Assembly: GCA_030533085.1 (NCBI GenBank)
Contig: JAUNJZ010000001.1
Coordinates: forward strand, 24,814-88,813
Length of the DNA stretch: 64,000 nt
DNA from: Synergistaceae bacterium
Lineage (GTDB): Bacteria > Synergistota > Synergistia > Synergistales > Synergistaceae
Reading direction: 5' to 3'
Position numbers and translations under genes: made by a program. The stretch's first letter is position 1. Each line of letters starts with the position of its first letter. The notes under the pieces were generated by a model that ran no database searches, was not told the DNA's origin, and saw only the letters and a program-made list of their open reading frames with translations. Positions 1-64,000 of this stretch are shown one piece after another.

Positions 1-1424
1 TTTCCGCTTCCCATTCACCGCCCCCGGCGGCGAACGGCTCTATCTTTATATACATATACTCGACGAGGCGGGGCATGGCGCTTCAAGGCTGGCCGTCGCG
101 ATGGACGTGTCGAAGGACGAGGCGCAGCAGCGGCGCATACATGACCTCGCCTATATCGACCGGCTCACGAAGCTCCCCAACAACGAGAGCTTCAATCAGC
201 GGATGTCCAGAGAGATGAAAGGATTCGAGGGGAAAAGTGTAAACGCCGCCTGCTGCTTTGTCAGCATAGATGATAAAGAGCGGATACGCGATATCTTCGG
301 CGGCATCATATTCCAGAAGACGGTTGCGGCGGCGGCAGGACGGATAGCGGAGGCTGTGCGGGAGCTTGACGCCGCGCTGTACAGCGTCGCGAATGAGGAT
401 TTCGTCCTCCGTTACGATTATAAGGACGACGAGGAGCTGCAAGAGCTCGGACGGAAAATCAGAGAGGCTTTCCTTACCCCGATGGAGGTAGATGGAAATG
501 TCTTTGAGATAAGCTGTTCTGTTGGCGTCGTGACTTACAACGAATGGGCGGAGTACTGCGATCCCACCCTGGAGAGCCTCTTCCGCAACGGAGAGATGGC
601 GCTGAAGCTGGCGAGGGAGAATCACGGCTTTTATATACTCGACGGCAAGGCCTACCTTGAGCGCATCAGATACATCGACATGGAGCTGGAGCTGATGGAC
701 TCTATCAGGAAGGGGGAGCTTCATCTTCACTTTCAGCCGATTTACGACGCGATAGAGGACAGGATAGCCTCCGTCGAGGCGCTTGCACGCTGGAAGAGCT
801 CCAAATACGGCCCGGTATCGCCGGGGGTATTCATCCCTATGGCGGAGCAGACGGGCTTTATCAACACGCTTGGCGACTGGGTGATAGAGCGCTGCGTCGA
901 GTTTGCGAAGGAGCTCTCCGCGCGCGGCGTCTCCATCGAGTTCAACGTCTCCACGATACAGCTCGCGCAGATGAATTTCGGGCAAAAGCTGACGGATATA
1001 GTGAAAGCCTCCGGCCTGCCTTCCTATGCGCTCGGAATGGAGATAACGGAATCAAAGAGCTTTGACGAGACAGGGACGGCGCGGAAAAATATCTTGCAGG
1101 TCAAGGAGGCCGGGATTCCGATTTACATCGACGATTTCGGCACCGGTTATTCCTCCTTCTCATGGCTGAGGGATCTATCTCCCGACTGGAGGCGTGGCGC
1201 GCTCGGAGATGAAGAAGTCTATCGCCCGCGCTATGGCGAATGTCGCTAAGGCCATGGGATGCAGGGTCATAGCGGAGGGAGTGGAGGAGGACGATGAGCT
1301 CATCGTATTGCTGGGGCTGGGCTGCGTGCATATTCAGGGTTATCTGATAGCGAAGCCGATGCCTCCCGACGAGCTGCTGAAATTTATCGATAACTTCTCC
1401 GGTGTGTCAAACGAAAGGCCGTAA
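1..1424 (+). pseudogene. GGDEF(degenerate)-EAL cyclic-di-GMP signalling protein. The 5' end lies outside the window and the EAL domain is split by an apparent frameshift.
   Basis: The frame of ORF 101..1249 stays open back to nt 2, so the gene starts upstream. The GGDEF position reads ANEDF. EAL motifs EALARW, FNVS, EITES and DDFGTGYSS are in one frame, which then stops at 1249. The rest of the EAL domain (SIARAMANVAKAMGCRVIAEGVEE...QGYLIAKP) continues in ORF 1194..1424 in another frame. The shift must lie at about 1170-1200. Confidence 0.6.
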
Positions 1425-2172
1425 AGGAGAGCCAGAAGAGCCCTACGACAAGCGCGGCGATCCAGATATAATGGCCGCTCTGCGCGTAAGTGACGGCATT
1501 CGACTGGCGGAGCGGGTCTGAAAGCAGCCTGTAGAGACCGTAGAAGAGCATGAAGAGGGGGAATAATATTCCGCCTCTTTTTATTATCATCTTAGGCGCG
1601 GCATGCGAAAGTGCGGCCAGCAGCAGCAGGATGAAGAGCGCGGAGAGGGATTCGGCAAGCTGCGAGGGAAAGCGGAAGAAATTCGCCGGGTCAAAGGGGA
1701 AATGCACAGACCACCACGGAACGGTCCCAGGCTTGCAGTAGTGGCCGGAGCCGACGCAGCAGCCCTCGAGAAAGCAGCCGATACGCCCTATCGCCAGCAT
1801 CGCCGCCAGCGGCAGCGCAGCCGCGTCCGCAAAGGCGTCCGCGCTGAGGCCGCGTTTCCGCAGCTGCCACAATCCGGCAAGCCCTCCGGCCAGAAGGCCG
1901 CCACCTGAGGAGAGGCCGCGAAAGGTCTGCGCGAGGCTGAGCCTTCCGTCCCAATAAAGGGGCAGCTTCTCAGCGACGCCGGCGGCGAAGGCCCCAAGTA
2001 TTCCGGCGCAGTATACCCAGATCAGGACGGAGGTAACGTCGTCGTCCTCCATTCCATATACGCGCATGGCGCGGTATCTGCTCCAGAATATGAGCAGAAA
2101 GAGCGCGGAGGCCCACAGCAGGTAATAGCTGCGAACCTCCACGAAAGAAATTCTGAATATTACGGGGTACAT
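1384..2172 (-). CDS. lgt: prolipoprotein diacylglyceryl transferase
   Basis: 262-aa polytopic membrane protein with an Lgt-like N-terminus and a GRIGCFLEGCC motif. It converges on and overlaps the 3' end of the EAL gene. Confidence 0.85.
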   Translation of the reverse strand: MYPVIFRISFVEVRSYYLLWASALFLLIFWSRYRAMRVYGMEDDDVTSVLIWVYCAGILGAFAAGVAEKLPLYWDGRLSLAQTFRGLSSGGGLLAGGLAGLWQLRKRGLSADAFADAAALPLAAMLAIGRIGCFLEGCCVGSGHYCKPGTVPWWSVHFPFDPANFFRFPSQLAESLSALFILLLLAALSHAAPKMIIKRGGILFPLFMLFYGLYRLLSDPLRQSNAVTYAQSGHYIWIAALVVGLFWLSFTAFRLTHRRSYR

Positions 2173-2195
2173 ATCTCTGCTTTTTCAGCCGGCTG

Positions 2196-2906
2196 TCAGC
2201 TGAAACGGCGTCCGCGCTGCGGGCGGCGTCCGCGATCCCGCTGGCCGCGGCCGACGGGGCAAACAAGCACTCTGCGCAGCGGATCTTCTCCGATCGAGCG
2301 CGTCTCAACATCCTTGTTGTCGCGCAGAGCGATATGTATCAGGCGGCGCTCCCAGCTGGACATAGGCTCCAGACTTACGGGAGTTCCCTTCTGTCTCGCC
2401 TCGCGCGCTATCGATTCGGCCAGCCTTTTCAGCGTCTGCTCGCGGCGCGCGCGGTAGCCGCCGCAGTCGAAGCGGACGCGTCTGGTGGAGGTATCGTCGT
2501 GACAGACAAGATTCGTCAGATACTCAAGCGCTTTGAGCGTCTCGCCGTATCTGCCTATGACCACGCCGGCGTCCTCGCCGACGAGATTTATCATTCCGTC
2601 GTCCGTAAGCTCCGGTATCAGATCAAGATCCATCTTGTCAAGAACTTCGTTCACAAAATGGCATGACTTTATATAGGAAATAGGGGCGAATGGACGTATC
2701 TCAACCTTATAGGTCGAGCCAAGCAGGCCGAATAGCTTTTTATCCTCGGATATGACGGAGGCCTCCACATCGTCAGCCTTTATCCCCCACATCTCAGCGC
2801 CCTTCGCTTTGGCCTCGTCAACAGAGGAGCATTCCACAACGGCGCTCTCTATCTCCGGCAGGGGGCTTTGCTCGTTGTCTCTTTCGCGAATTTCGTCATT
2901 CATCAT
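2196..2906 (-). CDS. khpB: Jag/KhpB RNA-binding protein (KH + R3H domains)
   Basis: The R3H region reads LEPMSSWERRLIHIALRD and the tail is RG-rich. It sits directly downstream of yidC, as in the conserved rpmH-rnpA-yidD-yidC-jag block. Confidence 0.85.
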   Translation of the reverse strand: MMNDEIRERDNEQSPLPEIESAVVECSSVDEAKAKGAEMWGIKADDVEASVISEDKKLFGLLGSTYKVEIRPFAPISYIKSCHFVNEVLDKMDLDLIPELTDDGMINLVGEDAGVVIGRYGETLKALEYLTNLVCHDDTSTRRVRFDCGGYRARREQTLKRLAESIAREARQKGTPVSLEPMSSWERRLIHIALRDNKDVETRSIGEDPLRRVLVCPVGRGQRDRGRRPQRGRRFS

Positions 2907-3740
2907 TTAATCCTCGTCGTCCTCATCATCGTCGTCGTCGTCGCTGGCGGCGTTCACAGGCTTGTTTTTATGAAGCTTCGGCTTCACAGCCAGCTCCTGC
3001 GTCGTCCTCTTCATGACAAAATACTGCTGCGCTACTCCCATCAGCGAGGAGAGACCCCAGTAGAGCATTACGCCCCCAGGCATCGAAAGGCATATAAAGG
3101 CCATGAAGAAGGGCATGATCGTATTCATCATCGCCATCTGCGGGTTGTTTCCCCCGGAAAGCTTCTGCTGCGCCCAGGTCAGCACCGAAATGCCTATCAG
3201 CAGCACGAGGTTGCCGAGATAATAGCCGACGTTGGAAAGTCCCGCCGGGTTGGCTATTATGGCGGAAAGCACCGCCATGATGCTGTACTCGCCGCCGGCT
3301 CCGGCAGCCACGCCCATCGCCTTCGCCAGCCCCGCCGTGGTGGAGGAGCCGAGCAGGACCCCGAAGAAGGAGGTGTCGGCAAAGTCGTAGGTGCGGAGCA
3401 CGTTGAAGAGCAGTATCAGTATCGGAAGCTGAACGAGAAGCGGCAGACAGCCCGCCGCGGGGTTGACCTTGTATTCCTTATAGAGACGCATCGTCTCCTG
3501 ATTCATCTTTTCCTTGTCGTTGGCGTATTTTTCCTGAATAACCTTCAGCATAGGCTGAATCTTCTGCATCTGCTGCATACTCAGCATCTGCTTCTGGTTG
3601 AGCGGGTAAAGGGCGATCCTTACAGCTATTGTAAGAAGGATGATCGCAAGTCCGTAGGAGTGCGTGATGCCGTAGAAGAATTCAAGTATCGTGAGAAGGA
3701 GCTGACTCGCTCCGTTCCATATAGAACCCAAAACTTTCAC
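2907..3740 (-). CDS. yidC: membrane protein insertase YidC/Oxa1 family (short form)
   Basis: Matches LAIILLTIAVRIALYPLNQKQ...MQKIQP...EKYANDKEKMNQETMRLYKEYKVNP...GCLPLLVQLPIL. The start overlaps the yidD stop in an ATGA arrangement. Confidence 0.95.
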   Translation of the reverse strand: MKVLGSIWNGASQLLLTILEFFYGITHSYGLAIILLTIAVRIALYPLNQKQMLSMQQMQKIQPMLKVIQEKYANDKEKMNQETMRLYKEYKVNPAAGCLPLLVQLPILILLFNVLRTYDFADTSFFGVLLGSSTTAGLAKAMGVAAGAGGEYSIMAVLSAIIANPAGLSNVGYYLGNLVLLIGISVLTWAQQKLSGGNNPQMAMMNTIMPFFMAFICLSMPGGVMLYWGLSSLMGVAQQYFVMKRTTQELAVKPKLHKNKPVNAASDDDDDDEDDED

Positions 3741-4060
3741 CTGACCTTTCGAAGATAGCTCCGCTTTTTAAGGAGCTTCCCTAACCATTTCCGCAGCGCG
3801 ATTTCATCAGGCTCCGGCACGGGGTCGAATCCGCCCTCATGCCAGGGGCCGCATTTCAATATTCTTGACGCCGCCAGCCACATTCCCACGCACGGGCCGT
3901 ATCTTGCCAGAGCATTGGCGGCATACTCCGAACATGTGGGATAAAATCTGCATTTTCCGCCTCCAAGCAGCGGCGAGATCGCAGCCTGATAGAAGCGTAT
4001 GCAGAAAACCATACAAAAAGAGAGCGCGCGGCCGAGCATCTTGTCAGCCCTTCGCGTCAA
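3737..4060 (-). CDS. yidD: membrane protein insertion efficiency factor YidD
   Basis: Contains YQAAISPLLGGGKCRFYPTCSEYAANAL...GPWHEGGFDPVP. An alternative start at Met8 (4039) would remove the overlap with rnpA. Confidence 0.9.
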   Translation of the reverse strand: MTRRADKMLGRALSFCMVFCIRFYQAAISPLLGGGKCRFYPTCSEYAANALARYGPCVGMWLAASRILKCGPWHEGGFDPVPEPDEIALRKWLGKLLKKRSYLRKVR

Positions 4061-4433
4061 CCTTCCAGTCAGCGCCGGGCCAGTCCGCCCTCAGCAGCCC
4101 TCTGCGCTTGAGCGAGGCGGCCATATCGGCGTATACTTCGTCCGCGCCGGCCTCCAGAGCCTTTTCACGCAGAGAGGCTATTATCCACGTCCCCTCTTTT
4201 ATCCACGGCAACAGCCTTCGGAAGGCCTCGCGCATTACGCGCCTTCCTCTGACGCGCCGGACTGCGTGCGCGATCTTCCTGCCTACCGTCACTCCGACGA
4301 GGGGCGGCCCCTCCATCTTCGTGATAAAGAGCAACCGCACCAGTCCGCCAGTTTCACGACGCCCGGTGCGGAAAACAAGATCAAACTGCCAGCCTTTTTT
4401 CAGTCGTCTGGCAGATGAAAAGCCAAAGTCCAC
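4044..4433 (-). CDS. rnpA: ribonuclease P protein component
   Basis: Contains RRLKKGWQFDLVFRTGRR...VGVTVGRKIAHAVRRVRGRRVMREAFR. GTG start 6 nt after the rpmH stop. Confidence 0.9.
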   Translation of the reverse strand: MDFGFSSARRLKKGWQFDLVFRTGRRETGGLVRLLFITKMEGPPLVGVTVGRKIAHAVRRVRGRRVMREAFRRLLPWIKEGTWIIASLREKALEAGADEVYADMAASLKRRGLLRADWPGADWKVDAKG

Positions 4434-4439
4434 CTTCTC

Positions 4440-4574
4440 TTAGACGGCGAGACGTGCTCTGCCCTTACGGCGGCGGTTTCTCAAAATGCGGCGTCCGCTC
4501 GGCGACGCGGAGCGCTCAAGGAAGCCCATAGCGCGTTTGCGTCTTGTGTTGTGCGGCTGAAATGTTCTCTTCAC
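4440..4574 (-). CDS. rpmH: 50S ribosomal protein L34 (44 aa, absent from the ORF track because it is under 60 aa)
   Basis: Manual translation gives (GTG)[43 protein letters not shown], then a stop. An AGGAGG sequence lies 7 nt upstream. Confidence 0.9.
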
Positions 4575-4656
4575 AGACTACACCTCCTGTGTTGTGTCAT
4601 CGTTAGCAGATATCAAAAATTCTTTTCAGAATAACCGACCCATAAACAACCTGATA

Positions 4657-4685
4657 AATATAGCATAGAGTCGCCTCCGCGGCAA
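4657..4685 (-). promoter_or_regulatory. candidate sigma70-type promoter for the rpmH operon
   Basis: On the minus strand: TTGCCG, 17 nt spacer, TATATT, about 80 nt upstream of the rpmH start. Confidence 0.4.
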
Positions 4686-4833
4686 GAAAGGAATATATTT
4701 TTTTTGCGTTTTTTCGCGGCAGTCATGAAAAACTCCCCGGAATAAAACTTTTTCCAAGCAATTTTTTTACTATTGCGCAATCGCCGTATCATGTGATAAG
4801 ATATCCCTTGTCTTTGTGAAGGAGGTGACGGCA

Positions 4834-5106
4834 TTGCCAAATAAGAAATCAGCAAAAAAACGAGTCCTGATAACTGAGAGAAACCGCATCTACAATCGCT
4901 TCTGGAAAACCCGCTGCAAGAACGCGGTGAAAAAGCTGCTCGAAGCGGTAGCGAACAAGGATCAAGAACTTGCGACAAAGCGGCTGAACGAAGCTCAGGG
5001 CGTACTGGATAAGGCGGTAGTCAAGGGCGTCGTCCACCGTAATACAGCGGCCCGCCGCAAAGCCAACATGGCCGCGAAGGTCAAGGCCCTCTCAACACAG
5101 GCTTAA
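4834..5106 (+). CDS. rpsT: 30S ribosomal protein S20
   Basis: Contains PNKKSAKKRVLITERNRIYNRFWKTRCKNAVKK...HRNTAARRKANMAAKV. Likely TTG start at 4834, with GGAGG at 4821-4825. Confidence 0.9.
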   Translation: MPNKKSAKKRVLITERNRIYNRFWKTRCKNAVKKLLEAVANKDQELATKRLNEAQGVLDKAVVKGVVHRNTAARRKANMAAKVKALSTQA

Positions 5107-5135
5107 CGGTTATATTATTTAGAAGAAAAACAAAA

Positions 5136-5167
5136 GCGGAACTCCAGACGGAGCGCCGCTCTTTTTA
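5136..5167. terminator. bidirectional intrinsic terminator between convergent rpsT and holA
   Basis: Imperfect GC-rich hairpin GCGGAACTCC-agac-GGAGCGCCGC, flanked by an A-run upstream and a T-run downstream. Confidence 0.5.
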
Positions 5168-5200
5168 TTTATTCGCCCCAAATATCAAAAACGGCGGCTT

Positions 5201-6130
5201 TCAGCGCGCGGCGCTCAGCAGCGCGGCTATTGCCGTTTCCAGCCCGTTCCAGCCCGCTCCCATGCCGCTGCGCTCCTCTATGCTTATGCGGAGCAGCGCG
5301 GAGATGAAATCGGTCAGCGCCGCGTGGCCGTAACGGCGGTCGGCCTCCTTTGCCTTGCGCCATGCGTAGTCTTTCGCTCCCAGCGCCTGCGCGAAGAAGA
5401 GGCCGTCTTTTCCAAGCCCTGAATACCATGCGAGGCGCATTCTGTTGTGTATCGGCGTAAGGGTAGGGATAAGCTCGCCGGAGCGCGATATCGCGCGGAA
5501 GCTTCTGAGCACGGAGACGGCGTCTCCGTCGCAGAGGCCGTCCAGCAGACGCAGCAGGTTGCGGCTGCCATCGTCAAGGCAGAGCTGTTCCACGTCGGCC
5601 GCGCTTACCTCTCCGCCTCTTTTGAAAAGCGCCAGGCTTTTCAGCTGCGCTCTTATCTCCTCCGGGTCGTCCAGCAGCTCGACAATCATCGAGACGCCGC
5701 CGGGGTTGACCTTAACGCCCAGCTCGCGGGCCAAAGATGAGACCCACTGCTGCCGCTCCCGCGGCCAGCGCGGAAATTCCGCCGCTTTAAGCATCCTGCA
5801 CTTGGCAAGCGTCTCTTTGGGGATAAATTTTGCGGGCTGCGATTTCGGGTCGCTTTCGTAGACCAGTATCAGCGCCACATCAGACGAAGGATCGACCATG
5901 AAGGAGAGCTTTTCGGGAAGCTGTCCCAGCAGCGGCGCGGATTCTATGATTATGAAGCGTTTGTCGTCAAAAAGGCCGCCGGTCATGTTGTCGGAGAGAA
6001 GGGAATTCCAGTCCCCTCCCTCCTGACGGCCGGCGGCGGTGTAGCCTTTTTTTTCAAGTTCGGCGGCAGTCTCCTCCAGCAGCCGTCTTTGAGCGGTACC
6101 GGAGGCGGCGATAAGGAGGAGCTGCGGCAT
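5201..6130 (-). CDS. holA: DNA polymerase III delta subunit (probable)
   Basis: 309 aa. ATGA overlap with the leuS stop. Size and position (leuS-holA/rpsT neighbourhood) are typical. I see no strongly diagnostic motif by eye. Confidence 0.6.
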   Translation of the reverse strand: MPQLLLIAASGTAQRRLLEETAAELEKKGYTAAGRQEGGDWNSLLSDNMTGGLFDDKRFIIIESAPLLGQLPEKLSFMVDPSSDVALILVYESDPKSQPAKFIPKETLAKCRMLKAAEFPRWPRERQQWVSSLARELGVKVNPGGVSMIVELLDDPEEIRAQLKSLALFKRGGEVSAADVEQLCLDDGSRNLLRLLDGLCDGDAVSVLRSFRAISRSGELIPTLTPIHNRMRLAWYSGLGKDGLFFAQALGAKDYAWRKAKEADRRYGHAALTDFISALLRISIEERSGMGAGWNGLETAIAALLSAAR

Positions 6131-8628
6131 CAGTTTTTCACCACTATGTTGACGAGCTTGCCGGGGACGGCGATGCTTCTGAGGATTTCCTTCCCCTCAA
6201 GGCGCTTTTTCGTCTCTTCGCGCGACATGACCTCGGCCAGCAGCTCTTCCTTTGAAAGGCCGGCCGCGACTGTGAACTGTTCGCGCACCTTGCCGTTTAT
6301 CTGCAATACGACTGTCGAGCTGTCTTCAACAAGGGCGCTCTTATCGACTTCAAACCATCTGTGAACGGAGATGAAATCTTCGTTGCCGAGCAGATGCCAC
6401 AGCTCTTCCGCGATGTGCGGAGAGAAGGGAGAGAGGCAGCAGAGCAGCGTCTCGACCCCCTCGCGCTTTACGCTCCACCCCTTCGCGTCGGCGGGGGCGA
6501 AGGCTATAAGCGCGTTGGTCAGCTCCATCAGACGGGCGACGGCTGTGTTGAACTGGCGTTCGTCGCGTATGTCTTTCGTAACGCGGTCAAGCGTGCTGTG
6601 AATGACGCGCTTCATATCGCGCTCCGCGGCGGCTGTGATATCTTTCATCGCCACGCGCTCCGGCGAGGCTTTTTTCAGCCCCTCAAGATTCGATTCCACC
6701 AGACGCCAGACGCGCCCAAGGAAGCGGTTCGCCCCCTCCACGCCGCGCTCTGACCAGTCGAGATCTTTTTCCGGCGGCGAGGCGAAGAGGATGAAGAGTC
6801 TCGCGGTGTCCGCGCCGTATTTTTTGATTATTTCATCGGGGTCTACGACGTTGCCGAGAGATTTGGACATCTTCGCGCCGTCCTTGATCACCATGCCCTG
6901 CGTCAGCAGACGCTTGAAGGGTTCGCGCATGTCGGGCGGCAGCAGCCCCAGGTCGGAGAGCACCTTCGTAAAGAAGCGCGCGTAGATGAGATGCAGGCAG
7001 GCATGTTCTATGCCTCCGATGTATTGATCCACCGTCATCCAGTAGGAGGCGGCCTCCTTATCGAAGGGCAGCTCTTTGCTCCATGGAGATGTGTAGCGGT
7101 CGAAGTACCAGGAGGAGCAGAAGAATGTATCCATCGTGTCCGTCTCCCTGCGAGCCGGGCCGCCGCAGACCGGGCATGTGGTGTTGTACCAGTCGGGACG
7201 CAGCGTCAGCGGGTTGCCGCCGTTGGCCGGCATCTCGATATCCAGCGGCAGTTCGACCGGCAGCTGATCCTCCGGTACAGGAACTATGCCGCAGTGGTCG
7301 CAGTAGAGCATCGGTATCGGCGTTCCCCAGTAGCGCTGGCGCGAAATAAGCCAGTCGCGGAGGCGGAACTGTACCTCTTTTCTGCCCTTGCCATGCTCCT
7401 CGAACCAATCTGCGGCTTTGGCTATGGCCTCTTCCGTCGGAAGTCCGTCAAGGAAGCCGGAGTTGCAGGCTATGCCGTCGGCGGCGACGGCGGCCGGCAT
7501 GGTAGCTCCGTCCGGTATCGGCCCATCTTCGGGGCGCACTACCGTGACGACTGGAATGCCGTATTTGCGCGCGAAGTCAAAGTCGCGCTGGTCGTGGGCC
7601 GGAACGCCCATTATCGCTCCGGTTCCGTAATCCGTCAGGATGTAGTCTGCGATCCAGATGGGCGATTTCTCGCCGTTGACCGGATTTACAGCGAAGAAGC
7701 CTGTATTCAGCCCCTCTTTGTCCGTGCCGACGGCGGTGCGCTCGATGGCGCTGCGCGCGGACATTCTTTTCGCAAAGGCGCGCATTTCCGCCGCCTTCTC
7801 GCCGCCCGCCAGCTTCGCGAATTCTTCTACATAGGGATGCTCGGCGGCCATAGCGACGAAGGTAACGCCGAAGATCGTGTCTATGCGCGTTGTGAAGGCC
7901 TCAAGCTTCAGGTCAGTGTCGGCTATATCCATCTCAAAATGAACGCCCTCGGAGCGTCCTATCCAGTTGCGCTGCATTGTGACGACGCGCTCCGGCCAGC
8001 CCTTCAGATCGTCCAGGCAGTCCACAAGCTCCTGCGCGTAGTCCGTGATGCGGATGAACCACTGGTCGAGGTCGCGCTTCGTTACAGGTGTGCCGCAGCG
8101 CCAGCAGACGCCCTCGTCGACGACCTGTTCGTTGGCCAGCACCGTCTGGCAGGCGTCGCACCAGTTGACCGGAGCGTGCTTGCGGTAGACGAGCCCCTTC
8201 TTATAAAATTGCAGGAAAAGCCACTGATTCCATCTGTAGTAATCGACGTTGCAGGTTTCGACGCGCCTGCGCCAGTCGTAGCTGTAGCCGGCGCGCTGGA
8301 GCTGCTGCGTCATGTGCTCTATGTTGCTCCACGTCCAGTCGGAGGGGGCTGTTTTGTTCTTTATCGCCGCATTTTCAGCGGGCATACCGAAGGCGTCGAA
8401 GCCCATCGGGTAGAGAACGTTAAGCCCCTGCATACGCAGGAATCTGGCAAGCAGGTCGCCTATCGAATAATTGCGCAAATGTCCCATGTGGAGCGCTCCG
8501 CTCGGATATGGAAACATCTCAAGGCAGTAGAACTTCTCTTTGGAGGGGTCGGCCTCCGCTTCAAATATTTTCGCCTCGGCCCAAGCCTTCTGCCATTTAG
8601 GCTCTATGGCGGAAAAATCATACGGCAT
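6130..8628 (-). CDS. leuS: leucine--tRNA ligase
   Basis: 832 aa with HMGHLRNY (HIGH) and KMSKSLGN (KMSKS) motifs and a LeuRS-type N-terminus, [16 protein letters not shown]. Confidence 0.97.
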
Positions 8629-8673
8629 CTATATCTCTCCTTCTTAAATGAAGAATTATTTACACATCAAGGT

Positions 8674-8702
8674 ATTATATACACTCTATTATAAGAGGTC
8701 AA
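8674..8702 (-). promoter_or_regulatory. candidate promoter for leuS
   Basis: On the minus strand: TTGACC, 17 nt spacer, TATAAT, about 45 nt upstream of the leuS ATG. Confidence 0.45.
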
Positions 8703-8723
8703 ACGCGCCGTTGAAGCGTCATT

Positions 8724-9896
8724 TTATTCGCCGTTTTTCGTCTCTTCGCCGCTGATGTTTTTCAGCACAAAGGCGGCCCACAGCTCAAATGCGTCTTTGA
8801 AATTCCACGGGTCCTTGCCGGTGAGCGCGCGTATTTTTTTCAGCCGGTATTGCAGGCTGTTGCGGTGCATCGCGAGACGCTCCGCGACCTCGCCGCTGGC
8901 GAAAGGGGATTCGCACCAGCCCAGAAAGGTGTCGCGCATCTCTTCATAGTCGCCGCGCCCGATAAGGGCGGCGAGCGTGCGGTTGGCGAACTCCTCGCGC
9001 CTGCCGGCCGGCAGCATGTCAAGCAGCGTCTCGCTGGTAAGATTCCTCGCGGAGATAACGCCGCTCATTCTCAGCTGTCCGGCGAGCCGCAGCGCGTCTC
9101 TGGCCGAACGCAGCGATATCGAGAGGCCGCCCAGATCCGTCGCGGGGAAGCCTATCGCTACGTCGGCCTTTATCCCCTTGCTTTCGATGCCGGAGACAAA
9201 GCTCTTCGCCGCCTCTTCTATATTTTGCAGAATGTCGTCGTTCGTTCCGAGCCTGTTCGGCGTGACGAATACCGTCACTCGCCTGTTGCGCTGAGGGCAT
9301 ATAACGTTGCGCGGGTGCGAAAAGGCGGAGCGCAGCTCGCGCACCATTATCTGATAGGCGTTCTCGCTGGATTCATCCTTCCAGCTCTTCATTTCGACGA
9401 CCAGCGCGTCTTTGCAGCGCGTGAGCGTGACGCCGAGCTCTTTGCCCTGCAATGTGATGAGGTCGCCCATCCCCTGCGAGCCGTCGTAGGAGGCGACGTT
9501 TTCCACAAGGTCGCGCAGCGCGCGCTCGCGCATGAGATTTGATTCAAGGAATGCCTGCTCGCGCAGCATGATCTCCGCCTGCTTCTGCACGAGAAGGCCG
9601 AAGCGCTCGACCTCCTCCGGCATTCCCGTTATCGAGATGGAGCCTACGACCTTGTCGAAGAACTGTATCGGCAGAGTGTAGCCGGGATAGACCCCCGGCA
9701 TCTTTTTAGCCTCCTCGCTGTAGGTGACGCAGGGTTTGTTCTCCCGCATCACCGCCATGGATGGCTCGTGGAATGTGCCTACCCTTTTTTTTATGTTGCA
9801 GCCTATTATAATTCCGTTCTCGTCCGTTACCAGAACGCCGCGCCCTATTACCTCGCTCGCGCTTTCAGCTATGTTCTGAGCCATCTTTTTGAACAT
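8724..9896 (-). CDS. CdaR/PucR-family transcriptional regulator (sugar-diacid-regulator-like)
   Basis: The N-terminal diacid_rec-like region reads MAQNIAESASEVIGRGVLVTDENGIIIGC. The C-terminal PucR HTH reads HRNSLQYRLKKIRALTGKDP. The ORF extends to 10016, but Met41 or Met45 (9896 or 9884) is the more likely start. Confidence 0.75.
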   Translation of the reverse strand: MFKKMAQNIAESASEVIGRGVLVTDENGIIIGCNIKKRVGTFHEPSMAVMRENKPCVTYSEEAKKMPGVYPGYTLPIQFFDKVVGSISITGMPEEVERFGLLVQKQAEIMLREQAFLESNLMRERALRDLVENVASYDGSQGMGDLITLQGKELGVTLTRCKDALVVEMKSWKDESSENAYQIMVRELRSAFSHPRNVICPQRNRRVTVFVTPNRLGTNDDILQNIEEAAKSFVSGIESKGIKADVAIGFPATDLGGLSISLRSARDALRLAGQLRMSGVISARNLTSETLLDMLPAGRREEFANRTLAALIGRGDYEEMRDTFLGWCESPFASGEVAERLAMHRNSLQYRLKKIRALTGKDPWNFKDAFELWAAFVLKNISGEETKNGE

Positions 9897-10094
9897 AAAA
9901 AACACTCCCTGGTTTTTATTCAAGAGCATAGTCCGCAAGTTATTATACATCATTTTTGTGTTCTTTGGAATAATGATTTTTCTCACGCCGGAGGTTAAAA
10001 TGTGGATGTGAGACAAGGGGCCGCCGGCATCAATGTCTTTTTAAATACAATATCAATTTTAAGCCGGTAATAAATAATAAAGGAGGAATGCAAA

Positions 10095-11384
10095 ATGCGT
10101 TTGGAGTTGCACAAGGTCCATATCAAAGGACTGGATTTTGCAGAGACGACTCACGTGAAGGACGGCGTGCTTTATGTCAACAAAGAAGAAGCCGAAGCCC
10201 TCATCGCTGAGGACAGAAATTTCTCGAAGGTGAGCATAGACTTTGCCCGCCCCGGAGAAAAGACGCGCATCATTCCCGTCAAGGACGCGGTCGAGCCGCG
10301 AGTGAAGATCGGCAAAGGGAATTACTTCCCCGGATTCATGGCGCCGATGGGTAAGGCTGGAGAGGGAGATACCCTTGTTCTTGACGGAGCCGCCGTCGTA
10401 ACCTGCGGCCCTATCGTGGCCTTCCAGGAGGGCTTCATCGACATGAGCGGCCCCGCCGCGCCATATTCTCCCTTCTCGGAGACTTACAACATCGTTCTGT
10501 CCGTTGAGCCGGTCGATGATCTGGAAAAGCATCTTTACGAGACCTCGCTTCGCGAGGCCGGACTGAAGCTCGCCGTCTATCTCGCACGCCGCGCCGATGA
10601 GAACGGAGCGAAGGCCGACGAGGTGACTGTCTTTGAAAAGGGCGACACCTTTGAAGAGAACGCGAAGTATCCAGACCTTCCGAAGGTAGTCTATGTCTGC
10701 ATGAACATCACGCAGGGACTTCTGCACGACACCTATCTCTACGCCGCGGATCTCCGCCCCTCTCTGCCGACGCTCATTCACCCGAACGAAGTGCTGGACG
10801 GAGCGATGGTATCCGGAAACTGCGTCTCCGCCTGCGACAAGAACACGACATGGCATCACTGCCACAATCCTATCGTGCAGGCGCTCTACGCCCGCCACGG
10901 CAAGGAGCTTAATTTCCTCGGCGTTATCCCCACACAGGAGAGCACGATACTCGACGGCAAGATACGCGCCTCGCAGATGAACCTTTCAATCGCCCGCCAG
11001 CTCGGCGCTGACGGCGTAATCGTCTCCGAAGAGGGTTACGGCAACCCGGACACAGACCTCTGTCTGAACGCGAAGAATTTCGAGAAGGCCGGCATCAAAG
11101 CGGTGCTCGTCTCCGACGAATCGGCCGGTACGGACGGCGCCAGCCAGAGCCTTGCCGACGCGACGCCGGAGCTTACGGGCTTCATCTCGACCGGCAACGT
11201 CAATGAAATGATCGAAGTCCCCGCGATGGACAAGGTTATCGGATATCCCGAATCAATAGCCGTCCTTTCAGGCGGAGCGGAAGAAAGCCTGCGCCCGGAC
11301 GGTTCGATGTATGTAGAGCTCCAGTCCATCATCGCATCCACTGCCGAGATAGGCTTCAACAAGCTCGGCTGCGAGTGGGTATAG
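10095..11384 (+). CDS. grdE: glycine/sarcosine/betaine reductase component B proprotein (alpha/beta subunits, pyruvoyl-forming)
   Basis: The N-terminus MRLELHKVHIKGLDFAETTHVKDGVLYVNKEEAEAL is GrdE-like. 429 aa. An internal NCVSACDKN region matches the known Asn-Cys self-cleavage context. AAAGGAGG RBS. Confidence 0.85.
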   Translation: MRLELHKVHIKGLDFAETTHVKDGVLYVNKEEAEALIAEDRNFSKVSIDFARPGEKTRIIPVKDAVEPRVKIGKGNYFPGFMAPMGKAGEGDTLVLDGAAVVTCGPIVAFQEGFIDMSGPAAPYSPFSETYNIVLSVEPVDDLEKHLYETSLREAGLKLAVYLARRADENGAKADEVTVFEKGDTFEENAKYPDLPKVVYVCMNITQGLLHDTYLYAADLRPSLPTLIHPNEVLDGAMVSGNCVSACDKNTTWHHCHNPIVQALYARHGKELNFLGVIPTQESTILDGKIRASQMNLSIARQLGADGVIVSEEGYGNPDTDLCLNAKNFEKAGIKAVLVSDESAGTDGASQSLADATPELTGFISTGNVNEMIEVPAMDKVIGYPESIAVLSGGAEESLRPDGSMYVELQSIIASTAEIGFNKLGCEWV

Positions 11385-11397
11385 GGAGGTAACAGCC

Positions 11398-12711
11398 ATG
11401 ACTTTGAGAGTAGTTCATTATATCAATCAGTTCTACGCCGGTATCGGCGGAGAAGAAAAGGCGGATCACCAGCCTGAGCTGCGCGAGGGCATTGTCGGCC
11501 CCGGAACCGGACTGAACGCGGCCTTTGGCGGCGAAGCTGAGATAGTCGCCACCGTCATCTGCGGCGACGGCTTCTACGGCGAGCATACCGACGAGGCGCG
11601 CGCAAAGTGTCTTGAAATGGTAAAGGCTCAGAAGCCGGACCTCTTTGTCGCCGGGCCGGCATTCAACGCGGGACGCTACGGCTTCGCCTGCGGCGACATC
11701 GCGGCGACAGTCGCGGCCGAGCTTGGCATTCCGACTGTAACTTCGATGTATCAGGAAAACCCGGGCGTCGAGCTGTATTCCAAAAAGACATACATCGTTC
11801 CCTGCGCGGACTCCGCGCGCGGCATGGGCAAGGCGCTTCCGGTGATAGCGAAGCTCGGACTCAAGCTTGCGAAGGGCGAAGCGATGGGGCCGGCGAGAGA
11901 AGAGGGCTATATCCACCGCGGTATGCGCAAATCCTTCTTCCATGAGAAGAGCGGAGCCGAGCGCGCCGTTGAAATGCTGCTCAAAAAGCTGCGCGGCGAA
12001 GAGTTCCGCACGGAATATGAGATGCCGACATTCAAAAAGATCCCGCCCGCAGCTCCCGTCAAGGATCTGAAGCACGCGAAGATAGCCCTTGTCACATCAG
12101 GCGGCATCGTGCCGGCCGGCAACCCCGACCGCATCCGCGTATCCTCCGCCGAAAGCTACGGAGAGTACGACATCTCCGCGCTCGACAACCTCACGCCGGA
12201 GAATTACGAGTCCATCCACGGCGGCTACGACCGTCAGTGGGCGAACATCGACCCTGACGTGGTCGTCCCCCTCGACATCATGCGCGAGCTTGAAAAAGAG
12301 GGCGTATTCGGCAAGCTGCACGATAAATTCTACACCACCACAGGAACCGGAACCGCCGTCGCCTTCGCTGAGAAGTTCGGCCGCGAGATCGGCGAAAAGC
12401 TGAAGAAGGCAAACGTTGACGCCGTGATCCTCACCTCCACCTGAGGAACCTGTACACGGTGCGGCGCATCGATGACAAGAGAAATAGAAAACGCGGCAGG
12501 CGTTCCCGTAGTTCAGATAGCGACGATAGTTCCTATCATGCTTACGGTTGGAGCGAACAGAATAGTTCCCGGCGTGGCGATTCCGCATCCCACAGGAAAG
12601 CCGGAGCTTGGCGAAGAAGTTGACAGAGCCGCGCGCAAAGAGCTTATTATGCGCGCCTTCCACGCGATGACGACTCCGATTACAGAACAGACGATCTTCG
12701 AGAAGAATTAA
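11398..12711 (+). CDS. grdB: glycine reductase selenoprotein B, with in-frame UGA = selenocysteine
   Basis: ORF 11398..12444 ends ...DAVILTST at a TGA, and ORF 12472..12711 is in the same frame. Read-through gives VILTST-U-GTCTRCGASMTREIENAAGVPVV, the GrdB Sec motif. Confidence 0.9.
12442..12444 (+). other. UGA selenocysteine codon of grdB
   Basis: In-frame TGA inside the conserved TST-U-GTCTRCG motif. A small hairpin, CGGTGC-ggc-GCATCG, lies about 13 nt downstream and is a weak SECIS candidate. Confidence 0.85.
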
Positions 12712-12723
12712 AATCCCACAAAT

Positions 12724-12759
12724 TACGGGCGGCATTTCTGCCGCCCGTTACGCTCTTTT
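12724..12759 (+). terminator. intrinsic terminator or attenuator after grdB
   Basis: Perfect 10-bp stem ACGGGCGGCA-tttc-TGCCGCCCGT, followed a few nt later by CTCTTTTTG. Confidence 0.55.
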
Positions 12760-12842
12760 TGTTTCTTTGCACTAAAACGCCGATGGCTTTTTGAAGTAAA
12801 ATATCGTATTATAGGGTCAGGAGAAAGCTGGAGGGATGCAAG

Positions 12843-13268
12843 ATGACGCAGAGAAATTTTCGCATCGTGACGAACAATCCCTGGATAGAGAAAGGGCCGG
12901 CTGTTCCGCATGAAATAATCCTTATCGAGGGGACTCCGATGGATACGCTCGATAAGACGGAGGAATTATTGCAGCAGGGCTGGAAGCTCGTCTCGGCGCC
13001 GCTTCCCCCGAATGTTCCGATAATGCGCGGCCCCTACAGGTCGCTGATAATAGAGGAAAACGACAGGCAATATGACAAAGATGGGCTGATAGCCCTGCAT
13101 AAGGCACGAGAACGCTACAGGATGGAGCGGGAGCATCACAACCTGCCGGCTCCGGGAGAGGATTTCGGAATCATCGACAGGCAGATGCTGCAGCGCTCGC
13201 TGCGCGATTCAATGCTTATCGACGCTGAAAAGGCCGCCGGCACAGCAACAGGCGGCGACAGACAATAA
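12843..13268 (+). CDS. grdX: GrdX-like protein (accessory protein of grd operons)
   Basis: 141 aa. The N-terminus FRIVTNNPWIEK...ILIEGTPMD and its position inside a grd cluster resemble GrdX. The assignment comes from memory of the family, not from a search. Confidence 0.6.
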   Translation: MTQRNFRIVTNNPWIEKGPAVPHEIILIEGTPMDTLDKTEELLQQGWKLVSAPLPPNVPIMRGPYRSLIIEENDRQYDKDGLIALHKARERYRMEREHHNLPAPGEDFGIIDRQMLQRSLRDSMLIDAEKAAGTATGGDRQ

Positions 13269-13302
13269 AGGGCAAACAAATAATTAACAGGAGGCAGCGA
13301 AA

Positions 13303-13632
13303 ATGATAGCGCTTACAAAAGAGAACTGCGACGCAGAGGTACGCGAAGAGAAAAATATCCCCGTAGTGGTGGATTTCTGGGGGCCGCAGTGCGTTCCCTG
13401 CATGGGACTTATGCCCCACTATCACGAGATGGAAGAGGATGAGAAGTTTAAGGGCAAGGTGAAGTTCACCTCTGTGGACTGCTCGACGAACAAGAGAGTA
13501 GCGATGGGCTTCCGCGTTATGGGGCTTCCGACATTCCTTTTCTGGAAGGACGGCGTCGAGGTAAAGCGCCTTTCCAAGGAAGAGTGCACAGTAGAGTCCA
13601 TCAGAGCGGCCATCGAAGAGCTTATTAAGTAG
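13303..13632 (+). CDS. trxA: thioredoxin (grd-associated type, CVPC active site)
   Basis: 109 aa. VVVDFWGPQCVPCMGL carries the C-V-P-C redox centre described for glycine-reductase-linked thioredoxins. Confidence 0.85.
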   Translation: MIALTKENCDAEVREEKNIPVVVDFWGPQCVPCMGLMPHYHEMEEDEKFKGKVKFTSVDCSTNKRVAMGFRVMGLPTFLFWKDGVEVKRLSKEECTVESIRAAIEELIK

Positions 13633-13691
13633 GCTGTAATCGGAGCTTTTCATCCGATAAGGCATAAATCACAAAGGGAGGCAATCTTAAC

Positions 13692-14163
13692 CATGGGTAT
13701 ACTTACTGGTAAGAAACTTCTCCTGCTTGGCGAAAGAGACGGCGTACCTGGGCCCGCGATGGAAGCGTGCCTGAAGGATTCCGGAGCTGAGATAGTATTC
13801 TCCGCGACGGAATGCTTTGTCTGAACCGCGGCAGGAGCAATGGACCTGCAAAATCAGCAGCGTATCAAAGACGCGGCTGAGAAATTCGGAGCCGAGAACT
13901 GTGTCGTTGTACTAGGTTCTTCGGACGCGGAAGGCGCGGAAATTTACGCCGAAACCGTTACGAACGGCGATCCGACTTATGCAGGCCCGCTTGCTGGAGT
14001 CTCGTTGGGACTCCCCGTATATCACGTATTTGACGAAGCTATTCGTTCAGAGTGCGACCCCGCGCAGTGGGAGGAGCAGATTTCCATGATGGAAATGGTT
14101 CTCGACCCCGAAGCGCTCGCGGCCGCCGTCAAAGGGATGCGTGACCAGTACAGCAAAGCGTAA
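13692..14163 (+). CDS. grdA: glycine reductase selenoprotein A. It has an in-frame UGA(Sec) and also an apparent 1-nt frameshift near codon 17.
   Basis: From ATG 13692 (AGGGAGG upstream) the translation is [17 protein letters not shown]. The GrdA sequence then continues only in the +1 frame, as [27 protein letters not shown](13822-13824)[16 protein letters not shown]... through to 14163. The string gac-ggg-cgt at 13737-13745 has one G too many for a continuous frame. Confidence 0.8.
13822..13824 (+). other. UGA selenocysteine codon of grdA
   Basis: TGA inside [13 protein letters not shown]. Hairpin GCAGG-agcaatgga-CCTGC at 13831-13849 is a possible SECIS. Confidence 0.8.
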
Positions 14164-14193
14164 CTGTTAATTAAGCCAGGGAATCAACAAGGC

Positions 14194-14230
14194 AGGGAGG
14201 GCTTCCGCATTCGCGCGGCGAGCCCTCCCT
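14194..14230. terminator. hairpin between convergent grdA and the C39-like gene
   Basis: AGGGAGGGCT ... AGCCCTCCCT inverted repeat with a long loop, followed by TCGCTTTA. Confidence 0.45.
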
Positions 14231-14238
14231 TCGCTTTA

Positions 14239-14988
14239 TCAGCCCTCGCCGCCGGCTTGCTTCCCTGCCCCGCTCTCCGGCGGCCATGCGGCCACATACT
14301 GCTGGACGCGCTGATCTACCGGCAGCGCGCAGAAGTCGCGCCAGGTGTCGAAAAATTCTTCCATATTCCCTACCGTATAGCCGTCCTGACAGTGGTCTCG
14401 CACATCGGCGCTGTCCATGAAGATAAGCACGTCGTCCGCCGTATCCTCCGTTCCCATCGTGTCGTAGCCGATAATGGCGCGCCAGTGAGCGCCGAGGCAG
14501 ATATTCTCGACCATTACCGGTATGCCGGCGCGCAGCTTTTCCAGCAGGTAGTCGCGGAATTCAGCCGGGTTTTTGAAGATGATCTGATTTTTTTCAGGCG
14601 CGTAGAAGCTCGATTCCACATTCCAGCCGATGCTCCGAAAAAATTCGCAGATGCCCCTGGTGTGAGTGCCCCCCTCTTTTCTTTCGTTCGGTTCGGTGAT
14701 CGTACCGCACAGCTCTACCAGCCGCATTTCGTCGTACTCCGTCACGCCGAAGTGCCAGAGGACGGAAAGGACGCAGCAGGGGCCGCAGCTGTAGCCCTTT
14801 GTCTGCTGATATGTCGGGTATTCGCTGATTATGGTTAGCCCCTTTTCGTCGCTGCGCATCGAATAAAAGTCCGGGGCTTTGAAGTACGGGGATTCACTGA
14901 CCGAGCAACGGCCGACGAGAGCGGCCGCGCTGTCCGCTTCAATCGAAATGCCTTCCGGCGTCGGAATCTGTCTTATTCTTTCTTTCAT
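14239..14988 (-). CDS. papain-like (peptidase C39-like) cysteine peptidase domain protein
   Basis: 249 aa. The candidate catalytic Cys context is QQTKGYSCGPCCVLSVLWHFG and the candidate His context is GAHWRAIIGYD, as in C39_2/BtrH-like domains. No signal peptide is obvious. Confidence 0.5.
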   Translation of the reverse strand: MKERIRQIPTPEGISIEADSAAALVGRCSVSESPYFKAPDFYSMRSDEKGLTIISEYPTYQQTKGYSCGPCCVLSVLWHFGVTEYDEMRLVELCGTITEPNERKEGGTHTRGICEFFRSIGWNVESSFYAPEKNQIIFKNPAEFRDYLLEKLRAGIPVMVENICLGAHWRAIIGYDTMGTEDTADDVLIFMDSADVRDHCQDGYTVGNMEEFFDTWRDFCALPVDQRVQQYVAAWPPESGAGKQAGGEG

Positions 14989-14991
14989 CCT

Positions 14992-15603
14992 CTAACCGGC
15001 TATCGCGCTGAGGCTCTTTCTGTCGCCGCGCTCCTGAAGCAGCGCGAGCGCGACGCTGAGCATGTGCGTGTTGTCTACCCAGATAAAGGAGGCGCTTGCG
15101 ATCGGCTTGTCCGGCGCTTCGGCGGTGGTGAATACGAGGTTGCCGTTCACTATCCCCCATTTCAGCCGCGGCCACGCGAAGAACTCCGGCTGAGAGCCTT
15201 TGAAAAGCCCCTTTTGAGTGATGATAAGGCCGCCGTCCGATATGGAGAAATCGCCGAAACGGTATTCCGTCCCCCTGCGCAGCCCGTCAAGCATTTCAGC
15301 CATCAGCCGTTTGCCGACCGCGCGCCAGAAGCGCTGAGTGAGATGCTCGTAAAAGTCCCGCTGCTTTGTCTTTATCGTAAATTCTCTCGTCTCGGTGCCG
15401 AAGACGGCGATATACTGCACCTTGGGGAATATGCCGCCCCTCTTCTGGTCTACCCCCCAGCGCAGTCTGGTTATCGCGCGCAGCGGAAACAGCTCTCCGC
15501 AATAGAGAAAACCGGCGGGAGTGATGTCAAGGCTTTTCTGAAAGGGCCATATTCCAAATCTGCAATGAAAATCTATCTCGTTGTGCCATGATTTTTTTTC
15601 CAT
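14992..15603 (-). CDS. hypothetical protein with two internally similar modules
   Basis: 203 aa, tightly packed between neighbours (3-nt and 13-nt gaps). The two halves share a pattern: ITPAGFLYCGELFPLRAITRLRWGV versus ISDGGLIITQKG...FAWPRLKWGIV. Confidence 0.45.
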   Translation of the reverse strand: MEKKSWHNEIDFHCRFGIWPFQKSLDITPAGFLYCGELFPLRAITRLRWGVDQKRGGIFPKVQYIAVFGTETREFTIKTKQRDFYEHLTQRFWRAVGKRLMAEMLDGLRRGTEYRFGDFSISDGGLIITQKGLFKGSQPEFFAWPRLKWGIVNGNLVFTTAEAPDKPIASASFIWVDNTHMLSVALALLQERGDRKSLSAIAG

Positions 15604-15616
15604 GCCAATACAGCTC

Positions 15617-16087
15617 CTATAATCTTTCTTTTATTTCCATATAACCGGTGCCGGCTATCGTGACGAATAATCTTATCTCCGGCTTCTTCTTTGATTTTAC
15701 TATAAAAGTGGCCGCCGGGGTCATAGTAAACCAGCGCCCTGAAAAAATCAATTCGTTTACCCCCTCGTAAGACATCGTCGTATCCTCGAACAAATAGCTT
15801 TCGTGCCGCGTTTTCTTCGCCCCGCTGAGCCATATAAGCGTCGCTTCGTAGCCGCGGTCCGCCCTGTCCGTGAGCAGCAGGGTAAATTGCGCGTCCTCCC
15901 GCGCGGCGGAGGACATTCTGTGTTTCATCCACGCGCAAAAGCGCGTCGCCTCGTTCCGCACCACGCGGCGTTCTTTCGCCTCCGACGCGGCAAACGACAG
16001 GGAAAGGGCGGATATAATGACCGCCGTTACCGTAAGCGCGCATATCAGCTCGACGAGAAGAAAGCCGCGCAGCGCAACACGGCTCAG
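15617..16087 (-). CDS. prepilin-type N-terminal cleavage/methylation-domain protein (pseudopilin-like). Start codon unresolved.
   Basis: Extending ORF 15617..15964 upstream in frame gives ...LSRVALRGFLLVELICALTVTAVIISALSLSFAASEAKERR, a G-F-x-L-V-E-L motif plus a hydrophobic helix. There is no ATG/GTG/TTG in that frame. A CTG overlaps the upstream TGA stop (CTGA at 16084-16087). Confidence 0.45.
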   Translation of the reverse strand: MSRVALRGFLLVELICALTVTAVIISALSLSFAASEAKERRVVRNEATRFCAWMKHRMSSAAREDAQFTLLLTDRADRGYEATLIWLSGAKKTRHESYLFEDTTMSYEGVNELIFSGRWFTMTPAATFIVKSKKKPEIRLFVTIAGTGYMEIKERL

Positions 16088-16518
16088 CCGCGCTCCTCCG
16101 ATATGAAGGATTTCATCCAGAGGTAAAAGGAATGCTCCTTCTTATAGAGGCGGCCTTCGCAGTCCGTGCAGCCATGCTTTGTCCAGCCCTCAGCGAGAAG
16201 CTTTTTATCCGCCGCGCGCAGCACGCGGTATTCAAATCTGACGCTGTGGCATTTCAGTTCGCTGACGCGGCTCCAAAGCTCTATCTCGTCGTCGTAGCGG
16301 GCGGGATGCTTGTAGCGGCAGTAGGCCTCGACCACCGGAAGCATAAGCCCCTCGCTCTCCCATTCTGTATATGGCTTTCCCCAGAGGCGGCAAAGCTCTG
16401 TGCGCGCCACCTCGAACCAGTCCAGATAGTTGGCGTTGTAGACTATTTTCATCTGGTCCGTCTCGCTGTAGCGCACCCGCAGTCTTGTCGCCAGAGCGTA
16501 ATTATCCTTCATCCACAT
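16084..16518 (-). CDS. acyl-CoA thioesterase, YbgC/4HBT (hotdog) family
   Basis: Contains RVRYSETDQMKIVYNANYLDWFEVARTELCRLWG...MLPVVEAYCRYKHPARYDDEIEL. The likely start is Met34 or Met36 of the ORF-track protein. Confidence 0.8.
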   Translation of the reverse strand: MWMKDNYALATRLRVRYSETDQMKIVYNANYLDWFEVARTELCRLWGKPYTEWESEGLMLPVVEAYCRYKHPARYDDEIELWSRVSELKCHSVRFEYRVLRAADKKLLAEGWTKHGCTDCEGRLYKKEHSFYLWMKSFISEERG

Positions 16519-16537
16519 TTCCCCTTTGAGAAAAAAT

Positions 16538-18535
16538 TCAAACGCCGAGCGCTCCGCGCTTATAGAGAATATATTTTGCCCTGTCAAGCGGCGATACTCC
16601 CCTGTAAGGCTGCTCAAAGCCCTCTCCCGGCGGACAGGGCGCGTAGCCCGCGCTCCGCGTTGACAGAGCGGCGCGTCCTCCGGAAAGCGAGGCCAGTCTC
16701 AGCGGAAAATCCATGCTCGAAGCGAGCGGCAGCAGCCCCTCCATCATGAAGCTGCCGCGCTTCACCACCGGAGAGTCAAAGCTGCCGCGCATGGAGATGA
16801 TTTCGCCGATGAGCTTTCCGCTTACCTCCTCCGGGAATGTAAGGCGGAATTTCAGCATAGGCTCCAGCAGCTCCGTGCCGCAGTTCACAAGGGCGTCCAT
16901 GATTCCCATCGGAGTGGCCAGCACGAAGTCCAGCGGATGCGTATGCACCGTGTGGTGTTCGCCGCCGCAAAGGGTTATACGCAGATCCGTCACCTCCCAG
17001 CCGCGCGGCCCCTGACGCAGCGCCTCCGGGATCGTCTGACGCACCTGCGCCTGATAACGCTGGAATATCTTATCGTTCGCCACAGTGCTCTCGAATATTA
17101 CGCCGGAGCCGGGCGGCAGCGGCTCTATCTCGAAATCCATCACAGCCCAGCAGGGCTTTGGCATCGTATATTCCACATGTCCGCGCCCGCTTTTCAGCGG
17201 GCGTTCCCTGTATATCACCATCGGCTCGCCTGTATCCGCCTCTATCCCGAAGCGCTCGCTAAGCGTAAGCCGCAATATTTCCGTCTGTATCAGCCCCGTC
17301 ACGCGCACCAGCAGCTCACGAAGCTCCCGCTCCCATATTACGTCAAGCAGCGGGTCTTCGGCGGCAAGCTCCGTCAGCGCCGCCACAAGCGCCGGATAGC
17401 GCGACTCGTCGCGCGGAGTGACCCTGACGCGCAGCATCGGCGCGGCTATATCGGCAGGGGGCGGAACAAAGGCGGGGTCGCCTATAATGTCGCCGCTGAC
17501 CGTACGCGCCATGCCGTAGACAGCCCCGACCTCGCCGCCGCGCAGTATGCCGGAATCCTTCTCGCGCGCCCCCAGCACCTCGCGTATCTGCGTCACCTTC
17601 TCCTCGCAGTCTCTTGTGACATTGCGGATGGAATCGCGGTTTTTCAGGCTGCCGGAGAAAAGGCGCAGATGAGCGACGCGGCCGAGGCTCTCGCTGTGCT
17701 CGACCTTAAAGACCACGCCGGAGAGCGGCCCGTCGTCCGCCTCAGCCGGACGCGCCAGCGCGGAGAGCAGATGCAGCAGCTCTTCCACCCCCTCGCCGCG
17801 CAGAGCCGCGCCGCAAATGAAGGGAATAAGCTTTTTTGCGTAAAAGGCTTCTCTGAGAAGGGAAAGCAGCTCGCCGCCGGTAAAGGCCTCCGCACCGCCG
17901 TCAAGATACCTTTCCAGCGCAGCGTCGTCATATTCGGCCAGCGTCTCCGCCAGCGATTCCATATCGCCGAGCTCCACGCGGCGGGGGCGCGAGCCCGTCA
18001 GCTCCGTTATCTCTTCCACGGCGGCCGCGCTGTCCGCCCCCACGCGGTCCATCTTATTGATGAAAAAAAGAGCCGGAACGGACATAGAATCCAGCGCCTG
18101 CCATATAAGCTCTGTCTGAGGCTGAACCCCCTCGACGGCGGAGACGACGATCACGGCAAGATCCATCGCGCGCGCCGCGCGCTGCGTCTCGCCGGAAAAA
18201 TCGCTGTGTCCCGGCGTGTCGATGATATATATCTTTACGCCCTTCCACGAAAGCAGCGCCGAGGCGGCGCGGACAGATATACCGCGCCGCCTCTCAAAGT
18301 CCATGAAATCGGTGTGGGCCGATCCCTCGTCAACGCGCCCAAGAGCGCGCACCGCTCCAGCCTTGAAAAGCATCTGCTCCGTCAGCGTCGTCTTGCCTCC
18401 GTCAACGTGGGCAAGAAGGCCGATAGTCAGCGGGCGCGGCTCCTTCAGTCTATCCAACGGACCTTTACTTCCCGGCGCGGCGCGTACTGGCGAACCGGCT
18501 TCAGCAGCGGCCAGCCGACCATCTGCGCGCCGCAT
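16538..18535 (-). CDS. translation-factor GTPase, Tet(M)/Tet(O)-like ribosomal-protection / EF-G paralog family
   Basis: G1 motif LAHVDGGKTTLTEQML, G3 motif IIDTPGHSDFSGE, G4 motif INKMDR. About 640-665 aa, shorter than EF-G. The annotated start overlaps the upstream gene by 91 nt, and an in-frame TTG at 18457 is a possible alternative. Confidence 0.8.
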   Translation of the reverse strand: MRRADGRLAAAEAGSPVRAAPGSKGPLDRLKEPRPLTIGLLAHVDGGKTTLTEQMLFKAGAVRALGRVDEGSAHTDFMDFERRRGISVRAASALLSWKGVKIYIIDTPGHSDFSGETQRAARAMDLAVIVVSAVEGVQPQTELIWQALDSMSVPALFFINKMDRVGADSAAAVEEITELTGSRPRRVELGDMESLAETLAEYDDAALERYLDGGAEAFTGGELLSLLREAFYAKKLIPFICGAALRGEGVEELLHLLSALARPAEADDGPLSGVVFKVEHSESLGRVAHLRLFSGSLKNRDSIRNVTRDCEEKVTQIREVLGAREKDSGILRGGEVGAVYGMARTVSGDIIGDPAFVPPPADIAAPMLRVRVTPRDESRYPALVAALTELAAEDPLLDVIWERELRELLVRVTGLIQTEILRLTLSERFGIEADTGEPMVIYRERPLKSGRGHVEYTMPKPCWAVMDFEIEPLPPGSGVIFESTVANDKIFQRYQAQVRQTIPEALRQGPRGWEVTDLRITLCGGEHHTVHTHPLDFVLATPMGIMDALVNCGTELLEPMLKFRLTFPEEVSGKLIGEIISMRGSFDSPVVKRGSFMMEGLLPLASSMDFPLRLASLSGGRAALSTRSAGYAPCPPGEGFEQPYRGVSPLDRAKYILYKRGALGV

Positions 18536-19272
18536 ACATGTTCGTCCTCGCCTATGCCGAGATACTCACGAAGCCCTTTGAATCTGCGTATCGCCATCGT
18601 CAGATAGCCTGCCCAGCAGCAGCCGATGCCCATGCCGTGCGCCGCCAGCTCGAAATAGGTCAGCGCTATCGTCCCATCCTCAGGCCACATGTGATCTCCG
18701 GGGACAACGGCCACCGCCACATGCGGCGCGCCGCGCAGCAGCGCGTCCTCCCCCTCCTTGGCCTTCGCTATCATCGCCGCCCCAAGCAGCGCTGAGGGGC
18801 TTGTAGGGTCTTTGAATATCTCCTCTCGCAGCCAGCAGAGTATCAGATTCGTCACTTCTTTCGTCTTGACCGGCTCCAACGTCGCCACCCAGCGCACAGG
18901 CTGATAATTTACAGCCGTGGGAGCCTCCCTTACCGTCTCGAAGATCTTTTCAAAGCTCTCGCGCGTAAGCGGCTCATCCTTAAAGAGACGGACGCTGCGC
19001 CGCGTCTTGAGCAGATTTTCCGCCTGCTCCTCCGTCGGCATCGGGATATCGGCGGCGGCTACCAGCCTGTCGTCCTTCATAAAAGAGAGCGTGTCGGCGC
19101 AGGTCGGGCAGAAAAGCACGCACTGGCCGCAGCGTATACAGCGCCCCGCGCGCCTCTCTGATATTTCCGGAAAGCCGTCGTCTCCGTAACGGACGATATT
19201 GGCCGGGCATATTCTGATACATGTTCCGCACTTTACGCATTTTTCTCTGTCAACGATAAGCTCGTTCATCAA
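18445..19272 (-). CDS. ferredoxin-domain (2x[4Fe-4S]) nitroreductase-family protein
   Basis: The N-terminus has CVKCGTCIRICP ... CIRCGQCVLFCP. A nitroreductase fold follows: RRSVRLFKDEPLTRESFEKIFETVREAPTAVNYQPVRW. Confidence 0.85.
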   Translation of the reverse strand: MMNELIVDREKCVKCGTCIRICPANIVRYGDDGFPEISERRAGRCIRCGQCVLFCPTCADTLSFMKDDRLVAAADIPMPTEEQAENLLKTRRSVRLFKDEPLTRESFEKIFETVREAPTAVNYQPVRWVATLEPVKTKEVTNLILCWLREEIFKDPTSPSALLGAAMIAKAKEGEDALLRGAPHVAVAVVPGDHMWPEDGTIALTYFELAAHGMGIGCCWAGYLTMAIRRFKGLREYLGIGEDEHVCGAQMVGWPLLKPVRQYAPRREVKVRWID

Positions 19273-19478
19273 TATTCACACTCCTGATCCTTCATTCGCC
19301 TATAATTTTAACACCAGCCGCGAAATTTTTATATCGGCGCTTCGCTTTTGCCGCGGAGTCAATAATAAGCCGCCGCCGCTTTTCGCGCTTCCGTTAAAAG
19401 ATAGGGGGCGCTTTGCCGGAAATTAAGATATAATCAGTAGCTGAAACGGCAATGCCGGCGAACGATGGAGGTACTGTT

Positions 19479-21023
19479 ATGAAACGAACGGCAATACTTA
19501 CGGCAATGATAATGACGATCGCCCTCGCGACGGGCGCTTTCGCTGATATGTCGCAGTTAGTCCCGCCATTCCACTGGACATATCATTCTCTGAGCAACCT
19601 CTCTTCCAAAGGGCTGATAAGCGAGCAGGTAACGCCCGGCAGGAGCGCCTATACCGGAGAACAGGTAGTGGCGCTGGTCGTCATGGCGCTGAAACACGCG
19701 GAGAGGGATATAACGAAGCTGGGAGACCTGGAGCTTACAAGCATGAGACAGCTTGCCAACGCCTACCGCCCCTATTTCAAAACGGCAGGCTACGACTACG
19801 ACGTTATCAGAAACGATATTGAGATATGCGCGATGAGGGCTGGGCTGACGACGCTGGATACGGGCAACGGCTTCAAGCCTAATCCAAAGGCGCTTTCGGC
19901 CAACGCCGCGCTATCCGTCAATAAGTTCACCTTCGACCTCTATCGCGAGATCGCGGCGGAGCGCAAAGGCGAAAACATCTTCATCTCCCCCTACAGCGTT
20001 ACCTCCGCCCTCGCGATGACCTACGCCGGAGCGCGCGGCATAACGGAGAGGGAGATGGAGCGCGTCCTGTCTATCAACCCGGATATACACAAAAGCATGG
20101 GGGCGCTTATCGGCGAACTGAACTCCGTGCCGCGGGACATCGCGCAGATAAGGAGCGCGAACGCCCTATGGCCCGCCAAAGGAGAAAATATACTGCCGGA
20201 ATACGCGCAGACCGTTCAGGAATACTACAACGCCGCGCTTACGCCGCTGAACTACGCGGCGAACCCCGGCGCGGCGCGCAGGACGATAAACAAATGGGTG
20301 GAAAAGCAGACCCAGAACAAGATAAAAGACATAATCAAAGAGGGGCTGCTGACAAAGGAGACGCGGATGCTGCTGACAAACGCGATATACTTCCAGTCGC
20401 GCTGGGAGGAAGAATTCGAGGCGGTAAACACCGCGCCGCGCCCCTTCCGGATCAGCCCGGGCAGGTCGGTCATGGCTCTCACCATGGACCGCACGGCGCA
20501 GCGGCTCAGCTACGCGAAGCTAAGCGACGCCGAAATGATAGCCATGCCCTACAAGGGAGGGCGCTTCTCGATGATCGTCATACTCCCAGATGAAAACTCG
20601 ACGCTCGACACGCTGGAGGCGGCGCTCAGCACGGAGCAGATGGCCCGCTGGACGGCCTCGATGGAGGAAAAGAAGGTAAAAATACTGCTGCCCAAATTCA
20701 GACAGGAGGACGACTACGACCTCGCCTCCACGCTCTCAAAGATGGGAATGGCGTCCGCCTTCGTGCCGGGCGAGGCGGACTTCTCCGCCATCACCGGATT
20801 CAACGACTTCTACATAAGCAACATAGTCCACAAGACCTTCATAGATGTGGCGGAGGAGGGTACGGAGGCCGCCGCGGCGACCGCCGTGATAATGATGAGG
20901 ACCTCTCTCCCATTCGAGGATCCAGAGCTTATAACCTTCCGCGCCGACAGGCCGTTCCTTTACATGATAAAGGACAACTCCTCAGAAGCGATAATATTCA
21001 TAGGCCGCTGCCTGAAGCCGTAA
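19479..21023 (+). CDS. serpin-family protease inhibitor with signal peptide and N-terminal SLH-like domain
   Basis: Signal peptide MKRTAILTAMIMTIALATGAFA. SLH-like segment PPFHWTYHSLSNLSSKGLIS. Serpin core ISPYSVTSALAMTYAGARG...FRADRPFLYMIKD. GGAGG lies upstream of ATG 19479. Confidence 0.85.
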   Translation: MKRTAILTAMIMTIALATGAFADMSQLVPPFHWTYHSLSNLSSKGLISEQVTPGRSAYTGEQVVALVVMALKHAERDITKLGDLELTSMRQLANAYRPYFKTAGYDYDVIRNDIEICAMRAGLTTLDTGNGFKPNPKALSANAALSVNKFTFDLYREIAAERKGENIFISPYSVTSALAMTYAGARGITEREMERVLSINPDIHKSMGALIGELNSVPRDIAQIRSANALWPAKGENILPEYAQTVQEYYNAALTPLNYAANPGAARRTINKWVEKQTQNKIKDIIKEGLLTKETRMLLTNAIYFQSRWEEEFEAVNTAPRPFRISPGRSVMALTMDRTAQRLSYAKLSDAEMIAMPYKGGRFSMIVILPDENSTLDTLEAALSTEQMARWTASMEEKKVKILLPKFRQEDDYDLASTLSKMGMASAFVPGEADFSAITGFNDFYISNIVHKTFIDVAEEGTEAAAATAVIMMRTSLPFEDPELITFRADRPFLYMIKDNSSEAIIFIGRCLKP

Positions 21024-21172
21024 GGCGGCCTTTCCGCCATTTCAGCGAGCGGGAAAAAACTCCGCGGCTACTCGATCGTTTGCAGCCGTTCTTTCGGCCG
21101 TGTTGACCTTTAACAAATAATCCCCGCCGGCAGCCGCGGCGGCGGCCTTTCTCCCTGCGTTATCTTCCCGTA

Positions 21173-22696
21173 TTATTTTACCCCGGCCATTAGCAGACCT
21201 ATTTTTTCGATGTCGCTGTTTTGCGGCTCCTCAATGACTCCGCTTATGCCGCCGCTGTACATGACGGCTATTCTGTCTGACAGTGAGGTCAGCTCTTGCA
21301 GGTCTTTGGAGACGAGCAGCACGGCCGCGCCGGCTTCGCGCGCCTCTATGAGCCGCTTGTGAACGAATTCCGCCGCGCCTACGTCAAGCCCCCAGGTGGG
21401 CTGCATCGCGATTATGACCTTTGTCGAGTCGGATATTTCGCGCGAGAGCATCAGCTTTTGAAGATTGCCGCCGGATAGGACGCGCACGGGTGCTAAGAGG
21501 CTCGGTATCTGCACGTCGTAGTCTTTTACGCGCTCCGCGGCGAAGTCTGTGACGCGGGGCCAGTCTATGAAGAGGCGACCCTTTTCCATCGGTGGGCGGC
21601 AGTAGCCTTTCAGCGCCATGTTTTCCGCGACGTTCATGCCGGCTACCAGCCCTACGCCTTTGCGGTCTGCCGGGATGTAGCTGACGCCGCTTTCGATGTA
21701 GGCGCGCGTTCCCGCGCCGGTCAGCTCGCGCCCCTCTATTTTCACGCTTCCCGATTCCGGCGGCAGCAGTCCGGCAAGGACTTCGCAAAGCTCGTCCTGG
21801 CCGTTGCCGTCCACGCCGGCGACGCCCAGTATCTCGCCGCCGCGTATGGATAGCGAAACGCCGTTCAGCGCCTTTGCGCCGCGTTCGCCGCGCACTGTGA
21901 TATCGGAGCATTCAAAGACGACGCCGCGCGGCTCGCTTCTTCCCGCTGCCTGCGCCGCCCCTTCGAGGCTGTGCCCTACCATCATTTCCGCTATTTCTTC
22001 TTTCGAGATCCCGGCGGCCTGCCGCGTCGCCACGCGCAGCCCTTTGCGCAGCACTGTCAGACGATCGGATATTTCCATTATTTCTTCTATTTTGTGCGAG
22101 ATGAGGACGATGCCGTGACCCGCCGCGACCATGTTTTTGAGTGTCTTGAAGAGCTCGCGCGTCTCCTGCGGGGTGAGGACGGAGGTCGGCTCGTCGAGTA
22201 TCAGCACCTTTGTCCCGCGGTAGAGCATTTTTAATATTTCCACGCGCTGCTGCTCGCCTATGGAGAGCTGCCAGACGCTGGCTTCGGGGTTGACGGAGAG
22301 GCCGTATTTAGCCGATATTTCGCGGATACGTTCTATTATTTCATCTTTTTTTATGATGAGCGGGATGTCGCCAAGCCCCAATATGATATTTTCCCATACT
22401 GTGAAGCCGGGAACGAGCATAAAATGCTGGTGTACCATGCCTATCCCGTTGTCAATGGCGGCCTTTGGATTCGGCAGGAAGACGTGGCTTCCCTCGATGC
22501 TTATCGTTCCGGCGTCGGGGAGGTATATTCCCGCGAGGCAGTTCATCAGAGTGGTCTTGCCGGCTCCGTTCTCCCCCAGGATGCTGTGTACCTCTCCTGC
22601 GAGCAGCTCAAAATCAACGCCCCTGTTGGCGTGCTGCCCGTAGAATATCTTGTCTATTCCGCGCATTGATACAAGAACTTTTTTCGTTTCCGCCAT
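21173..22696 (-). CDS. ABC transporter ATP-binding protein with two fused ATPase domains (sugar/nucleoside importer type)
   Basis: Walker A GENGAGKTT, signature LSIGEQQRV, and a second domain with LSGGNLQK. 507 aa. No permease or binding-protein gene is adjacent. Confidence 0.9.
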   Translation of the reverse strand: MAETKKVLVSMRGIDKIFYGQHANRGVDFELLAGEVHSILGENGAGKTTLMNCLAGIYLPDAGTISIEGSHVFLPNPKAAIDNGIGMVHQHFMLVPGFTVWENIILGLGDIPLIIKKDEIIERIREISAKYGLSVNPEASVWQLSIGEQQRVEILKMLYRGTKVLILDEPTSVLTPQETRELFKTLKNMVAAGHGIVLISHKIEEIMEISDRLTVLRKGLRVATRQAAGISKEEIAEMMVGHSLEGAAQAAGRSEPRGVVFECSDITVRGERGAKALNGVSLSIRGGEILGVAGVDGNGQDELCEVLAGLLPPESGSVKIEGRELTGAGTRAYIESGVSYIPADRKGVGLVAGMNVAENMALKGYCRPPMEKGRLFIDWPRVTDFAAERVKDYDVQIPSLLAPVRVLSGGNLQKLMLSREISDSTKVIIAMQPTWGLDVGAAEFVHKRLIEAREAGAAVLLVSKDLQELTSLSDRIAVMYSGGISGVIEEPQNSDIEKIGLLMAGVK

Positions 22697-22807
22697 TTCG
22701 ATGCCCCCATTCGACAGCTAAATAGTAACAGTAAATATCTTTCAAGACAAGAAGCTGGCGAAAGTATATAATTATCGAAGTTTTTGATTTGCGGAGGGGA
22801 ATTTTTC

Positions 22808-23695
22808 ATGGAGCTGTTCGGAGCGCGGGGGAAGCTGTCGGGCTATGGACTTGCCGCGGCGATTACATTTATATGGAGCGTTACCTTTGTATCGACGAAG
22901 TATCTGCTGGGCTTTCTCTCGCCGGGGGAGATACTTCTTTACCGCGTCGCAGTCGCCTATACGGCCTTTGCCGCGATGGAGCCGCATCCTCTTTCCTGCC
23001 GCGGATTGAAAACGGAGCTTAGGATAGCGGGGGCCGGCTTTCTTGGGATAACGCTCTATTTCCTCTGCGAGAACACTGCGCTTTCCTTCAGCGCCGCCTC
23101 GAACGTCGCACTTCTCTGCGCGACCGCGCCGCTGCTGACGGGGATTCTTTCTCACATCTTTACGTCAAGCGAAAAAATTTCAGGCCGTTTCGCCGTGGGA
23201 AGTATCTTTTGTCTTGTCGGTATATTTTTTATCGTATTCAACGGCCATTTTATCCTTAAACTCAACCCGCTGGGGGATATGATAGCTCTTTTAGCCGCGC
23301 TCTCCTTCGCCGCCTTCTCCGTCGTCATCCGCGACCTGAAGTGCGACTATACCCCCGTCCAAATTGCGCGCAAGATGCTCTTTTATACTCTGATATCGCT
23401 GCTGCTTCTGGCCTTTACGCCGGCGGTGGAGCTGCATCCGTCGAATCTGCTGCGCCCCGCCGTTGCGGGAAATGTCCTCTTCCTGGGGATATTCGCCTCC
23501 GCCTTCTGCACATGGGGCTGGAATATAGTTATATGGAAGCTGGGGGCGGTGAAGGCGAATAATCTTATCTACCTCACGCCGCCGATAACGATGCTCTTTT
23601 CTGCATTGATACTAAGCGAGAGAATAACGATATTCGCAATAGCCGGCGGCCTGCTCATCCTGACCGGCGTCTATATCTCGCAGAAGATGAAGTAA
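22808..23695 (+). CDS. EamA/DMT-family transporter
   Basis: About 295-aa protein with 10 hydrophobic segments and two EamA-like halves. GGAGGGG lies upstream of ATG 22808. Confidence 0.8.
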   Translation: MELFGARGKLSGYGLAAAITFIWSVTFVSTKYLLGFLSPGEILLYRVAVAYTAFAAMEPHPLSCRGLKTELRIAGAGFLGITLYFLCENTALSFSAASNVALLCATAPLLTGILSHIFTSSEKISGRFAVGSIFCLVGIFFIVFNGHFILKLNPLGDMIALLAALSFAAFSVVIRDLKCDYTPVQIARKMLFYTLISLLLLAFTPAVELHPSNLLRPAVAGNVLFLGIFASAFCTWGWNIVIWKLGAVKANNLIYLTPPITMLFSALILSERITIFAIAGGLLILTGVYISQKMK

Positions 23696-23758
23696 AAAAG
23701 CCCCTTACAGGACGGACGCCGCGCTGACAGTAAAATAATCCGCAGCTGCGCGCCGTTA

Positions 23759-23767
23759 TGATATAAT
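23759..23767 (+). promoter_or_regulatory. extended -10 promoter element (TGaTATAAT)
   Basis: tgatataat at 23759-23767, about 128 nt upstream of ATG 23896, which implies a long leader. Confidence 0.35.
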
Positions 23768-23895
23768 CTGAAAATTAATTCATTCTGGAGCTTTGCTCTG
23801 TGGTTTTTGACGAATCAGATAATTTGGGCAGTCGGACTGTATGTGGTCTCAGAGCAACGGAGACAGGAAGGCTGTTCTGCGGAGGAGAGTTTATC

Positions 23896-25896
23896 ATGAG
23901 CTGTTCTGAGAAGGCGCGCCAGAAGGGGATACTTGGAATAGACGCGGGCGGAACATTTACAGACCTCGTTTTCTGGGGGGAGGAAGATTCGCGCGTCCTG
24001 GCCTCGGCAAAGACTCCGACAATACAGGGAGATCTCGTCGGAACGATAGAAAGGGGGCTTGACCTTATTCTTAAAAAGGCGGCCCCGGAACAGATAAAAA
24101 CTTTTAACCTCGCTACGACGCTGGCGACGAATGCAATCGTTGAAAACAAGCTTCGTCCCTGCGCCCTGATGCTGATCGGTTATGACAATGAGATGGCCTC
24201 CAGATTTATCAAAGGCGGGGCAGTGAATGCCGATTATATTTACCTTGTCGGCGGCGGTCATGACACGAGAGGCGGCGAGCGCGAGCCTCTCGACGAAGCG
24301 GCCTGTCGAAATGCCTGCAAAGAGGCTTTTGCCCATACAGATACAATAGCCATATCCTCTTATTTTTCGGTGAGAAATCCCTCTCATGAACTGCGCGCCC
24401 GCGATATAGCAGAGAGCGAGCGCCCTGGGGTATTCGTGAGCTGCGGTCATGAGCTGGCTGCCGAGCTGGACGCCGTGAAAAGAGCTACGACGGCGGCGCT
24501 GAACGCAGGGCTGATTCCAATAATCATCGACCTGTTAGATTCCGTGGAGGAGGTCTGTCGAAAGCGCGGCATCAACGTGCCGATCATGATTGTGCGCGGC
24601 GACGGTTCTTTGGTCAGTATGGAATGGGCGCGCACTCATCCGGTAGAGACGGTGCTTTCAGGGCCGGCCGCCAGCGCCATCGGCGCCTGCCGCCTTGCCG
24701 GAGCGGAGAATTTTTCCAGAGGTTCCTGCGTCGTGGATATCGGCGGAACAACCACCGATATCATCTATCTCAATGAAAAGGGGCGTCCCCTCCTTGGCAG
24801 GGATGGGACCACCGTCGGCGGTCATAAAACTCTTGTGAAGTCTATAGATACATTTACCTTCGGCCTTGGGGGAGACAGCAGGATATCATTCTCAGAGGAG
24901 CGCGAGCTTGTCATCGGCCCGCGCAGGGTAAGCTCCCTCTGTTCAGCCGCCGCGGAGCTGCCGGCGGTGACGAAATGTCTGAAGGATATTATCGCCTTCG
25001 GCGGCGCGCGTGAGCCGCTTATAGTATTTCGCGGCGAGAGGGGAAGGCCGGAGGGAAGCTTTGAAGAGCGCGTAATCTCTTTGCTTGAAGGCGGCCCCTC
25101 CGCGGCTGACCGGCTGTTGGAGAATGAGCGCTTCTCCAACAGAGGGCTGCTTCAGCTTGAGGATATGGAGCGGCGCGGGCTGCTGCGCTTTGCCGCTTTT
25201 ACGCCTACCGACGCTTTGACCGCTCTCGGCAGGCTTGATAAATGGCCTGCCGAGGCCTCCGCGCTCGGAGCTGAAATACTGGCAGGCTCAAAGGAGGGGG
25301 CAGCCGCCCTCTGCGCGGAGGTGTGCGAAAGAGTGAGCCGGATTGCCGCTAAAAATATATTCAAGAAAAGGTCATCCTCTCAGGGATTTGATTTTGACAG
25401 GGAGGCCGGTGCTGAGGCGCTCATTGATTTTATCCTCGCTCAGCACGGCGGCGCTGCGCATGCTGCGCGGTTGAAGCTGAACAACGAGATAATCGGGGTC
25501 GGCGCTCCGTCGTGGGCTTTTATTCCGAGGGTGGGAGAGCTGCTTTCCGAGACTGCGCTTCATCCGGCGGGGGCGGAGGTGGCCGGCGCGGTCGGAGCGG
25601 CTGTAGGCGCCTTTTTTATGAGCTACGCGATTCTTATCACCCCGCTTGCGGCCGGCGGCTATCGCGCGCACCTGCCGAACGGCGTAAAAGATTTTGAGCT
25701 TCTGGACGAAGCCGTCGATGACGCTGCAGCGGAGGCCGTACCATGGATAAAAGAGCGCGCCGCCAGCTCCGGCGCGAAGAATCCGATTGTCAGCTATCGG
25801 AGGGAAGATACGGAGGCCGAGATCGCCGGAGGGGCCATGCTGTATCTGTCAACGCATATATATTTCGACGTTTCCGAAGGGCTTGAGATAGCGTGA
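23896..25896 (+). CDS. hydantoinase/oxoprolinase A-family (ASKHA-fold ATPase) protein. No HyuB partner is present.
   Basis: The N-terminus GILGIDAGGTFTDLVFW is typical of Hydant_A_N, and VVDIGGTTTDI lies in the second actin-like lobe. GGAGGAG RBS before ATG 23896. Confidence 0.75.
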   Translation: MSCSEKARQKGILGIDAGGTFTDLVFWGEEDSRVLASAKTPTIQGDLVGTIERGLDLILKKAAPEQIKTFNLATTLATNAIVENKLRPCALMLIGYDNEMASRFIKGGAVNADYIYLVGGGHDTRGGEREPLDEAACRNACKEAFAHTDTIAISSYFSVRNPSHELRARDIAESERPGVFVSCGHELAAELDAVKRATTAALNAGLIPIIIDLLDSVEEVCRKRGINVPIMIVRGDGSLVSMEWARTHPVETVLSGPAASAIGACRLAGAENFSRGSCVVDIGGTTTDIIYLNEKGRPLLGRDGTTVGGHKTLVKSIDTFTFGLGGDSRISFSEERELVIGPRRVSSLCSAAAELPAVTKCLKDIIAFGGAREPLIVFRGERGRPEGSFEERVISLLEGGPSAADRLLENERFSNRGLLQLEDMERRGLLRFAAFTPTDALTALGRLDKWPAEASALGAEILAGSKEGAAALCAEVCERVSRIAAKNIFKKRSSSQGFDFDREAGAEALIDFILAQHGGAAHAARLKLNNEIIGVGAPSWAFIPRVGELLSETALHPAGAEVAGAVGAAVGAFFMSYAILITPLAAGGYRAHLPNGVKDFELLDEAVDDAAAEAVPWIKERAASSGAKNPIVSYRREDTEAEIAGGAMLYLSTHIYFDVSEGLEIA

Positions 25897-25911
25897 ATGG
25901 GGGGCTAAGAA

Positions 25912-26625
25912 ATGGCGCTTATGAAATTCGACGGGGTAAGCTTTGACTGGCAGGCACTGCTTGACAATTCACGGAAAGGCGGCCGGCGGAGAAAAATCTC
26001 AGATGATATGGCCGGCGCGGCCAGGCGCGCTTATGATGAAGGGGTAAAGGTTCTTGAGATGCGCGCGGTAATGGAAATATACAAAAAAGAGGCGGATGAC
26101 GACGAGGGGATAACTCTTTCTCTCCCGGATGGGGCTTCGGAGAGGATCTATATCGGCCCGAGAGTCGGCTATCTGTTCCCCGCCCATGAGACGGCCGTGC
26201 TTCTGTGCAGCGTCGGAGAGCCGCTTGTAACGCTCATGCGCGATTACGCCGCCGCTGGAGATCATCTGATGATGTATTATCTCGACGTGCTTGGGGTGAG
26301 GGCGCTCGCGGAGGTTTCTGCCAGAATGCGCGCGCATGTAGAGTCAGCGGCAAAGGAAAAGGGCTGGGGCGTCGGCCCTTCGATGCAGCCCGGCTCTGTG
26401 GAGGGGTGGGGGGTGCAGGGACAGCGCGACCTCTATCGCCTTGCGCACGGCGAAAGGATAGGGCTGGCTCTCAACGAAGCCTCTTTCCTCATTCCGCATA
26501 TTTCAGACTCCGCCATAATCGGAATGGGGCCGCATTATTCCGAGAGCAGGGTCGGCTCTATGTGTCACGAATGTCACAGAAGAGATAAATGCCTCTGGCG
26601 GCGCGAAAACGTCAAAGAAGCTTAA
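25912..26625 (+). CDS. methionine-synthase (MetH) activation-domain-like protein with C-terminal Cys cluster
   Basis: GDHLMMYYLDVLGVRALAEV...GWGVGPSMQPGSVEGWGVQGQRDLYRL...IGLALNEASFLIPHISDSAIIGMG follows the Met_synt_B12 pattern (D..G..., SPG, W..Q..LF, IG..L.ES, P.KS). The tail is CHECHRRDKC. Starts 16 nt after the hydantoinase-like gene. Confidence 0.55.
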   Translation: MALMKFDGVSFDWQALLDNSRKGGRRRKISDDMAGAARRAYDEGVKVLEMRAVMEIYKKEADDDEGITLSLPDGASERIYIGPRVGYLFPAHETAVLLCSVGEPLVTLMRDYAAAGDHLMMYYLDVLGVRALAEVSARMRAHVESAAKEKGWGVGPSMQPGSVEGWGVQGQRDLYRLAHGERIGLALNEASFLIPHISDSAIIGMGPHYSESRVGSMCHECHRRDKCLWRRENVKEA

Positions 26626-26691
26626 GGAAAGGCCGATTAAAACACGATCCGGTTTCGGCTGGGAGCGTGCCTTACGGAAGACGGATGAAAA

Positions 26692-27459
26692 TCAGCCGCG
26701 GCGTCTCTGTCTGACTGCCTCCGCGTCGCCTGGCGTCATTATGTGACAGCCGCCGAGCTGGTAGTAGAGGCATTTTCTGCCTGTGCAGGGCTTGCATGGT
26801 TCCATTTTAATCTCCGTCTCATATTCCGACGAGCCAAGGAGGATAAGAGAACACTGCGATTTTCGCGGGTGGAGCAGCGAGCTTCCGCTTGCCCTCACGC
26901 CAATCAGCCGTTCCGTATCTCCGAGCGAGACGACCTTTTCTATTAGATCCTGCCTCATGCTTCCCGTGCCGGGGTAAAATTCGCCGTTGATATACTTACC
27001 CATCGCGCGCGCGGGGCCGCTTTTCAGCCACTCGGTCATCCTCCGGTGCATGTTGTAGAGCGAGATAGAGCCGGCCACGTCAAGCAGCAGCCCGGTCATC
27101 ATATCATTCAGCGACGAGGTCATTTCTGTACATTTTGCCTCAAGCGCAGGGCCGATTGTCCACACCGCCATCGCCGCCGTTTCAACTGATTTGTTGCTCC
27201 GCGGCAGCTCCGCTCCGAAGTTCTCGGCGGCAACCGAGAAGGGCATGGTCATAACGCGCGCCGTCGGAGAGAGCAGCTTTTCATAGCCTTCGCTCTGCCA
27301 GTATTTCATGAATATCTCAAAGTTTTCCCTGTGCCTTGCTCCAAGTGATTCGTAGTGGCCGCTCAGCGCCGATAGGTCAACGCTCATCGGGGCCTCCTCG
27401 CAGCGTGCCGCCCCATCGCTTGCCCCATATTCAGAGAAGATTATATTGATGCTTTTCAT
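26692..27459 (-). CDS. second MetH activation-domain-like protein with C-terminal Cys cluster
   Basis: LLLDVAGSISLYNMHRRM...YPGTGSMRQDLIEKVVSL...IGVRASGSSLLHPRKSQCSLILLG shows the same pattern. The tail is CKPCTGRKCLYYQLGGC. ATG 27459 has a GGGGGAG RBS and lies 20 nt after the RACo stop. Confidence 0.5.
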   Translation of the reverse strand: MKSINIIFSEYGASDGAARCEEAPMSVDLSALSGHYESLGARHRENFEIFMKYWQSEGYEKLLSPTARVMTMPFSVAAENFGAELPRSNKSVETAAMAVWTIGPALEAKCTEMTSSLNDMMTGLLLDVAGSISLYNMHRRMTEWLKSGPARAMGKYINGEFYPGTGSMRQDLIEKVVSLGDTERLIGVRASGSSLLHPRKSQCSLILLGSSEYETEIKMEPCKPCTGRKCLYYQLGGCHIMTPGDAEAVRQRRRG

Positions 27460-27479
27460 TCTGCCCACTCCCCCTTGGC

Positions 27480-29093
27480 TCAAAGGGCCATCGCCGAAAC
27501 AAATCTCTCTTGAAAATCCGGCAGAGATGACAGCTCGATATATCTCATCTTCTCCGCCGTCCTTTTCGTCCTCTCGTAGAAGTCGGCGGAGGCAAGGGCG
27601 AGAGAGGCGCCAAGTCCTGAAGAATTTTTGACGCTGCGTATCTTATTCCGGTCAATATCCGGTATCAGCCCTATAGCGGCGGCGCTCTCCATATTGATGT
27701 TGTTGCCGAAAGCTCCGGCAAGGCAGACTTCCGACAGTTCGTCCGCGCTTATCCCGGCCTCTTCAAGCATCACTCCGATGCCGACCTTGACCGCTCCGGC
27801 GGCCAGCTGTACTTCGCGGATATCTTTCTGCGTGAGGTAGACGGGATTGTCCCCGTCTGTCAGTAGAAGTTGGGTCATGCCTTTGTCGTTTCGCCCCAGC
27901 CTCTCCCTGAAACGCGGATCCGCGCAACTCTCCGGCTTTATAAATCTGCCGCCGGAGTTTATGAGCCCTTCGCGGAGCGCGAGAGCGACCGCGTCTATCA
28001 GCCCGGAACCGCAGAGGCCAATGGGCTTTGCTCCACCGATAGTGGAATATCTCAATTCGCCCTCTTCAATAAAGAGCCTGTCTATCGCGCCTGTACTGGC
28101 GCGCATCCCGTATTGTATCCTCGCCCCCTCGAAGGCCGGTCCCGCCGCCGTGGCGCAGCAGTAAAGCCCCTTCGCGCCGCCGATCACTATTTCATTGTTG
28201 GTGCCGATATCTACCAGCATTTTTATCCCCTCTGTCTCGTCGATTCCCAGCGCGGCCACTCCCGCTGCGATGTCCGCTCCGACGTAGCCCGCGACGTTGG
28301 GGAGCAGCTTTATAAGGCCATTTTTCGCTATGTTGATGCCTGCCTCCGACGCGCGGAAGGGCGGAAGGCTGAGAAACTGCGGCCTGTAGGGGCTGCGGCC
28401 GATGCTTTCAGGAGAGACGCCGGCGAAGATATGCTCCATCACTGTATTGCCGGCCACGGTTATCTCGCTTATCTTTTCCTTTTCTATACCCTCGCGCTCC
28501 GCAAGCAGCCCTATTTTCTCGTCCATCTCATCCGAGAGCGTTCGCCGTATTTTTTCAAGAGCCTCTGCGGCAGAGGAGGCGTATGCGATACGCGAGATGA
28601 CGTCGTCTCCGAAGACCACCTGCGGGTTGAGAAATGAGATTCGGCCGGCCTCGCGGCGGGAATCAAGGTCAAGGAGGTAGCAGACGACGGTGGTTGTGCC
28701 TATATCTACAGATACGCCGTAACCCTCCGCGCATGGCGCCCAGCCCGCTATTGATTCGGAAAATCCTTCGAGTATGCTGTGTCCGGCTGATTCCACTCCG
28801 TCTATGACTGTTACTTCACCGTCCCGTTCCACAGCGGCGCAGCAGGAGAGGCGGATCCCGTCGTTTCTATCCTGATTGCTGAGAATCTTTCGCTCTGTTT
28901 CATTCAGCGCAGAGAGCGGATCCTTCCCTCTTTCGGTTCGGACTCTGCATTTGCCGCAGACGCCCGCGCCGCCGCAATGGCGTCCGATGGCGACATTGAC
29001 GGAAGCCGCCGCGTCGGAGAGAAGCGTTCCCCTGGGCACGACGGCGGTTACCCCGACGGGGAGGAAAATGACGACGCACTTTTCGTTCTCCAT
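27480..29093 (-). CDS. corrinoid reductive activase (RACo/RamA-like): 2Fe-2S ferredoxin domain + ASKHA ATPase (DUF4445-type)
   Basis: N-terminal plant-type ferredoxin GRHCGGAGVCGKCRV...RLSCC, then actin-like ATPase motifs VSVDIGTTTV and LVDIGTNNEI. Probable start is Met19 (29093). Confidence 0.8.
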   Translation of the reverse strand: MENEKCVVIFLPVGVTAVVPRGTLLSDAAASVNVAIGRHCGGAGVCGKCRVRTERGKDPLSALNETERKILSNQDRNDGIRLSCCAAVERDGEVTVIDGVESAGHSILEGFSESIAGWAPCAEGYGVSVDIGTTTVVCYLLDLDSRREAGRISFLNPQVVFGDDVISRIAYASSAAEALEKIRRTLSDEMDEKIGLLAEREGIEKEKISEITVAGNTVMEHIFAGVSPESIGRSPYRPQFLSLPPFRASEAGINIAKNGLIKLLPNVAGYVGADIAAGVAALGIDETEGIKMLVDIGTNNEIVIGGAKGLYCCATAAGPAFEGARIQYGMRASTGAIDRLFIEEGELRYSTIGGAKPIGLCGSGLIDAVALALREGLINSGGRFIKPESCADPRFRERLGRNDKGMTQLLLTDGDNPVYLTQKDIREVQLAAGAVKVGIGVMLEEAGISADELSEVCLAGAFGNNINMESAAAIGLIPDIDRNKIRSVKNSSGLGASLALASADFYERTKRTAEKMRYIELSSLPDFQERFVSAMAL

Positions 29094-29309
29094 TATTGAC
29101 CGCTCCTTTATTTCACTCTGCCTAACAATCATATTTTCCCAGATCAACGCGCATCAGGCAAGAATTTTTCCCGCCGCTTGCGCGCGCAGTCCATAGCCGC
29201 ACATAATAGAATACCAGCCCGCCGCGAGCAGCTCACGGCAGGCTGGTCAGACAAAGAAGAATAGAGAGAGAGTGAATATCGGCTCCGGCTCCTGCCGCCC
29301 TGCCGAGGA

Positions 29310-30346
29310 GCCGCGTTATTTCCCCCGCTCGTTGTAGAATTCGTCTGCCGCTTCAAAGAAGGCCGTGATGTTCTCCCAGGGCGACATGGCGGGGATGTCG
29401 CAGCCGGAGGAGATGACGAAGTTCGGATACTGGCAGCATTCGCCCATGATTCTCTTTGTTTCGGCCTTCATCGTCTCCGGCGTACCGCTGTAGAAATAGT
29501 CGGAGGGGCTGACATTGCCCATCACCAGCTTGTCTTTCGGCATCAGTTCGAGCATCTCCCTCAGACTTATCGAGTTGCCGAAGTGGAAGGCGGCAGAGCC
29601 GGTGCGCGCTATCGATTCAGTCATCTTAATCGCGCTCCCGCCGCAGTTGTGATAGATCACTATGAAGTTATCGTCCTGCACAGCTTCCACTATCTCGCGC
29701 ACATAGCTCTCGGAGAATTTCACCGCCAGACGCGGAGAGAGAAGCCCGGTAAGCGGCTCCGCCATCACTATGCCGTTCGCGCCGACAGCCTTATAGGCCT
29801 TCGCGTACTCCACAAGGAAATCTGTTGACTTCCTGAGCACGGCCTTCATCATATCGGGCTTTTCTATGCAGTTTACAAGAGCCTCCGCTACGCCGACGAG
29901 ACGTCCGGCGAGCGAGAAGGGGCCTATTACTCCCGCGAATACAGGCCTGTCGGTGATCAGCTCGCAGGCTTTGCCGAGAGCTTCGATATATCTGCCTGTG
30001 CGCGCGGTTCCTACCGGGGGCACAGCCAGAGCCTCTGCCTCCTCGATACTGTTTACGACGGAGCCTACCACAGTGGGCACGTCCTCATCGGAGATATGTA
30101 CCGTAGAGCCGAAAGCCTCAGCTTCAACGGAGAGATCCATCATGCTTACCGATGCCAGGGAATCTATCTTGTCCGCGACCATCTTCATTCCCTTTGCCTG
30201 CAAGCCGCTGTCGCTTATCAGCTCGCGCACGGTTATCCCCATCAGAGTGACGCAGGGGAATGAGAGCACGGGCATCGCCTTTTTGCGCGGAGCGGCCTTG
30301 ATCTCTTCGAGCCAATTGTTCATGTTCATTGGTAACACCTTTCCTT
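29310..30346. repeat. copy A of a 1,037-bp direct repeat (partner at 40313..41349)
   Basis: Co-linear with copy B at a constant offset of 11,003 bp. I saw only about five substitutions. Both-strand ORF translations are identical over hundreds of residues. The repeat spans the stop flank, the CDS and the RBS only. Confidence 0.9.
29316..30329 (-). CDS. uroporphyrinogen-decarboxylase-family methylcobamide methyltransferase (MtaA/MtbA-like MT2), copy 1
   Basis: URO-D-like fold. The candidate Zn site is IVIYHNCGG (H-x-C-G) plus ISSGCDIP. Likely start is MNMNNW (30329), with a GGAAAGG RBS shared by copy 2. Confidence 0.75.
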   Translation of the reverse strand: MNMNNWLEEIKAAPRKKAMPVLSFPCVTLMGITVRELISDSGLQAKGMKMVADKIDSLASVSMMDLSVEAEAFGSTVHISDEDVPTVVGSVVNSIEEAEALAVPPVGTARTGRYIEALGKACELITDRPVFAGVIGPFSLAGRLVGVAEALVNCIEKPDMMKAVLRKSTDFLVEYAKAYKAVGANGIVMAEPLTGLLSPRLAVKFSESYVREIVEAVQDDNFIVIYHNCGGSAIKMTESIARTGSAAFHFGNSISLREMLELMPKDKLVMGNVSPSDYFYSGTPETMKAETKRIMGECCQYPNFVISSGCDIPAMSPWENITAFFEAADEFYNERGK

Positions 30347-30482
30347 TGTTTAAAATATCTTTCATTTGCCCCGTATCACTTTATTAACTGAGAAAAAGCC
30401 TTAAAGGATATAGGACTGATCCTTAATCTAGCTCTTATCTAATTAGACTAGCACTGTCAAATCGATACAGTTTCAGCCATTT

Positions 30483-32879
30483 CTATCCACAGCTGGCGCA
30501 GCTGCCTTCGCGCTGCACCGTGCGCGCGATTATGTCGTCCTGCACTTCCTTGCCAAGCTCTACGAAGAAGGCCGTGTAGCCCGCCACGCGCACGAGCAGG
30601 TTGCGGTATTCTTCCGGGTGCGCCTGCGCCTCAAGAAGCTTTTTCTGATCCACTACGTTGAATTGCACATGGTAGACGCCGAGCGAGCAGAGGGTGCGCA
30701 GCATCGCCATTATCTGGCGTATGCCGTTTTCGCTGTTTGCCATTTGCGGGTCGAGCTTCATGTTGAGCAATGTACCCTGTACGAAGCGGTCGTGCGGAAT
30801 GTTGGCGACTGATTTCAGCACTGCCGTGGGGCCGTTGACGTCTGTCCCGCCGTTTGGGCTGACTCCGTCGGCAAGGGGCTTGCCCGCGCGCCTTCCCGAG
30901 GGCAGAGCGCCGACTTCTACGCCGAAGGGGGTGTTGCCGGAGACCGGCAGGATGCCGGGGGTCATTACTCCGAATTTGCTGCGGTAGCTTTCTATTTCGT
31001 CGGCGATGTAGGCGAAGAGTTCCGCCGCGAGGCTGTCCGCGTATTGGTCGTCGTTGCCGTATTTGGGGGCTTCTTTGCAGGCTTTGAGGATTTCAGGCGC
31101 GTCCTCGAAGTCGGAGGCGAGGGCCGCGAGCAGCTGTTTCATGCTGACGCTTTTTGTGTCGTAGACGAGATGTTTGACTGCGGCTACGCTGTTGATGAGG
31201 TCTGATACGCCGATGCAGATGATCCCGTTGCCGGTGTTGTATTTAGCGCCGCCCCAGGCGTAGTCTTTCGCGTTTTCGATGCATTCCTCAAAGCTGACGG
31301 AGAGGGCGGGGACGGGGCGTCCCATGCATATTTCGTCTATTATGTGGCTGGCTTTGACGACTACTTTGATGACGTAGCGGAGCTGAGCTTTGACTGCGTT
31401 CAGGAAGTCGCCGAATGTCGCGAAGCTGGCGGGGTCGCCTGTCTGCGCTCCGGCAAGCGCGCCGGTTTTGCGGCATTTGCCGTTCAGCAGCACGAATTCC
31501 ATTACGCTGCCGAGGTTTATGTCTGCAAGGGCGGAGTAGGCGCGCAGTTTGCCGGCAAGGTTGGTCTCGACGCAGCCTCCGGGGTTCCAGTCAAGCGCTT
31601 CGCGCAGAGGGATGCCTTTGTTCATCAGCATACGTATGCCCACTTCGTCGTTATGGAAGGCGGGGAAGCCCGTGCCCATTACCATAAGCTCTACTATTTT
31701 GCGCAGGAAGGAGTTTGGATTTTTCGCCATGTTGTAGCGCACCGAGAGCGATGGCTGGTAGAGCTGTGTGTCCATTGTGGCCTGTATTATCATGTAGGAG
31801 AGGTCGTTTACCGCGTCGCGTCCCATTTTGTCCACGCCGCCGGCGCAGAGGTTCTGGAACATCGGGTAGCCGGAGGCATATTCTGCGGATTTGGCGTCCT
31901 GAAAGAGGCACTGTTCGGAGAATTTTACCCAGAGGCAGTCAAAGAGCTCCTGCGCCTCTTCGGGGGTGATGCGTCCGGCTTCCAGGTCGGCCTTGTAGTA
32001 GGGATAGAGATACTGGTCCATGCGTCCGGGGTTGTAGGCGGCGGCGTTTTGTTCCATGAAGATGCTTATCTGGTAGAAGTAGAAGGACTGCATGGCTTCG
32101 CGGAAGCTGCGCGCGGGATATGCCGGAACGCGGCGGCAGACTTGCGCTATCTCAAGCAGCTCCGCTTTGCGGCGCGGCTCTTGCTCCTTTGCGGCAAGAC
32201 GCTCCGCCTCGATGGCGTAACGTTCGGCCAGAGTCTCCAGCCCTTCGCAGACTGTCAGAAGCGCGTCGAGATAGACTTCCTTTTCGTAATCTCCGGGAAC
32301 TGTGGCGTCAAGCTTTGCCTTACGCTCAAGAATTCTCTTGCGCAGCCCCTCGACGCCGTTATTTATGAACCACTCGTAGCCGGCCGTGACCTCGCCCCAG
32401 CCGCGCACTGCCTTCTTGTCGATATAAAGCGCGCCGTTGTCGCGCAGAGCGGCCACATCCGCAGGTATACGCGCGAGCCATTCTTCGTAATTTGAGCGCC
32501 CCTTCCAGTAGGGACGGATCATCTCTTCAAAATCCTTTTTGTCCTCCGGCAGAAGCCTGAACTTGTCATATTCGCGGGTATTGATAGTATCAAGCTCGCG
32601 GTCGAGCACCGACCAGCAGACATCCGCGGAGAGTATACCGCCGCGTATCTTGCTGCCGGAATTTCCTACGATCAGCTCGTCGTCCCATATCTTAACGCTC
32701 TTTTCACGGCACTGCTTCAGAAAAGCCTTGGCCTTGCGCGTGACAAGCGCCTCCCCCTGAGTCTCAAGAAAGCTCTGCGTCAGCAGCTTCGCGTCCTCAA
32801 GGTCTATCTCCGGATATGTCTCAAAGAGCTTCGATTTCAACCTTTCCACTCGTTCCAGATATTTTGGCTGGTTTTCCAT
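30483..32879 (-). CDS. glycyl radical enzyme, PFL2/dehydratase-lyase clade, substrate unknown
   Basis: 798 aa from ATG 32879 (AAGGAGGGG RBS). The glycyl radical motif LLVRVAGYTAFFVELGKEVQDDIIART is near the C-terminus. The Cys loop is WNPGGCVETN. The N-terminal region is typical of CutC/HypD/GDH-type enzymes. Confidence 0.9.
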   Translation of the reverse strand: MENQPKYLERVERLKSKLFETYPEIDLEDAKLLTQSFLETQGEALVTRKAKAFLKQCREKSVKIWDDELIVGNSGSKIRGGILSADVCWSVLDRELDTINTREYDKFRLLPEDKKDFEEMIRPYWKGRSNYEEWLARIPADVAALRDNGALYIDKKAVRGWGEVTAGYEWFINNGVEGLRKRILERKAKLDATVPGDYEKEVYLDALLTVCEGLETLAERYAIEAERLAAKEQEPRRKAELLEIAQVCRRVPAYPARSFREAMQSFYFYQISIFMEQNAAAYNPGRMDQYLYPYYKADLEAGRITPEEAQELFDCLWVKFSEQCLFQDAKSAEYASGYPMFQNLCAGGVDKMGRDAVNDLSYMIIQATMDTQLYQPSLSVRYNMAKNPNSFLRKIVELMVMGTGFPAFHNDEVGIRMLMNKGIPLREALDWNPGGCVETNLAGKLRAYSALADINLGSVMEFVLLNGKCRKTGALAGAQTGDPASFATFGDFLNAVKAQLRYVIKVVVKASHIIDEICMGRPVPALSVSFEECIENAKDYAWGGAKYNTGNGIICIGVSDLINSVAAVKHLVYDTKSVSMKQLLAALASDFEDAPEILKACKEAPKYGNDDQYADSLAAELFAYIADEIESYRSKFGVMTPGILPVSGNTPFGVEVGALPSGRRAGKPLADGVSPNGGTDVNGPTAVLKSVANIPHDRFVQGTLLNMKLDPQMANSENGIRQIMAMLRTLCSLGVYHVQFNVVDQKKLLEAQAHPEEYRNLLVRVAGYTAFFVELGKEVQDDIIARTVQREGSCASCG

Positions 32880-32971
32880 TGTATGCCCCTCCTTTGTAAA
32901 CTGGTTTTGTACCAGAACACGGCGTTTTGCCGTAGAAATCATTTAATCGCAATATCACATAAGATATACAA

Positions 32972-34276
32972 TTACATATTACCTATGACATAGTTTGGAA
33001 GCCATAGCGCCAGCTCTGGAAAGTACGTAACGGCCATTAGCGTAGGGATCCAGGCAAAGAATAAAAATTTCAGTGTGGTCGGGAGCATCTCGGCTACTTT
33101 TACTTTCATCACTCCAGCGCCAAAATAAAGACATGGCGCAGTTGGCGGAGAAAGCAGGCCTATACCGATATTCACGCCGATAATCGCCGCAAAATGTATG
33201 GGGTCAACGCCAAATTCCTGCAAGATCGGGATAAATATCGGCGAGCATAGCAAAATAGCGCTGGTATCGTCCATAATCATACCTATTATCAATAATATTA
33301 TATTCGTTCCCAACAGTATGATATATTTGTTATCTGACAGGTTTTTGAGTGCGCTGGTAATCATTCCAGGCAGATCTTCCATTATGTATATGCGGCTCAA
33401 CATCATGATACAAAAAATCATCACCATGATTACGCCTGTACTTGCCGCTGTTTCTATTAACGTTTCATAGAGGTTTTTAAAAGTAAGCTTTTTATATACG
33501 AAAAAACCTACAGGTATCGTATAAATAACAGCGACAGCCGCAGCTTCGGTAGGTGTGAAAAAGCCGCTGTATATACCACCAAGGACAATGAACGGCATGG
33601 TCAGCGCTGGAACAGCAGACACTGTTCTGTTCTTCGCCATTTCCAGGAACTCAGAATAGCTCATCTTTTCCCTGCTTTTAATATTCTTGTCGTTTCTAAG
33701 AATAAAGTAGCTGGTAACAGAAAGCAGAAACACCAGCAAAAGGCCAGGTCCTACTGTGGCAAGGAAGCATGCCAACAACGACTGCCGTCCCGCCCATGAA
33801 TACAACACCATGTGCGCGCTGGGCGGTATCAATAGCCCAAGCGGAGCCGCACAAGTGACAAGAGCTGCGGCAAAGCCTTTGTCGTATCCGGCCTCCTCAA
33901 ATCTCGGTTTCATGATCGAACCGATACAAGACAAGGTTGCCAGACTGCTGCCGGCAATAGAACCAAACGCGGCGCTGGCAACCACCGCAACTACTGCAAG
34001 GCCGCATTTTATTCTACCCACAAAGATATCAACAAACTCGACAAGAGTTTTTCCAATACCGCTTTGGTTCATTAATGAACCTACCGCGATAAAGAGCGGT
34101 ACGCAAAGCAAGACGAGAGAATTTACAACTCCATAGCCATATGTCAGCAGAAAACTTGTCTTGTATCCCAAAGTAACAACCAGAAACAACGCCGCGGCCA
34201 AAAATGCGTACTGTATATACATCCCAAGCAACAGGCCGGCGATTATCATCAATATAGCAATAAATATGAATGTCAT
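32972..34276 (-). CDS. TRAP transporter large permease (DctM family)
   Basis: 434-aa polytopic membrane protein, directly downstream of the DctQ-like and DctP-like genes. Confidence 0.85.
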   Translation of the reverse strand: MTFIFIAILMIIAGLLLGMYIQYAFLAAALFLVVTLGYKTSFLLTYGYGVVNSLVLLCVPLFIAVGSLMNQSGIGKTLVEFVDIFVGRIKCGLAVVAVVASAAFGSIAGSSLATLSCIGSIMKPRFEEAGYDKGFAAALVTCAAPLGLLIPPSAHMVLYSWAGRQSLLACFLATVGPGLLLVFLLSVTSYFILRNDKNIKSREKMSYSEFLEMAKNRTVSAVPALTMPFIVLGGIYSGFFTPTEAAAVAVIYTIPVGFFVYKKLTFKNLYETLIETAASTGVIMVMIFCIMMLSRIYIMEDLPGMITSALKNLSDNKYIILLGTNIILLIIGMIMDDTSAILLCSPIFIPILQEFGVDPIHFAAIIGVNIGIGLLSPPTAPCLYFGAGVMKVKVAEMLPTTLKFLFFAWIPTLMAVTYFPELALWLPNYVIGNM

Positions 34277-34282
34277 CTGCCG

Positions 34283-34813
34283 TTATCCTTTCCTTGTCAG
34301 TGCAACCAGATGGTTGTAATCTCTAATCGTATAAACGGTTAGATAGAGGGCCGTTATTACGAAAGACAACAAAATCGCAGTCTGAGGAATGAAATATGGA
34401 ATATTCCACAATGATGTTACCGTCCATGTTTCTATTGACCTTGCCACCATATTATATGCCAGTACGACAAAAATAAAGTTTATGGAAGTTTGCAGTATCC
34501 CTGCTGCAAGCTTTGCCACAGCCAACAGCTTTTCCCCCATCATCGTCGCCAGGATATCCGCCTTAATATGTTCTTCCTTACTCATTGCATATGCCGCACC
34601 AATGAAATACATCCAGAAAGAATCAACAAGCACTATCTCGTCATATCCGTATAGATCCGCGTGAAGTACATATCTCGCCAGCACAACCGCTCCCAGTATG
34701 ACCAGCATCAAAACTGTAGTGAGGAACATGATGAATCTCTGTACCTTAAGTAAAGACTTCCAAATTTCAGAGTCCATGATGCTGTTTATAAATTGTATCT
34801 CTCTCACTTTCAA
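34283..34813 (-). CDS. TRAP transporter small permease (DctQ family)
   Basis: 176 aa with four hydrophobic segments. Lies between the DctP and DctM homologs. Start uncertain. Confidence 0.75.
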   Translation of the reverse strand: MKVREIQFINSIMDSEIWKSLLKVQRFIMFLTTVLMLVILGAVVLARYVLHADLYGYDEIVLVDSFWMYFIGAAYAMSKEEHIKADILATMMGEKLLAVAKLAAGILQTSINFIFVVLAYNMVARSIETWTVTSLWNIPYFIPQTAILLSFVITALYLTVYTIRDYNHLVALTRKG

Positions 34814-34893
34814 TTCACTCCCTTCGCTTTTTTACATAAGGGCATGCCATACAAGCATGCCCTTATGTATCAACGTAATTGTGCTTACAGTTT

Positions 34894-35922
34894 TTACTTT
34901 CCCGGTTTCGTAGCCGCGACCTGTTTGTCAAGAGCTTCAAGGAATTCTTTTCCAAACACGTCGTTGTATTTCGGCCATATCTTTTTACGAAGCTCACTAT
35001 GTAGTTTATAATAATCGTCGTCGGTATATTCGTTAATCTCTATGCCATAATCCTTAAGCAGCCTTGTAAACTCCACTTCTTTTTCTTCCATCAGGGTAAG
35101 AGTTTTCTGCGCCCAGCTTTTGAAAACATCGGAAACAATCTGCTGTTCCTCTGGAGAGAACGAGGCCCAAAGCTCCTCATTACAGATTATCCACGTAGGT
35201 GGGCAGTGAAATCTATTGTAGTCGATATATTTTATGATATCCTTGCCGACAAGCCATGACGTTTCAAGCGTTTGTCCGGTAGCGCCGTCCACCTGACCTG
35301 TCTGCATCGCGTTCCAAACCTCTGACAGATCCATTGTCAGCGTCTGATATCCCATCGCAACAGTGCTGTCTCTGTAGAGTGGCATTCCTGGAACACGGAG
35401 GCTCAGCTTTTTATTTTCAAAACCACTGAAGGATTCAGGGCGTTTTCCTTTCGCGAAAACAAAGCAAGCGTACGGTTCCGGCCAACCGCCGATACTTTTG
35501 ACCTTTATATCTTTTAAGACTTCGTCCATCTTTTTTGCAATCAGCGAGTCTTCTGCAAAACAGATCTCCGCATACTGTTTATACCCCATAGGAGCGTATG
35601 CCGGAAGATTGAGCAAGTCCAAACGAGGGTCATATTTCTTTGTGGGCCATGTCGCGCCGAACTCAATAGTACCCTGTCTGACTTCTTCAATCACATCTTC
35701 GTAACTTCCAAGCTGGCCGCCAGGAAAAATTTTTATCGAGATTTTGCCGTCTGTCTCATTTTTTATCTGCTCTGCGGCAGAAACCAATCCCTGTGTAATA
35801 TAACTTTCAGCAACGTACGGAGCATACATCTTCAACGTTCTAGCTTCAGCAACCCCGCTAGCAACAAACAGACCAAATAACGCACAAATAGATATTATTT
35901 TTACAAAACTTTGCTTTTTCAT
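34894..35922 (-). CDS. TRAP transporter substrate-binding protein (DctP family)
   Basis: 342 aa. Signal peptide MKKQSFVKIISICALFGLFVASGVAEA, with a DctP-like periplasmic-binding-protein body. Confidence 0.8.
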   Translation of the reverse strand: MKKQSFVKIISICALFGLFVASGVAEARTLKMYAPYVAESYITQGLVSAAEQIKNETDGKISIKIFPGGQLGSYEDVIEEVRQGTIEFGATWPTKKYDPRLDLLNLPAYAPMGYKQYAEICFAEDSLIAKKMDEVLKDIKVKSIGGWPEPYACFVFAKGKRPESFSGFENKKLSLRVPGMPLYRDSTVAMGYQTLTMDLSEVWNAMQTGQVDGATGQTLETSWLVGKDIIKYIDYNRFHCPPTWIICNEELWASFSPEEQQIVSDVFKSWAQKTLTLMEEKEVEFTRLLKDYGIEINEYTDDDYYKLHSELRKKIWPKYNDVFGKEFLEALDKQVAATKPGK

Positions 35923-36072
35923 AATACACTCCCCCTATTCAGAAATAACCAGCACACAAAAACCGACGAAATCATACTAATACGCACATACCACACAAAA
36001 AGGAGCAAATTAATTAAATTTAAGGGAAAACTGACTTTTTTGCTTCCGACAAGACCGCACACGTCGTGCCGG

Positions 36073-36714
36073 TTACGCAACCCTTAAAAGTCTTTTCGCA
36101 GCTTCAACTGCTGAGCTCGCGTCCTCCGAATAAACCGCGCCTATTTTTTCGGCATACATGGGCGAAGTAGGCGCTCCTCCAATCATTACCTTTGTTGAAT
36201 CACTGAGTCCTTCCTCTTTGAGTACGTCGATTACCTCCTTCATTTTTGCCATCGTTGTGGTAAGCATTGCCGACATCCCCAATATGTCAGGTGAATACTC
36301 TTTCACCTTTTCAGCAATCTGGGCAGCCTGAACATCAATGCCTATGTTAATAACCTCAAAACCCGCGCCTTCCAGCATCATCCCCACAAGCTTTATGCCG
36401 ATGTCATGCAGATCGCCCTCGACAGTTACCGTTAGGATTCTGCCTTTTCTCTCAACTCCTTCCTCTACCAGTAGATTGCGGATGACGTCGATGCCGCCCT
36501 GCAACGCTTTCGCAGACACTAGAACCTCCGGGACAAACATTTCCCCATCCTTGAAAAGCTCTCCAACTTCATTCATCCCAACGATCAAGCCGTCATTAAG
36601 AATTTTCCCCGCGGATACGCCTCCCTCCACAGCTTCCTGAACATATGCAGTTGTCTGTTTCACATTGCCCTCTAGAACCGCTTCAGCAATATTCCTAAGT
36701 ATTTCTTCACTCAT
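36073..36714 (-). CDS. corrinoid (cobalamin-binding) protein 1, MtbC/MttC/MtgC-like
   Basis: B12-binding DxHxxG motif in TVEGDLHDIGIKLVGMMLEGAGFEVINIG, plus SAMLTTTM and MIGGAP. Confidence 0.9.
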   Translation of the reverse strand: MSEEILRNIAEAVLEGNVKQTTAYVQEAVEGGVSAGKILNDGLIVGMNEVGELFKDGEMFVPEVLVSAKALQGGIDVIRNLLVEEGVERKGRILTVTVEGDLHDIGIKLVGMMLEGAGFEVINIGIDVQAAQIAEKVKEYSPDILGMSAMLTTTMAKMKEVIDVLKEEGLSDSTKVMIGGAPTSPMYAEKIGAVYSEDASSAVEAAKRLLRVA

Positions 36715-36746
36715 TTTCCAGTCTCTCCTTTTAATTTACTATATGG

Positions 36747-38270
36747 CTAGTTTCTTATTATCTTTTCCATCGCTGATTCCGCATCAACGGGAACGTCAAT
36801 CGGTTTATATTTGGCCATCAGCTTATTTTTCTTAGCGATTGCGTTGTTAATCACATTCGTATCCAGATGTTTCTTTTCGCCTTTGACTGCGGAGCAATCA
36901 AAGATCGTACGGGTCCACAACTCTTTTCTAAAATGTGTGAGCGTATGGTCCGTACTGATAAAATCACCGCGCGGTCCCACTCTGTTGATGAGGTCAAAGC
37001 CTTCGGAAGACATATCGACAGTGATTCCGTCTTTTATCCTTTTAACATAATTTGCGACTTCCGAAGCGAGGATAAGAGTTTCGGCGCTGACGGCGTTCAT
37101 CCCTGCCAGAAGCCCCATCCCCTGAGCCATATTTATTCCGCTGAGAGCCGGTAAAAGGCTTGTTGCACACTGTTCTGCCCCGAGCTGATGATCCAGGGCT
37201 AAAGAGTCAGAGAGATTAGAGCCGCCGCCAGTCGGAAGGTTGTAGTGTTTCCCCATTTGCGTAGTCGCAATACGAAGCATACTAAACTCCGGCCCTCCGA
37301 CGCTGACATTTCCGTTTTTCATATTAATCACTCGCGCCCAGCTGGCGTAAATTACAGGTGCGGAAGACTTTACAAGCTTTGCCAGAACGATACTGCTTAA
37401 AAGTTCAGCGTTTGCTATTGCAACGGTTTCAGCAAGGGTTACTGGAGATGTTGCCCCGGCCATCGGCCCCGACTCGACAAAGAGCGGGATTCCATATCTT
37501 GCCGATTCAATAATAAGCTGCATAGAATCGCTGCGGTGATGGAGCGGACTTGTCAGTGTAACAAGAAATGAAAAAAACGGTGTTTTTTTAAGATTTTCCT
37601 CTCCGCCGGCGATATATTCCGCCATCTTTATTATCTTTCGCGCGTTGACAAGATCCTTGGCCTGGGCTTCGATATGCTTCGACGTATAAAGCATGCCGGC
37701 TTTGAATTCATATAAATCAGCGTATTCAGGCTCAACGTCTGTTGCTCCTACGCTGGGCAGGATATAATCAGGCGGATCGAGGATATCGCAGAGTTTCATG
37801 ACATCAATAACATCCTTGCTTGTAGACTGACGGTATTCACCGCTTTCGAAATCAAGATAGTTTGTGGCGAATCCTGTAGTTCCAAAATACAGGTTGTCAC
37901 CGCCTACATGGAGACTCCGGCGACCGCAGCGCCCATGAAGCTCCACCACTGGAATAGAGGCTTCTATTGCCTCATTGATAATTTTTTCTGTAAGAAAAAC
38001 TCTTGTTTTTCCATCAATTCTTGCTCCGGCATCTGCAAAGATTGAAATAGCCTCTTCATCCTCGCAAATAAAACCAACCTTTTCCAGAACATCCCGCGAT
38101 AATCTGTCAATATACCGGATCTCTTCGTTGCTCAAAATCTTAATGTCAGGCTTCAACGATACCAGCTCCTTATGTAAGTAATGTTGCAATGAAAAATTTG
38201 TATTATATATAGCCTTGCAATGAAACGTTTTCTTTATTCTATCAAAACTTTTATCCTTGTCAATATGCAT
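36747..38270 (-). CDS. MttB-superfamily methyltransferase 1 (no in-frame amber codon, so non-pyrrolysine)
   Basis: 507-aa uninterrupted ORF. The N-terminal pattern LSNEEIRYIDRLSRDVLEKVGF and overall length are typical of trimethylamine-methyltransferase-family proteins. Adjacent to a corrinoid protein. Confidence 0.85.
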   Translation of the reverse strand: MHIDKDKSFDRIKKTFHCKAIYNTNFSLQHYLHKELVSLKPDIKILSNEEIRYIDRLSRDVLEKVGFICEDEEAISIFADAGARIDGKTRVFLTEKIINEAIEASIPVVELHGRCGRRSLHVGGDNLYFGTTGFATNYLDFESGEYRQSTSKDVIDVMKLCDILDPPDYILPSVGATDVEPEYADLYEFKAGMLYTSKHIEAQAKDLVNARKIIKMAEYIAGGEENLKKTPFFSFLVTLTSPLHHRSDSMQLIIESARYGIPLFVESGPMAGATSPVTLAETVAIANAELLSSIVLAKLVKSSAPVIYASWARVINMKNGNVSVGGPEFSMLRIATTQMGKHYNLPTGGGSNLSDSLALDHQLGAEQCATSLLPALSGINMAQGMGLLAGMNAVSAETLILASEVANYVKRIKDGITVDMSSEGFDLINRVGPRGDFISTDHTLTHFRKELWTRTIFDCSAVKGEKKHLDTNVINNAIAKKNKLMAKYKPIDVPVDAESAMEKIIRN

Positions 38271-38549
38271 AGCGTGATTCCGTAAAGAACAATGCGCTTT
38301 TTTAAATTTGCTACATTATTGTATTAAAATTTACTCTTTAATATAAAAAATCTTTGAAGAAGGCGGTGTTTGATTTGTAATCTAAATGCAATATAATAAA
38401 AAAGATAAAAACTCAGAAAATTAGCTTTCATAAAAATATAGTTTGCGACAACAAGGTAGCGCAAGGAATGTCATTCTGCGCCAGAAAACGGGGGGAGATC
38501 TTACACTGTCGGGGCAGTCATTGGGTAGGACAGTTCATTGATTATGGAA

Positions 38550-38572
38550 GGCGGCGGAAGGAATCCGCCGCC
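38550..38572 (-). terminator. hairpin downstream of the RpiR-family gene
   Basis: GGCGGCGGA-aggaa-TCCGCCGCC, a perfect 9-bp GC stem about 95 nt after the stop. The T-run is weak. Confidence 0.4.
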
Positions 38573-38666
38573 TCTTGATGGAACTTTCCACACAGTCTAA
38601 GTAGCCCTCCATGGATCCACATGGTATAACCGCCTGTTTAGCCGGTAATCTGACTCCGACAAAAGA

Positions 38667-39542
38667 TCAATCAAGTTTTAAAGTAAAATCATAGTCTTTA
38701 AACTCAAACATATCAGATGAAACAATCAATGATTCATATTTTTTTAACCGCTGTTTGATATTTGTTTTGTCTTTTTTATACATCTCGATGAGCATTGCAT
38801 GTACCAAAGTAAGAGCAGACGAGGCCGGCTCGACAAATAATATATATTTTAGCGGCGTTATCAGATTCTGAGATGCATATTTCAATATTGGAGAAGCATG
38901 ACTGTCCGTTACGGCCAAAATAGGTATATTTAAATTATATAATGTCTCTGCTATCTTCAGAACTTCTTTAGGATATCTGGGATAACTGAATACTACCGCT
39001 ACAGTTTTATTGCTCAACAACTCCAGTTTTCCATAAAATCTCATATTCCTTTGATGAACGACACTGACTTTCTCCTTAAAAAAGCTAAGATAATCAGCAA
39101 AGTATTCTGTAATGTAATGTTGCGTCGGTCCGCCAACTAAAACTATATTATCCGCTTCCATCAACGTTTCAACAAACCTGTCAAAATCGGCGGGATCGAT
39201 TGACGCCAAAGACTCATCCAATAGATTTTTTTCTAACATGAATATGTCCTGATATGTAGGGAAATCAGAGCCACACGGCACAATCTGCCTGAACGGATCA
39301 TATTGGTTTGGTTTTTGCACCTGTTTTCTAAGATCCAACTGGAAATCAGAAAAACTATTATAGCCAATCGCATAAACAAAGCGGGTTAGCGTTGCTTCGC
39401 TCACACCTACGTTTTTAGCAATCTTGGAGGCATTCATCAAAGCGACATCATATATATGTTCGCATATATATTCTCCAATAGCGACCTGTTTGTTTGTGAG
39501 ATTGGGCGTTGCCTGCATAATTTTTTCGTTGATTGTTGCCAT
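38667..39542 (-). CDS. MurR/RpiR-family transcriptional regulator (HTH_6 + SIS domain)
   Basis: N-terminal HTH: LTNKQVAIGEYICEHIYDVALMNASKIAKNVGVSEATLTRFVYAIGYNSFSDFQ. C-terminal SIS-like region: NIVLVGGPTQH. Confidence 0.85.
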   Translation of the reverse strand: MATINEKIMQATPNLTNKQVAIGEYICEHIYDVALMNASKIAKNVGVSEATLTRFVYAIGYNSFSDFQLDLRKQVQKPNQYDPFRQIVPCGSDFPTYQDIFMLEKNLLDESLASIDPADFDRFVETLMEADNIVLVGGPTQHYITEYFADYLSFFKEKVSVVHQRNMRFYGKLELLSNKTVAVVFSYPRYPKEVLKIAETLYNLNIPILAVTDSHASPILKYASQNLITPLKYILFVEPASSALTLVHAMLIEMYKKDKTNIKQRLKKYESLIVSSDMFEFKDYDFTLKLD

Positions 39543-40242
39543 AAGAATCCCCTCACTGTAGACGCTGAAATCAGTTCTGGATTCAGGCTGGTATTTCCCG
39601 GCCCGATCCGCCTCACATAATTAACCAGACAGTCTGTATATTAAATCAACATCAGCAAAACCGCCAATGTTTTATCCAGGTTTCTCCTGCATAAAAATAT
39701 GCGCTGAACGGGTATATACAACAAGCCGCTCCGCGCATATACAAATCCATGCTTACGAAGATAGACCGTCGCCCCATGCCCATCGCATTAGCTAACTGCC
39801 GCGTTTTCGCGAGGTCTTCTGGCTTTTGGCCGTTCCCTGGCGTCTGCCTTCCCATCATGAGTCATAAACGACAGTGGCTGATGCGACCCAGCGTGCAGAA
39901 TATCTACCATATTCCACATGACCAATTACAGTAGCGAGGCTGCTTCGGACTTTCACCGATATTGTCTCACTTCAAAAACGCTAACTAAACAAAGACAAAA
40001 AACATCTCTGTCTTAAATTACGGTATCACATTTCTATAAAAAACGCAATATAGGAAATATTATTAACAGATTTACAATTTAAATGCAGCATGGCGTGCCT
40101 TTTCTCCGCACGCTGTTCTTTCGATCTGCATATTATTTGGGTGAAAGCACTGATATACAGTTGCTTCACTGTTTATCTCCGTAAATGGCAATCAACACTG
40201 CCGCCGCTCTGAATCACGATACAGACTGTGCTTTTGCAACAA

Positions 40243-40279
40243 CCATAGAGAACCGCAATCTTTGAACGGTTCTCTATGG
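40243..40279 (-). terminator. hairpin downstream of MT2 copy 2
   Basis: Perfect 13-bp inverted repeat CCATAGAGAACCG-(11 nt)-CGGTTCTCTATGG, about 40 nt after the stop at 40319. On the minus strand it is followed by TTGTTG. Confidence 0.5.
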
Positions 40280-40312
40280 CAAATGCCAACTTTACTCTGT
40301 CAAATTGCCAGC

Positions 40313-41349
40313 GCCGCGTTATTTCCCCTGCTCGTTGTAGAATTCGTCTGCCGCTTCAAAGAAGGCCATGATGTTCTCCCAGGGCGACATGGCGGGTATG
40401 TCGCAGCCGGAGGAGATGACGAAGTTCGGATACTGGCAGCATTCGCCCATGATTCTCTTTGTTTCGGCCTTCATCGTCTCCGGCGTACCGCTGTAGAAAT
40501 AGTCGGAGGGGCTGACATTGCCCATCACCAGCTTGTCTTTCGGCATCAGTTCGAGCATCTCCCTCAGACTTATCGAGTTGCCGAAGTGGAAGGCGGCAGA
40601 GCCGGTGCGCGCTATCGATTCAGTCATCTTAATCGCGCTCCCGCCGCAGTTGTGATAGATCACTATGAAGTTATCGTCCTGCACAGCTTCCACTATCTCG
40701 CGCACATAGCTCTCGGAGAATTTCACCGCCAGACGCGGAGAGAGAAGCCCGGTAAGCGGCTCCGCCATCACTATGCCGTTCGCGCCGACAGCCTTATAGG
40801 CCTTCGCGTACTCCACAAGGAAATCTGTTGACTTCCTGAGCACGGCCTTCATCATATCGGGCTTTTCTATGCAGTTTACAAGAGCCTCCGCTACGCCGAC
40901 GAGACGTCCGGCGAGCGAGAAGGGGCCTATTACTCCCGCGAATACAGGCCTGTCGGTGATCAGCTCGCAGGCTTTGCCGAGAGCTTCGATATATCTGCCT
41001 GTGCGCGCGGTTCCTACCGGGGGCACAGCCAGAGCCTCTGCCTCCTCGATACTGTTTACGACGGAGCCTACCACAGTGGGCACGTCCTCATCGGAGATAT
41101 GTACCGTAGAGCCGAAAGCCTCAGCTTCAACGGAGAGATCCATCATGCTTACCGATGCCAGGGAATCTATCTTGTCCGCGACCATCTTCATTCCCTTTGC
41201 CTGCAAGCCGCTGTCGCTTATCAGCTCGCGCACGGTTATCCCCATCAGAGTGACGCAGGGGAATGAGAGCACGGGCATCGCCTTTTTACGCGGAGCGGCC
41301 TTGATCTCTTCGAGCCAGTTGTTCATGTTCATTGGTAACACCTTTCCTT
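40313..41349. repeat. copy B of the 1,037-bp direct repeat (partner at 29310..30346)
   Basis: See copy A. The two proteins differ at two residues near the C-terminus (T/M and R/Q). Confidence 0.9.
40319..41332 (-). CDS. uroporphyrinogen-decarboxylase-family methylcobamide methyltransferase (MtaA/MtbA-like MT2), copy 2
   Basis: Identical to copy 1 except ENIMAFF...NEQGK versus ENITAFF...NERGK. Confidence 0.75.
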   Translation of the reverse strand: MNMNNWLEEIKAAPRKKAMPVLSFPCVTLMGITVRELISDSGLQAKGMKMVADKIDSLASVSMMDLSVEAEAFGSTVHISDEDVPTVVGSVVNSIEEAEALAVPPVGTARTGRYIEALGKACELITDRPVFAGVIGPFSLAGRLVGVAEALVNCIEKPDMMKAVLRKSTDFLVEYAKAYKAVGANGIVMAEPLTGLLSPRLAVKFSESYVREIVEAVQDDNFIVIYHNCGGSAIKMTESIARTGSAAFHFGNSISLREMLELMPKDKLVMGNVSPSDYFYSGTPETMKAETKRIMGECCQYPNFVISSGCDIPAMSPWENIMAFFEAADEFYNEQGK

Positions 41350-41477
41350 ATATTGGATTTGAATTGTAAATTTACTCTGTTTTCGTGCCGTTGCTACGGG
41401 AATGATAGCATAATGAAATAATCTTTTCAAGATATTCTTTTTATGAAAATTATGCAATCATAACCTTGAAATCTGTT

Positions 41478-43004
41478 TTATTGAGAATCCCCGCCGCTTT
41501 TCTTCCCTCTCATTTCCTCGCTCATCGCCTTCACGAGCGCCCACGCCATGAAGATGGTCATTATTGAATATGGGAAGGATATGACCCCCGCCAGCTTCTG
41601 GATACCGCGGAAATCGCCGGCAAAGAGCGTGATGGCGGAGATGACGGCCATCATTCCCCAGATGAAAAGCCTTCTCTTCGTTGTAGGGTTGATATCTCCG
41701 TTGCTTGAGAGCATTCCGACAACAAAGGTGCCTGAGTTTGCCGAGGTTACGAGGAAGGTCGCCACCAGTATGAAGCATACGATGGTCGTGATCGAGGAGA
41801 GCGGGAACATCGCCATAAGATCCCAGAGCGCCATTGACATGTTATTGACAGAGGAGTCCGCCAGGGCGCAGGTCGGATTTTTCATTACAGCGGAGATGGC
41901 CGTGCTTCCGAAAATCGTCATCCAGGCAAAGCTTCCGAGAGGAGGAATGATAAGCGACCCCATTACAAGCTCTCTCATGCTTCTTCCGTAGGATACGCGG
42001 GCGAAGAATACGCCGCAGAACGGCCCCCATGAAAGCCACCAGAGCCAGTAAAGCACAGTCCAGCCGCGCTGCCAGACGTCGAAATCCGGATCCCACGGGC
42101 TGACGCGCAGCGTCCAGTCCGGCAGATTCGCGACATAGGCGCCGAGAGACGTTACAAATGTCTGCAATATGCCGAGCGTTGGGCCAAAGAGGAAGAGGAA
42201 GCCGCAGATCAGTATCGACAGATAGACGTTGATATCCGCTATGACCTTTATTCCCTTTTTCAGCCCCGCGACCGCCGTTATAATATATACGACGGACATC
42301 AGCCCCAGCGAAATCTCCGCAAACCATATGCTGTTGGGGATGTTGAAAAAACGCGCGATCCCGGCGCCCATCTGTGAGGAGGCGATTCCCAGAGAAGAGG
42401 CTATTCCGGCCACAGTCACGAATACCATCCATGAATCCACAAAATGCGAGCAGTGCAGCGCAACCCTTTCATTCTTGAAGAGCGGCTCGACAAAGTTGCC
42501 CAGAAGCACGGGCCTGTTCTTCCTCATGCTGAAGTAGCCTATAACCATTGCTGTAATGCCGTAAATTCCCCACGGATGCACTCCCCAGTGCAGGAAGCTC
42601 AGCTGCATTGAGAGATCCGCCGCCTGCGGCGAGAAGGTGGCGATCCCGGGAGGAGGAGCTATAAAATGATATGCAGGCTCCGCCGCTCCGAAGAAGACGA
42701 GCCCGCTGCCCATGCCGGCGGAAAAGAGCATCGCCAGCCATGAAAAGGTGCTGAATTCCGGCTCTGAATCATCCGGGCCGAGTTTGATTTTGCCATACTT
42801 GGAGCAGGCAATATATATCATGAACAGTATATAAAATGTGAGCACCGAGACAAGATACCAGTTGAAATACTGGCAGATCCAGTCGAAAATTGCCGTCATG
42901 GTGCTTCCGAAAAGCTCGTTGTGGACAAGACCGAATACTATCAGTATAAGAGTAAGCCCTACTGAGCCGTAAAATACTGTATTATCATTTTCCTTTTGGC
43001 GCAT
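41478..43004 (-). CDS. BCCT-family (betaine/carnitine/choline) transporter
   Basis: 508 aa with 12 hydrophobic segments. The family signature region is WTVLYWLWWLSWGPFCGVFFARVSYGRSMRELV. Confidence 0.9.
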   Translation of the reverse strand: MRQKENDNTVFYGSVGLTLILIVFGLVHNELFGSTMTAIFDWICQYFNWYLVSVLTFYILFMIYIACSKYGKIKLGPDDSEPEFSTFSWLAMLFSAGMGSGLVFFGAAEPAYHFIAPPPGIATFSPQAADLSMQLSFLHWGVHPWGIYGITAMVIGYFSMRKNRPVLLGNFVEPLFKNERVALHCSHFVDSWMVFVTVAGIASSLGIASSQMGAGIARFFNIPNSIWFAEISLGLMSVVYIITAVAGLKKGIKVIADINVYLSILICGFLFLFGPTLGILQTFVTSLGAYVANLPDWTLRVSPWDPDFDVWQRGWTVLYWLWWLSWGPFCGVFFARVSYGRSMRELVMGSLIIPPLGSFAWMTIFGSTAISAVMKNPTCALADSSVNNMSMALWDLMAMFPLSSITTIVCFILVATFLVTSANSGTFVVGMLSSNGDINPTTKRRLFIWGMMAVISAITLFAGDFRGIQKLAGVISFPYSIMTIFMAWALVKAMSEEMRGKKSGGDSQ

Positions 43005-43050
43005 CCCCCAAACACCCCTCCTAAATAAATTTTGTTAAAATACTGCGAAC

Positions 43051-43103
43051 GAAAAAATCACGGGCGGCATTTCCCGCGCCCATCATGGAATGCCGCCGCC
43101 CGT
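43051..43103 (-). terminator. strong intra-operon hairpin with T-run between MttB-2 and the BCCT gene (terminator or attenuator)
   Basis: On the minus strand: ACGGGCGGCGGCATTC-(13 nt)-GGAAATGCCGCCCGT, followed by GATTTTTTCG. Confidence 0.55.
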
Positions 43104-43116
43104 AAAGCTTCAGCTC

Positions 43117-44613
43117 TTACTTTTCGAGCCAGATCTTGCCTGCGTCCGGAAGGATCTCCGGGAAGGCGGCTCTGATTTCCTTTTCGACCTCCGGGTCGAT
43201 AGGATCAGGTTTGTGATTCATGAGAATATCCATCGTCAGCTTTCTTGCCTTTTCGTTATAGACGGGCCTGCCGGCCAGATCCCACGACGCGAAGGTCTTT
43301 CTGTCCGCGAGCTTTGGATAGAAGAATTCGGACCGCGCATATTTTGTGGTCATCGGATGGTCGAGGAAGACCCCGCCTATGCCTATCTCTTTGAATACAT
43401 CGAGCGCAAGCCGCTCTTCGTCGATCTCTATCCCCTGAAGTACGCGCTTTGCCATCCCCAACACTTCGTTCGCGACGACGAAATTCTCCAGACAGAGTGT
43501 AAGACCGCCCTCTATGAGGCCAAAGGAGCCGTGCATGTTATTGGCGCCTGACATCGCGCCGAGCACAAGACCCATTCCAAGCTCTATGCCGAGCTGCGTA
43601 TCCATCACCTTTGAATCGCACATGCCGCAGATGGAATAATTCGGGATGTCGTACCACTGACTAAGCTGATTGATGGCGCAGTTCTGCATCCAGCCTTCGA
43701 CAGAGGCGAAGCAGAAGGAGCCGTCCCTGTGGTCCACCGTCATCGGAACGGCGGAATAGAAGCAGGGATGACCGGCTTTTTTGAGCTGAACGGTGATAAC
43801 TGTCATAAGCGCCTCGACGTTGCTCAATACAAGCTGTGCCGCAAGCGTGCCGGGGCAGGTCGTCCCCACGGTCGACGCTGTGGGAGAGGCGATCGGGAAG
43901 CCGTGATCTATTCCCAGCAGGAGAGTCTTCGTCCATGACTCGTCCATTATAAAGGGGCTGATGACGCCGCATACGAGCGTTATGAAGGGGCGCTCTCTGA
44001 AGGCGTCCTCCTTGCCCAGTATCATATTCGCCATCTTATAGATTTTCGGCACGCTCTCCGGGCGGTATGGGCCGGTGCAGATATGCTTGGAGCTGTTTTT
44101 CATCATGATAAAGTATCTGTTAAGGTCAGGAGCGCCCTTGCTGAGCTCGCTCGGGAAACAGCAGCTCTGAAGCAGGTCGGCGTTTTCCAGAGCGTCGCAG
44201 AGCCTGATACCGGCCGCGAGGTCGTAAATATTCGGGGCGCGGTGCTCTCCCGTCTCAAAATCCCATACTCCAACAGCCTCGCAGGATGGGCCGCCGTAAA
44301 AGCGATAAGGCCCCTGCTGGATATTGTTCTTTTCCACGCGGCCATACTGCGTAAATTCTCCCGGCGCGCGCCTGATGCATTCCTCTACGATATCGCGGTC
44401 TATTTTACATATTCCTGTTTCGTCGTCGACGATTGCGCCGGCCTTCTTCCAATACTCCCGTGCCGGAGCGTACTTTATACAGACGCCGATCTCCTTGAAA
44501 ATCTTCATGGAGGCCTCGTGTATCATCTGCATCTGCTCCTCCGTCAACGGCCGGTAGAGCTTTCCCTCATATACCTTTTTTTCAGTTTCTCTGCTTCTGC
44601 GTGATCTTGCCAT
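43117..44613 (-). CDS. MttB-superfamily methyltransferase 2 (non-pyrrolysine)
   Basis: About 498-aa uninterrupted ORF. LTEEQMQMIHEASMKIFKEIGV is an MttB-like N-terminus. GGGAGGG RBS before ATG 44613. Strongly diverged from MttB-1. Confidence 0.85.
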   Translation of the reverse strand: MARSRRSRETEKKVYEGKLYRPLTEEQMQMIHEASMKIFKEIGVCIKYAPAREYWKKAGAIVDDETGICKIDRDIVEECIRRAPGEFTQYGRVEKNNIQQGPYRFYGGPSCEAVGVWDFETGEHRAPNIYDLAAGIRLCDALENADLLQSCCFPSELSKGAPDLNRYFIMMKNSSKHICTGPYRPESVPKIYKMANMILGKEDAFRERPFITLVCGVISPFIMDESWTKTLLLGIDHGFPIASPTASTVGTTCPGTLAAQLVLSNVEALMTVITVQLKKAGHPCFYSAVPMTVDHRDGSFCFASVEGWMQNCAINQLSQWYDIPNYSICGMCDSKVMDTQLGIELGMGLVLGAMSGANNMHGSFGLIEGGLTLCLENFVVANEVLGMAKRVLQGIEIDEERLALDVFKEIGIGGVFLDHPMTTKYARSEFFYPKLADRKTFASWDLAGRPVYNEKARKLTMDILMNHKPDPIDPEVEKEIRAAFPEILPDAGKIWLEK

Positions 44614-44672
44614 AATATTCCCTCCCGCTCGTAACAATCAAAAATCCATCTCCACAGCCGCGAAGCGAAAAG

Positions 44673-45314
44673 CTACGCTACCCCCGCCAGCTCCTTCGCC
44701 ACGCTCACACATTCGTTGGCATCGGCCGTATAACGCGCGCCGATCTTTTCTCCGAAGGTCGGCGACGTCGGCGCTCCGCCTATCATCACGTGGAGCTTGT
44801 CATACAGCCCTTCCTCTTTCAGGATATCGACGACCTCTTTCATATTCGCCATCGTCGTCGTCAACATAGCCGACATACCCAGAATCATCGGGTCAAGCTC
44901 TTTTATCTTCGCCACGATCTCGCCGGCCGGCTTGTCAACGCCTATATAGATGACCTCGAAGCCAGCCCCCTCCAACATCAGGCCGCAGAGCTTTATGCCG
45001 ATATCATGCAGGTCGCCCTCGACCGTTACTGTCATAATGCGTCCGATCGATTTGATATCGTCGGCCAGCAGAAGCGGCTTGATGACCTCTATCCCCGACT
45101 GAAGAGCCTTGGAGGCGACCAGCACCTCTGGAACGAACATCTCTCCCTCTTTGAAAAGAACTCCGACCTCGCTCATCCCCGCGATAAGGGCATTGTTCAG
45201 TATCTCTCCGGCCGCTATCCCCTCGTCGGCCGCCTGGCGGACCAGAGAGGCGACGCCCGCGCTATCCCCATCCATGATAGACTCCATAATTTCCTCAAAC
45301 AGCTTTTCCTTCAT
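44673..45314 (-). CDS. corrinoid (cobalamin-binding) protein 2
   Basis: TVEGDLHDIGIKLCGLMLEGAGFEVIYIG (DxHxxG). Highly similar to corrinoid protein 1 along its whole length. Start at Met21 of the ORF-track protein. Confidence 0.9.
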   Translation of the reverse strand: MKEKLFEEIMESIMDGDSAGVASLVRQAADEGIAAGEILNNALIAGMSEVGVLFKEGEMFVPEVLVASKALQSGIEVIKPLLLADDIKSIGRIMTVTVEGDLHDIGIKLCGLMLEGAGFEVIYIGVDKPAGEIVAKIKELDPMILGMSAMLTTTMANMKEVVDILKEEGLYDKLHVMIGGAPTSPTFGEKIGARYTADANECVSVAKELAGVA

Positions 45315-45629
45315 CCCGCATTCCCCCTGTATGGTATTTTGTCGTTCGTCAGGTAAAATTGCCGCACAATACAACAGCAGACATCTTTTCGCGATAAATG
45401 TCCAATAAAATATTCTCCCGCTCTTTACCCCGCCGGCCCTCAGATATAAGCTGAATTTACAAAACCGTCCGTTTTAAAGAGCTTAATATTACGCCTTGCA
45501 ACTTTACTTTGATTCACTATAAGAAGTGTACACTTTTGTCCATGTTAATGTCTATTGAGAAAATCGTGAAAGGGATTGTGCAAAATCGTTAAAAGCAGCT
45601 GCTGAAGAATTGGAAATAATATCTCACAA

Positions 45630-45661
45630 GGAGGCGGAAGCGCCTGACAGCGCCGCCCTCC
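45630..45661 (-). terminator. hairpin downstream of the histidine kinase gene
   Basis: GGAGGCGG...CCGCCCTCC, an imperfect GC-rich inverted repeat about 55 nt after the stop at 45715. Confidence 0.35.
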
Positions 45662-45714
45662 TGAAACAATCGCCTTTGCTATATCCGTATGGACTTTGTT
45701 TAAGCGGCGCTTTC

Positions 45715-46944
45715 TTAAAAGGCTCTTCTGCCGCCGCGCAGCCTTTCTATCCTTAACTCATCCGCGTGCGACTCGGGCAGAAAGGCCTTCGGCCCACCGG
45801 CCGGCAGAGGGGCTGAGTCGGCGATCTTCGACTCCGAAAGCGGAACTATAATGCTTGCTATGGTGCCCTCATTGTGAGTTGATACGATATTCAGCTGACC
45901 GCCGACGGAGGTCAGCCTTTCACGAATGCTGAAAAGTCCGACGCCGGAAAAGCCGCGGAAATCCTTCCTGTTCTCGATGTTGAAGCCTACGCCGTCGTCC
46001 TCGACGATGATCTGATACTTCTTCGTCCCGCGCCTGACAGTCACCTTGACCTCCGAGGCCTTAGCGTGTTTTACGATATTTACAAAAAGCTCCCTCACCA
46101 TCTGGAAAAGCAGGATGTTCGTGTCTTCGGGAGCTTTGCTTTCTATTCCGGAAACTGAAATTGAGAACTTCACGTTATTTTTCAAAAACATGTCCTCGCC
46201 CAGCGTCTCAAGGGCGGCCTCAAGACCGACCTCATAGAGCAGCGTCGGGCTTATCTCAAAGGTAAAAGAGCGAACGTCCTTTATCAGCTTTTCCATCTCC
46301 GTGATGACTTCATATATCTCGCGCCGCGCAGGGTCCTCGGTGAAGCGCTCATAAAGCCCTCTGATAGACCTCGCCATCGAAACCATCGAATAACCTATCC
46401 TGTCATGAAGCACTGTGGCGATAGAGCGGCGGGTCTTTTCCTCCGCCAATGTCAGCTTTGCCGTAAGATTGCGCAGATCCTCGCGATATTTCAGCAGCAG
46501 CCGCTCCTTCTCCTTCAGCGAATAGGTCAGATGATACCACTCGCTCATATCTTTCAATATCACAGCGAGCTTTCCGGGGCAGGGGACAAAGGCGAAGGTC
46601 TGATAATAAATACCGGGGACGCTTGAGCTGATGCCCTCAAAATAATTGGAGCGCAGCCGCCGCTGTTCCGCCCCGTGCCGCCCCTCACCGGCGCGCGCGA
46701 CTCTAAGCATCAGATTCCAGAAGCCCTTTTCCTTTTCGTTTGCCCAGATCTCTGAATATTTTTTGCCGATGACCTCTTCACGGCGCAGATTATTGGTCTG
46801 TATATATGCCTCGTTGGCGCTTTCCAGAATAAAATCTATCGGATCGCCATTCTTATTTTTCACAATGCGGTAAATCGTCACCTGGTCGAAAACGCTGCTG
46901 AAAATGGCGTCCAGAACGACGTCTCTGCCATTGTCATTCATCAA
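45715..46944 (-). CDS. soluble PAS-domain sensor histidine kinase (HisKA_3/NarX-type)
   Basis: No TM segment. N-terminal PAS-like region. H-box TVLHDRIGYSM. ATPase motifs VKHA, EDDGVGF and GVGLFSIRERL. The start overlaps the response-regulator stop by 11 nt. Confidence 0.85.
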   Translation of the reverse strand: MMNDNGRDVVLDAIFSSVFDQVTIYRIVKNKNGDPIDFILESANEAYIQTNNLRREEVIGKKYSEIWANEKEKGFWNLMLRVARAGEGRHGAEQRRLRSNYFEGISSSVPGIYYQTFAFVPCPGKLAVILKDMSEWYHLTYSLKEKERLLLKYREDLRNLTAKLTLAEEKTRRSIATVLHDRIGYSMVSMARSIRGLYERFTEDPARREIYEVITEMEKLIKDVRSFTFEISPTLLYEVGLEAALETLGEDMFLKNNVKFSISVSGIESKAPEDTNILLFQMVRELFVNIVKHAKASEVKVTVRRGTKKYQIIVEDDGVGFNIENRKDFRGFSGVGLFSIRERLTSVGGQLNIVSTHNEGTIASIIVPLSESKIADSAPLPAGGPKAFLPESHADELRIERLRGGRRAF

Positions 46945-47593
46945 GATTCACCGCGCCTTCCCTTATCGCGAAACGCATCAGATCCGCAAGACTTTCGCAG
47001 CCGAGCTTCTGCATAAGATTCCTGCGGTGCGAATCGACGGTGTTGCGGCTTATGCAGAGCTTGCTGCATATCGCCTTCGTATCCATCCCCTCAGATATCA
47101 GCGCGAGAACCTCTTTTTCCCGCGTTGAAAGCTCGCTCAGATGAGAGCCGTCCGAAACCGGCACGTTGAGCTTTCTTATATAATCGCGAACAATGAGCGT
47201 AGCTACGTCGAGACTCAGATATACGAAGCCCGCCGTCACCGCTCTGGCGGCGTCCGTCACCTCTCTGGAATCCGCGTCTTTCAATATATATCCGTCCGCG
47301 CCGGCTCTCAGCGCTTCAATGATCATCCTCCGGTGCAGATGCATCGTGAGAATGAGCACCTTTGTGTCCTCCAGCTCCCGCTTTATGATTTTTGTGACCT
47401 CGATGCCGTTCATATCGGGCATCGTTATATCAAGGATTACGAGATCCGGCCGCGCGCTCCTTATCACCTCCAGCGCGCTTTCGGCGTTGCAGGCGCGCCC
47501 AACGATATCGAAATCATCGACAGAGGCCAGTATCCCCTCCATCCCCTCCAGAAAAAGCTTATGATCGTCCACGATTACGATTTTCTTTTTCAA
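46934..47593 (-). CDS. NarL/LuxR-family response regulator
   Basis: Receiver domain IVIVDDHKLF...DLVILDITMPDMNG. LuxR HTH LSTREKEVLALISEGMDTKAICSKLCISRNTVDSHRRNLMQKLG. Confidence 0.9.
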   Translation of the reverse strand: MKKKIVIVDDHKLFLEGMEGILASVDDFDIVGRACNAESALEVIRSARPDLVILDITMPDMNGIEVTKIIKRELEDTKVLILTMHLHRRMIIEALRAGADGYILKDADSREVTDAARAVTAGFVYLSLDVATLIVRDYIRKLNVPVSDGSHLSELSTREKEVLALISEGMDTKAICSKLCISRNTVDSHRRNLMQKLGCESLADLMRFAIREGAVNLDE

Positions 47594-47874
47594 AACAGAC
47601 TCCCCCTCGATATGCCCACTACTGTCCGCCGCGCGCCCACCCGCATGATTTTCTGAAACGCCGTTTCGTTAAAAGAATATTTTTCTTTTATTATGATAAC
47701 ATAAAAAAGAAAAAAATATCCATAGTCATCCTTCCGTCTTTCCTTCGGAAAAAGAGCCCTTTCCTGCCTCTTTGTTTTGCGCTGTTCATCTTTTATAATA
47801 TATCCATTAAATATTTCGATTGACCTTTCGGCGGCTGTTGCGGCGGGGTCTTTTCGCGGGGGAGAGTGAGCGGC

Positions 47875-48768
47875 ATGGAGCTGAAAAATATTAACGCCTT
47901 TCTTCGTGTGGCGGAGCTGAACAATTTTACAAAGGCGGCGGCGGAGCTGGGCTATTCGCAGTCCTCTGTCACCGTTCAGATACAGCAGCTTGAAAAGGAG
48001 CTGGGCTTCGCGCTCTTTGACCGTATTGGGAAAAGCGTCTCTCTTACTCCGATGGGGGAAATATTTATCGGCTACGCAAATGAATTTCTCCGCCTTGAAT
48101 CAAAGACGAAGGCGCTGAAAGAAAACGCCGGCGTCGTCTCCGGCACGCTTCGCCTCGGGGTGCTGGAATCGCTCTTCGTTTGGAAGGTCGCCGACCTTCT
48201 GCCGCAGTTCCACAGCAAATATCCGGCTGTGAAGATCGAGATAAAATCGGCGACAGGCGCCGCCCTTTACAGAATGCTTCGGCAAAACGAGCTTGATATA
48301 ATCTACCTGCTGGACTACGTAATTTATCACAGGGACTGCGTGCGCGCCTGCACCTCTCCCGTGAGTCTGAAATTCGTCGCCGCCGCCGGCAGCGAGCTTA
48401 GCGGCAGGAAGGATATACCTCTGGCGGAGATAATGAAAGAGCCTCTGATACTCACAGAGCGCGACGCCATATACAGGAGGGAGCTGGATCAGGAGGCGGC
48501 GCGGAATGATATTGAGCTGGAGCCTTTTCTTGAGGTCGATAATCTTGAAGTCGTGCTCCGCCTTCTAAAAAAGCAGATGGGGGTATCCTTCCTTCCCGAC
48601 TATGTCCTTCACGAGAGCGTCAACAGCGGCGAGCTGGCGCTGCTCGACGTCAGATACAATGTGATAAATCTGTGGAGTCAGCTCGTCTACCATAAGAATA
48701 AGTTCATCACTCCGCAGATGCAGGCCTTTATTCAGCTTATACGGGAATCCTCCTCTTCGATATCATGA
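47875..48768 (+). CDS. LysR-family transcriptional regulator
   Basis: MELKNINAFLRVAELNNFTKAAAELGYSQSSVTVQIQQLEKELG, followed by an LTTR substrate-binding domain. Confidence 0.9.
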   Translation: MELKNINAFLRVAELNNFTKAAAELGYSQSSVTVQIQQLEKELGFALFDRIGKSVSLTPMGEIFIGYANEFLRLESKTKALKENAGVVSGTLRLGVLESLFVWKVADLLPQFHSKYPAVKIEIKSATGAALYRMLRQNELDIIYLLDYVIYHRDCVRACTSPVSLKFVAAAGSELSGRKDIPLAEIMKEPLILTERDAIYRRELDQEAARNDIELEPFLEVDNLEVVLRLLKKQMGVSFLPDYVLHESVNSGELALLDVRYNVINLWSQLVYHKNKFITPQMQAFIQLIRESSSSIS

Positions 48769-49055
48769 CGGCGGGAAAAGAAAAAACAGCGGCTTTGTCA
48801 GCGCCGGTCGAAGCGTAAGCCTCTGCCGCTAAAACATAGTTTCACAGACATAACAATAGAATATTTTTCTCCGTTTTTAATAAAAAGAGATTTACATTCT
48901 TCATTCAATACTGTATAATCGCGGATATCGAATGCAGTTCGTTGCCCTTTCTGATACTCCCGGCAAGAAAAATAACCGGGATACAGTCTCACTGTGTCAG
49001 ATCGGCGGACTGCAGGCGGCCGTCGTATAAAATTTTTTTGGGGGGATGTTTGCTT

Positions 49056-50525
49056 ATGTCGGATTTTGCGGTGAAGATTACGGTTTTGATTTTGTACGCC
49101 GGAGCGCTGATTGGCTACGGCATTTACGAGGGGAGGAAGACGAAGAGCGCGGCGGATTTCAATCTTGGCGGCCGTTCCGTGCCGGGATGGGTCGCGGGGC
49201 TTTCGGAGCGCGCTTCCGCAGAGTCGGCCTGGACGCTGGTAGGGCTTCCGGGCTATGCCTTTGTCTCCGGCGTGGTATCCTTCTGGGTGGCGCTGGGGCT
49301 GCTGATAGGAAATATTATGGCCTGGACGGTCATCGCTAAGAGGATGAGGGAAGAGGCTGAAAAATATGACGCTCAGACTTATGTCGACTGGATCGTAAAA
49401 CGGCACAGCGGCAGCAAGGCCGTTACCGCGATTCGCGTGCTGGGCAGCTTCATCATAATTTTCCTCTTCGCCTTCTATATCGACGCGCAGGTCATCGGAG
49501 GCAGCAAAACGCTGCACAGCCTCTTCGGCCTCTCCGAGACCGTCGGCATAATTCTTACCATCGCGGTCATTCTTCCATATGCGGTCTACGGAGGATATCA
49601 GAGCGTGGTATATGCGGACTGCATTCAATCGCTGCTGATGATAGGCGCGCTGGTCATCGCTCCGGCTTACGGCGTTTATTATGTATCGCAGGCGGACTGG
49701 GTCTGGCAGAAATCCGTCTTTGACGCAGTGCGCCTCGCCAGCCCGACGCATCTGAGCTGGACTGGAGGGCTGTCGGGAATCGCCGCCGGCTTCATGATCG
49801 CGAACAATATCGCCTGGGTCATCGCCTATCTTGGCGGCATGCCTCACCTCACGACGCGCTTTATGTCGATGAAGGACGAGGCGAACTGGAAGATAGGACG
49901 CAACGTCGCCATAACGTGGACGCTCTTCGGCTATATCGGAAGTATCCTGATAGGCTTTGTCGGCCTCGCTATGTGGGGGCCGGGCGGCCTCTCCGACCCG
50001 GAGCAGGTCATGCCTCTTGTGATGCTGAAAATATTTCCCCCTGTGATAGCGGCGGTATTCATAACGAGCGCTATCGCGGCGATGCTGTCAACGGCGGACT
50101 CGATGCTTATAGTGACCTCTTCCGAATTTACGGAAAATATACTGAAGCCGATCATACTGAAAGACAGGCCGCTTTCGGATAAGCAGGCGCTTTTTATCTC
50201 GCGCTGCACGATGATGGTCGTCGGTCTCAGCGCTCTTGCGCTTGCCTTCGTGCTTCCGTCGAAGGTGGTTTACAGCATCGTCTCATTTGCCTGGGCCGCG
50301 CTTGGCAATCCCTTTGCCGTCGTAACCTGCGCGAGCATCTTCTGGCGGAAATACACCGGCACGGCGGCGCTGTGGACGATGATAGTGGGTTTTGTGGGGA
50401 CGATAGCCTGGCAGCTTTCGCCGCTGAACGATTATATAGACGCGCGGCTTGCCGGCCTTTTCCCCGCTATATTTACCGCGTGGCTCGTCACACAGATGAG
50501 CTGTAAAAGCGAAGGACGCGCCTGA
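49056..50525 (+). CDS. sodium:solute symporter (SSS) family, PutP-like
   Basis: KSAADFNLGGRSVPGWVAGLSERASAESAWTLVGLPGYAF is typical of SSS/PutP. About 13 TM segments. GGGGGA lies upstream of ATG 49056. Confidence 0.85.
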   Translation: MSDFAVKITVLILYAGALIGYGIYEGRKTKSAADFNLGGRSVPGWVAGLSERASAESAWTLVGLPGYAFVSGVVSFWVALGLLIGNIMAWTVIAKRMREEAEKYDAQTYVDWIVKRHSGSKAVTAIRVLGSFIIIFLFAFYIDAQVIGGSKTLHSLFGLSETVGIILTIAVILPYAVYGGYQSVVYADCIQSLLMIGALVIAPAYGVYYVSQADWVWQKSVFDAVRLASPTHLSWTGGLSGIAAGFMIANNIAWVIAYLGGMPHLTTRFMSMKDEANWKIGRNVAITWTLFGYIGSILIGFVGLAMWGPGGLSDPEQVMPLVMLKIFPPVIAAVFITSAIAAMLSTADSMLIVTSSEFTENILKPIILKDRPLSDKQALFISRCTMMVVGLSALALAFVLPSKVVYSIVSFAWAALGNPFAVVTCASIFWRKYTGTAALWTMIVGFVGTIAWQLSPLNDYIDARLAGLFPAIFTAWLVTQMSCKSEGRA

Positions 50526-50532
50526 TGGCACT

Positions 50533-50562
50533 GGGGGAGCTTCATGGCGGCTCCCCCTTTTT
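50533..50562 (+). terminator. intrinsic terminator of the SSS gene
   Basis: GGGGGAGC-ttcatggcg-GCTCCCCC followed by TTTTT. Confidence 0.7.
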
Positions 50563-50626
50563 ACCGCTATTCATCGGCGCATAGCTTTTTCAGTGTCATT
50601 CGGTAAAAGTCCTCTCGCAAATGGAA

Positions 50627-50657
50627 AGGCCCGAAAGCGGGGGACGATTTCGGGCCT
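50627..50657 (-). terminator. hairpin downstream of small ORF A
   Basis: AGGCCCGAAA-(11 nt)-TTTCGGGCCT, a 10-bp stem. Confidence 0.45.
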
Positions 50658-50705
50658 TCTCTGAGGGATATGCGGCTTTCTTTCCCTGACGCGGAGGGAG
50701 GGGAT

Positions 50706-50864
50706 TTAGGCGGCCTCTCTCCAGTCGTCGTTCAGAGAAATTATATTGTCGTCTTCCGTGGAGGGTGCGAATTTTCCAAGCAGCAGAAGAATAACCAATC
50801 CAACAGAGTACGCCGCGCCGATGATGAAGATGCACTGGAAGATATTTTTTACGATTGATTCCAT
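50706..50864 (-). CDS. small single-pass membrane protein A (52 aa, not in ORF track)
   Basis: Manual translation: MESIVKNIFQCIFIIGAAYSVGLVILLLLGKFAPSTEDDNIISLNDDWREAA. AAGGAGG lies 7 nt upstream. Paralog of ORF B. Confidence 0.55.
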   Translation of the reverse strand: MESIVKNIFQCIFIIGAAYSVGLVILLLLGKFAPSTEDDNIISLNDDWREAA

Positions 50865-51033
50865 AACCGACACCTCCTTGAAATTTTTGTTTCCTGTCTC
50901 CTTTTTTCTTTATAATAAGGATATAGGGTGGGAGGCGGTTTGTAAAACAAGCGTTTATTATTCTGACATAAGCAGCGGTTATTGATAAAAAGGGCAAGCG
51001 GCGGCGCGCCTGCCATTCTGACCTTATACGCAA

Positions 51034-51066
51034 CAGACCTTCGGATTGGGCGAATCCGAAGGTCTG
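51034..51066 (-). terminator. hairpin downstream of small ORF B
   Basis: Perfect 14-bp stem CAGACCTTCGGATT-gggcg-AATCCGAAGGTCTG. Confidence 0.5.
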
Positions 51067-51126
51067 CGAGGGAGAGATATATTCTTGGGAATTACAAGAC
51101 TTCTTTTGTTGCTTTTGAGTGAAGCG

Positions 51127-51279
51127 CTAAGCGGCTTTCTTGTGCCCTTCGTGCATACTGATGACGGGCTTCTCCTCGACGACGGGGCGAAAGCTCTTCA
51201 GCGCCAGAAAAACCACCAGGCCGACCGCGTATGCCGCTCCGACTATGAGCAGGGTAGAGAGTATGTTATCTATTGTCAT
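51127..51279 (-). CDS. small single-pass membrane protein B (50 aa)
   Basis: MTIDNILSTLLIVGAAYAVGLVVFLALKSFRPVVEEKPVISMHEGHKKAA. AGGAGG lies 8 nt upstream of ATG 51279. The longer ORF-track version (89 aa) has no RBS. Confidence 0.6.
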   Translation of the reverse strand: MTIDNILSTLLIVGAAYAVGLVVFLALKSFRPVVEEKPVISMHEGHKKAA

Positions 51280-51424
51280 GACCGTTACCTCCTGAAAAAT
51301 TTTATTTTTTATATCCGGTGTTGCTCTCTGTTTCCTTAATATAAGGATATATCTCCGATAGACTTTTGTAAAACAAGGATTTATTATCTTAAACATAAGT
51401 ATGAGTTATCGATAAAAGGAGGAA

Positions 51425-52312
51425 TTGCTGATGGAAGCCGTAAACTGCCGCGTCCTGCTGGAGATAGCGAAGAACGGGAATATCACGAAGACGGCGCAGA
51501 CGCTTGGTTATACGCAGGCCGGGGTAAGCTTTATGATAAAAAAGCTTGAGGAGGAGTGCGGCTTCCCTCTGCTCTTCCGCGAGAAGAAGGGCGTCCGCCT
51601 TACGCCGGAAGGGCTGAAGCTGCTGCCGATAATACGCGAGATAGCGAACTGGCACGAGCTTTTTGAACAGGCCGTCGCGGAGATAAAGGGGGCGAATACC
51701 GGCACGGTCCGCATCGGCTGTTATCTGAGCGTCGCGGAATACTGGCTGCCCTCTATCATCGGCGCCTTCGGCAGGGACTATCCCGAGATAGAGGTGGAGG
51801 TCATAGAGGGAGGAACGTCGGACATAGAGCAGTGGATAAAGGACAGGGATGTCGACGTAGGCTTTCTCAGCGCGCGGAGCGGGCAGGATTTCCGCGTCAT
51901 ACCGCTGAGAGAGGAGCCCATGCTCGCGCTGATGCCTAAAGATCACCCCCTTGCGGAGGCGGAAAAGTTTCCGCTCTCGGCCTTCGGCGACAATCCCTTT
52001 ATTCTCTCGCGCTGCGACTACGACAGCGACTCGCACAGCATCGTCGAAGCCTATAAGAGCAAATTTCACCGCCTGCCAAAGATAAAGATATCCTCCGCCA
52101 GCGCCTACGCGACCATCGCGATGGTAGCGAACGGACTGGGCGTCAGCGTGCTCGCGGAGACGATGCTGAAGGGACGCCACGAGGAAATAGCGGTGAAGGA
52201 GATATCGCCCTCCTTCTCAAGAACGGTTATAATGGGAGTCCACCCGCAGCGCGAGCTTTCCCCGGCCGCCGCGATATTTCTGGAATATGCGAAGCGCGTT
52301 ATAATGAAATAG
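51425..52312 (+). CDS. LysR-family transcriptional regulator, divergent from small ORF B
   Basis: LLEIAKNGNITKTAQTLGYTQAGVSFMIKKLEEECG, followed by an LTTR effector domain. The start is TTG 51425 or ATG 51431. Confidence 0.9.
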   Translation: MLMEAVNCRVLLEIAKNGNITKTAQTLGYTQAGVSFMIKKLEEECGFPLLFREKKGVRLTPEGLKLLPIIREIANWHELFEQAVAEIKGANTGTVRIGCYLSVAEYWLPSIIGAFGRDYPEIEVEVIEGGTSDIEQWIKDRDVDVGFLSARSGQDFRVIPLREEPMLALMPKDHPLAEAEKFPLSAFGDNPFILSRCDYDSDSHSIVEAYKSKFHRLPKIKISSASAYATIAMVANGLGVSVLAETMLKGRHEEIAVKEISPSFSRTVIMGVHPQRELSPAAAIFLEYAKRVIMK

Positions 52313-52392
52313 TGCCGCGGCTCCGAAAGCGCGGCACGCTGAGGATAAAGTAAAGCGCGATTTCCGGCGGCAATAGGGCGGGGAGGCGCCGG

Positions 52393-53502
52393 CTAAGCGT
52401 CGGGCAGCAGAGCCCCGCGCTCAGGGGGAAGCGGAACGACGATACTCACCGTAGTTCCATGCTCCGGCTCTGAAAGTATATTCATACTGCCGCCAAAGGA
52501 ATGCAGCCTCTCTTTTATGCTGAAAAGACCGATGCCGGAGCTTTGACGCTTTTTGTTTTTTGTGAAGCCGCGGCCGTCGTCCTCCACAACGATTTGAACC
52601 TTCTTCCCGCCCCAGCGGATTTTTACGAAAACATTCGCCGCCGTCGCATGCTTTACGACGTTGACCAGCAGCTCGTGTATCATCTGGTATAGAATGATTT
52701 TCGTATTTTCGTCAAGAGGCGGCTCCTTCCCCTCGCATCTGAAAACGCAGTTCAGCCCCTGCTGTGATTTCAGATGGTCGCATCTCGCCTCGACGGCGGC
52801 CTCAAGGCCGACCTCATATAGGGAGGGAGGGCTTATGTCAAAGGTAAAAGAGCGAACCTCCTGGATAAGCTTTTCCATCTCATCAATCGTGCGCTGCACT
52901 TCTTCCTTGCCGGCAGGGTCGTTCTGTCGCTCCTCAAGCCCTCGGAGGGTATGAAGCATCGAGACCATGGAATAACCTATCCTGTCATGCAGCGTATTTG
53001 CTATCTGCCTGCGCGTCTTCTCCTCGGCAAGAACCAGCTTCGACGTCAGATTTCTCAAAAGCCGCTCTTTTTTCTTTAAGGTAAGGGCGACCTTATGCCA
53101 TTCCTCCATATCGCGGAATATAAGCACTACCCAGCCGGGAATGGGAGAAAAGGTGAAGAGCTGGTAGAAGCCGGGGGCGACGCTGCTTTCGCCCTCAAAA
53201 AAGCCGGTCCTTTCGCGCGGCGAGCCGGCCTCCTGTTCCCTGGTGCTGCCGGTCTCGGCCACCCGTATCATCATGCCTACCCAGTCCTCCCTGTCGCCCG
53301 CCCATATTGAACTGTACATGCGGCCGACAAGCTCCTCGCGCTTCATTCCGTTGATTCTTTCGTAGGCCTCGTTTACCTTTACGTAAACCAGATCTTTATG
53401 CTTCCCGTCCTCGCTCTCAACGATACGGCAAATCGCGACGGGGTCGACTATACTCTGATAGATGGCGTCAAGCACGAGCCTCTGTTCTTCGCTACTCATC
53501 AA
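52393..53502 (-). CDS. soluble PAS-domain sensor histidine kinase, paralog of 45715..46944
   Basis: Co-linear with HK1 (LVLDAIYQSIVD..., EKTRRQIANTLHDRIGYSMVSM, EDDGRGF, GIGLFSIKERL). Has the same 11-nt overlap with its response regulator. Confidence 0.85.
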   Translation of the reverse strand: MMSSEEQRLVLDAIYQSIVDPVAICRIVESEDGKHKDLVYVKVNEAYERINGMKREELVGRMYSSIWAGDREDWVGMMIRVAETGSTREQEAGSPRERTGFFEGESSVAPGFYQLFTFSPIPGWVVLIFRDMEEWHKVALTLKKKERLLRNLTSKLVLAEEKTRRQIANTLHDRIGYSMVSMLHTLRGLEERQNDPAGKEEVQRTIDEMEKLIQEVRSFTFDISPPSLYEVGLEAAVEARCDHLKSQQGLNCVFRCEGKEPPLDENTKIILYQMIHELLVNVVKHATAANVFVKIRWGGKKVQIVVEDDGRGFTKNKKRQSSGIGLFSIKERLHSFGGSMNILSEPEHGTTVSIVVPLPPERGALLPDA

Positions 53503-54148
53503 TATTTACCCATCCTTCCCTCATCGCGAAGCGGGTCAGCTCGTTCAGATTCTCGCATTCCAGCTTCAGCATCAGATTTCTTCTGTGTACGTCCACAGTG
53601 CTCCTGCTTATGCAGAGCTTCTCGCTGATAAACTTTGCGTTTCTTCCCTCCGATATCAGAGAAAGCACCTCGCGCTCTCTTGCCGATAAGATATTCAGCT
53701 TCTCCGGCGAATCCGTGATGCTCAGCTTCTGGATATAGTCCTTTATAAGCAGAGAAGTTACCTTGGGGCTGAGATATATCTCTCCTGACATCACGATACG
53801 CACGGCGAGAATCAGCTCATCCGGCTCCGATTCCTTCAGGGCGTAGCCGTCCGCCCCCGCTTTCAACACTTCCAGTATCATCCTGCGGTCAAGATGCATT
53901 GAAAGTATGAGAATCTTTATCGCGGGAAACTCTTTCTTTATCGTTTTCGTTACGTCGATACCGTTCACCTCGGGCATAGTGATATCGACGACGGCGATGT
54001 CGGGGCGCAGCTTCCGTATTTTCTCGATTGCCTCGCGCCCGTTGCTCGCCTTCGCTATAACCTCTGTTTCGTCGGAAGAGCTTAAAAACTTCTCCATCCC
54101 TTCGAGAAACAGTTTGTGATCATCAGCTATGACAATTCTGCTTTTCAT
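53492..54148 (-). CDS. NarL/LuxR-family response regulator, paralog of 46934..47593
   Basis: IVIADDHKLFLEGM...DIAVVDITMPEVNG and LSAREREVLSLISEGRNAKFISEKLCISRSTVDVHRRNLMLKL. Probable start is Met20 of the ORF. Confidence 0.9.
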   Translation of the reverse strand: MKSRIVIADDHKLFLEGMEKFLSSSDETEVIAKASNGREAIEKIRKLRPDIAVVDITMPEVNGIDVTKTIKKEFPAIKILILSMHLDRRMILEVLKAGADGYALKESEPDELILAVRIVMSGEIYLSPKVTSLLIKDYIQKLSITDSPEKLNILSAREREVLSLISEGRNAKFISEKLCISRSTVDVHRRNLMLKLECENLNELTRFAMREGWVNIDE

Positions 54149-54443
54149 TTCCGCATCACTCTTCCGCCCTCCCTGAACTCGACGCCGCTCCGGCGCGCAT
54201 TTCAATGAATGTATTATATATTAAGCGCCGCAATGACACTATCATTTATTCAGACAAAAATATTTTATAAGATTATTATTTTTCTTATATATCGAATAAA
54301 GAATAATCTTATCCAAGAATTAAGATTCAGGCACGTCGCTTTAAGATTTTTAATAATTATCAAAATTGCGTTCGCCTTTTATACTTTATTTAAGCTTCGC
54401 GGAGAAATATAAAACAAATCAAATAAACGGGAGAGTGTTCAGT

Positions 54444-55376
54444 ATGCGCAAATTGAAACTTGGTATCCACACCTATACCCTTCACATCAACGGCCTTGGA
54501 CAGAACTGGGGATTTAAGGGAGAGTATTTCCCCAAAAAGATCACCCTGATGCAGCTGATGGATCTGGCGGTCGAGTGGGGACTTGACGGACTTCACATCA
54601 CAGGCTGCGACCTGGAGACGAAGGACGACGCCCGCCTTGAAGAGGTGGCGAAGGCGGCGAAGGAGCGCGGCCTCTATCTGGAATATAACTTCTCCGTTGA
54701 CGAAGAGTTTGACCCGAGGCTGAACGACACATTTGAAAACGCGGCCTACATCGCGCACAAGCTGGGCGCGGAGATCGCGAAGGTCAGCCTCGATATCAGG
54801 AGAGAAAGCCCCATCGTCGGCAGCAGCATGTGCCCGCACGTCATGAGGCAGCTTATAAAAATTCGCGACGATATAGTCGCGGCGCTGCCGACCATCGAGA
54901 AATACGGCATTACCTTCGCCCTTGAAAACCACACGGAAATATTCATCGACGAACTGCTCTGGCTGGTAAATCAGGTGAATCATCCGCTCGTCAGGGTCTG
55001 CCTCGATACGATAAATTCCCTCGACGTCTGCGAATCTCTGGACGACGCGGTGAACAGGCTGGCGCCCTATGCGGTATGCGTGCACTTCTGCGATAATAAG
55101 ATAGTCCGCGACCATCACGGCTTCCATTTCATAGGCGTGGCTCTGGGCGAGGGAGACGTGGACTGTCAGGGATATATAGACAAGATCCGTAAGTATTCGC
55201 CGACCGACAGAATAAACTTCGAGGTAGAGTGGGATCTTGGAGACGACAGCCTTGAAGTAGCTCAGGAAAAAGAGGTCGAAGCCTGTATAAAAAGCATCAA
55301 ATATCTGCGCGACGTTTTGAAAATTGGAAGAGAAGACGAAATTCCGGGAATCTACGCGACGGAAATTCTGAACTGA
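54444..55376 (+). CDS. xylose-isomerase-like TIM-barrel protein (sugar phosphate isomerase/epimerase family)
   Basis: MRKLKLGIHTYTL...GLDGLHI...ITFALENHTE...VCVHFCD, the pattern of AP_endonuc_2-fold enzymes. Confidence 0.7.
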   Translation: MRKLKLGIHTYTLHINGLGQNWGFKGEYFPKKITLMQLMDLAVEWGLDGLHITGCDLETKDDARLEEVAKAAKERGLYLEYNFSVDEEFDPRLNDTFENAAYIAHKLGAEIAKVSLDIRRESPIVGSSMCPHVMRQLIKIRDDIVAALPTIEKYGITFALENHTEIFIDELLWLVNQVNHPLVRVCLDTINSLDVCESLDDAVNRLAPYAVCVHFCDNKIVRDHHGFHFIGVALGEGDVDCQGYIDKIRKYSPTDRINFEVEWDLGDDSLEVAQEKEVEACIKSIKYLRDVLKIGREDEIPGIYATEILN

Positions 55377-55464
55377 CAGTATCGTACTGAAATCTTTACC
55401 GCCGGGAGGAAAACCTCCTCCCGGTTTCCAAATTACAGATATTCATTTGAGGGAGTGAATTTAC

Positions 55465-56991
55465 GTGGCTACAAATGAAACTCAGTCGTGGGGCTCAAGA
55501 TGGGGATTTATTATTTCCGCAATCGGCATGACGATAGGAACGGGCGCTATGTGGCGCTTCCCGCGCGTCGCGGCGATGTACGGCGGTATGCCTTTCATGA
55601 TTGCTCTGATCATAGCGTTATTTACATGGAGCATCCCAATTCTGATGTTTGAGGCCTATCTGGGCAAGACGACGCGAGTCGGGCTGATAGCGTCCATCAT
55701 CAAAACTATAGGTAAAAAGTTTGCATGGCTTGGCACCTGCTATGCGTGGATAACAGTATTTCTTACGGCATACTACATTGTCGTATTCGGATGGACGATC
55801 AGATATCTCGCCTATTCGGTAATGGGTACGATAACCGCCGGCGTCGATACAGACGCACTGTGGATACAGTTCTCGACAGGCAGCTACAATATGGTTATAT
55901 GGTGGCTTATCGGTCTGGCGGCCTGTGTCGGAATCATCTATAAGGGCGATTCCAGCGGGATAGAAAAGTTGAGCAAGGTCGTAATGCCCGTGTGGCTGCT
56001 GCTGATTGTCGCGCTGATGATACGCGCCGTCACCCTGCCAAATGGAACGGAAGGCATCAAGTATCTCTTTCTGGACGACTGGGCGGCCTTCAAAAATCCT
56101 ACCATGTGGCTGGAGGCTTTCACCCAGTGCGTGTGGCAGGCTGCTCCCGGGCTTGGCCTGATGCACTCCTACGCCATTTACATGAGCAAAGATGAGGACA
56201 TCAGCCTCAACTGCACGCTTGTGCCATTCTCCGTGACCTCCGCGGCGCTGCTCTGCGGCATGACCGTCGTGCCGACGATATTCGCACTTTCGCCCGACCC
56301 GATGGGAGCTATCGCCTCCGGCAACACAGGCATGACATTCATACACCTCACAAAGCTTTTCACCGTAATTCCCGGCGGAAGATATCTGAGCGTGATGTTC
56401 TTCCTCGCCCTTGTCATAGCGGCCTATACCTCCTCTATATCCATGGTGGAGATGACGACCCGCATCATTCAGGACGCCGGCGTTGAGAGAAAGAAATCCA
56501 TAGCCGGCGCGGGAATAATCCTTCTGGTTTTGGGGATCCCCTCCGCCCTTGACATCAATTTCCTCAACAATCAGGACTGGGTCTACGGCGTCGGAGTTCT
56601 CATCAGCGGCTTGCTGCTGGCCTTTGCCGCCATTAAGATAGGGCTTGGAAAAATATGGAACGAAAGCATCGGCCCATGCTCGGATCTGGATGTTCCTTAC
56701 ATATTCAAAAACATCTATCTCGTCCCATTCCTGTTCGTGGCCATCATGGGCATGTGGGCGTACTCAACGATTCAGAGCTATCCCGGAGAATGGATGCGCT
56801 GGCTGCCGATATCGAAGTACACATACTCCTTCGGGACGCTGCTTTACCAGTGGGCGTTTATGTTCGCAGTAGCCTTCGTGACCAACGGCTTTGTCGCCAA
56901 GCTGATGAGCCGCGGCTTCGACTCCGCACGGGACGTTGACGGCGGCACTTATGATGAAGAAGAGGCGGTGGCTGTAAATGTGGAAAATTAA
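55465..56991 (+). CDS. neurotransmitter:sodium symporter (NSS/SNF) family transporter
   Basis: SRWGFIISAIGMTIGTGAMWRFPRVAAMYGG matches the NSS TM1 signature. About 12 TM segments. GTG start. Confidence 0.85.
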   Translation: MATNETQSWGSRWGFIISAIGMTIGTGAMWRFPRVAAMYGGMPFMIALIIALFTWSIPILMFEAYLGKTTRVGLIASIIKTIGKKFAWLGTCYAWITVFLTAYYIVVFGWTIRYLAYSVMGTITAGVDTDALWIQFSTGSYNMVIWWLIGLAACVGIIYKGDSSGIEKLSKVVMPVWLLLIVALMIRAVTLPNGTEGIKYLFLDDWAAFKNPTMWLEAFTQCVWQAAPGLGLMHSYAIYMSKDEDISLNCTLVPFSVTSAALLCGMTVVPTIFALSPDPMGAIASGNTGMTFIHLTKLFTVIPGGRYLSVMFFLALVIAAYTSSISMVEMTTRIIQDAGVERKKSIAGAGIILLVLGIPSALDINFLNNQDWVYGVGVLISGLLLAFAAIKIGLGKIWNESIGPCSDLDVPYIFKNIYLVPFLFVAIMGMWAYSTIQSYPGEWMRWLPISKYTYSFGTLLYQWAFMFAVAFVTNGFVAKLMSRGFDSARDVDGGTYDEEEAVAVNVEN

Positions 56992-57060
56992 CGCTGTAAT
57001 TCTGCTTAGCGCAGTGTGGGGGTTCAATATTTACCTCCTAATGAAAGCTGCTTCCAGTCA

Positions 57061-57087
57061 AAAGTAGGCTCCCCCCTACTTTGTTTT
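57061..57087 (+). terminator. intrinsic terminator of the NSS gene
   Basis: AAAGTAGG-ctcccc-CCTACTTT followed by GTTTT. Confidence 0.6.
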
Positions 57088-57297
57088 GAAGAGGCGCAGG
57101 CCCCGGGAGACCACAGCTCCCGAGTCGCCTGCGCCTTAAACATGTCCCAAACCGGTAATTCAGCGCCAAACTCCCGCGCCAAAGCGCCCGGCATAAGCAA
57201 AAAGCAGAACGGATCTCCATGCTATGCTGATGCAATATAAGCTGTAATTAAACGGTTATCGCTCCCATACCTGATAACAGGGAGGGGGTGTATCCTG

Positions 57298-57381
57298 ATG
57301 CTTCTCGTTACCTTTCTGGTCTCTGTTATGGCAAGCGTAGTCGGCTACTATGTTTGCAAATGGTTGGACAGAGATGACTAA
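57298..57381 (+). CDS. candidate type I toxin (27-aa hydrophobic peptide, Fst/PepA1-like)
   Basis: MLLVTFLVSVMASVVGYYVCKWLDRDD. The GGGAGGGGG RBS is 8 nt upstream, and an upstream CTCCC could pair with the SD. A strong terminator lies 23 nt downstream. Confidence 0.5.
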   Translation: MLLVTFLVSVMASVVGYYVCKWLDRDD

Positions 57382-57404
57382 TGCGATAACCGGCCAGTAT
57401 AAGA

Positions 57405-57437
57405 AACGCCCCGGCGGCTATCCGGGGCGTTTTGTGT
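57405..57437 (+). terminator. intrinsic terminator after the toxin-like ORF
   Basis: AACGCCCCGG-cggctat-CCGGGGCGTT followed by TTGTGT. Confidence 0.7.
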
Positions 57438-57666
57438 ATCTCAATGCTTTTCGTTACCAGCAACTATATTGTAGCACATTACAGCAGGCCGTCAAGGCGG
57501 AATGCCAAAATAACGTTATACGGCTAATTGCAAAAAATAGAGACGGAGTCAAAAGTAAAGTTAAATGAGAACGCCCTATTTTATTTGTGTTTTGCCATTA
57601 AAAGTCTCTTTCATGGCGTTCGTAAGGCGAAAGCTCCGCTTTCATGTGACTTGGCTGAGTTATATA

Positions 57667-57697
57667 GCCGCTCCGAAAATTTTCGTTCGGAGCGGCT
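57667..57697. terminator. bidirectional hairpin downstream of the surface-protein gene
   Basis: AGCCGCTCCGAA-(7 nt)-TTCGGAGCGGCT, a 12-bp stem with a T-run on the plus side. Confidence 0.6.
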
Positions 57698-57728
57698 TTT
57701 GTCATTTAGCTTTTACTCTGTCTTTTCG

Positions 57729-59591
57729 TTACTTCTTCCTTCTCCACAGCATCAGCGGCAGCAGCGCGAGCAGAGCCGCCGCGCCCGTACCTGCCGCGCA
57801 GCCGCCGGAGGAGCCGCCGTCAGGGGTCGGGGTCGGGGTGGGGGTGGTGGATGTCCTTGCAAACAGAGCCGGGTCAGCAATATAGTTATCTCTCTTGTCA
57901 AGGTCAAAGTCGCCGTTGTCTTTGATGTAAAGGACGAGCTTGTAGGTTTCAGATGAGGATATCGACGAAGCGATGGCATCTGTGGACGTTAAGACTGTGA
58001 AATGTCCGTCTGTGTAATCCGCGGATGTGGCGGCGTAGGTGAACTTAATGCCGGAGAAGTCCGCCTTTACTTTTATCAGGTTTATATCTTCCGGTTTCTC
58101 CGCGAGGAAATCGGAGCCTTTCAGCTCAAATGTCGCGACGGAGAGGTTTCCGGCTGCGCTAACAGTCGTTTCAAATAGCGGAGTCGGGTTGATTTCGCTG
58201 ACCGTCGTATTTCCTGAGGCAAGGAGCGATTCCGCGGCGGTCTGGAGCCTTGTCGTTTCAAATGAAATTCCGCCCACTCCAAGCGCGATAAGGTCTGACG
58301 ATTTCACGCCTATCCGCGTCGCATAAACATCCAGAGAGGCGACGTCAAAGGCCGGAACGTCGGAAGAGAGAGCGTCCGCGCTGGCAGGTATGAAAGCGGC
58401 CGGGGTCGCGACAGGAGTCAGCTTCGCTCCATCCCTGACGCCGCTCATCGTTATTATGGCAAGTTGTCCGATATTTCCGCCGACCTGAGCGTTAGTATAA
58501 TGTGTCTCCGTTGGGCCGTCATACCCGTAAATCCCATTCCCCACATTGACCCAGAGTATCTTTGTATTGCTGTCATAGGCAATGCCCGCGCCATAGGCGG
58601 TCGCGTCAAACTGCCTGAACAGCGTCCACTTTGTAAAGTCTCCGAGATTCGCTATGGTCGTTTCATATACGCGATGGCTATAAGTATAGTTCCAGCTCGC
58701 ATCAACAGTGTAGCCGAATGCCTGTACATAAACATTATCCCCGGCAATGGCAATCCCGCTGAAATAGTGGCACCATGAGGAGTCGGCAGCGTGAGCTATA
58801 TCCGCGGATATGATGGGAGTGCTTGACATTGTGTCTAAGTCAACGACCTCGATCAAAGAACTGGGATTATAACCATTGGCGGTATACGAATCCCCATTAC
58901 TGACGACGTAGAGCTTGTTGCCCTGCTGAACAAAAACGCCGCTGCCCATTCCGTTGACGTTTTTGCCATATATATCAGCGCTCGCGGCAACTGATAAATC
59001 AGCGTTTAATTTCACAAGGTGAGATTGTTTATAATCGGTATAGCCGCTATGATCAGAGAAAATGGCGTAGAGATACCCTCCGTATGCGACAAGCCCTTCT
59101 CCGGGCGTTGTGCGGCCGGAGATATTGCAGTTATAAACGGTATTATCGGCCGTATACTTGTCATCTGCCGTATCAAATCTTGAAACATTACCGCCGTAGG
59201 TTATACCATAAAGATACCCGCCAAGAGAGGCCATGGCGCGCATATTGGTCAAATGGTCATTTTTCGTCTCTGCCAGCGGCCTTGTCCAGGCGGTTGCGGC
59301 AGGGTCGTATATCCATATTGTGTCTGCTGCGTTTCCGTATGCATCACCGCACAAAGCCAGCGCCACTCTGGAAGCTCCAGCGGCATTCGTAAAGTTTGCG
59401 ATGCGCTGACCAGCGCTGCCGGTCGTGGTAACAGCGACTCTCGCAGGAGCGTTGGTTCCTCTGATTGTACCAATGACAGCCGGGTCGCTATAGGTTGCCT
59501 GTGCCGTGTAAAGAACGTCCGCCGACGCCGATATCGCCAAAACGGCGCAGAGCAGGAGCGCGGTAATAACGGTGCTGATTTTTCTTTTCAT
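57729..59591 (-). CDS. secreted propeller-like surface protein with PT linker and Synerg-CTERM-type sorting signal
   Basis: Signal peptide MKRKISTVITALLLCAVLAISASA. Recurring blade-like strands GGYLYGI, GGYLYAIF, NKLYVVS, DNVYVQA and KILWVNV. The C-terminus is TPTPTPTPDGGSSGGCAAGTGAAALLALLPLMLWRRKK. AAGGAGG RBS, 21 nt after the receptor gene. Confidence 0.65.
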   Translation of the reverse strand: MKRKISTVITALLLCAVLAISASADVLYTAQATYSDPAVIGTIRGTNAPARVAVTTTGSAGQRIANFTNAAGASRVALALCGDAYGNAADTIWIYDPAATAWTRPLAETKNDHLTNMRAMASLGGYLYGITYGGNVSRFDTADDKYTADNTVYNCNISGRTTPGEGLVAYGGYLYAIFSDHSGYTDYKQSHLVKLNADLSVAASADIYGKNVNGMGSGVFVQQGNKLYVVSNGDSYTANGYNPSSLIEVVDLDTMSSTPIISADIAHAADSSWCHYFSGIAIAGDNVYVQAFGYTVDASWNYTYSHRVYETTIANLGDFTKWTLFRQFDATAYGAGIAYDSNTKILWVNVGNGIYGYDGPTETHYTNAQVGGNIGQLAIITMSGVRDGAKLTPVATPAAFIPASADALSSDVPAFDVASLDVYATRIGVKSSDLIALGVGGISFETTRLQTAAESLLASGNTTVSEINPTPLFETTVSAAGNLSVATFELKGSDFLAEKPEDINLIKVKADFSGIKFTYAATSADYTDGHFTVLTSTDAIASSISSSETYKLVLYIKDNGDFDLDKRDNYIADPALFARTSTTPTPTPTPDGGSSGGCAAGTGAAALLALLPLMLWRRKK

Positions 59592-59612
59592 CTTCTTTTC
59601 CTCCTTTTATAT

Positions 59613-61616
59613 TTAGAACTCCCATGTCAGTGTGGCATAGAAGGTTCTTCCCTGAATCGGGTACCAGAGCGTACTGCTTACAATCTCCGTGAACTGCTTC
59701 AGATCTACGCTTTTATTGAAGATATCGTCTACCCCCGCGGCTAATTTCAGCCGGTCGTTTATCTGGTATTTAAGCCCGATTCCTGTGGTAAACAAATTAT
59801 CTATTTTTACAAGTCCGGCGGAATCGAGATAGTTATTACCCGTGTATCTGAATTCGAGGTACGCAGAGGCTTTATCATCTTTCAGGAACTTGCGTGAAAG
59901 ACGCAGTAATCCCGACCATTCCGGCCTGTTCGGCAAAGGCGCGCCGCTGCGTGTATCATCTTCGGCCATTTTATTTTTCGCGTCCATCCATGTGAGCGAC
60001 AGGAAACTTTCCCATTTATCCCATTTGACGGCATTTTCAAATTCAACGCCCCAAACGTCGGCTTTGCCGATGTTTATGTACTGTGCCGTTCTGGGGCTCA
60101 CTATTACATATTCGATGAGGTTGTTGGAGCGGCGGCCGAACAAAGTCAGCGTGGCGGCAATATCCGCGCTTTTGACGGAACCTTTCCATGTCGCGCCGAT
60201 GTCCCATTGTGTGCCGTCTTCCCATTTAAGCGCTGGATTTGGGCGCAGCGTCGCGCCGTCGCCGTATTTTTCGTAAAGATTCGGAGCGCGGTTGTAGGTT
60301 CCGCCGGAGGCTTTGACCGTCCAGTGTGAACCGAACTGTTTTGTTATTGCCGCTCCCCATGAAAAATCACCGTCGCCGTCGGCGGCGTTATAGCGGACTA
60401 TCGGAGTCAGCCAGAAGTCGCCTTCTTTGTTGAGGCTGATGGTGTCCTGTATCTGAATGTTCCATGCGTCGCGCGAGTAATCTGATATTGCGTCTAAAGG
60501 AGAAAAGGCAGAATTTAAGATATCTCCCCGCACGTTTAATTTTTCATAGGAGTAGTCAGCGAGGAATTCAAGCAGGTGATTTTCTCCCATTTTGAAGGAA
60601 CCGTCGAACGCAATGCCGAAACGATCCGTTTTATACTCGTTGTGTTTCTCTCCCCCTCCGCCAATGGTATCGTTAGGGTCATCGTAAACCTTGTCCTGTT
60701 CAATGTAATCCATCTTCCAGCCCCACTCCAGATTGCCGGATATCTGCCGTCTGGCGACAGAGAAATCCCATTGCTCCGTGTCAAGTGTCGCCCCTGGAAG
60801 ACTGTTCGCTTTGTCGTTGCCGCGAGCGTTGTATGGAAGTTCCCTGTCGTTTTTCTTCCACGCTCCGCGAACAGACCAGTTGTCATCATTCCATTTCATC
60901 AGAATATCCGTATTTTTATAGCCGTTGTTCTGTCGCTCAGCCGTGTATCCCATCTCTGGCGAATAGTCCATGCCGTTGTCATTCCAGTATTCAAAATCTC
61001 CGTCCGAACGTTCGTAGTTCGCGCCGAAGAAGAAATTCCCCGCGCCGAGGGGCATGTTGTATGAAAGATTTGTCTGGAAGAGGCCGTAGGAGCCTCCGCC
61101 CACGGAGATGGAGCCGCCTGATTTCTCCGGTTTTTTTGTGATGATGTTTATCACGCCGCCCATCGAAGCGCCGGCGAAACGTGCCGGGACGTAGCCCCGG
61201 TAGACCTCTATGCGTTCTACGTTGTCCACCGGAATTGTTGACAGGTCTACGGCGGCTTCGCTGCCGAGGTTCATCAGCACGCCGTCAACAAAGACGGAGA
61301 CTTCTGCCGCCGTGCTGCCGCGCACCGACGCGACCGTATAGGCTCCGCGCCCCTTGGCCTCTATTATGTGCAGGCCGGGGACTCTTTTTAACAGCTCGGG
61401 AAGGTTTTTCTGCTCTCCCTGCATTTCCTGCGGTCTGACGACCGTGACTGTGCTGGGGGAGAGCAGGATATCATCCTCTTCCGCGTCGGCGGTGACTGTT
61501 TCCTCCGGCAGCTGCACAGGGTTTTCCGCCGCGTCGCAGCGGCTGACTGTGACGTAGCCTGCCAGAGAGAAGAACAAGAGAGTGAACAGCAAGATAACAC
61601 GGAATTTACTTTGCAA
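59613..61616 (-). CDS. btuB: TonB-dependent outer-membrane receptor, probable cobalamin/corrinoid receptor
   Basis: Signal peptide, TonB-box-like EETVTA, plug domain (VPGLHII...VRGSTAAEVSVFVDGVLMN...IEVYRG), a 22-strand-size barrel and a C-terminal TLTWEF. Preceded by a cobalamin riboswitch. Confidence 0.8.
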   Translation of the reverse strand: MQSKFRVILLFTLLFFSLAGYVTVSRCDAAENPVQLPEETVTADAEEDDILLSPSTVTVVRPQEMQGEQKNLPELLKRVPGLHIIEAKGRGAYTVASVRGSTAAEVSVFVDGVLMNLGSEAAVDLSTIPVDNVERIEVYRGYVPARFAGASMGGVINIITKKPEKSGGSISVGGGSYGLFQTNLSYNMPLGAGNFFFGANYERSDGDFEYWNDNGMDYSPEMGYTAERQNNGYKNTDILMKWNDDNWSVRGAWKKNDRELPYNARGNDKANSLPGATLDTEQWDFSVARRQISGNLEWGWKMDYIEQDKVYDDPNDTIGGGGEKHNEYKTDRFGIAFDGSFKMGENHLLEFLADYSYEKLNVRGDILNSAFSPLDAISDYSRDAWNIQIQDTISLNKEGDFWLTPIVRYNAADGDGDFSWGAAITKQFGSHWTVKASGGTYNRAPNLYEKYGDGATLRPNPALKWEDGTQWDIGATWKGSVKSADIAATLTLFGRRSNNLIEYVIVSPRTAQYINIGKADVWGVEFENAVKWDKWESFLSLTWMDAKNKMAEDDTRSGAPLPNRPEWSGLLRLSRKFLKDDKASAYLEFRYTGNNYLDSAGLVKIDNLFTTGIGLKYQINDRLKLAAGVDDIFNKSVDLKQFTEIVSSTLWYPIQGRTFYATLTWEF

Positions 61617-61640
61617 GTATAACGACCTCCGAACATATAT

Positions 61641-61950
61641 AAAAAATATACGCGGGAGAGATATGACACCGTCTCCCGCGTATTTATACGTCGGTCAGCC
61701 GCTGCCATGCGCCCTCTGCGCATTTGAAGCCCAATACTCTTCTCGGCAGGTTTTCCGACTCTCGTTCATCCTCTGATACAGATTTTTTCTCTGTACCAGC
61801 GCGGCGCGTTCCACTTGTTTTGTGTTACGTCGCTGCGCTTCCGCGCCTTCTCGCCTTCCGGCAATGGCTTGATGCGGCTTCGTCCCGATTACGGCGGCAG
61901 GGGCCGTTCCGGCTTTTGACCGGATTCCCGTACTCCAAAGAAAATATTCA
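61641..61950 (-). promoter_or_regulatory. cobalamin (B12) riboswitch with terminator expression platform
   Basis: On the minus strand: GGGAAUCCGGUCAAAAGCCGGAACGGCCCCUGCCGCCGUAAUCGGGA, then GCCAUUGCCGGAAGGC, then the B12 box AGUCGGAAAACCUGCC (61745-61760). A terminator follows, CGCGGGAGA-(12 nt)-UCUCCCGCG plus a U-run (61641-61680), then GGAGG and the TTG start at 61616. Confidence 0.8.
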
Positions 61951-62090
61951 ATTATAAAAAACACATCGGGGAAACGCTCTCCCCTTACGCGCTAAATTAT
62001 CACGTCTTCTTTTCGTTGTCAATCAAAATATTTTCCGTTATCCGGCGTTTTTTTGCCGTTATCGCTTATGTTTTCCCCCGGCAAAAAGTA

Positions 62091-62170
62091 CGGCCTCCGG
62101 TTGACGAGGCCGGAGGCCGCTGCTGAAGAGATGACTCTATCTGAAAAAGGGATACTGCGTTTATCCCTTT
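62091..62170 (-). terminator. two tandem intrinsic terminators downstream of meaB
   Basis: On the minus strand: AAAGGGATA-(7 nt)-TATCCCTTTTT (62144-62170) and CGGCCTCCGG-(9 nt)-CCGGAGGCCG followed by TACTTTTT (62083-62119). Confidence 0.6.
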
Positions 62171-62278
62171 AGATAGCCTGTTTGGGTGAAGGCCGCGTCG
62201 GGGAAGGTTGTGCGGACCCGCTCCGGCGCGGCCGGCCTTGCTTTTTGAGTGTGTGTGTTTTTTGTCTGTGCGTTTCGC

Positions 62279-63424
62279 TTATCTTTCGCCCGTTCCTGTG
62301 AAGAGCAGCCTTTCCATGGAGTTTATGACCGCCTTCGCCGCGACTGTCGGAGTGATTGTTCCCTCTATCACCTTCCTTTCGATTTCTTCCCTGCATTTCG
62401 CGAGTTCCGCGTTCTGCGCTATTCTGTTTCGCAAGTATTCAGAGGTCATCGCGCGAACCCACTCTATGGTCTGTTCCCCGCGTCTTTTTTCAAAGCTTCC
62501 CGACTCTGTGACTGTATCTCGGAAGTCTTTTATGACGCCCCATATATCCGCTATGCCCTCTCCCGTTATCGAGGAGCAGGTATAGGCCCTTGTTTTCCAG
62601 CCTTCGGTGGCTGGGCGCAGGTAGTGGAGTATCTGGTCGTAGTCTGCCCGCGCCGTCATCGCTTTCATTTTGTTGTCGCCGTCGGCTTTATTGACGAGTA
62701 TGCTGTCGGCGAGTTCGATTATTCCCTTTTTTATGCCCTGCAACTCGTCTCCCGCGCCGGTTATTACTACGACGAGGAAGTAATCGACCATCGAGCGCAC
62801 CGTTGTCTCGCTCTGCCCCACGCCTACCGTTTCGACGAGTACGGCGTCGTATCCGGCGGCCTCGCAGAGCAGCATGGTTTCGCGGCTTTTCCTCGTGACT
62901 CCGCCAAGCGAACCGCCGGAGGGCGACGGGCGGATGAAGGCGTTTTTTTCGCGCGCGAGCCCTTCCATGCGCGTTTTGTCCCCCAGTATGCTGCCCTTTG
63001 AGAGGGAGCTTGATGGGTCTACGGCGAGGACGGCCACCTTATGTCCCTCGCCGCAGAGGTATTTGCCGAAGGCTTCTATGAATGTGCTTTTTCCGGCTCC
63101 CGGTACGCCCGTTATCCCTATTCTTATCGCTTTGCCGCTGTGGGGCAGTATTTTCTGTATTATCTCCTGCCCCAGCTCAAAGTGTTTCGGCGCGTTGCTT
63201 TCTATTACCGTTATCGCGCGCGAGAGCATTACGCGGTCGCCCGCCAGTATCCCGCGCGCGTAGTCTTCCGCCGTCAGCGCCCTCTTTGTTGCCGCCGCCG
63301 GCGCGGCGCTTTTCACAGCCGCGCCGCGGTCGTTCGAGAACGGTATGCCGGGCATGACGGAGCAGGCAAATTCCGCTCCCGCGTTTTCATAATGCCAGTC
63401 GGGACGGAAGTTTTTGTCCGTCAT
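62279..63424 (-). CDS. meaB: methylmalonyl-CoA mutase-associated GTPase (ArgK/MeaB)
   Basis: P-loop GITGVPGAGKSTFIEAFG, then LVETVGVGQSE and VNKADGD. Starts 4 nt after the mutase stop. Confidence 0.9.
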   Translation of the reverse strand: MTDKNFRPDWHYENAGAEFACSVMPGIPFSNDRGAAVKSAAPAAATKRALTAEDYARGILAGDRVMLSRAITVIESNAPKHFELGQEIIQKILPHSGKAIRIGITGVPGAGKSTFIEAFGKYLCGEGHKVAVLAVDPSSSLSKGSILGDKTRMEGLAREKNAFIRPSPSGGSLGGVTRKSRETMLLCEAAGYDAVLVETVGVGQSETTVRSMVDYFLVVVITGAGDELQGIKKGIIELADSILVNKADGDNKMKAMTARADYDQILHYLRPATEGWKTRAYTCSSITGEGIADIWGVIKDFRDTVTESGSFEKRRGEQTIEWVRAMTSEYLRNRIAQNAELAKCREEIERKVIEGTITPTVAAKAVINSMERLLFTGTGER

Positions 63425-63427
63425 TGC

Positions 63428-64000
63428 CTATACGCCGGCCGCCGCGAGACGCTTGTTGAGTGTTTCGAGCATCTCTTTTGCCGCCGCCGGTATTACCGTT
63501 CCGGGGCCGAAGATGCAGGCTGCGCCGTGGTCGTATAGGAACTGGTAGTCCTGCGCCGGTATGACGCCGCCGGCTACGACCATGATGTCTCCGCGTCCGC
63601 GTTTTTCCAGCTCTTCCACGAGCTGCGGCAGCAGCGTCTTGTGTCCAGCCGCCAGCGAGCTCATGCCTACAATGTGGACATCGTTGTCAACTGCGTCCTG
63701 CGCCGTCTCTTCCGGCGTCTGGAAGAGCGGCCCTATGTCCACGTCGAAGCCCATGTCGGCGTAGGCGGTGGCTACCACTTTCGCGCCGCGGTCATGTCCG
63801 TCCTGTCCCATTTTCGCGACCATTATTCTTGGGCGGCGGCCTTCGCGTTCCTCAAATTCGTCGGTCATTTTGCGGACTTCGGCTATTATCTCCTCTTCGG
63901 CAAATTCGCTGCTGTAGATGCCGGATATCGAACGTATGACGGCTTTGTGTCTTCCCGCCGCCTTTTCGACTGCGTCGGAGATTTCGCCGAGGCTGGCTCT
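63428..64000 (-). CDS. methylmalonyl-CoA mutase (3' part with the B12-binding domain). The 5' end lies beyond the window.
   Basis: The frame is open to nt 64000 (...[21 protein letters not shown]...). [32 protein letters not shown] carries the DxHxxG cobalamin motif. Confidence 0.9.

What the first reader, a model, noticed from the sequence alone, without database searches (positions are those of the whole stretch)
23896..29093. Two convergent 'ASKHA-type ATPase + MetH-activation-domain-like protein' pairs: a possible dual corrinoid reactivation module
On the plus strand, a hydantoinase-A-family ATPase (23896-25896) is followed 16 nt later by a 237-aa protein matching the pattern of the SAM-binding reactivation domain of MetH. 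On the minus strand, a RACo-type activase (2Fe-2S + ASKHA ATPase) is followed 20 nt later by a second such protein. The two pairs converge at 26625/26692.

Both activation-like proteins carry C-terminal Cys clusters (CHECHRRDKC and CKPCTGRKC...GGC) that MetH lacks. The hydantoinase homolog has no HyuB partner.

ATP-dependent reduction (RACo) and SAM-dependent reductive methylation (MetH-type) are normally alternative ways to rescue Co(II) corrinoids. A paired arrangement, with a hydantoinase-fold ATPase as a possible second activase, is not a described system as far as I know.
Basis: partly seen in the sequence, partly recalled or inferred. Interest (0 to 1): 0.7.

Follow-up and report, generated by a model that had tools for sequence, protein, structure and literature searches.

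The report
Corrinoid reactivation gene set with new partners
Four genes beside vitamin-B12-type (corrinoid) methyl-transfer operons in a Synergistaceae genome encode a known ATP-driven B12 reactivating enzyme, a hydantoinase-like ATPase and two cysteine-tailed relatives of the methionine synthase reactivation domain. The same combinations recur as neighbours or fusions in many genomes, which points to an undescribed multi-part way of keeping B12 proteins active.

Summary
**Observation:** confirmed. The four genes sit at the stated coordinates.
- RACo and the hydantoinase-A-like ATPase are clear Pfam matches.
- The two small proteins hit no Pfam or NCBIfam model. Their AlphaFold models match the MetH reactivation domain first (TM0269/1J6R, E=5e-11 and 6e-5). 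A profile of their wider family hits 1J6R at E=2e-14.

**The small proteins:** they are paralogues in a large uncharacterised family (5,516 clusters).
- An invariant C-terminal CX2CX4-5C motif defines the family.
- The MetH AdoMet fingerprint RxxxGY is lost (R→S/E, Y→S/T).
- Family members sit next to RACo, next to the hydantoinase-like ATPase, or are fused to RACo.

**The hydantoinase-like ATPase:** no HyuB partner was seen in the window or in the loci with Pfam-annotated genes.
- It sits in MttB/corrinoid operons in Synergistota and Firmicutes.
- In 24 of 80 metagenomic loci it is fused to DUF1638, a domain genetically tied to B12 reactivation.

**Interpretation:** partly supported. This is a corrinoid-maintenance module. 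SAM-dependent methylation is unsupported, and the "pairs" are usually a Hyd–RACo–Act triad in relatives.

**Best guess:** the small proteins dock on the corrinoid protein and bind a metal, working with ASKHA-fold ATPases (the actin/Hsp70/sugar-kinase fold).

**Verdict:** new variant of a known kind; biochemistry untested.

The parts
23896..25896 (+). Hydantoinase-A-like ASKHA ATPase ('Hyd-like', 666 aa) with no HyuB partner. ASKHA-type DxGGT motifs are invariant in the family. The C-terminal half (about residues 344-666) is specific to this family.
   Evidence: - Pfam: Hydant_A_N and a partial Hydantoinase_A match.
- Alignment A6 has the invariant motifs D16-G18-G19-T22-D23 and D281-G283-G284-T285-T286-D288.
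- The A6 profile matches solved HyuA-type subunits only over residues 8-343.
- Relatives sit in MttB/corrinoid operons or are fused to DUF1638.
25912..26625 (+). A1: 237-aa stand-alone homologue of the MetH reactivation domain, with a C-terminal C218-x2-C221-x5-C227 motif. The RxxxGY motif is replaced by S157-MQP-G161-S162.
   Evidence: - No Pfam hit.
- AlphaFold2 mean pLDDT 89.
- Foldseek top hit 1j6r_A, E=5.2e-11, TM-score (target) 0.80, followed by MetH reactivation domains.
- A1-family profile against 1j6r: E=0.0037. Wider-family profile: E=2e-14.
- Motif mapping.
26692..27459 (-). A2: 255-aa paralogue of A1 (263 aa if the upstream TTG at 27483 is used). C-terminal motif C222-x2-C225-x4-C230-x7-C238-H239, plus a nearly invariant C203.
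   Evidence: - No Pfam hit.
- AlphaFold2 mean pLDDT 80.
- Foldseek top hit 1j6r_A, E=6.1e-5, followed by MetH reactivation domains.
- hhalign of A1 against A2: E=7e-4 over 135 colinear columns.
- In the merged alignment the three Cys residues line up.
- A2 lies directly downstream of RACo here and in L005, L103 and L104.
27480..29093 (-). RACo-family reductive activase of corrinoid proteins: [2Fe-2S] ferredoxin domain, middle domain and ASKHA ATPase domain.
   Evidence: - Pfam: Fer2, Raco_middle and RACo_C_ter.
- NCBIfam AcsV scores 392 bits, below the 800-bit cutoff. It is therefore a family member but not an AcsV equivalog.
- Cys spacing CX5CX2CX34C.
29316..30365 (-). MtaA/MtbA-like URO-D-family methylcorrinoid methyltransferase (MT2), upstream of RACo in the same direction.
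   Evidence: - Pfam URO-D E=6.4e-49; NCBIfam MtaA/CmuA-family hits below their cutoffs.
- A terminator-like hairpin at 29213-29247(-) lies between this gene and RACo.
30483..32942 (-). Glycyl radical enzyme (PFL2-3 subfamily) inside the same minus-strand gene string.
   Evidence: Pfam PFL-like and Gly_radical. NCBIfam TIGR01774 scores 682.6 against a cutoff of 678.2. CutC, HypD and HpsG models score below their cutoffs.
32972..35922 (-). TRAP transporter (DctM, DctQ, DctP).
   Evidence: Pfam DctM and DctP. The DctQ-sized ORF at 34283-34813 is assigned by size and position only; it was not scanned against any library.
36073..36714 (-). Corrinoid protein (B12-binding_2 + B12-binding), the likely client of the activation genes.
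   Evidence: Pfam.
36747..38270 (-). MttB-superfamily methyltransferase (MT1).
   Evidence: Pfam MTTB E=1.6e-79.
40319..45374 (-). Second methyltransferase set: URO-D MT2 (40319-41341), BCCT transporter (41478-43004), MttB (43117-44637) and corrinoid protein (44673-45374). No activase of its own lies within this cluster.
   Evidence: - Pfam.
- The MT2 gene is 99.5% identical in DNA to 29310-30346.

Best explanation
The four genes are a maintenance module for the corrinoid proteins of the MttB-type methyltransferase systems encoded next to them.

**Proposed roles**
- **RACo:** the canonical ATP-dependent reductive activase, transferring an electron from its [2Fe-2S] cluster to Co(II). This is established for the family and inferred here.
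- **A1 and A2:** paralogous members of a large, uncharacterised family of stand-alone MetH-reactivation-domain homologues.
  - They have lost the R and Y of the AdoMet fingerprint.
  - They have gained an invariant C-terminal CX2CX4-5C motif.
  - I infer that they dock on the B12 face of the corrinoid protein, as the MetH reactivation domain does, and hold it in an activation-competent, uncapped state.
  - I also infer that the Cys tail binds a metal centre, most likely an Fe-S cluster. That cluster would relay the electron or sense redox state.
- **Hyd-like protein:** a second ASKHA ATPase dedicated to corrinoid proteins, not a hydantoinase. It would supply ATP-driven conformational work together with an Act-like or DUF1638 partner.

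**Shown versus inferred**
- Shown: domain identities, homology, motif loss and gain, and conserved adjacency and fusions.
- Inferred: docking, metal binding, and the role of ATP.
For: **Fold and homology of A1 and A2**
- Foldseek top hits are TM0269 and MetH reactivation domains.
- The wider-family profile hits 1j6r at E=2e-14.
- 21 of 72 family representatives hit PF02965.

**Family size and motif**
- 5,516 representatives at E<=1e-3.
- Invariant columns are P160, G161, P195, C218, C221 and C227.

**Functional linkage to ASKHA ATPases**
- Act::Fer2-RACo fusion of 828 aa, lying between a corrinoid protein and a URO-D gene (L021).
- A2 directly after RACo in the window, L005, L103 and L104.
- A1 directly after RACo in Hyd-RACo-A1 triads (L001-L005, L007, L022) and in L011, a short contig that shows only RACo-A1. 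A1 directly after Hyd in the window, L006 and L025.
- An Act-like gene overlapping the start of a Hyd-like gene, with no RACo nearby, in L019.

**Hyd-like protein and corrinoid systems**
- Every relative at 44% identity or more whose locus extends beyond the gene itself lies in an MttB/corrinoid cluster or next to RACo or an Act-like gene. The one uninformative case is L026, a 4.6-kb contig holding only the gene.
- Of 80 metagenomic loci, 24 are DUF1638::Hyd fusions, 20 have a corrinoid protein, 13 have MttB and 8 have RACo. In all, 46 of 80 have at least one such link.
- DUF1638 is required, with a RamA-like protein, for B12-dependent methionine synthesis in Phaeobacter inhibens (PMC5764234).

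**Other support**
- ATPase motifs are invariant in the Hyd-like family.
- The Suipraeoptans locus also carries an MttB::MutL fusion, another ASKHA protein joined to a corrinoid methyltransferase.
Against: - There is no biochemical or genetic evidence for any Act-like or Hyd-like family member.
- Metal binding is inferred only from three invariant Cys residues. A1-type proteins lack a conserved fourth ligand. The AlphaFold tail is of low confidence (pLDDT 57-77 in A1, below 50 in part of A2).
- Some Act-like genes stand alone, far from any corrinoid gene (L020, L102).
- 34 of 80 distant Hyd-like loci show no corrinoid link within 10 kb.
- RACo works without such partners on CoFeSP and O-demethylase corrinoid proteins in vitro (own knowledge of Hennig et al. 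and the Diekert laboratory). The partners may therefore be dispensable or serve another step.
- AdoMet binding is not formally excluded. The PG and PxxSxS elements around the MetH AdoMet site are retained.
Confidence: 0.5

Rival explanations
1. A1 and A2 are functional MetH-type reactivation domains that bind AdoMet and reductively methylate Co(I). This SAM-dependent rescue route would run in parallel with ATP-dependent RACo.
For: - MetH reactivation-domain fold and homology.
- The PG and PxxSxS elements are retained.
- A few family members (P0332, P0334) keep RFSPGY together with the Cys tail, so the family descends from AdoMet binders.
- TM0269 shows that a stand-alone domain can reactivate a B12 enzyme (own knowledge; PDB 1J6R title).
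Against: - The R and Y of RxxxGY are replaced in both window proteins and in most of the family, whose consensus is sLsPGS.
- PF02965 does not score either protein at all.
- Consistent pairing or fusion with ATPases suggests an ATP-driven rather than a SAM-driven mechanism.
Confidence: 0.12
2. The Hyd-like ATPase is a cofactor-exchange or loading chaperone, comparable to the ASKHA reactivases DdrA, EutA and MutL of adenosylcobalamin enzymes. It would use ATP to open the corrinoid protein and swap or insert the corrinoid. The Act-like (or DUF1638) partner would hold the uncapped state. Reduction itself would be left to RACo.
For: - Weak but recurrent MutL (PF13941) similarity in the Hyd-like family, with E from 5e-4 to 2e-9.
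- MttB::MutL fusion in the Suipraeoptans locus.
- The Hyd-like protein has no Fe-S domain.
- Hyd and RACo are usually adjacent, which suggests complementary rather than redundant roles.
Against: - No direct evidence.
- Loci such as L014, L019 and L027 have Hyd-like but no RACo within 10 kb, so Hyd-like may be able to stand in for RACo.
- The Cys motif in the partner suggests redox chemistry.
Confidence: 0.25
3. The Hyd-like protein is a catabolic enzyme acting on a small molecule of the pathway, for example an ATP-dependent lactam or hydantoin ring opening or a carboxylation. Its position next to A1 would be coincidental operon packing.
For: - Pfam and NCBIfam similarity to HyuA, caprolactamase alpha and acetophenone carboxylase subunits.
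- Proline- and ornithine-related genes (OCD, Pro_racemase, OrtA/B) occur in several related loci.
Against: - No HyuB-type partner in the window or in any locus whose genes carry Pfam annotation.
- Similarity to solved HyuA subunits covers only the ATPase half.
- The association holds across operons with different MT1 types and transporters.
- Fusion to DUF1638 in 24 of 80 loci.
- Overlapping or adjacent Act-like genes.
Confidence: 0.08

Closest known systems
RACo / RamA / O-demethylase activating enzyme family (COG3894, DUF4445): ATP-dependent reductive activases of corrinoid proteins
   Same: The gene at 27480-29093 has the full RACo architecture (Fer2, middle domain, ASKHA domain). It sits at the end of a corrinoid methyltransferase operon, as RamQ, OdmC and MecH do.
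   Different: Here, and in many relatives, it is followed by or fused to a Cys-tailed MetH-activation-like protein, and is usually preceded by a Hyd-like ATPase. These partners are not part of the described RACo systems.
MetH reactivation (AdoMet-binding) domain, PF02965, including the stand-alone TM0269 of Thermotoga maritima (PDB 1J6R)
   Same: Same fold (Foldseek E=5e-11 and 6e-5). Homology is detectable with a family profile (E=2e-14). The PG and PxxSxS elements are conserved. TM0269 is also a stand-alone protein of about 210-240 aa.
   Different: - PF02965 gives no score for A1 or A2.
- The R and Y of RxxxGY are lost.
- The C-terminal CX2CX4-5C extension is absent from E. coli MetH and from TM0269.
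- The genomic partner is an ASKHA ATPase in a methyltransferase operon, not a methionine synthase.
RamA-like (DUF4445) + DUF1638 pair required for split B12-dependent methionine synthase in Phaeobacter inhibens (Price et al. 2018, PMC5764234), and MecG/MecH of the anaerobic dichloromethane (mec) cassette
   Same: The logic is the same: an ASKHA activase plus a small accessory protein of unknown role, both needed for or co-encoded with a corrinoid methyltransferase. Relatives of the Hyd-like protein are fused to DUF1638.
   Different: The accessory protein here is a MetH-activation-domain homologue with a Cys motif, not DUF1638. A second, hydantoinase-type ATPase is involved.
Hydantoinase A / 5-oxoprolinase A / acetone- and acetophenone-carboxylase HyuA-type subunits
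   Same: The N-terminal half (residues 8-343) matches the ASKHA ATPase core of these enzymes (E=8e-41 to PDB 6YRA).
   Different: There is no HyuB partner. The C-terminal half is unrelated. The genomic context is corrinoid methyl transfer rather than lactam or ketone metabolism.
ASKHA-type B12 reactivases and chaperones (DdrA/GdrA, EutA, MutL/GlmL)
   Same: These are ASKHA ATPases dedicated to restoring B12 enzymes. The Hyd-like family shows weak MutL (PF13941) similarity, and one related locus has an MttB::MutL fusion.
   Different: Those enzymes act on adenosylcobalamin enzymes by cofactor exchange. No sequence-level membership is shown here, since MutL scores fall below the Pfam cutoff.

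Membership tests
MetH reactivation domain (Pfam PF02965 Met_synt_B12) | Match to the PF02965 model at or above its gathering score (25 bits) | tested here: not met
   No PF02965 hit for A1 or A2 even at E<=10. Of 72 wider-family representatives, 21 do hit it, with a best E of 2.8e-10.
MetH reactivation domain (Pfam PF02965 Met_synt_B12) | C-shaped alpha/beta reactivation-domain fold | tested here: met
   - AlphaFold2 models have mean pLDDT 89 and 80.
- Foldseek top hits are 1j6r_A (E=5.2e-11, TM-score (target) 0.80; and E=6.1e-5, TM-score 0.64).
- The next hits are the Thermus, human and E. coli MetH reactivation domains.
MetH reactivation domain (Pfam PF02965 Met_synt_B12) | RxxxGY AdoMet-binding fingerprint (E. 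coli R1134-Y1139) | tested here: not met
   - hhalign and hmmsearch alignments place A1 S157-M-Q-P-G161-S162 and A2 E-F-Y-P-G-T opposite MetH RPAPGY and TM0269 RISPGY.
- RxxxGY is confirmed at position 1134 in E. coli MetH.
MetH reactivation domain (Pfam PF02965 Met_synt_B12) | AdoMet binding and reductive methylation of cob(I)alamin | not testable with these tools
   Requires binding and activity assays.
RACo/RamA reductive activase (COG3894/DUF4445) | Raco_middle plus RACo_C_ter ASKHA domains | tested here: met
   Pfam E=4.5e-56 and 1.6e-75, both far above their cutoffs.
RACo/RamA reductive activase (COG3894/DUF4445) | N-terminal [2Fe-2S] ferredoxin domain with four Cys ligands | tested here: met
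   Pfam Fer2 32.9 bits against a cutoff of 21. C40, C46, C49 and C84 are present.
RACo/RamA reductive activase (COG3894/DUF4445) | Equivalog of AcsV (CoFeSP activase) or of methanogen RamA | tested here: not met
   NCBIfam AcsV 392.6 bits against a cutoff of 800. TIGR04270 scores 96 bits against 500. The protein is a family member but belongs to neither named subfamily.
Hydantoinase/oxoprolinase (HyuA-type) | Hydant_A_N and full-length Hydantoinase_A domains | tested here: inconclusive
   Hydant_A_N matches in full. Hydantoinase_A matches only profile positions 1-148 of 291. The family profile aligns to solved HyuA subunits only over residues 8-343.
Hydantoinase/oxoprolinase (HyuA-type) | Co-encoded HyuB (Hydantoinase_B) catalytic partner | tested here: not met
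   None in the window neighbourhood. None among the called genes of L001-L015 and L019.
Cys-tailed stand-alone MetH-activation-like family (defined here) | About 220-260 aa, with invariant PG, P..S.S and C-terminal CX2CX4-5C | tested here: met
   Alignments A1-A4. Both window proteins score 308 and 169 bits against the A4 HMM, although both are themselves rows of A4. Independent support is the A1-A2 homology and the shared invariant columns.

The most novel reading that the evidence does not exclude
The hydantoinase-like ATPase, together with a Cys-tailed MetH-activation-like protein (or, in other lineages, a fused DUF1638 domain), forms a second, RACo-independent class of ATP-dependent corrinoid reductive activase.
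- The accessory protein would dock on the B12 face and carry an Fe-S cluster, bound by three Cys residues, that delivers the electron.
- The ASKHA ATPase would provide the conformational drive.
- On this reading, 'ASKHA ATPase + docking subunit' would be a general, modular design: {RACo or Hyd-like} combined with {Act-like or DUF1638}.
- That design would also explain the unexplained requirement for DUF1638 in split methionine synthases.
Probability: 0.3. Interest if true: 0.8.

Novelty: new variant of a known kind. Interest (0 to 1): 0.62.

Why it matters
**The open problem.** Corrinoid methyltransferases drive methylotrophic methanogenesis and acetogenesis. They also drive gut quaternary-amine demethylation, which competes with trimethylamine formation, as well as dichloromethane degradation and methionine synthesis. 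All of them depend on rescue of oxidised Co(II). Only two rescue chemistries are described: the MetH reactivation domain with AdoMet, and RACo/RamA with ATP.

**What this locus and its relatives add.**
- A large unannotated family derived from the MetH domain (more than 5,000 sequence clusters) has been recruited as a partner of ATP-dependent activases.
- A widespread protein annotated as 'hydantoinase' is in fact tied to corrinoid proteins.
- That protein is physically fused to DUF1638, whose role in B12 reactivation has been open since 2018.

**If confirmed, this would:**
- correct the annotation of thousands of genes;
- supply missing components for in vitro reconstitution of MttB-family systems, which currently rely on heterologous RamA or Ti(III) citrate;
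- give a testable model for DUF1638.

Tried and rejected
- **Direct family searches.** Pfam and NCBIfam scans of A1 and A2, including at E<=10, gave nothing. Single-sequence phmmer against PDB sequences gave nothing. The A2-only profile against PDB gave only chance hits such as VP35 and FERM.
- **GATA similarity.** The A1 profile's weak similarity to GATA zinc fingers (C..C...LWRR; E=0.47 to 2.3) was rejected as a chance match to a short motif.
- **Metagenome scans for the wide family.** The single metagenome scan was therefore spent on the Hyd-like family.
- **Genome-collection scan with A1.** It found only 8 loci. Seven are labelled Synergistota or Synergistaceae and one is a MAG labelled Bacteroidetes. 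The narrow A1 clade therefore appears lineage-restricted.
- **Context look-ups that added little.** P0058, a paralogue in the same MAG, was not on record. P0246 had contigs that were too short. P0377 and P0334 stand alone.
- **Hyd-like loci without a corrinoid link.** Their neighbours are heterogeneous. Six lie next to pyruvoyl arginine decarboxylase and no common theme emerged.
- **DUF1638 conservation.** It has two conserved Cys residues (YGxCG, DCI) but no obvious cluster motif. The idea that 'the accessory domain always brings an Fe-S cluster' is therefore not supported for DUF1638.
- **Literature.** Searches for MttB, RACo, activation domain, hydantoinase and PF02965 found no description of these pairings. 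One figure legend lists 'HydA, hydantoinase' in glycine betaine clusters.
- **RACo hits to the A4 model.** These come from the fusion protein included in A4 and were ignored.

Full report
**1. What is in the window**

The region carries four real genes at the stated coordinates.

- **Hyd-like, 23896-25896(+):** 666 aa. It matches Pfam Hydant_A_N in full, and Hydantoinase_A only over the first half of that model.
- **A1, 25912-26625(+):** 237 aa. It starts 15 nt after the Hyd-like stop.
- **RACo, 27480-29093(-):** a complete RACo-type activase with Fer2, Raco_middle and RACo_C_ter domains. Its Cys spacing is CX5CX2CX34C.
- **A2, 26692-27459(-):** 255 aa. It starts 20 nt after the RACo stop.

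NCBI holds identical proteins from a Synergistaceae MAG. The two small ones are named 'hypothetical protein' there.

The surroundings are corrinoid methyl-transfer operons.

- Upstream of RACo on the minus strand lie a URO-D/MtaA-like MT2, a glycyl radical enzyme, a TRAP transporter, a corrinoid protein, an MttB-family MT1 and an RpiR regulator.
- A second set occupies 40319-45374: URO-D, BCCT, MttB and a corrinoid protein.

**2. The two small proteins**

Direct searches find nothing for A1 or A2.

- Neither hits any Pfam or NCBIfam model, even at E<=10.
- Neither hits any PDB sequence on its own.

Homologue alignments and structure models do place them.

- The alignments (A1, 34 sequences; A2, 27 sequences) gave confident AlphaFold2 models, with mean pLDDT 89 and 80.
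- For both models the top Foldseek hit in the PDB is TM0269 (1J6R), the stand-alone methionine synthase activation domain of Thermotoga. E=5.2e-11 with TM-score 0.80 for A1, and E=6.1e-5 with TM-score 0.64 for A2.
- The next hits are the reactivation domains of Thermus, human and E. coli MetH.

A1 and A2 are paralogues.

- hhalign gives E=7e-4 over 135 colinear columns.
- In a joint alignment their three C-terminal Cys residues coincide: A1 C218/C221/C227 against A2 C222/C225/C230.

The family is large and connects to MetH by sequence.

- A profile of both families, searched against 1.84 billion cluster representatives, found 5,516 proteins at E<=1e-3 and 2,305 at E<=1e-10. Nearly all of the 150 best hits listed are 220-260 aa long.
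- In 72 of these the invariant columns are P160, G161, P195, C218, C221 and C227.
- 21 of the 72 hit Pfam PF02965.
- The 72-sequence profile hits 1J6R at E=2e-14 and Thermus MetH at E=1.8e-4.

Homology to the MetH reactivation domain is therefore established through this family bridge, although Pfam misses the window proteins.

**3. How they differ from MetH**

- E. coli MetH carries RxxxGY at 1134-1139 and no CxxC motif. I know RxxxGY as the AdoMet-binding fingerprint from the MetH structural literature (Dixon et al. 1996; not re-read here).
- TM0269 has RISPGY and ends without a Cys tail.
- The alignments place A1 S157-MQP-G161-S162 and A2 E-FYP-G-T at this position. The family consensus is sLsPGS. 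The R and the Y are lost, and only the PG is kept.
- A few family members (P0332, P0334) still have RFSPGY together with the Cys tail. The family therefore looks like a derivative of true AdoMet-binding domains.

The invariant CX2CX4-5C tail is the defining novelty. A2-type proteins add an invariant C238-H239. A1-type proteins have no conserved fourth ligand.

**4. Genomic linkage of the Act-like family**

| Arrangement | Where seen |
|---|---|
| URO-D, MttB, corrinoid, BCCT, OCD, Hyd-like, RACo, A1 on one strand | Cloacibacillus evryensis |
| Hyd-RACo-A1 triad | L004, L005, L007, L022 |
| RACo-A1 (short contig) | L011 |
| Hyd-A1 directly | window, L006, L025 |
| Act-like gene overlapping the start of a Hyd-like gene, no RACo or MttB nearby | L019 |
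| A2-type directly after RACo | window, L005 |
| A2-type directly after RACo, in corrinoid/MtmB-like/URO-D operons | L103, L104 |
| Act-like gene directly before a RACo that lacks Fer2 | Suipraeoptans (Firmicutes) locus |
| Single 828-aa Act::Fer2-RACo fusion, flanked by a corrinoid protein and URO-D | L021 |
| Act-like gene alone | L020, L102 |

The adjacency and fusion pattern shows a functional link between the Act-like family and ASKHA ATPases of two kinds. It also shows that the window's 'two pairs' are one rearranged version of a set that is usually a triad.

**5. The hydantoinase-like ATPase**

- The family is conserved over all 666 residues, including invariant DxGGT motifs of the ASKHA type.
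- Its profile resembles solved HyuA-type subunits only over residues 8-343.
- No HyuB gene accompanies it in the window or in the loci whose genes carry Pfam annotation.
- Relatives at 44% identity or more lie in MttB/corrinoid clusters or next to RACo or an Act-like gene. These include a Firmicute locus and L014, where the gene sits between the corrinoid protein and MttB with no RACo. The one uninformative case is L026, a 4.6-kb contig holding only the gene.

In 80 metagenomic loci with relatives at 31-64% identity:

| Feature within 10 kb | Loci |
|---|---|
| DUF1638::Hyd-like fusion | 24 |
| Separate DUF1638 gene | 3 |
| Corrinoid protein | 20 |
| MttB | 13 |
| RACo | 8 |
| Act-like | 2 |
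| At least one of these or URO-D | 46 of 80 |

The other 34 loci have heterogeneous neighbours.

DUF1638 is the domain that Price et al. found to be required, together with a RamA-like DUF4445 protein, for the split B12-dependent methionine synthase of Phaeobacter inhibens. They offered no functional proposal for it (PMC5764234). It is also induced with RamA during glycine betaine demethylation in Ruegeria (PMC12478193). The mec-cassette authors state that MecG (a protein with a domain of unknown function) and MecH (RACo) share domain organisation with those two proteins.

The only mention I found of the hydantoinase in methyltransferase clusters is a figure legend that lists 'HydA' in glycine betaine clusters (PMC9768040).

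**6. Mechanism**

*Established for the families.* RACo couples ATP hydrolysis to uphill electron transfer from its [2Fe-2S] cluster to Co(II). The MetH reactivation domain caps the upper face of cobalamin in the reactivation conformation.

*Inferred here.*

- A1 and A2 use the inherited fold to dock on the corrinoid protein and hold it uncapped.
- Their Cys tail binds a metal centre, probably Fe-S.
- They work with ASKHA ATPases.
- The Hyd-like protein is such an ATPase, dedicated to corrinoid proteins.

*Not decided by the data.* It is open whether the Hyd-like protein drives reduction, as a RACo-independent activase, or drives cofactor exchange or loading, as DdrA, EutA and MutL do.

- The weak MutL similarity and the MttB::MutL fusion keep the second possibility alive.
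- The usual Hyd-RACo adjacency suggests complementary rather than redundant roles.
- A purely catabolic role for the Hyd-like protein is unlikely, given the missing HyuB and the DUF1638 fusions.

**7. Verdict**

- **Observation:** confirmed.
- **Interpretation:** partly supported. This is a corrinoid reactivation module, but it is not shown to be SAM-dependent, and it is not two fixed alternative pairs.
- **Novelty:** RACo itself is ordinary. The Cys-tailed MetH-activation-like family as an activase partner, and the Hyd-like ATPase as a corrinoid-system component fused elsewhere to DUF1638, are not described in the literature I could search.
- **Rating:** a new variant of a known kind. Interest is moderate to high, limited by the complete absence of biochemical evidence.

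Noticed in passing
window 29310-30346 and 40313-41349: The two URO-D/MtaA-like MT2 genes are 99.5% identical in DNA over 1,037 bp. Their flanking genes are not duplicated. This looks like a recent duplication or gene conversion of the MT2 gene alone between the two methyltransferase clusters.
   Followed up: partly
window 30483-32942 (-): A glycyl radical enzyme (PFL2-3 subfamily; below the CutC, HypD and HpsG equivalog cutoffs) is embedded in the MttB/corrinoid/TRAP operon. No adjacent radical-SAM activating enzyme was found. Related Hyd-like loci (L012, L014) pair MttB genes with a GRE, a GRE activase, a proline-racemase-like gene and OrtA/B. That combination suggests a route for betaine-type substrates that combines demethylation with a radical enzyme.
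   Followed up: partly
L012:1677-4550 (Suipraeoptans sp. MAG): A 957-aa fusion of an MttB-family methyltransferase with a full-length MutL/GlmL-type ASKHA protein (PF13941, E=4e-134). It is followed by a 584-aa protein with a C-terminal B12-binding domain. ASKHA proteins fused directly to a corrinoid methyltransferase appear not to have been described.
   Followed up: partly
L028, L058, L063, L073 and 20 further metagenome loci: DUF1638 is fused to the N-terminus of Hyd-like ATPases, giving ORFs of about 930-1,025 aa measured stop-to-stop. This links a domain of unknown function, genetically tied to B12 reactivation, to a 'hydantoinase' family.
   Followed up: partly
L048, L051, L062, L072, L074, L076, L078, L081, L082, L085, L092, L098: Tandem pairs of distant Hyd-like paralogues. 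Several have a corrinoid protein a few kb upstream. Neighbour scans of the loci lacking any corrinoid link found pyruvoyl arginine decarboxylase genes in six cases. Their role and their relation to the window protein are unclear.
   Followed up: no
window 10095-12444 (+): Glycine/sarcosine/betaine reductase component B genes: a GrdE-like gene and then GRDB. The GRDB ORF ends after 348 aa, which may reflect a selenocysteine UGA. This fits an organism that reduces the products of betaine demethylation.
   Followed up: no
window 59613-61616 (-) and 62279-63424 (-): A TonB-dependent receptor and a MeaB-type GTPase, the G-protein chaperone of methylmalonyl-CoA mutase. A weak B12-binding-domain hit runs off the window end at 63431-64000. 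These are further B12-related genes in the same window.
   Followed up: no
window 29213-29247 (-): A strong terminator-like hairpin (16 bp, 11 GC pairs) lies between the URO-D MT2 gene and RACo. The RACo-A2 pair may therefore be transcribed separately from, or at a lower level than, the catalytic genes.
   Followed up: no

Follow-up and report, generated by a model that had tools for sequence, protein, structure and literature searches.

Gene content and organization

Within the window (the whole stretch of DNA analysed, 64 kb) a string of nine open reading frames lies on the minus strand, and our ORF calls confirmed the gene order given in a first-pass annotation, along with its internal gaps of 32, 150, 80, 6, 92, 153, 222 and 20 nt, which are exact with the start codons used there. 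The string opens with MttB-1 (36747..38156), a non-pyrrolysine MttB-family methyltransferase (MT1; PF06253, 1.6e-79), followed by the corrinoid protein CoP-1 (36073..36714), which has B12-binding_2 and B12-binding domains and the cobalamin-binding motif GDLHDIG (DxHxxG). All three components of a TRAP importer come next: the solute-binding protein DctP (34894..35922; PF03480), which carries a signal peptide and the arginine motif LRVP, the small membrane subunit DctQ (34283..34813; PF04290) and the large membrane subunit DctM (32972..34276; PF06808), their nearest PDB relatives scoring 70 bits or less. Downstream are a glycyl radical enzyme (GRE) of 798 aa (30483..32879), the MtaA/URO-D-family methylcorrinoid methyltransferase MT2a (29316..30329; MtqA-like, 337 aa), a RACo/RamQ-type corrinoid reductive activase (27480..29147, start at 29147 or 29093) with Fer2 (2Fe-2S), RACo_middle and RACo_C (ASKHA) domains, and a protein with a C-terminal CxxCx4C motif (26692..27483) whose ORF overlaps the RACo stop. 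The set of a non-pyrrolysine quaternary-amine system, comprising an MttB-fold MT1, CoP-1, MT2a and the three-domain RACo, is complete in the string. The last gene, searched on its own, matched nothing in Pfam or the PDB, but a profile built from 51 members of its family finds the MetH activation-domain protein 1J6R of Thermotoga at E = 1e-21, and PF02965 is hit by 11 members of that set, so the earlier label of MetH-activation-like protein holds.

The first-pass annotation started MttB-1 at 38270, the limit of the longest ORF; the start is most likely TTG 38156, which follows the ribosome-binding site AAGGAG and gives a protein of 469 aa, matching the 469-473 aa of its homologues. A start at 38270 would also place inside the ORF a promoter-like site (38236..38263, minus strand; TTGACA-16-TAGAAT with TG, 11/12 matches) at which the MttB-1 transcription unit probably begins. 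The unit probably ends at a 16-bp hairpin (11 G-C) after the MT2a stop (29213..29247, minus strand). No terminator-like structure was found in the 92-nt DctM-GRE gap or in the 153-nt GRE-MT2 gap, and the ATG codons of the GRE (32879) and MT2a (30329) are preceded by AAGGAGG and GGAAAGGTG, respectively. With its strong promoter-like site before MttB-1 and these terminator-free gaps, the anatomy of the string appears operon-like, although a second promoter-like site (30556-30529) lies inside the 3' end of the GRE.

Upstream lie an RpiR-family regulator (38667..39542, minus strand; HTH_6 and SIS domains), after which a GC-rich hairpin follows, and a cobalamin riboswitch aptamer (39791..40009, minus strand) followed by a terminator-like hairpin and U5. 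Directly beyond these is a second MttB module of host-like GC (41478..45374, minus strand), made up of a BCCT transporter (41478-43004), MttB-2 (43117-44637) and CoP-2 (44673-45374), which closes with MT2b (40319-41332) and a 15-bp hairpin (40242-40280); each MT2 copy thus has a strong hairpin 3' of the gene. The regulator, riboswitch and second module had been passed over in the first-pass annotation, which likewise did not remark that base composition shifts abruptly where DctM meets the GRE, that the MT2 gene occurs twice in a 1,037-nt direct repeat or that the window lacks a GRE activase.

Identity of the glycyl radical enzyme and MttB-1

The GRE (PF02901, 6e-196; PF01228, 5e-31) has PDB entry 8ID1 (HpyG) as its best match at 1173 bits, against 878 for 8IOF (HpzG) and 639 or less for CutC and all other GREs, and it is 63.8% identical to 8ID1 versus 49.8% to 8IOF. 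The alignment with 8ID1 is full-length, collinear and gap-free. In a phylogenetic tree the window GRE and 8ID1 fall within an MRCA clade of 60 sequences that leaves 8IOF and GRE790 outside, and 85 of 86 positions that distinguish HpyG from HpzG match HpyG in the window protein. Both the window GRE and 8ID1 carry the CxE Cys loop and the glycyl radical motif, present here as GCVE at 435-438 (Cys436/Glu438) and RVAGY at 764-768 (RVxG[FWY], Gly767); the HpyG loop is Cys435/Glu437 in the review from which the names and substrates of HpyG and HpzG are taken (PMC13450708). Assignment as CutC, HypD or HpsG was rejected, the NCBIfam equivalogs all scoring far under cut-off. On this evidence the GRE is placed as an HpyG-clade N-methyl-hydroxyproline dehydratase, with the proviso that specificity need not be the same at 64% identity to 8ID1.

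MttB-1 is encoded by an uninterrupted ORF with no in-frame amber codon, and it scores 381 bits against the pyrrolysine MttB model TIGR02369, under the cut-off of 525. It is about 30% identical to MtgB (2QNE). The pairwise HMMER alignment, uncertain at this level of identity, pairs MtgB residues Y97, R312, H348 and F356 with F134, G348, Q383 and M391, so that MttB-1, like MttB-2, has no Arg at the R312 position; this carboxylate-binding residue is reported to be shared by every MttB enzyme characterised with an acidic quaternary amine (MtgB, MtpB, MtcB, MtyB, MthB).

A recent mosaic

Conservation of the MttB-TRAP-GRE adjacency in relatives, a check suggested in the first pass, was not found. 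Of the 73 HpyG loci compared in other species, not one has an MttB, corrinoid protein, MT2 or RACo gene within about 10 kb (about 840 kb of flanks), and none of the six MttB-1-clade loci (L080, L084-L087, L089) has a GRE; L084 provides a full 10-kb flank beyond DctM, L085 and L080 extend only a short way, and L086 and L087 end before DctM. The adjacency, seen in this one genome only, is by these comparisons young. The first-pass annotation had set against its own idea the prospect of a GRE in a characterised clade with a substrate unrelated to methylated amines and an adjacency unique to the strain; the clade is indeed characterised and the adjacency unique, but the clade substrate is a methylated amine.

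Canonical HpyG loci resemble the string in having an HpyG orthologue, at times with TRAP importer genes immediately 5' of it (L035, L020, L051), and differ from it in never including a corrinoid methyltransferase. In Clostridium fessum (L051) the arrangement is TRAP, GntR, P5C reductase, HpyG and activase, while the Synergistaceae arrangement is AE-GRE790-HpyG-AE. An activase lies within 900 nt 3' of the GRE in 56 of 57 other HpyG loci; here there is none, and tblastn with both activase types found nothing in the 64-kb window. The P5C-reductase or epimerase gene that accompanies HpyG in L051, L029 and L035 is also missing from the string, and no dedicated regulator adjoins the GRE, which instead has a TRAP system on one side and a corrinoid MT2 on the other and duplicates the canonical copy of its genome. 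Its protein is identical to MDO5115572.1, which adjoins the GRE790-type MDO5115571.1 on another contig of the same metagenome-assembled genome (MAG).

The compositional break separates two kinds of gene. The cassette of RpiR, MttB-1, CoP-1 and DctPQM has a GC3 of 0.37-0.49 (MttB-1, 0.46) against 0.69±0.04, whereas the GRE at 0.73 is host-like, and DNA homology to the cassette, of which DctM is the last gene, stops at 32973. The same six genes, with 64-91% protein identity, form an uncharacterised cassette in Synergistes jonesii and relatives (L084-L087, L080), where it too forms an island of low GC within GC-rich hosts (33-44% versus 58-65% in L086 and L087). Those copies differ in the place or orientation of RpiR, and no GRE, MT2, RACo or riboswitch adjoins them. 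The cassette is foreign and was acquired horizontally.

Directly downstream of the cassette come fresh duplicates, HpyG and then MT2, and then the resident RACo and MetH-activation-like genes. The GRE copy is trimmed to its ORF, homology to Cloacibacillus DNA being confined to 32881-30484. The MT2 repeat (copy A, 29310..30346; copy B, 40313..41349, upstream and carrying MT2b) spans the MT2 gene from its ribosome-binding site to 6 nt beyond the stop; its copies are 11,003 nt apart and 99.5% identical, with five differences that fall near the repeat ends. The cassette has no MT2 of its own in other genomes; here the gene-sized MT2 duplicate stands behind the GRE, which makes MT2a a downstream member of the unit that contains the GRE. 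Taken together, the string is a mosaic of recent origin, made up of a foreign cassette and duplicated host genes: in a gut-type Synergistaceae MAG, a betaine-demethylase-plus-importer cassette was recently joined to spare copies of two of the genome's own genes.

A candidate pathway for hydroxyproline-type betaines

We consider the best reading of the locus, with a probability of about 45%, to be a newly assembled operon through which a hydroxyproline-type betaine is broken down anaerobically and whose GRE is activated in trans. Carboxylated N,N-dimethyl-hydroxyproline would be imported by DctPQM, and MttB-1 would move a single methyl group onto Co(I)-CoP-1, from which MT2a would hand it to tetrahydrofolate, while RACo, possibly with the MetH-like protein, would re-reduce oxidised corrinoid. 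HpyG could then dehydrate the N-methyl-4-hydroxyproline so formed to N-methyl-pyrroline-5-carboxylate. Activation of HpyG would fall to a radical-SAM activase that we infer to be supplied by the canonical GRE cassette elsewhere in the MAG, and duplication into the unit would have brought HpyG under a betaine-responsive promoter. The HpyG substrate would be the product of one demethylation of a hydroxyproline betaine, so a demethylate-then-dehydrate logic is chemically apt, and the earlier scheme of TRAP uptake, MttB demethylation and a radical enzyme fits the identity of the GRE. The first-pass annotation had suggested that this would be an undescribed anaerobic catabolic route. The GRE half belongs to the HpyG family described in 2024 and is therefore not new radical chemistry; for the other half, our literature search found no paper tying an MttB enzyme to hydroxyproline betaine.

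Evidence on the ligand comes from the importer. DctM and DctP are 91% and 77% identical to those of the S. jonesii cassette (the values for L084, where the TRAP genes adjoin MttB-1 without HpyG) and 83% and 57% identical to those of L020, where they adjoin HpyG without MttB. The occurrence of this TRAP lineage in both contexts suggests that its ligands are related.

Several observations count against the pathway: the unique adjacency, the missing adjacent activase and P5C-reductase or epimerase gene, the missing R312 Arg in MttB-1, and a repeat order that comes from a MAG assembly. Stereochemistry counts against it as well, as the (2S,4S) HpyG substrate would not come directly from betonicine (2S,4R) or turicine (2R,4R), which are the common betaines in nature.

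Alternative explanations

The cassette and HpyG may be juxtaposed with no metabolic link between them, an explanation that we hold improbable on balance but weigh seriously. MttB-1 and the TRAP importer would then serve some other carboxylated quaternary amine, such as proline betaine, having landed in a recombination-prone methyltransferase locus, and the HpyG copy would be a rearrangement by-product that is redundant, independently expressed or, as in other genomes, fed by directly imported N-methyl-hydroxyproline. The adjacency occurs in no other sampled genome; HpyG elsewhere has its own transporter, activase, P5C reductase or epimerase and needs no methyltransferase; and the genes linked to a remoter MttB-1 relative (54%) encode short-chain dehydrogenases and an OpuA-type ABC system rather than GREs. 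The GC3 break and two near-identical duplications mark the rearrangement as recent, and the promoter-like site at 30556-30529 could drive MT2a on its own. Random rearrangement, however, would hardly be expected to leave HpyG and then MT2 in the same orientation, across short terminator-free gaps, behind a cassette lacking an MT2. HpyG moreover acts on the class of compound that a betaine demethylase yields, and a related TRAP lineage adjoins HpyG in L020.

It is unlikely, though still to be reckoned with, that the order itself reflects ambiguity in assembly or binning: the GRE (2.4 kb) and MT2 (1 kb) are both repeats, and the contig is one path among those consistent with the junctions. The alternatives are an 11,003-bp unit, circular or tandem, that comprises the island, HpyG and MT2 and lies apart from a BCCT-MT2-RACo chromosome, a pair of loci reading TRAP-HpyG-activase and GRE790-HpyG-MT2a-RACo, or one bin merging two strains. 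Logan contig L088, assembled independently from k-mers, shows 100% identity over the MT2b 3' end, riboswitch, RpiR, MttB-1, CoP-1 and DctPQM and on through the 92-nt gap into the GRE, of which it includes the first 69 nt. This contig, from the same run, ends 47 nt into the MT2 repeat, at the last 31-mer with the copy-specific SNP 40329, and 69 nt into the GRE, as expected for read-graph repeats; the repeat spacing of 11,003 nt and the identical GRE protein under two accessions on two contigs also fit such ambiguity. Distinct real copies are argued for by the five differences between the MT2 copies and by an apparent difference between the GRE copies at 32841, and a 156-kb contig through both repeats suggests long-range information. 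The DctM-92 nt-HpyG junction, independently assembled, and the HpyG-153 nt-MT2 junction are kept in every alternative, so that methyltransferase genes still border an HpyG gene on both sides.

Relation to known systems

The proposed hydroxyproline-betaine operon shares its component classes with the Eubacterium limosum systems, in which MtpB, MtcB or MtyB work with MtqC, MtqA and RamQ: a non-pyrrolysine MT1, a DxHxxG corrinoid protein, a URO-D MT2 and a RACo-type ATP-dependent activase, with MT2 and activase adjoining as mtqA and ramQ do (PMC8604678). The E. limosum components are dispersed among clusters and the importers are BCCT or ABC systems (PMC8604678), whereas in the window all components, a TRAP importer and an embedded GRE as downstream catabolic enzyme stand in one string.

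A more specific claim, which is doubtful at present, is that MttB-1 represents a new MttB-superfamily specificity, a hydroxyproline-betaine:corrinoid methyltransferase with a TRAP importer, in a cassette completed by gene-sized HpyG and MT2 duplications into the first anaerobic pathway for hydroxyproline betaine to be complete within a single transcription unit. If true, the locus would be operon formation caught in the act, and the riboswitch upstream of RpiR, which the same cassette lacks in other genomes, could tie expression to B12 supply.

Gene calls and identity of the glycyl radical enzyme

All nine minus-strand genes of the first-pass annotation (38270-26692) were present in the ORF calls of the window, and its gap sizes match exactly when its own start codons are used. 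The encoded domains are, in order, MTTB (the methyltransferase MttB-1), B12-binding_2 plus B12-binding (the corrinoid protein CoP-1), DctP, DctQ and DctM of a TRAP importer, PFL-like plus Gly_radical (the glycyl radical enzyme, GRE), URO-D/MtaA (the methyltransferase MT2a), and Fer2 with the middle and C-terminal domains of RACo, the corrinoid reductive activase. The GRE starts at ATG 32879, with AAGGAGG before the start codon, and MT2a at ATG 30329, preceded by GGAAAGGTG. Judging by its ribosome binding site (AAGGAG) and by homologues of 469-473 aa, MttB-1 probably begins at TTG 38156 (469 aa), which places a strong promoter-like site at 38263-38236 (TTGACA-16-TAGAAT with TG, 11/12 matches) outside the gene. 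The last gene found no match in direct Pfam and PDB searches, and its single-sequence AlphaFold model (pLDDT 31) was of no use, so a profile search was used in its place. A profile from 51 relatives matched the MetH activation-domain protein 1J6R (E = 1e-21), and 11 of these relatives matched PF02965, which upholds the label MetH-activation-like.

The GRE had been proposed as part of an undescribed catabolic route, but it falls in a known clade. Its top PDB match by far was the N-methyl-hydroxyproline dehydratase HpyG (8ID1, 1173 bits), followed by HpzG (8IOF, 878 bits), with CutC, diol and glycerol dehydratases, HypD and IslA all at or below 639 bits. The alignment to 8ID1 is gapless end to end at 63.8% identity (49.8% for 8IOF). 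The phylogenetic placement against characterised members that had been recommended, run with 61 orthologues, put the window GRE and 8ID1 in one clade with 8IOF outside, and at positions separating the HpyG clade from HpzG the window GRE agrees with 8ID1 at 85 of 86. The motifs GCVE (435-438) and RVAGY (764-768) are present in the window GRE; in HpyG and HpzG, Cys435 and Glu437 lie on a CxE loop (PMC13450708, which cites Jiang et al., ACS Catal 2024, as the primary HpyG reference). On these grounds we place the enzyme in the HpyG clade; at 64% identity, a specificity identical to that of 8ID1 is likely but unproven.

Genomic context of HpyG

Conservation of the MttB-TRAP-GRE adjacency in relatives, which the first-pass annotation had put forward as a check, was not borne out. 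The sample comprised 73 HpyG-clade loci from different species, with about 840 kb of flanks searched, and none of the 73 carried an MttB, corrinoid protein, MtaA-type MT2 or RACo gene in its flanks. The adjacency was also absent from contigs that carry the MttB-1 and TRAP genes, and is thus unique to one genome among those sampled. A radical-SAM activase lies within 900 nt of the GRE in 56 of the 57 loci having enough downstream sequence; none was found in the 64-kb window, so the window GRE must be activated in trans. DctM occurs in the flanks of 11 HpyG loci. Typical contexts are TRAP-GntR-pyrroline-5-carboxylate (P5C) reductase-HpyG-activase in Clostridium fessum and epimerase-TRAP-HpyG-activase at locus L035; in Desulfosporosinus, genes of the proline-racemase and OCD families accompany an ABC importer.

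Upstream of HpyG, Synergistaceae almost always encode a second, uncharacterised GRE of 790 aa that has an activase of its own (GRE790; order AE253-GRE790-HpyG-AE313), as at L001 7600-9972, L004 7615-9987, and in L005-L019, L022, L040, L055 and L057. GRE790 was at first assumed to be HpzG; this was ruled out by its best PDB match, the B12-independent glycerol dehydratase 1R8W (646 bits), and by its 30-35% identity to both 8ID1 and 8IOF. A Cloacibacillus-like genome (L005/L006, 18169-21808, minus strand) encodes a corrinoid protein surrounded by three URO-D-family genes, 6-9 kb from its HpyG cassette on the opposite strand with unrelated genes between; this group does not constitute an MttB system and probably has no relation to the string.

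Mosaic origin of the gene string

The gene string is a young mosaic. GC3 is 0.37-0.49 in an RpiR gene, MttB-1, CoP-1, DctP, DctQ and DctM, against 0.69 ± 0.04 (minimum 0.58) in the remaining 38 genes of the window; the GRE (0.73) and MT2a (0.72) are host-like, as are RACo and the last gene. The six low-GC genes recur, arranged a little differently, in a Synergistes jonesii MAG and on further contigs, two of which (L086 and L087) again show them as a low-GC island inside a high-GC host, and no GRE, MT2 or RACo was found beside the cassette in any of these genomes. DNA homology to the cassette ends at the DctM stop codon (32973), and homology to Cloacibacillus HpyG DNA is limited to the GRE ORF (32881-30484), with no remnant of GRE790 or an activase found adjoining it. 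No inverted repeats turned up in repeat searches at the borders of the island, and the window contains no tRNA.

Both genes behind the cassette have a second copy. MT2a sits in a 1,037-nt direct repeat (29310-30346 and 40313-41349; 5 mismatches, 2 amino-acid changes) that spans exactly the ribosome binding site, the ORF and 6 nt past its end; the other copy, MT2b, is the last gene of an upstream host-GC module with CoP-2, MttB-2 and a BCCT transporter. The GRE protein has two accessions in the source MAG, which is listed at NCBI as Synergistaceae: MDO5114508.1 in the window, five accession numbers from MttB-1 (MDO5114513.1), and MDO5115572.1 on another contig, where the neighbor MDO5115571.1 is of the GRE790 type that precedes HpyG in all related Synergistaceae. 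The window GRE is therefore a duplicate, identical in protein, of the HpyG of a canonical cassette; that second copy and its activase were deduced from consecutive NCBI accessions.

A proposed route and its alternatives

We tentatively propose, at a probability of roughly 45%, that the string is an operon for a hydroxyproline-type betaine. The betaine would be taken up by the TRAP importer and would lose one methyl group to tetrahydrofolate through MttB-1, CoP-1 and MT2a, a step we liken to the MtpB/MtcB/MtyB-MtqC-MtqA-RamQ systems of Eubacterium limosum, and the N-methyl-hydroxyproline product would then be dehydrated by HpyG. The route is supported by the agreement between the product class of a betaine demethylase and the substrate class of HpyG, by the placement of two gene-sized duplicates, oriented alike, behind a cassette that has no MT2 in other genomes, and by a single TRAP lineage that adjoins HpyG at locus L020 (DctM 83%) and MttB-1 in the S. 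jonesii cassette (DctM 91%). It is weakened by the uniqueness of the adjacency and the absence of an activase and P5C reductase from the string, features that would also suit an uncoupled juxtaposition of cassette and GRE, an explanation we consider possible but somewhat doubtful given the duplicates and the shared TRAP lineage. At the positions of MtgB Y97, R312, H348 and F356, MttB-1 has F, Gly, Q and M; an arginine at R312 is reported to be conserved in all characterised acidic-betaine MttB enzymes, and the Gly in its place further weakens the route. Also counting against it, betonicine and turicine, the common natural isomers, would not give the (2S,4S) substrate of HpyG without an epimerase. 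The primary HpyG study reportedly ties the enzyme's substrate to hydroxyproline betaine, a link without genomic support in the 73 loci. The relatives of DctP in the PDB were too remote to point to a ligand.

Misresolved repeats or mixed strains, by which the order itself would be an artifact, are an improbable explanation. Logan contig L088, from a k-mer assembly of run SRR24915808, matches window 40359-32811 at 100% identity and so independently confirms the junctions MT2b-riboswitch-RpiR and DctM-92 nt-GRE. It reaches 47 nt into the MT2 repeat at one end and 69 nt into the GRE at the other, which indicates that both genes are repeats in the read graph. The MT2-side end is exactly the last 31-mer holding the copy-specific SNP 40329; assuming k = 31 contigs, the GRE-side end would point to a base that differs between the copies at 32841; as this is the third position of codon 13, such a difference fits identical GRE proteins. 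The linear order across the repeats is one of several consistent paths, and every one keeps an HpyG gene directly 3' of DctM and an HpyG gene directly 5' of MT2.

Taken singly, the GRE family, the TRAP importer and the methyltransferase system are already known. Literature searches on MttB with glycyl radical enzymes, hydroxyproline betaine or TRAP, which did not extend to the primary HpyG paper, found no such cluster described; within that scope the MttB/TRAP/GRE combination and the substrate it implies for the MttB-1 clade are new. The case depends on a single MAG and on a rearrangement of recent date, and unless the betaine route is confirmed this is a rearranged locus of one genome. The MttB superfamily is very large, with most members lacking an assigned substrate, and for the orphan MttB-1 clade, which accompanies a TRAP importer in Synergistes and its relatives, the co-packed enzyme of known substrate gives a specific and cheaply testable prediction, hydroxyproline betaine. 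If correct, the route would link two anaerobic chemistries of recent discovery, the corrinoid-dependent demethylation of betaines and the dehydration of N-methyl-hydroxyproline by a glycyl radical enzyme, in the use of abundant plant and algal osmolytes by gut-type anaerobes, and the locus would be a clear case of operon assembly by horizontal transfer and local duplication.

Transcription and regulation

No terminator-like structure was seen in the 92-nt (DctM-GRE) or 153-nt (GRE-MT2) gap, and strong hairpins lie 3' of both MT2 copies (29247-29213 and about 40280-40242). The simplest transcription unit would run from the promoter at 38263 through MttB-1, CoP-1, DctPQM, HpyG and MT2a to the hairpin, with RACo and the MetH-like gene beyond. 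About 250 nt upstream of the cassette RpiR gene is a cobalamin riboswitch (39791-40009, minus strand; 41.8 bits against a gathering score of 31.5), whose expression platform has a terminator-like hairpin with U5 at about 39740-39690; in four other genomes this cassette has no riboswitch. For an operon that depends on B12, placing its putative repressor under a B12-OFF switch would be unusual regulatory logic.

Neighboring genes

Directly upstream (40319-47593, minus strand) is a second complete host-GC methyltransferase module, with a LuxR-type response regulator, a histidine kinase, CoP-2, MttB-2, the BCCT transporter and MT2b. MttB-2 shares only 25.5% identity with MttB-1 and likewise has no equivalent of MtgB R312. 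On contig L090 (10001-18240), a 54% identical relative of MttB-1 belongs to a cluster that also encodes a corrinoid protein, two short-chain dehydrogenases and an OpuA-type ABC importer for betaines, a hint that the substrates of the wider MttB-1 clade are hydroxylated betaines.

Another cobalamin riboswitch, stronger than the first (61728-61954, minus strand; 65.3 bits), precedes a TonB-dependent receptor gene (59613-61616) that is accompanied by a 620-aa ORF without a Pfam match (57729-61616, minus strand, for the pair); together they are probably a B12 uptake unit, next to which are MeaB and a B12-binding-domain gene (62279-63868). Convergent with the end of the string are a 698-aa hydantoinase-A/oxoprolinase-like gene without a Hydantoinase_B partner and, after it, a 237-aa ORF without a Pfam match, a pair (23800-26625, plus strand) for which handling of a cyclic proline derivative is conceivable. 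A further function related to N-methyl amino acids is encoded near the string by glycine/sarcosine/betaine reductase component B genes (10095-12444, plus strand; PF09338 and GRDB PF07355), beside a PucR-type regulator (8724-10016). The window also encodes a 523-aa bacterial serpin (19452-21023, plus strand; PF00079, 4e-113) whose N terminus is extended by about 150 residues.

Follow-up and report, generated by a model that had tools for sequence, protein, structure and literature searches.

Near-identical direct copies of a short MtaA-like methyltransferase gene bound an 11-kb strain-specific unit in a Synergistaceae genome

We analysed a 64,000-nt stretch of a Synergistaceae genome, called the window here. 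Following the direction of transcription, a resident module (module 2, with a corrinoid protein, a non-pyrrolysine MttB homolog and a BCCT transporter) is followed by a copy of a second methyltransferase gene (MT2-B), a cargo of several genes, another copy of the same gene (MT2-A) and a corrinoid reductive activase (RACo) gene. The coordinates of all features are given in Table 1. Domain matches showed that the labels GRE, TRAP, corrinoid protein, MttB and RpiR, assigned to the intervening block by the original prediction, are right. Of the eight ORFs of the unit, seven match Pfam or NCBIfam models (MT2, GRE, DctP, corrinoid protein, MttB, RpiR and, by a precomputed Pfam call, DctM); DctQ was assigned by a precomputed Pfam call and by collinearity. 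Both MttB-1 and MttB-2 belong to PF06253 and are complete ORFs with no in-frame TAG, each adjoining a B12-binding protein. Since the homologs of MttB-1 are 469-470 aa long, its true start appears to be near 38159. The transporters alone hint at possible substrates, the BCCT for module 2 and the TRAP for module 1 (the MttB-1 system). The BCCT transporter has its best NCBIfam match in the glycine-betaine BCCT model. The host is a Synergistaceae bacterium of gut type.

Table 1. Position and description of the features in and around the repeat-bounded unit (window coordinates).
Feature	Position	Strand	Description
RACo/RamA-type corrinoid reductive activase	27480-29093	-	downstream of MT2-A; same order in the sister strain
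Terminator-like hairpin	29213-29247	-	downstream of MT2-A, then RACo
Repeat copy A	29310..30346	-	MT2-A CDS 29316-30329, 337 aa, URO-D/MtaA-like, with RBS and 6 nt past the stop
Cargo	30347..40312	-	9,966 nt; with one repeat, an 11,003-nt unit absent from the sister strain
Glycyl radical enzyme (GRE)	30483..32879	-	798 aa; GC3 0.72, native-like; RVAGY glycyl motif and GCVE cysteine motif kept
TRAP transporter	32972..35922	-	DctM 32972-34276, DctQ 34283-34807, DctP 34894-35922; GC3 0.46-0.49
Corrinoid protein 1	36073..36714	-	213 aa; Pfam B12-binding and B12-binding_2; 61% identical to corrinoid protein 2
MttB-1, non-pyrrolysine MttB-superfamily methyltransferase	36747..38270	-	PF06253
RpiR-family regulator	38667..39542	-	lowest GC of the block, 0.37
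Cobalamin riboswitch aptamer	39791..40009	-	between MT2-B and RpiR; Rfam RF00174, scoring 41.8 bits (gathering score 31.5)
Repeat copy B	40313..41349	-	MT2-B CDS 40319-41332, 337 aa; 5 nt different from copy A
Promoter-like site	41402..41430	-	TTGAAA-17-TATCAT with TG upstream; BCCT/MT2-B spacer, just outside the repeat; kept in the sister strain; consensus match only
Module 2	41478..45314	-	upstream of MT2-B; corrinoid protein 2 44673-45314, MttB-2 43117-44613, BCCT transporter 41478-43004

Examining the cargo, we found three features that the original prediction had not described: a composite base composition, the cobalamin riboswitch and a GRE with no neighbouring activase. The riboswitch, RpiR, MttB-1, corrinoid protein 1 and TRAP genes form a low-GC island (GC3 of the island genes 0.37-0.49, against 0.65-0.75 for native genes), and the GRE is of native composition. 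Judged by its composition, the island is foreign. A plasmid origin of the island is not supported; it showed no similarity to plasmids. We looked up the six cargo proteins (GRE, MttB-1, corrinoid protein 1, DctP, DctM and RpiR) in a protein collection and found none at 90% identity or above. The nearest relatives of MttB-1 are 86% identical (locus L091) and 78% identical (Synergistes jonesii), and the TRAP genes are collinear with those of L091 and of a further locus, L088. None of the related modules that we checked has a cobalamin riboswitch.

The GRE lies directly before MT2-A in gene order and is an orphan, no activase adjoining it. A Cloacibacillus GRE from an activase-GRE-GRE-activase operon shares 91% identity with it, the nucleotide homology being confined to the CDS. 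Searching the spacers (GRE/MT2-A, DctM/GRE, MT2-B/RpiR and others) against all fetched loci, we found no remnants of an activase or of a long URO-D gene. The ORF at 6130-8628, considered as a second GRE with an activase, was identified by Pfam as a leucyl-tRNA synthetase. An EamA gene adjoins both the Cloacibacillus GRE operon and the 80% identical MT2 homolog (see below). We rejected a common ancestral GRE/MT2 neighbourhood near EamA, as the EamA of the window has no significant similarity to either of these.

Performing an ungapped pairwise comparison of the two intervals, we found copies A and B to be 99.5% identical over 1,037 nt at a constant offset of 11,003 nt, with no indels and exactly five mismatches (copy-A coordinates 30315, 30285, 29394, 29365 and 29326). 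This is as originally predicted, with about five substitutions read by eye. A repeat search of the window recovered the same pair, and the two copies are in direct orientation. A chance origin of a match of this length and identity would be impossible. Three of the five differences are synonymous (CDS nt 15, 45 and 936). The other two, at nt 965 and nt 1004, change the protein (T322M and R335Q) and are the two 3'-end replacements noticed earlier; both fall at positions that are variable among 122 homologs. With only three synonymous and two non-synonymous differences, a dN/dS ratio of the copies is not meaningful.

The repeat is gene-sized, and its edges agree with those first proposed: 17 nt 5' of the ATG, thus including the ribosome-binding site GGAAAGG, and 6 nt 3' of the stop. 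Immediately beyond, identity drops to the random level (about 3-8 matches per 20 nt), and gapped blastn found no further homology in the 1-kb flanks of both copies. Divergence is much greater in the other paralog pairs of the two systems: amino-acid identity is 61% between the corrinoid proteins and 26% between the MttB proteins.

The MT2 protein belongs to the URO-D family (Pfam PF01208, E=5.7e-49, 167 bits, cut-off 23.9). Its best match among solved structures is PDB 4AY7 (E=6e-17), and the HxC...C zinc ligands are kept, YHNCGG and SSGCDI aligning with LHICGN and APGCGI of 4AY7. In these respects it resembles the MtaA/MtbA methylcobamide:coenzyme M methyltransferases. Unlike these, it scores far below the NCBIfam subfamily cut-offs (MtaA/CmuA model TIGR01463, 124.6 against 235.4 bits; MtaA, 111.6 against 400; MtbA, 98.2 against 600), so we assign it to neither MtaA nor MtbA. 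A further difference is that the host is a bacterium, in which coenzyme M is not expected. Methyl transfer from the corrinoid to an acceptor is the predicted function of MT2, inferred from family membership below the NCBIfam cut-offs. Its nearest relatives are Clostridia proteins of at most 72% identity, often adjoining a corrinoid protein and a RACo; within Synergistaceae, homologs of the short MT2 occur in varied contexts.

As had been proposed, one and the same MT2 is present twice, with one copy for each of the two MttB systems. We find in addition that in related species both types of module close with a different, long URO-D gene. The module-2 proteins (corrinoid protein 2, MttB-2 and BCCT) show 80%, 92% and 89% amino-acid identity to the orthologous loci L092-L094, in which a 459-aa URO-D gene follows the BCCT gene. 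The island-type module of L091 ends in a 455-aa URO-D gene. These two long proteins share 80% identity and are each only 27-31% identical to the MT2 of the window.

The original prediction held that the direct repeats could mediate deletion or amplification of the intervening block, and a search of related strains brought up the expected single-copy form. A Logan contig of a sister strain (L001, from SRR24915838) has the order BCCT 3' end, one MT2, RACo, with the 11-kb unit absent. It is 98.3% identical to window positions 41627-40313 and 98.7% identical to positions 30346-26698, the two segments being joined through a single MT2, and its outer flanks are exactly those of the window. As L001 was assembled from short reads at k=31, a low-abundance two-copy variant of that sample could have been pruned. 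L001 is the recombined or empty-site form of the locus; loss in the sister strain and gain in the window strain both fit.

We then compared the alleles of the three MT2 copies. Copies A and B differ at five sites, and each differs from the L001 allele at 17-18 sites, 15 of which are common to A and B; the paralogs within the genome are thus more alike than the orthologs between strains. These 15 shared substitutions mean that the copies coalesce after the split of the strains or have been homogenised since. None of the five A/B differences is more than 85 nt away from a repeat end (P=1.2e-4 for end clustering), and the core of 890 nt between them is identical (P=2.6e-4 for the SNP-free run). 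The differences between L001 and the window are spread evenly over flank, outer end, core, outer end and flank. At every one of the five sites, the copy end on the flank side differs from L001 and the copy end on the cargo side matches it, an asymmetry of five sites only (P=0.03, one-sided). Differences limited to the repeat ends read as a signature of recombination or conversion, not of random mutation following duplication. The pattern as a whole fits copies that share a recent ancestor and have been shaped by homologous recombination or gene conversion, and the initial suggestion of a very recent duplication or ongoing conversion is thereby supported.

We consider it probable that the two copies of the short MtaA-like MT2 bound an 11,003-nt strain-specific accessory unit, and that homologous recombination inside MT2 turns the state with the unit into the single-copy state and back. 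The ancestral state would have been that of the sister strain, corrinoid protein 2, MttB-2 and BCCT followed by the MT2-RACo pair. A cargo joined to a copy of MT2 may have entered through a single crossover in MT2 (Campbell-type integration), or alternatively by a single illegitimate event in which the target gene was duplicated. Later gene conversion would have held the 890-nt core identical, and the reverse crossover would restore the single-copy form. The outcome would be two quaternary-amine demethylation operons, each now ending in its own MT2, which would demethylate the methylated corrinoid protein and hand the methyl group on to an acceptor. The one RACo 3' of copy A would reactivate the oxidised corrinoid for both systems.

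Differences confined to both ends around an identical core would also be expected if A and B were old paralogs homogenised by conversion, the cargo having brought its own short MT2 or the duplication being an old one; the identity would then be uninformative on the age of the duplication. That modules of this kind end in an MT2-type gene in the relatives speaks for such a history, as does the fact that A resembles B more closely than either resembles the allele of the sister strain, a pattern that concerted evolution predicts. We nevertheless hold it to be unlikely. The MT2 genes that end the relatives' modules are of the long URO-D type and, at 27-31% identity, would offer no substrate for conversion. 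The identity breaks off sharply and does not fade out into the flanks, and at its two ends the repeat is identical over the outermost 31 nt and 16 nt as well. The sister strain, moreover, has a clean single-copy site.

The interconversion that we favour takes the linkage of both copies across the 890-nt identical core as the deposited assembly has it. The linear two-copy order could instead be a choice of the assembly, the cells carrying a single-copy chromosome (BCCT, MT2, RACo) with an 11,003-nt circle or a tandem array, in which MT2 would join the GRE to the riboswitch side, or being a mixture of strains; the same four junctions would result. The assembly joins the 5' alleles C and T at 41318 and 41288 to the 3' alleles A, T and A, but short reads are unable to link SNPs at the two ends of the core. 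Taken together, the outer alleles make up a natural haplotype that runs on into the flanks, as a single-copy chromosome together with a cargo-linked allele would give, and the single-copy form is demonstrably in the population. Against this, the deposited contig of 155,892 nt spans both copies, and the unit has no replication or partition genes, so a free circle could not last at assembly-level abundance. We find this explanation quite improbable; even if it held, two MT2 contexts would exist in the population and the repeat itself would be real.

Independent assembly bears on one of these junctions. A Logan contig from another accession (L095, SRR24915808) is 100% identical to window positions 40359-32811 and confirms the 3' junction of copy B with the cargo. 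It starts at the first 31-mer that holds the B-specific base at 40329. Logan contigs come from a k=31 assembly in which each 31-mer is unique per accession (PMC12424806); the break at this B-specific 31-mer therefore means that the assembly graph branched there and that both 3' alleles were present in the reads. Intact MT2-A and MT2-B are recorded as proteins from NCBI only; for their neighbours, except the GRE, there is a Logan record as well. Exact-match look-ups of the MT2-A, MT2-B and GRE proteins gave no entries, and the assemblies compared with the window were Logan contigs only. We found no second two-copy genome, the 90% cluster of MT2 having only three members, and a scan of JGI metagenomes with a codon-degenerate 47-nt MT2 pattern gave no matches. 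No genome of the same species came up in a scan of genome contigs, whose best hit was the 80% identical protein, in an unrelated context of a Synergistetes MAG.

It is very improbable that MT2 is a mobile cassette, or the 11-kb unit a site-specific element (integron cassette, transposon or integrative element) with the boundaries as its ends: the boundaries are tight around the gene (-17 and +6 nt) and short-MT2 homologs occur in varied Synergistaceae contexts, but we found no transposase, integrase, recombinase or replication gene in or beside the unit (the neighbouring genes being non-mobile as well), no inverted repeats of at least 40 nt, no tRNA in the window, no similarity to plasmids and no homologs of the junction spacers in any fetched locus.

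Homologous recombination between the two MT2 copies, the reading that we prefer, resembles the RecA-dependent deletion, amplification and Campbell-type integration known for rrn operons, IS copies and duplicated genes. Here too the direct repeats are of kilobase scale, and a segment present in one strain is precisely missing in the other, with one repeat left. Unlike the rrn and IS cases, the repeat of the window is a single metabolic gene with its RBS, functionally related to the cargo that it brackets. This is a clean but ordinary recombination-driven gain or loss of a known kind and no new kind of system. A further reading, in our view rather unlikely, is that the unit is a recombinase-free plug-in module, a circularised fragment moving between conspecific strains and integrating into MT2 by homologous recombination. 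It would fit the alleles, the outer ends being the recipient haplotype and the inner ends a second allele, and the fact that the same short MT2 replaces the lineage-typical long URO-D gene in both modules.

Comparing the locus with characterised systems, we find the closest parallel in the quaternary-amine:THF systems of Eubacterium limosum (MtpB/MtcB/MtyB with MtqC, MtqA and RamQ), where the MT2 gene adjoins a RACo-type activase gene, mtqA-ramQ (PMC8604678). The same MT2-RACo adjacency is seen in the window and in L001. As in E. limosum, MttB-superfamily MT1s without pyrrolysine would methylate a corrinoid protein. One common MT2 demethylates the corrinoid protein for several MT1s in E. limosum, and we propose the same likeness for the window. 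In E. limosum all systems share a single MT2 gene located in a separate cluster, whereas in the window MT2 is duplicated in cis, one copy ending each operon, and the two systems have separate corrinoid proteins. In a 2026 paper, MtqA was a query together with MtvA, AcsE, MetH and bacterial MtaA for the MTII (CdmA) phylogeny (PMC13222342), a use which suggests that its fold family may differ from that of the URO-D protein of the window.

With its BCCT transporter, module 2 is also like the glycine betaine system MtgB/MtgC/MtgA of Desulfitobacterium hafniense. That system, reportedly described by Ticak et al. in 2014, is said to combine a non-Pyl MttB homolog, its cognate corrinoid protein and a second methyltransferase with a betaine-family transporter.

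For assemblies, the 1,037-nt repeat is a likely place for mis-joins, collapse and copy-number variation. The window and L001 give a natural before-and-after pair with base-exact junctions, in which a horizontally acquired substrate-specific demethylase module is bolted onto an existing corrinoid methyl-transfer back end. If the unit does move as a plug-in module, any MT2-RACo strain could gain an MT1, corrinoid and transporter module prewired to a common downstream methyltransferase. One short URO-D-type enzyme has replaced the second methyltransferase in two modules of this lineage. In the quaternary-amine metabolism of the gut, where the MttB superfamily meets the precursors of trimethylamine, this suggests that the second methyltransferase is swappable between systems.

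The original prediction described two copies of one MT2 gene lying 11,003 bp apart without indels and with about five substitutions. Aligning the two intervals (29310-30346, copy A; 40313-41349, copy B), we find 99.5% identity and the repeat as described, with exactly five mismatches at a constant 11,003-nt offset by ungapped comparison. In copy-A coordinates, the mismatches lie at 30315, 30285, 29394, 29365 and 29326. Three are synonymous (CDS nt 15, 45 and 936), and the other two, T322M and R335Q, are the T/M and R/Q replacements expected near the 3′ end; both sites are variable among the 122 homologs compared. In each copy, the repeat runs from 17 nt 5′ of the ATG, with the GGAAAGG ribosome-binding site inside, to 6 nt 3′ of the TAA, exactly the gene-sized extent predicted. 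Just beyond these edges the identity drops to random level in the ungapped comparison, and gapped blastn found no further homology in the 1-kb flanks of both copies. The repeat finder returned the A/B pair, and neither A nor B was part of a further long repeat.

Coordinates of the features discussed (window positions unless another locus is named)
Feature	Position	Strand	Details
MT2-A ORF	29316-30329	minus	337 aa
MT2-B ORF	40319-41332	minus	337 aa
Cobalamin riboswitch aptamer	39791-40009	minus	RF00174, 41.8 bits; between MT2-B and RpiR
Weak terminator-like hairpin	39671-39648		near this riboswitch
Glycyl radical enzyme (GRE)	30483-32879	minus	intact
Compositional island	32972-40312		GC 37-48%, GC3 0.37-0.49
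263-aa ORF	26692-27483	minus	no Pfam/NCBIfam match
237-aa ORF	25912-26625	plus	no Pfam/NCBIfam match
Hydantoinase-like and 237-aa genes	23800-26625
Region holding the Cor2-MttB2-BCCT block	41478-47593
Paralogous HK/LuxR-type response regulator pairs	45715-47593; 52393-54205		LysR gene near each
GrdB ORF	11398-12444	plus	frame open to ~12705
Second cobalamin riboswitch	61728-61954	minus	65.3 bits
TonB-dependent receptor gene	59613-61616
Long URO-D genes	L091:6951-8318; L092:4470-5849; L093:11560-12939		455-459 aa

MT2 matches Pfam URO-D, and its best NCBIfam matches are the methylcobalamin:CoM methyltransferase and MtaA/CmuA models, all far under the curated cut-offs. The closest solved structure is MtaA (4AY7), with which the zinc ligands HxC...C align. 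On the minus strand, corrinoid protein 2, MttB-2, the BCCT transporter and MT2-B are followed by a 776-nt gap holding the cobalamin riboswitch, and then by RpiR, MttB-1, corrinoid protein 1, TRAP DctP/Q/M, GRE and MT2-A. A strong terminator-like hairpin, a RACo-type corrinoid activase and the 263-aa ORF lie 3′ of MT2-A. The two corrinoid proteins share 61% identity and the two MttB proteins 26%, so the MT2 pair, at 99.5%, stands out from the other paralogs. The organism is a Synergistaceae bacterium, and Synergistes jonesii is represented in the 90% cluster that contains MttB-2.

Besides A and B, the 90% cluster of MT2 contains only one Logan protein, encoded on a 3,927-nt contig of a sister strain (L001; SRR24915838). 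L001 carries the BCCT 3′ end, the spacer, a single MT2, RACo and the 263-aa ORF, in this order, and is 98.3% identical to the window over 41627-40313 and 98.7% over 30346-26698. From its sequence, this arrangement is the exact product, or substrate, expected of a crossover between A and B. The existence of this single-copy form without the 11,003-nt unit supports the proposal that the repeats could mediate deletion or amplification of the block. A promoter-like site in the BCCT/MT2-B spacer, outside the repeat, is kept in L001; MT2-A transcription probably relies on read-through from the MttB-1 operon.

A second Logan contig (L095; SRR24915808) matches window 40359-32811 at 100% identity, so the MT2-B/riboswitch-side junction is confirmed by a different assembler. 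Its first 31-mer (40359-40329) ends on the B-specific base 40329; one step earlier, the 31-mer would not distinguish A from B. Since Logan contigs are assembled at k=31 and every 31-mer occurs once per accession (PMC12424806), this break is the graph branch point expected with both 3′ alleles in the reads. L001, unlike L095, runs unbranched through its own MT2. Intact MT2-A and MT2-B proteins are recorded from NCBI alone; those of the MT2 neighbours, GRE excepted, are recorded from Logan too. In place of the deposited linear two-copy order, there may be a chromosome with one MT2 copy and the unit apart from it or in tandem; all of these arrangements have the same four junctions.

Compared with L001, copy A has 18 differences and copy B 17. 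Fifteen of these are common to both copies, and the five A/B differences lie at the ends only, in keeping with the predicted very recent duplication or ongoing gene conversion. The five sites reach no further in than 62 nt from the 5′ end and 85 nt from the 3′ end, and the 890 nt between are identical (under uniform placement, P=1.2e-4 for end clustering and P=2.6e-4 for run length). The L001 base is carried by copy A at the two 5′ sites and by copy B at the three 3′ sites; at all five, L001 is matched by the end on the cargo side and not by the end next to the conserved chromosome flank (one-sided P=0.03). Differences between the window and L001 (20 per 1,037 nt in the gene, 36 per 2,890 nt in the flanks) are evenly spread over the BCCT flank, B 5′ end, core, A 3′ end and RACo flank, so the outer composite resembles the native allele of this strain. 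On the cargo side, the ends resemble a second allele, or ends protected from recombination with single-copy strains. The pattern fits two histories: in one, a resident and a cargo-linked MT2 recombined by a single crossover, and one conversion tract followed; in the other, the target was duplicated in one step, and recombination then brought in sequence via the flanks. Random mutation following a fresh duplication fits poorly with differences confined to the ends.

The cargo is composite, a low-GC block plus a native-looking GRE. GC3 is 0.65-0.75 in native window genes and 0.37-0.49 in the six genes DctM to RpiR, with GRE at 0.72 and both MT2 copies at 0.71. The compositional island is sharp against surroundings of ~57% GC and GC3 0.65-0.75, and is edged by the 92-nt DctM/GRE spacer on one side and the MT2-B repeat edge on the other. 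The low-GC block is collinear with the RpiR-MttB-Cor-DctPQM modules of L091 (Logan; local alignments of ~72-97% amino-acid identity) and L088 (S. jonesii). The cargo proteins looked up had no relatives at ≥90% identity in a 15-billion-protein collection. GRE sits between the foreign TRAP transporter and MT2-A; its identity is 91% to a Cloacibacillus protein and 86% to one of S. jonesii. The Cloacibacillus ortholog (L007) lies within an activase-GRE-GRE-activase operon, and nucleotide homology to it extends from the start codon to ~25 nt short of the stop codon; no activase adjoins the window GRE. The riboswitch is absent from the related RpiR-MttB-TRAP modules L088, L089 and L091. A B12 'off' switch is odd ahead of a B12-dependent methyltransferase module, and the riboswitch may be a leftover of another operon.

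The original prediction gave each MttB system its own copy of one MT2, and the same short MT2 indeed stands in both module types here, where relatives have a long URO-D gene. In the BCCT modules of relatives L092-L094 (BCCT 88-89%, MttB 92-93%, corrinoid protein 79-80% identity to the window), a 459-aa URO-D gene and then a hydantoinase follow BCCT; the island-type module of L091 ends in a 455-aa URO-D gene. These long forms share 80% identity, and each is only 27-31% identical to the window MT2. Their extra C-terminal part of ~120 aa contains a C-x-x-C motif and matches no Pfam family. No long URO-D gene occurs in the window. Elsewhere, the short MT2 family is found mostly in Clostridia (≤72% identity), often beside a corrinoid protein and RACo; the closest Synergistaceae homologs (79-80%) lie in unrelated contexts.

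Relatives (L093) have the one-strand order RR-HK-Cor-MttB-BCCT-URO-D-hydantoinase-233-aa protein. The window has its hydantoinase-like and 237-aa genes (54% and 50% identity to the relatives') on the strand opposite to Cor2-MttB2-BCCT, with MT2, RACo and the 263-aa ORF in between, so the locus was rearranged more than once. The 263-aa ORF lies 3′ of RACo in both the window and L001, and the 237-aa ORF follows the hydantoinase-like gene in the window as in L092-L094. The two HK/response regulator pairs (repeat families D3 and D4) match in patches, with 73-83% nucleotide identity and an offset fixed at 6,582 nt. The second cobalamin riboswitch, stronger than the first and upstream of the TonB-dependent receptor gene, is an ordinary BtuB-type arrangement. 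The GrdB (glycine/sarcosine/betaine reductase) ORF has an in-frame TGA in ...LTST*GTCTRCG..., probably a selenocysteine codon, with the frame open for ~87 codons past it; the reductase could take in betaine demethylation products.

MttB-type enzymes transfer the methyl group of a quaternary amine to their own corrinoid protein, a second methyltransferase hands it onward, and RACo restores the oxidised cofactor. By analogy, each demethylase operon here would run this relay with its own MT2 copy. The logic resembles that of Eubacterium limosum, except that there a single MtqA, encoded beside RamQ, serves three MttB enzymes (PMC8604678). Our data show that strains differ in the presence of the 11,003-nt unit, that MT2 occurs in two contexts and that the sequences bear signatures of recombination. 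We found no mobility gene, tRNA, inverted repeat or plasmid similarity for the unit. RecA-type recombination within MT2 would interconvert the single-copy and two-copy states, and the block would act as an accessory unit without a recombinase of its own. This is a clean instance of an established process, not a novel type of system.
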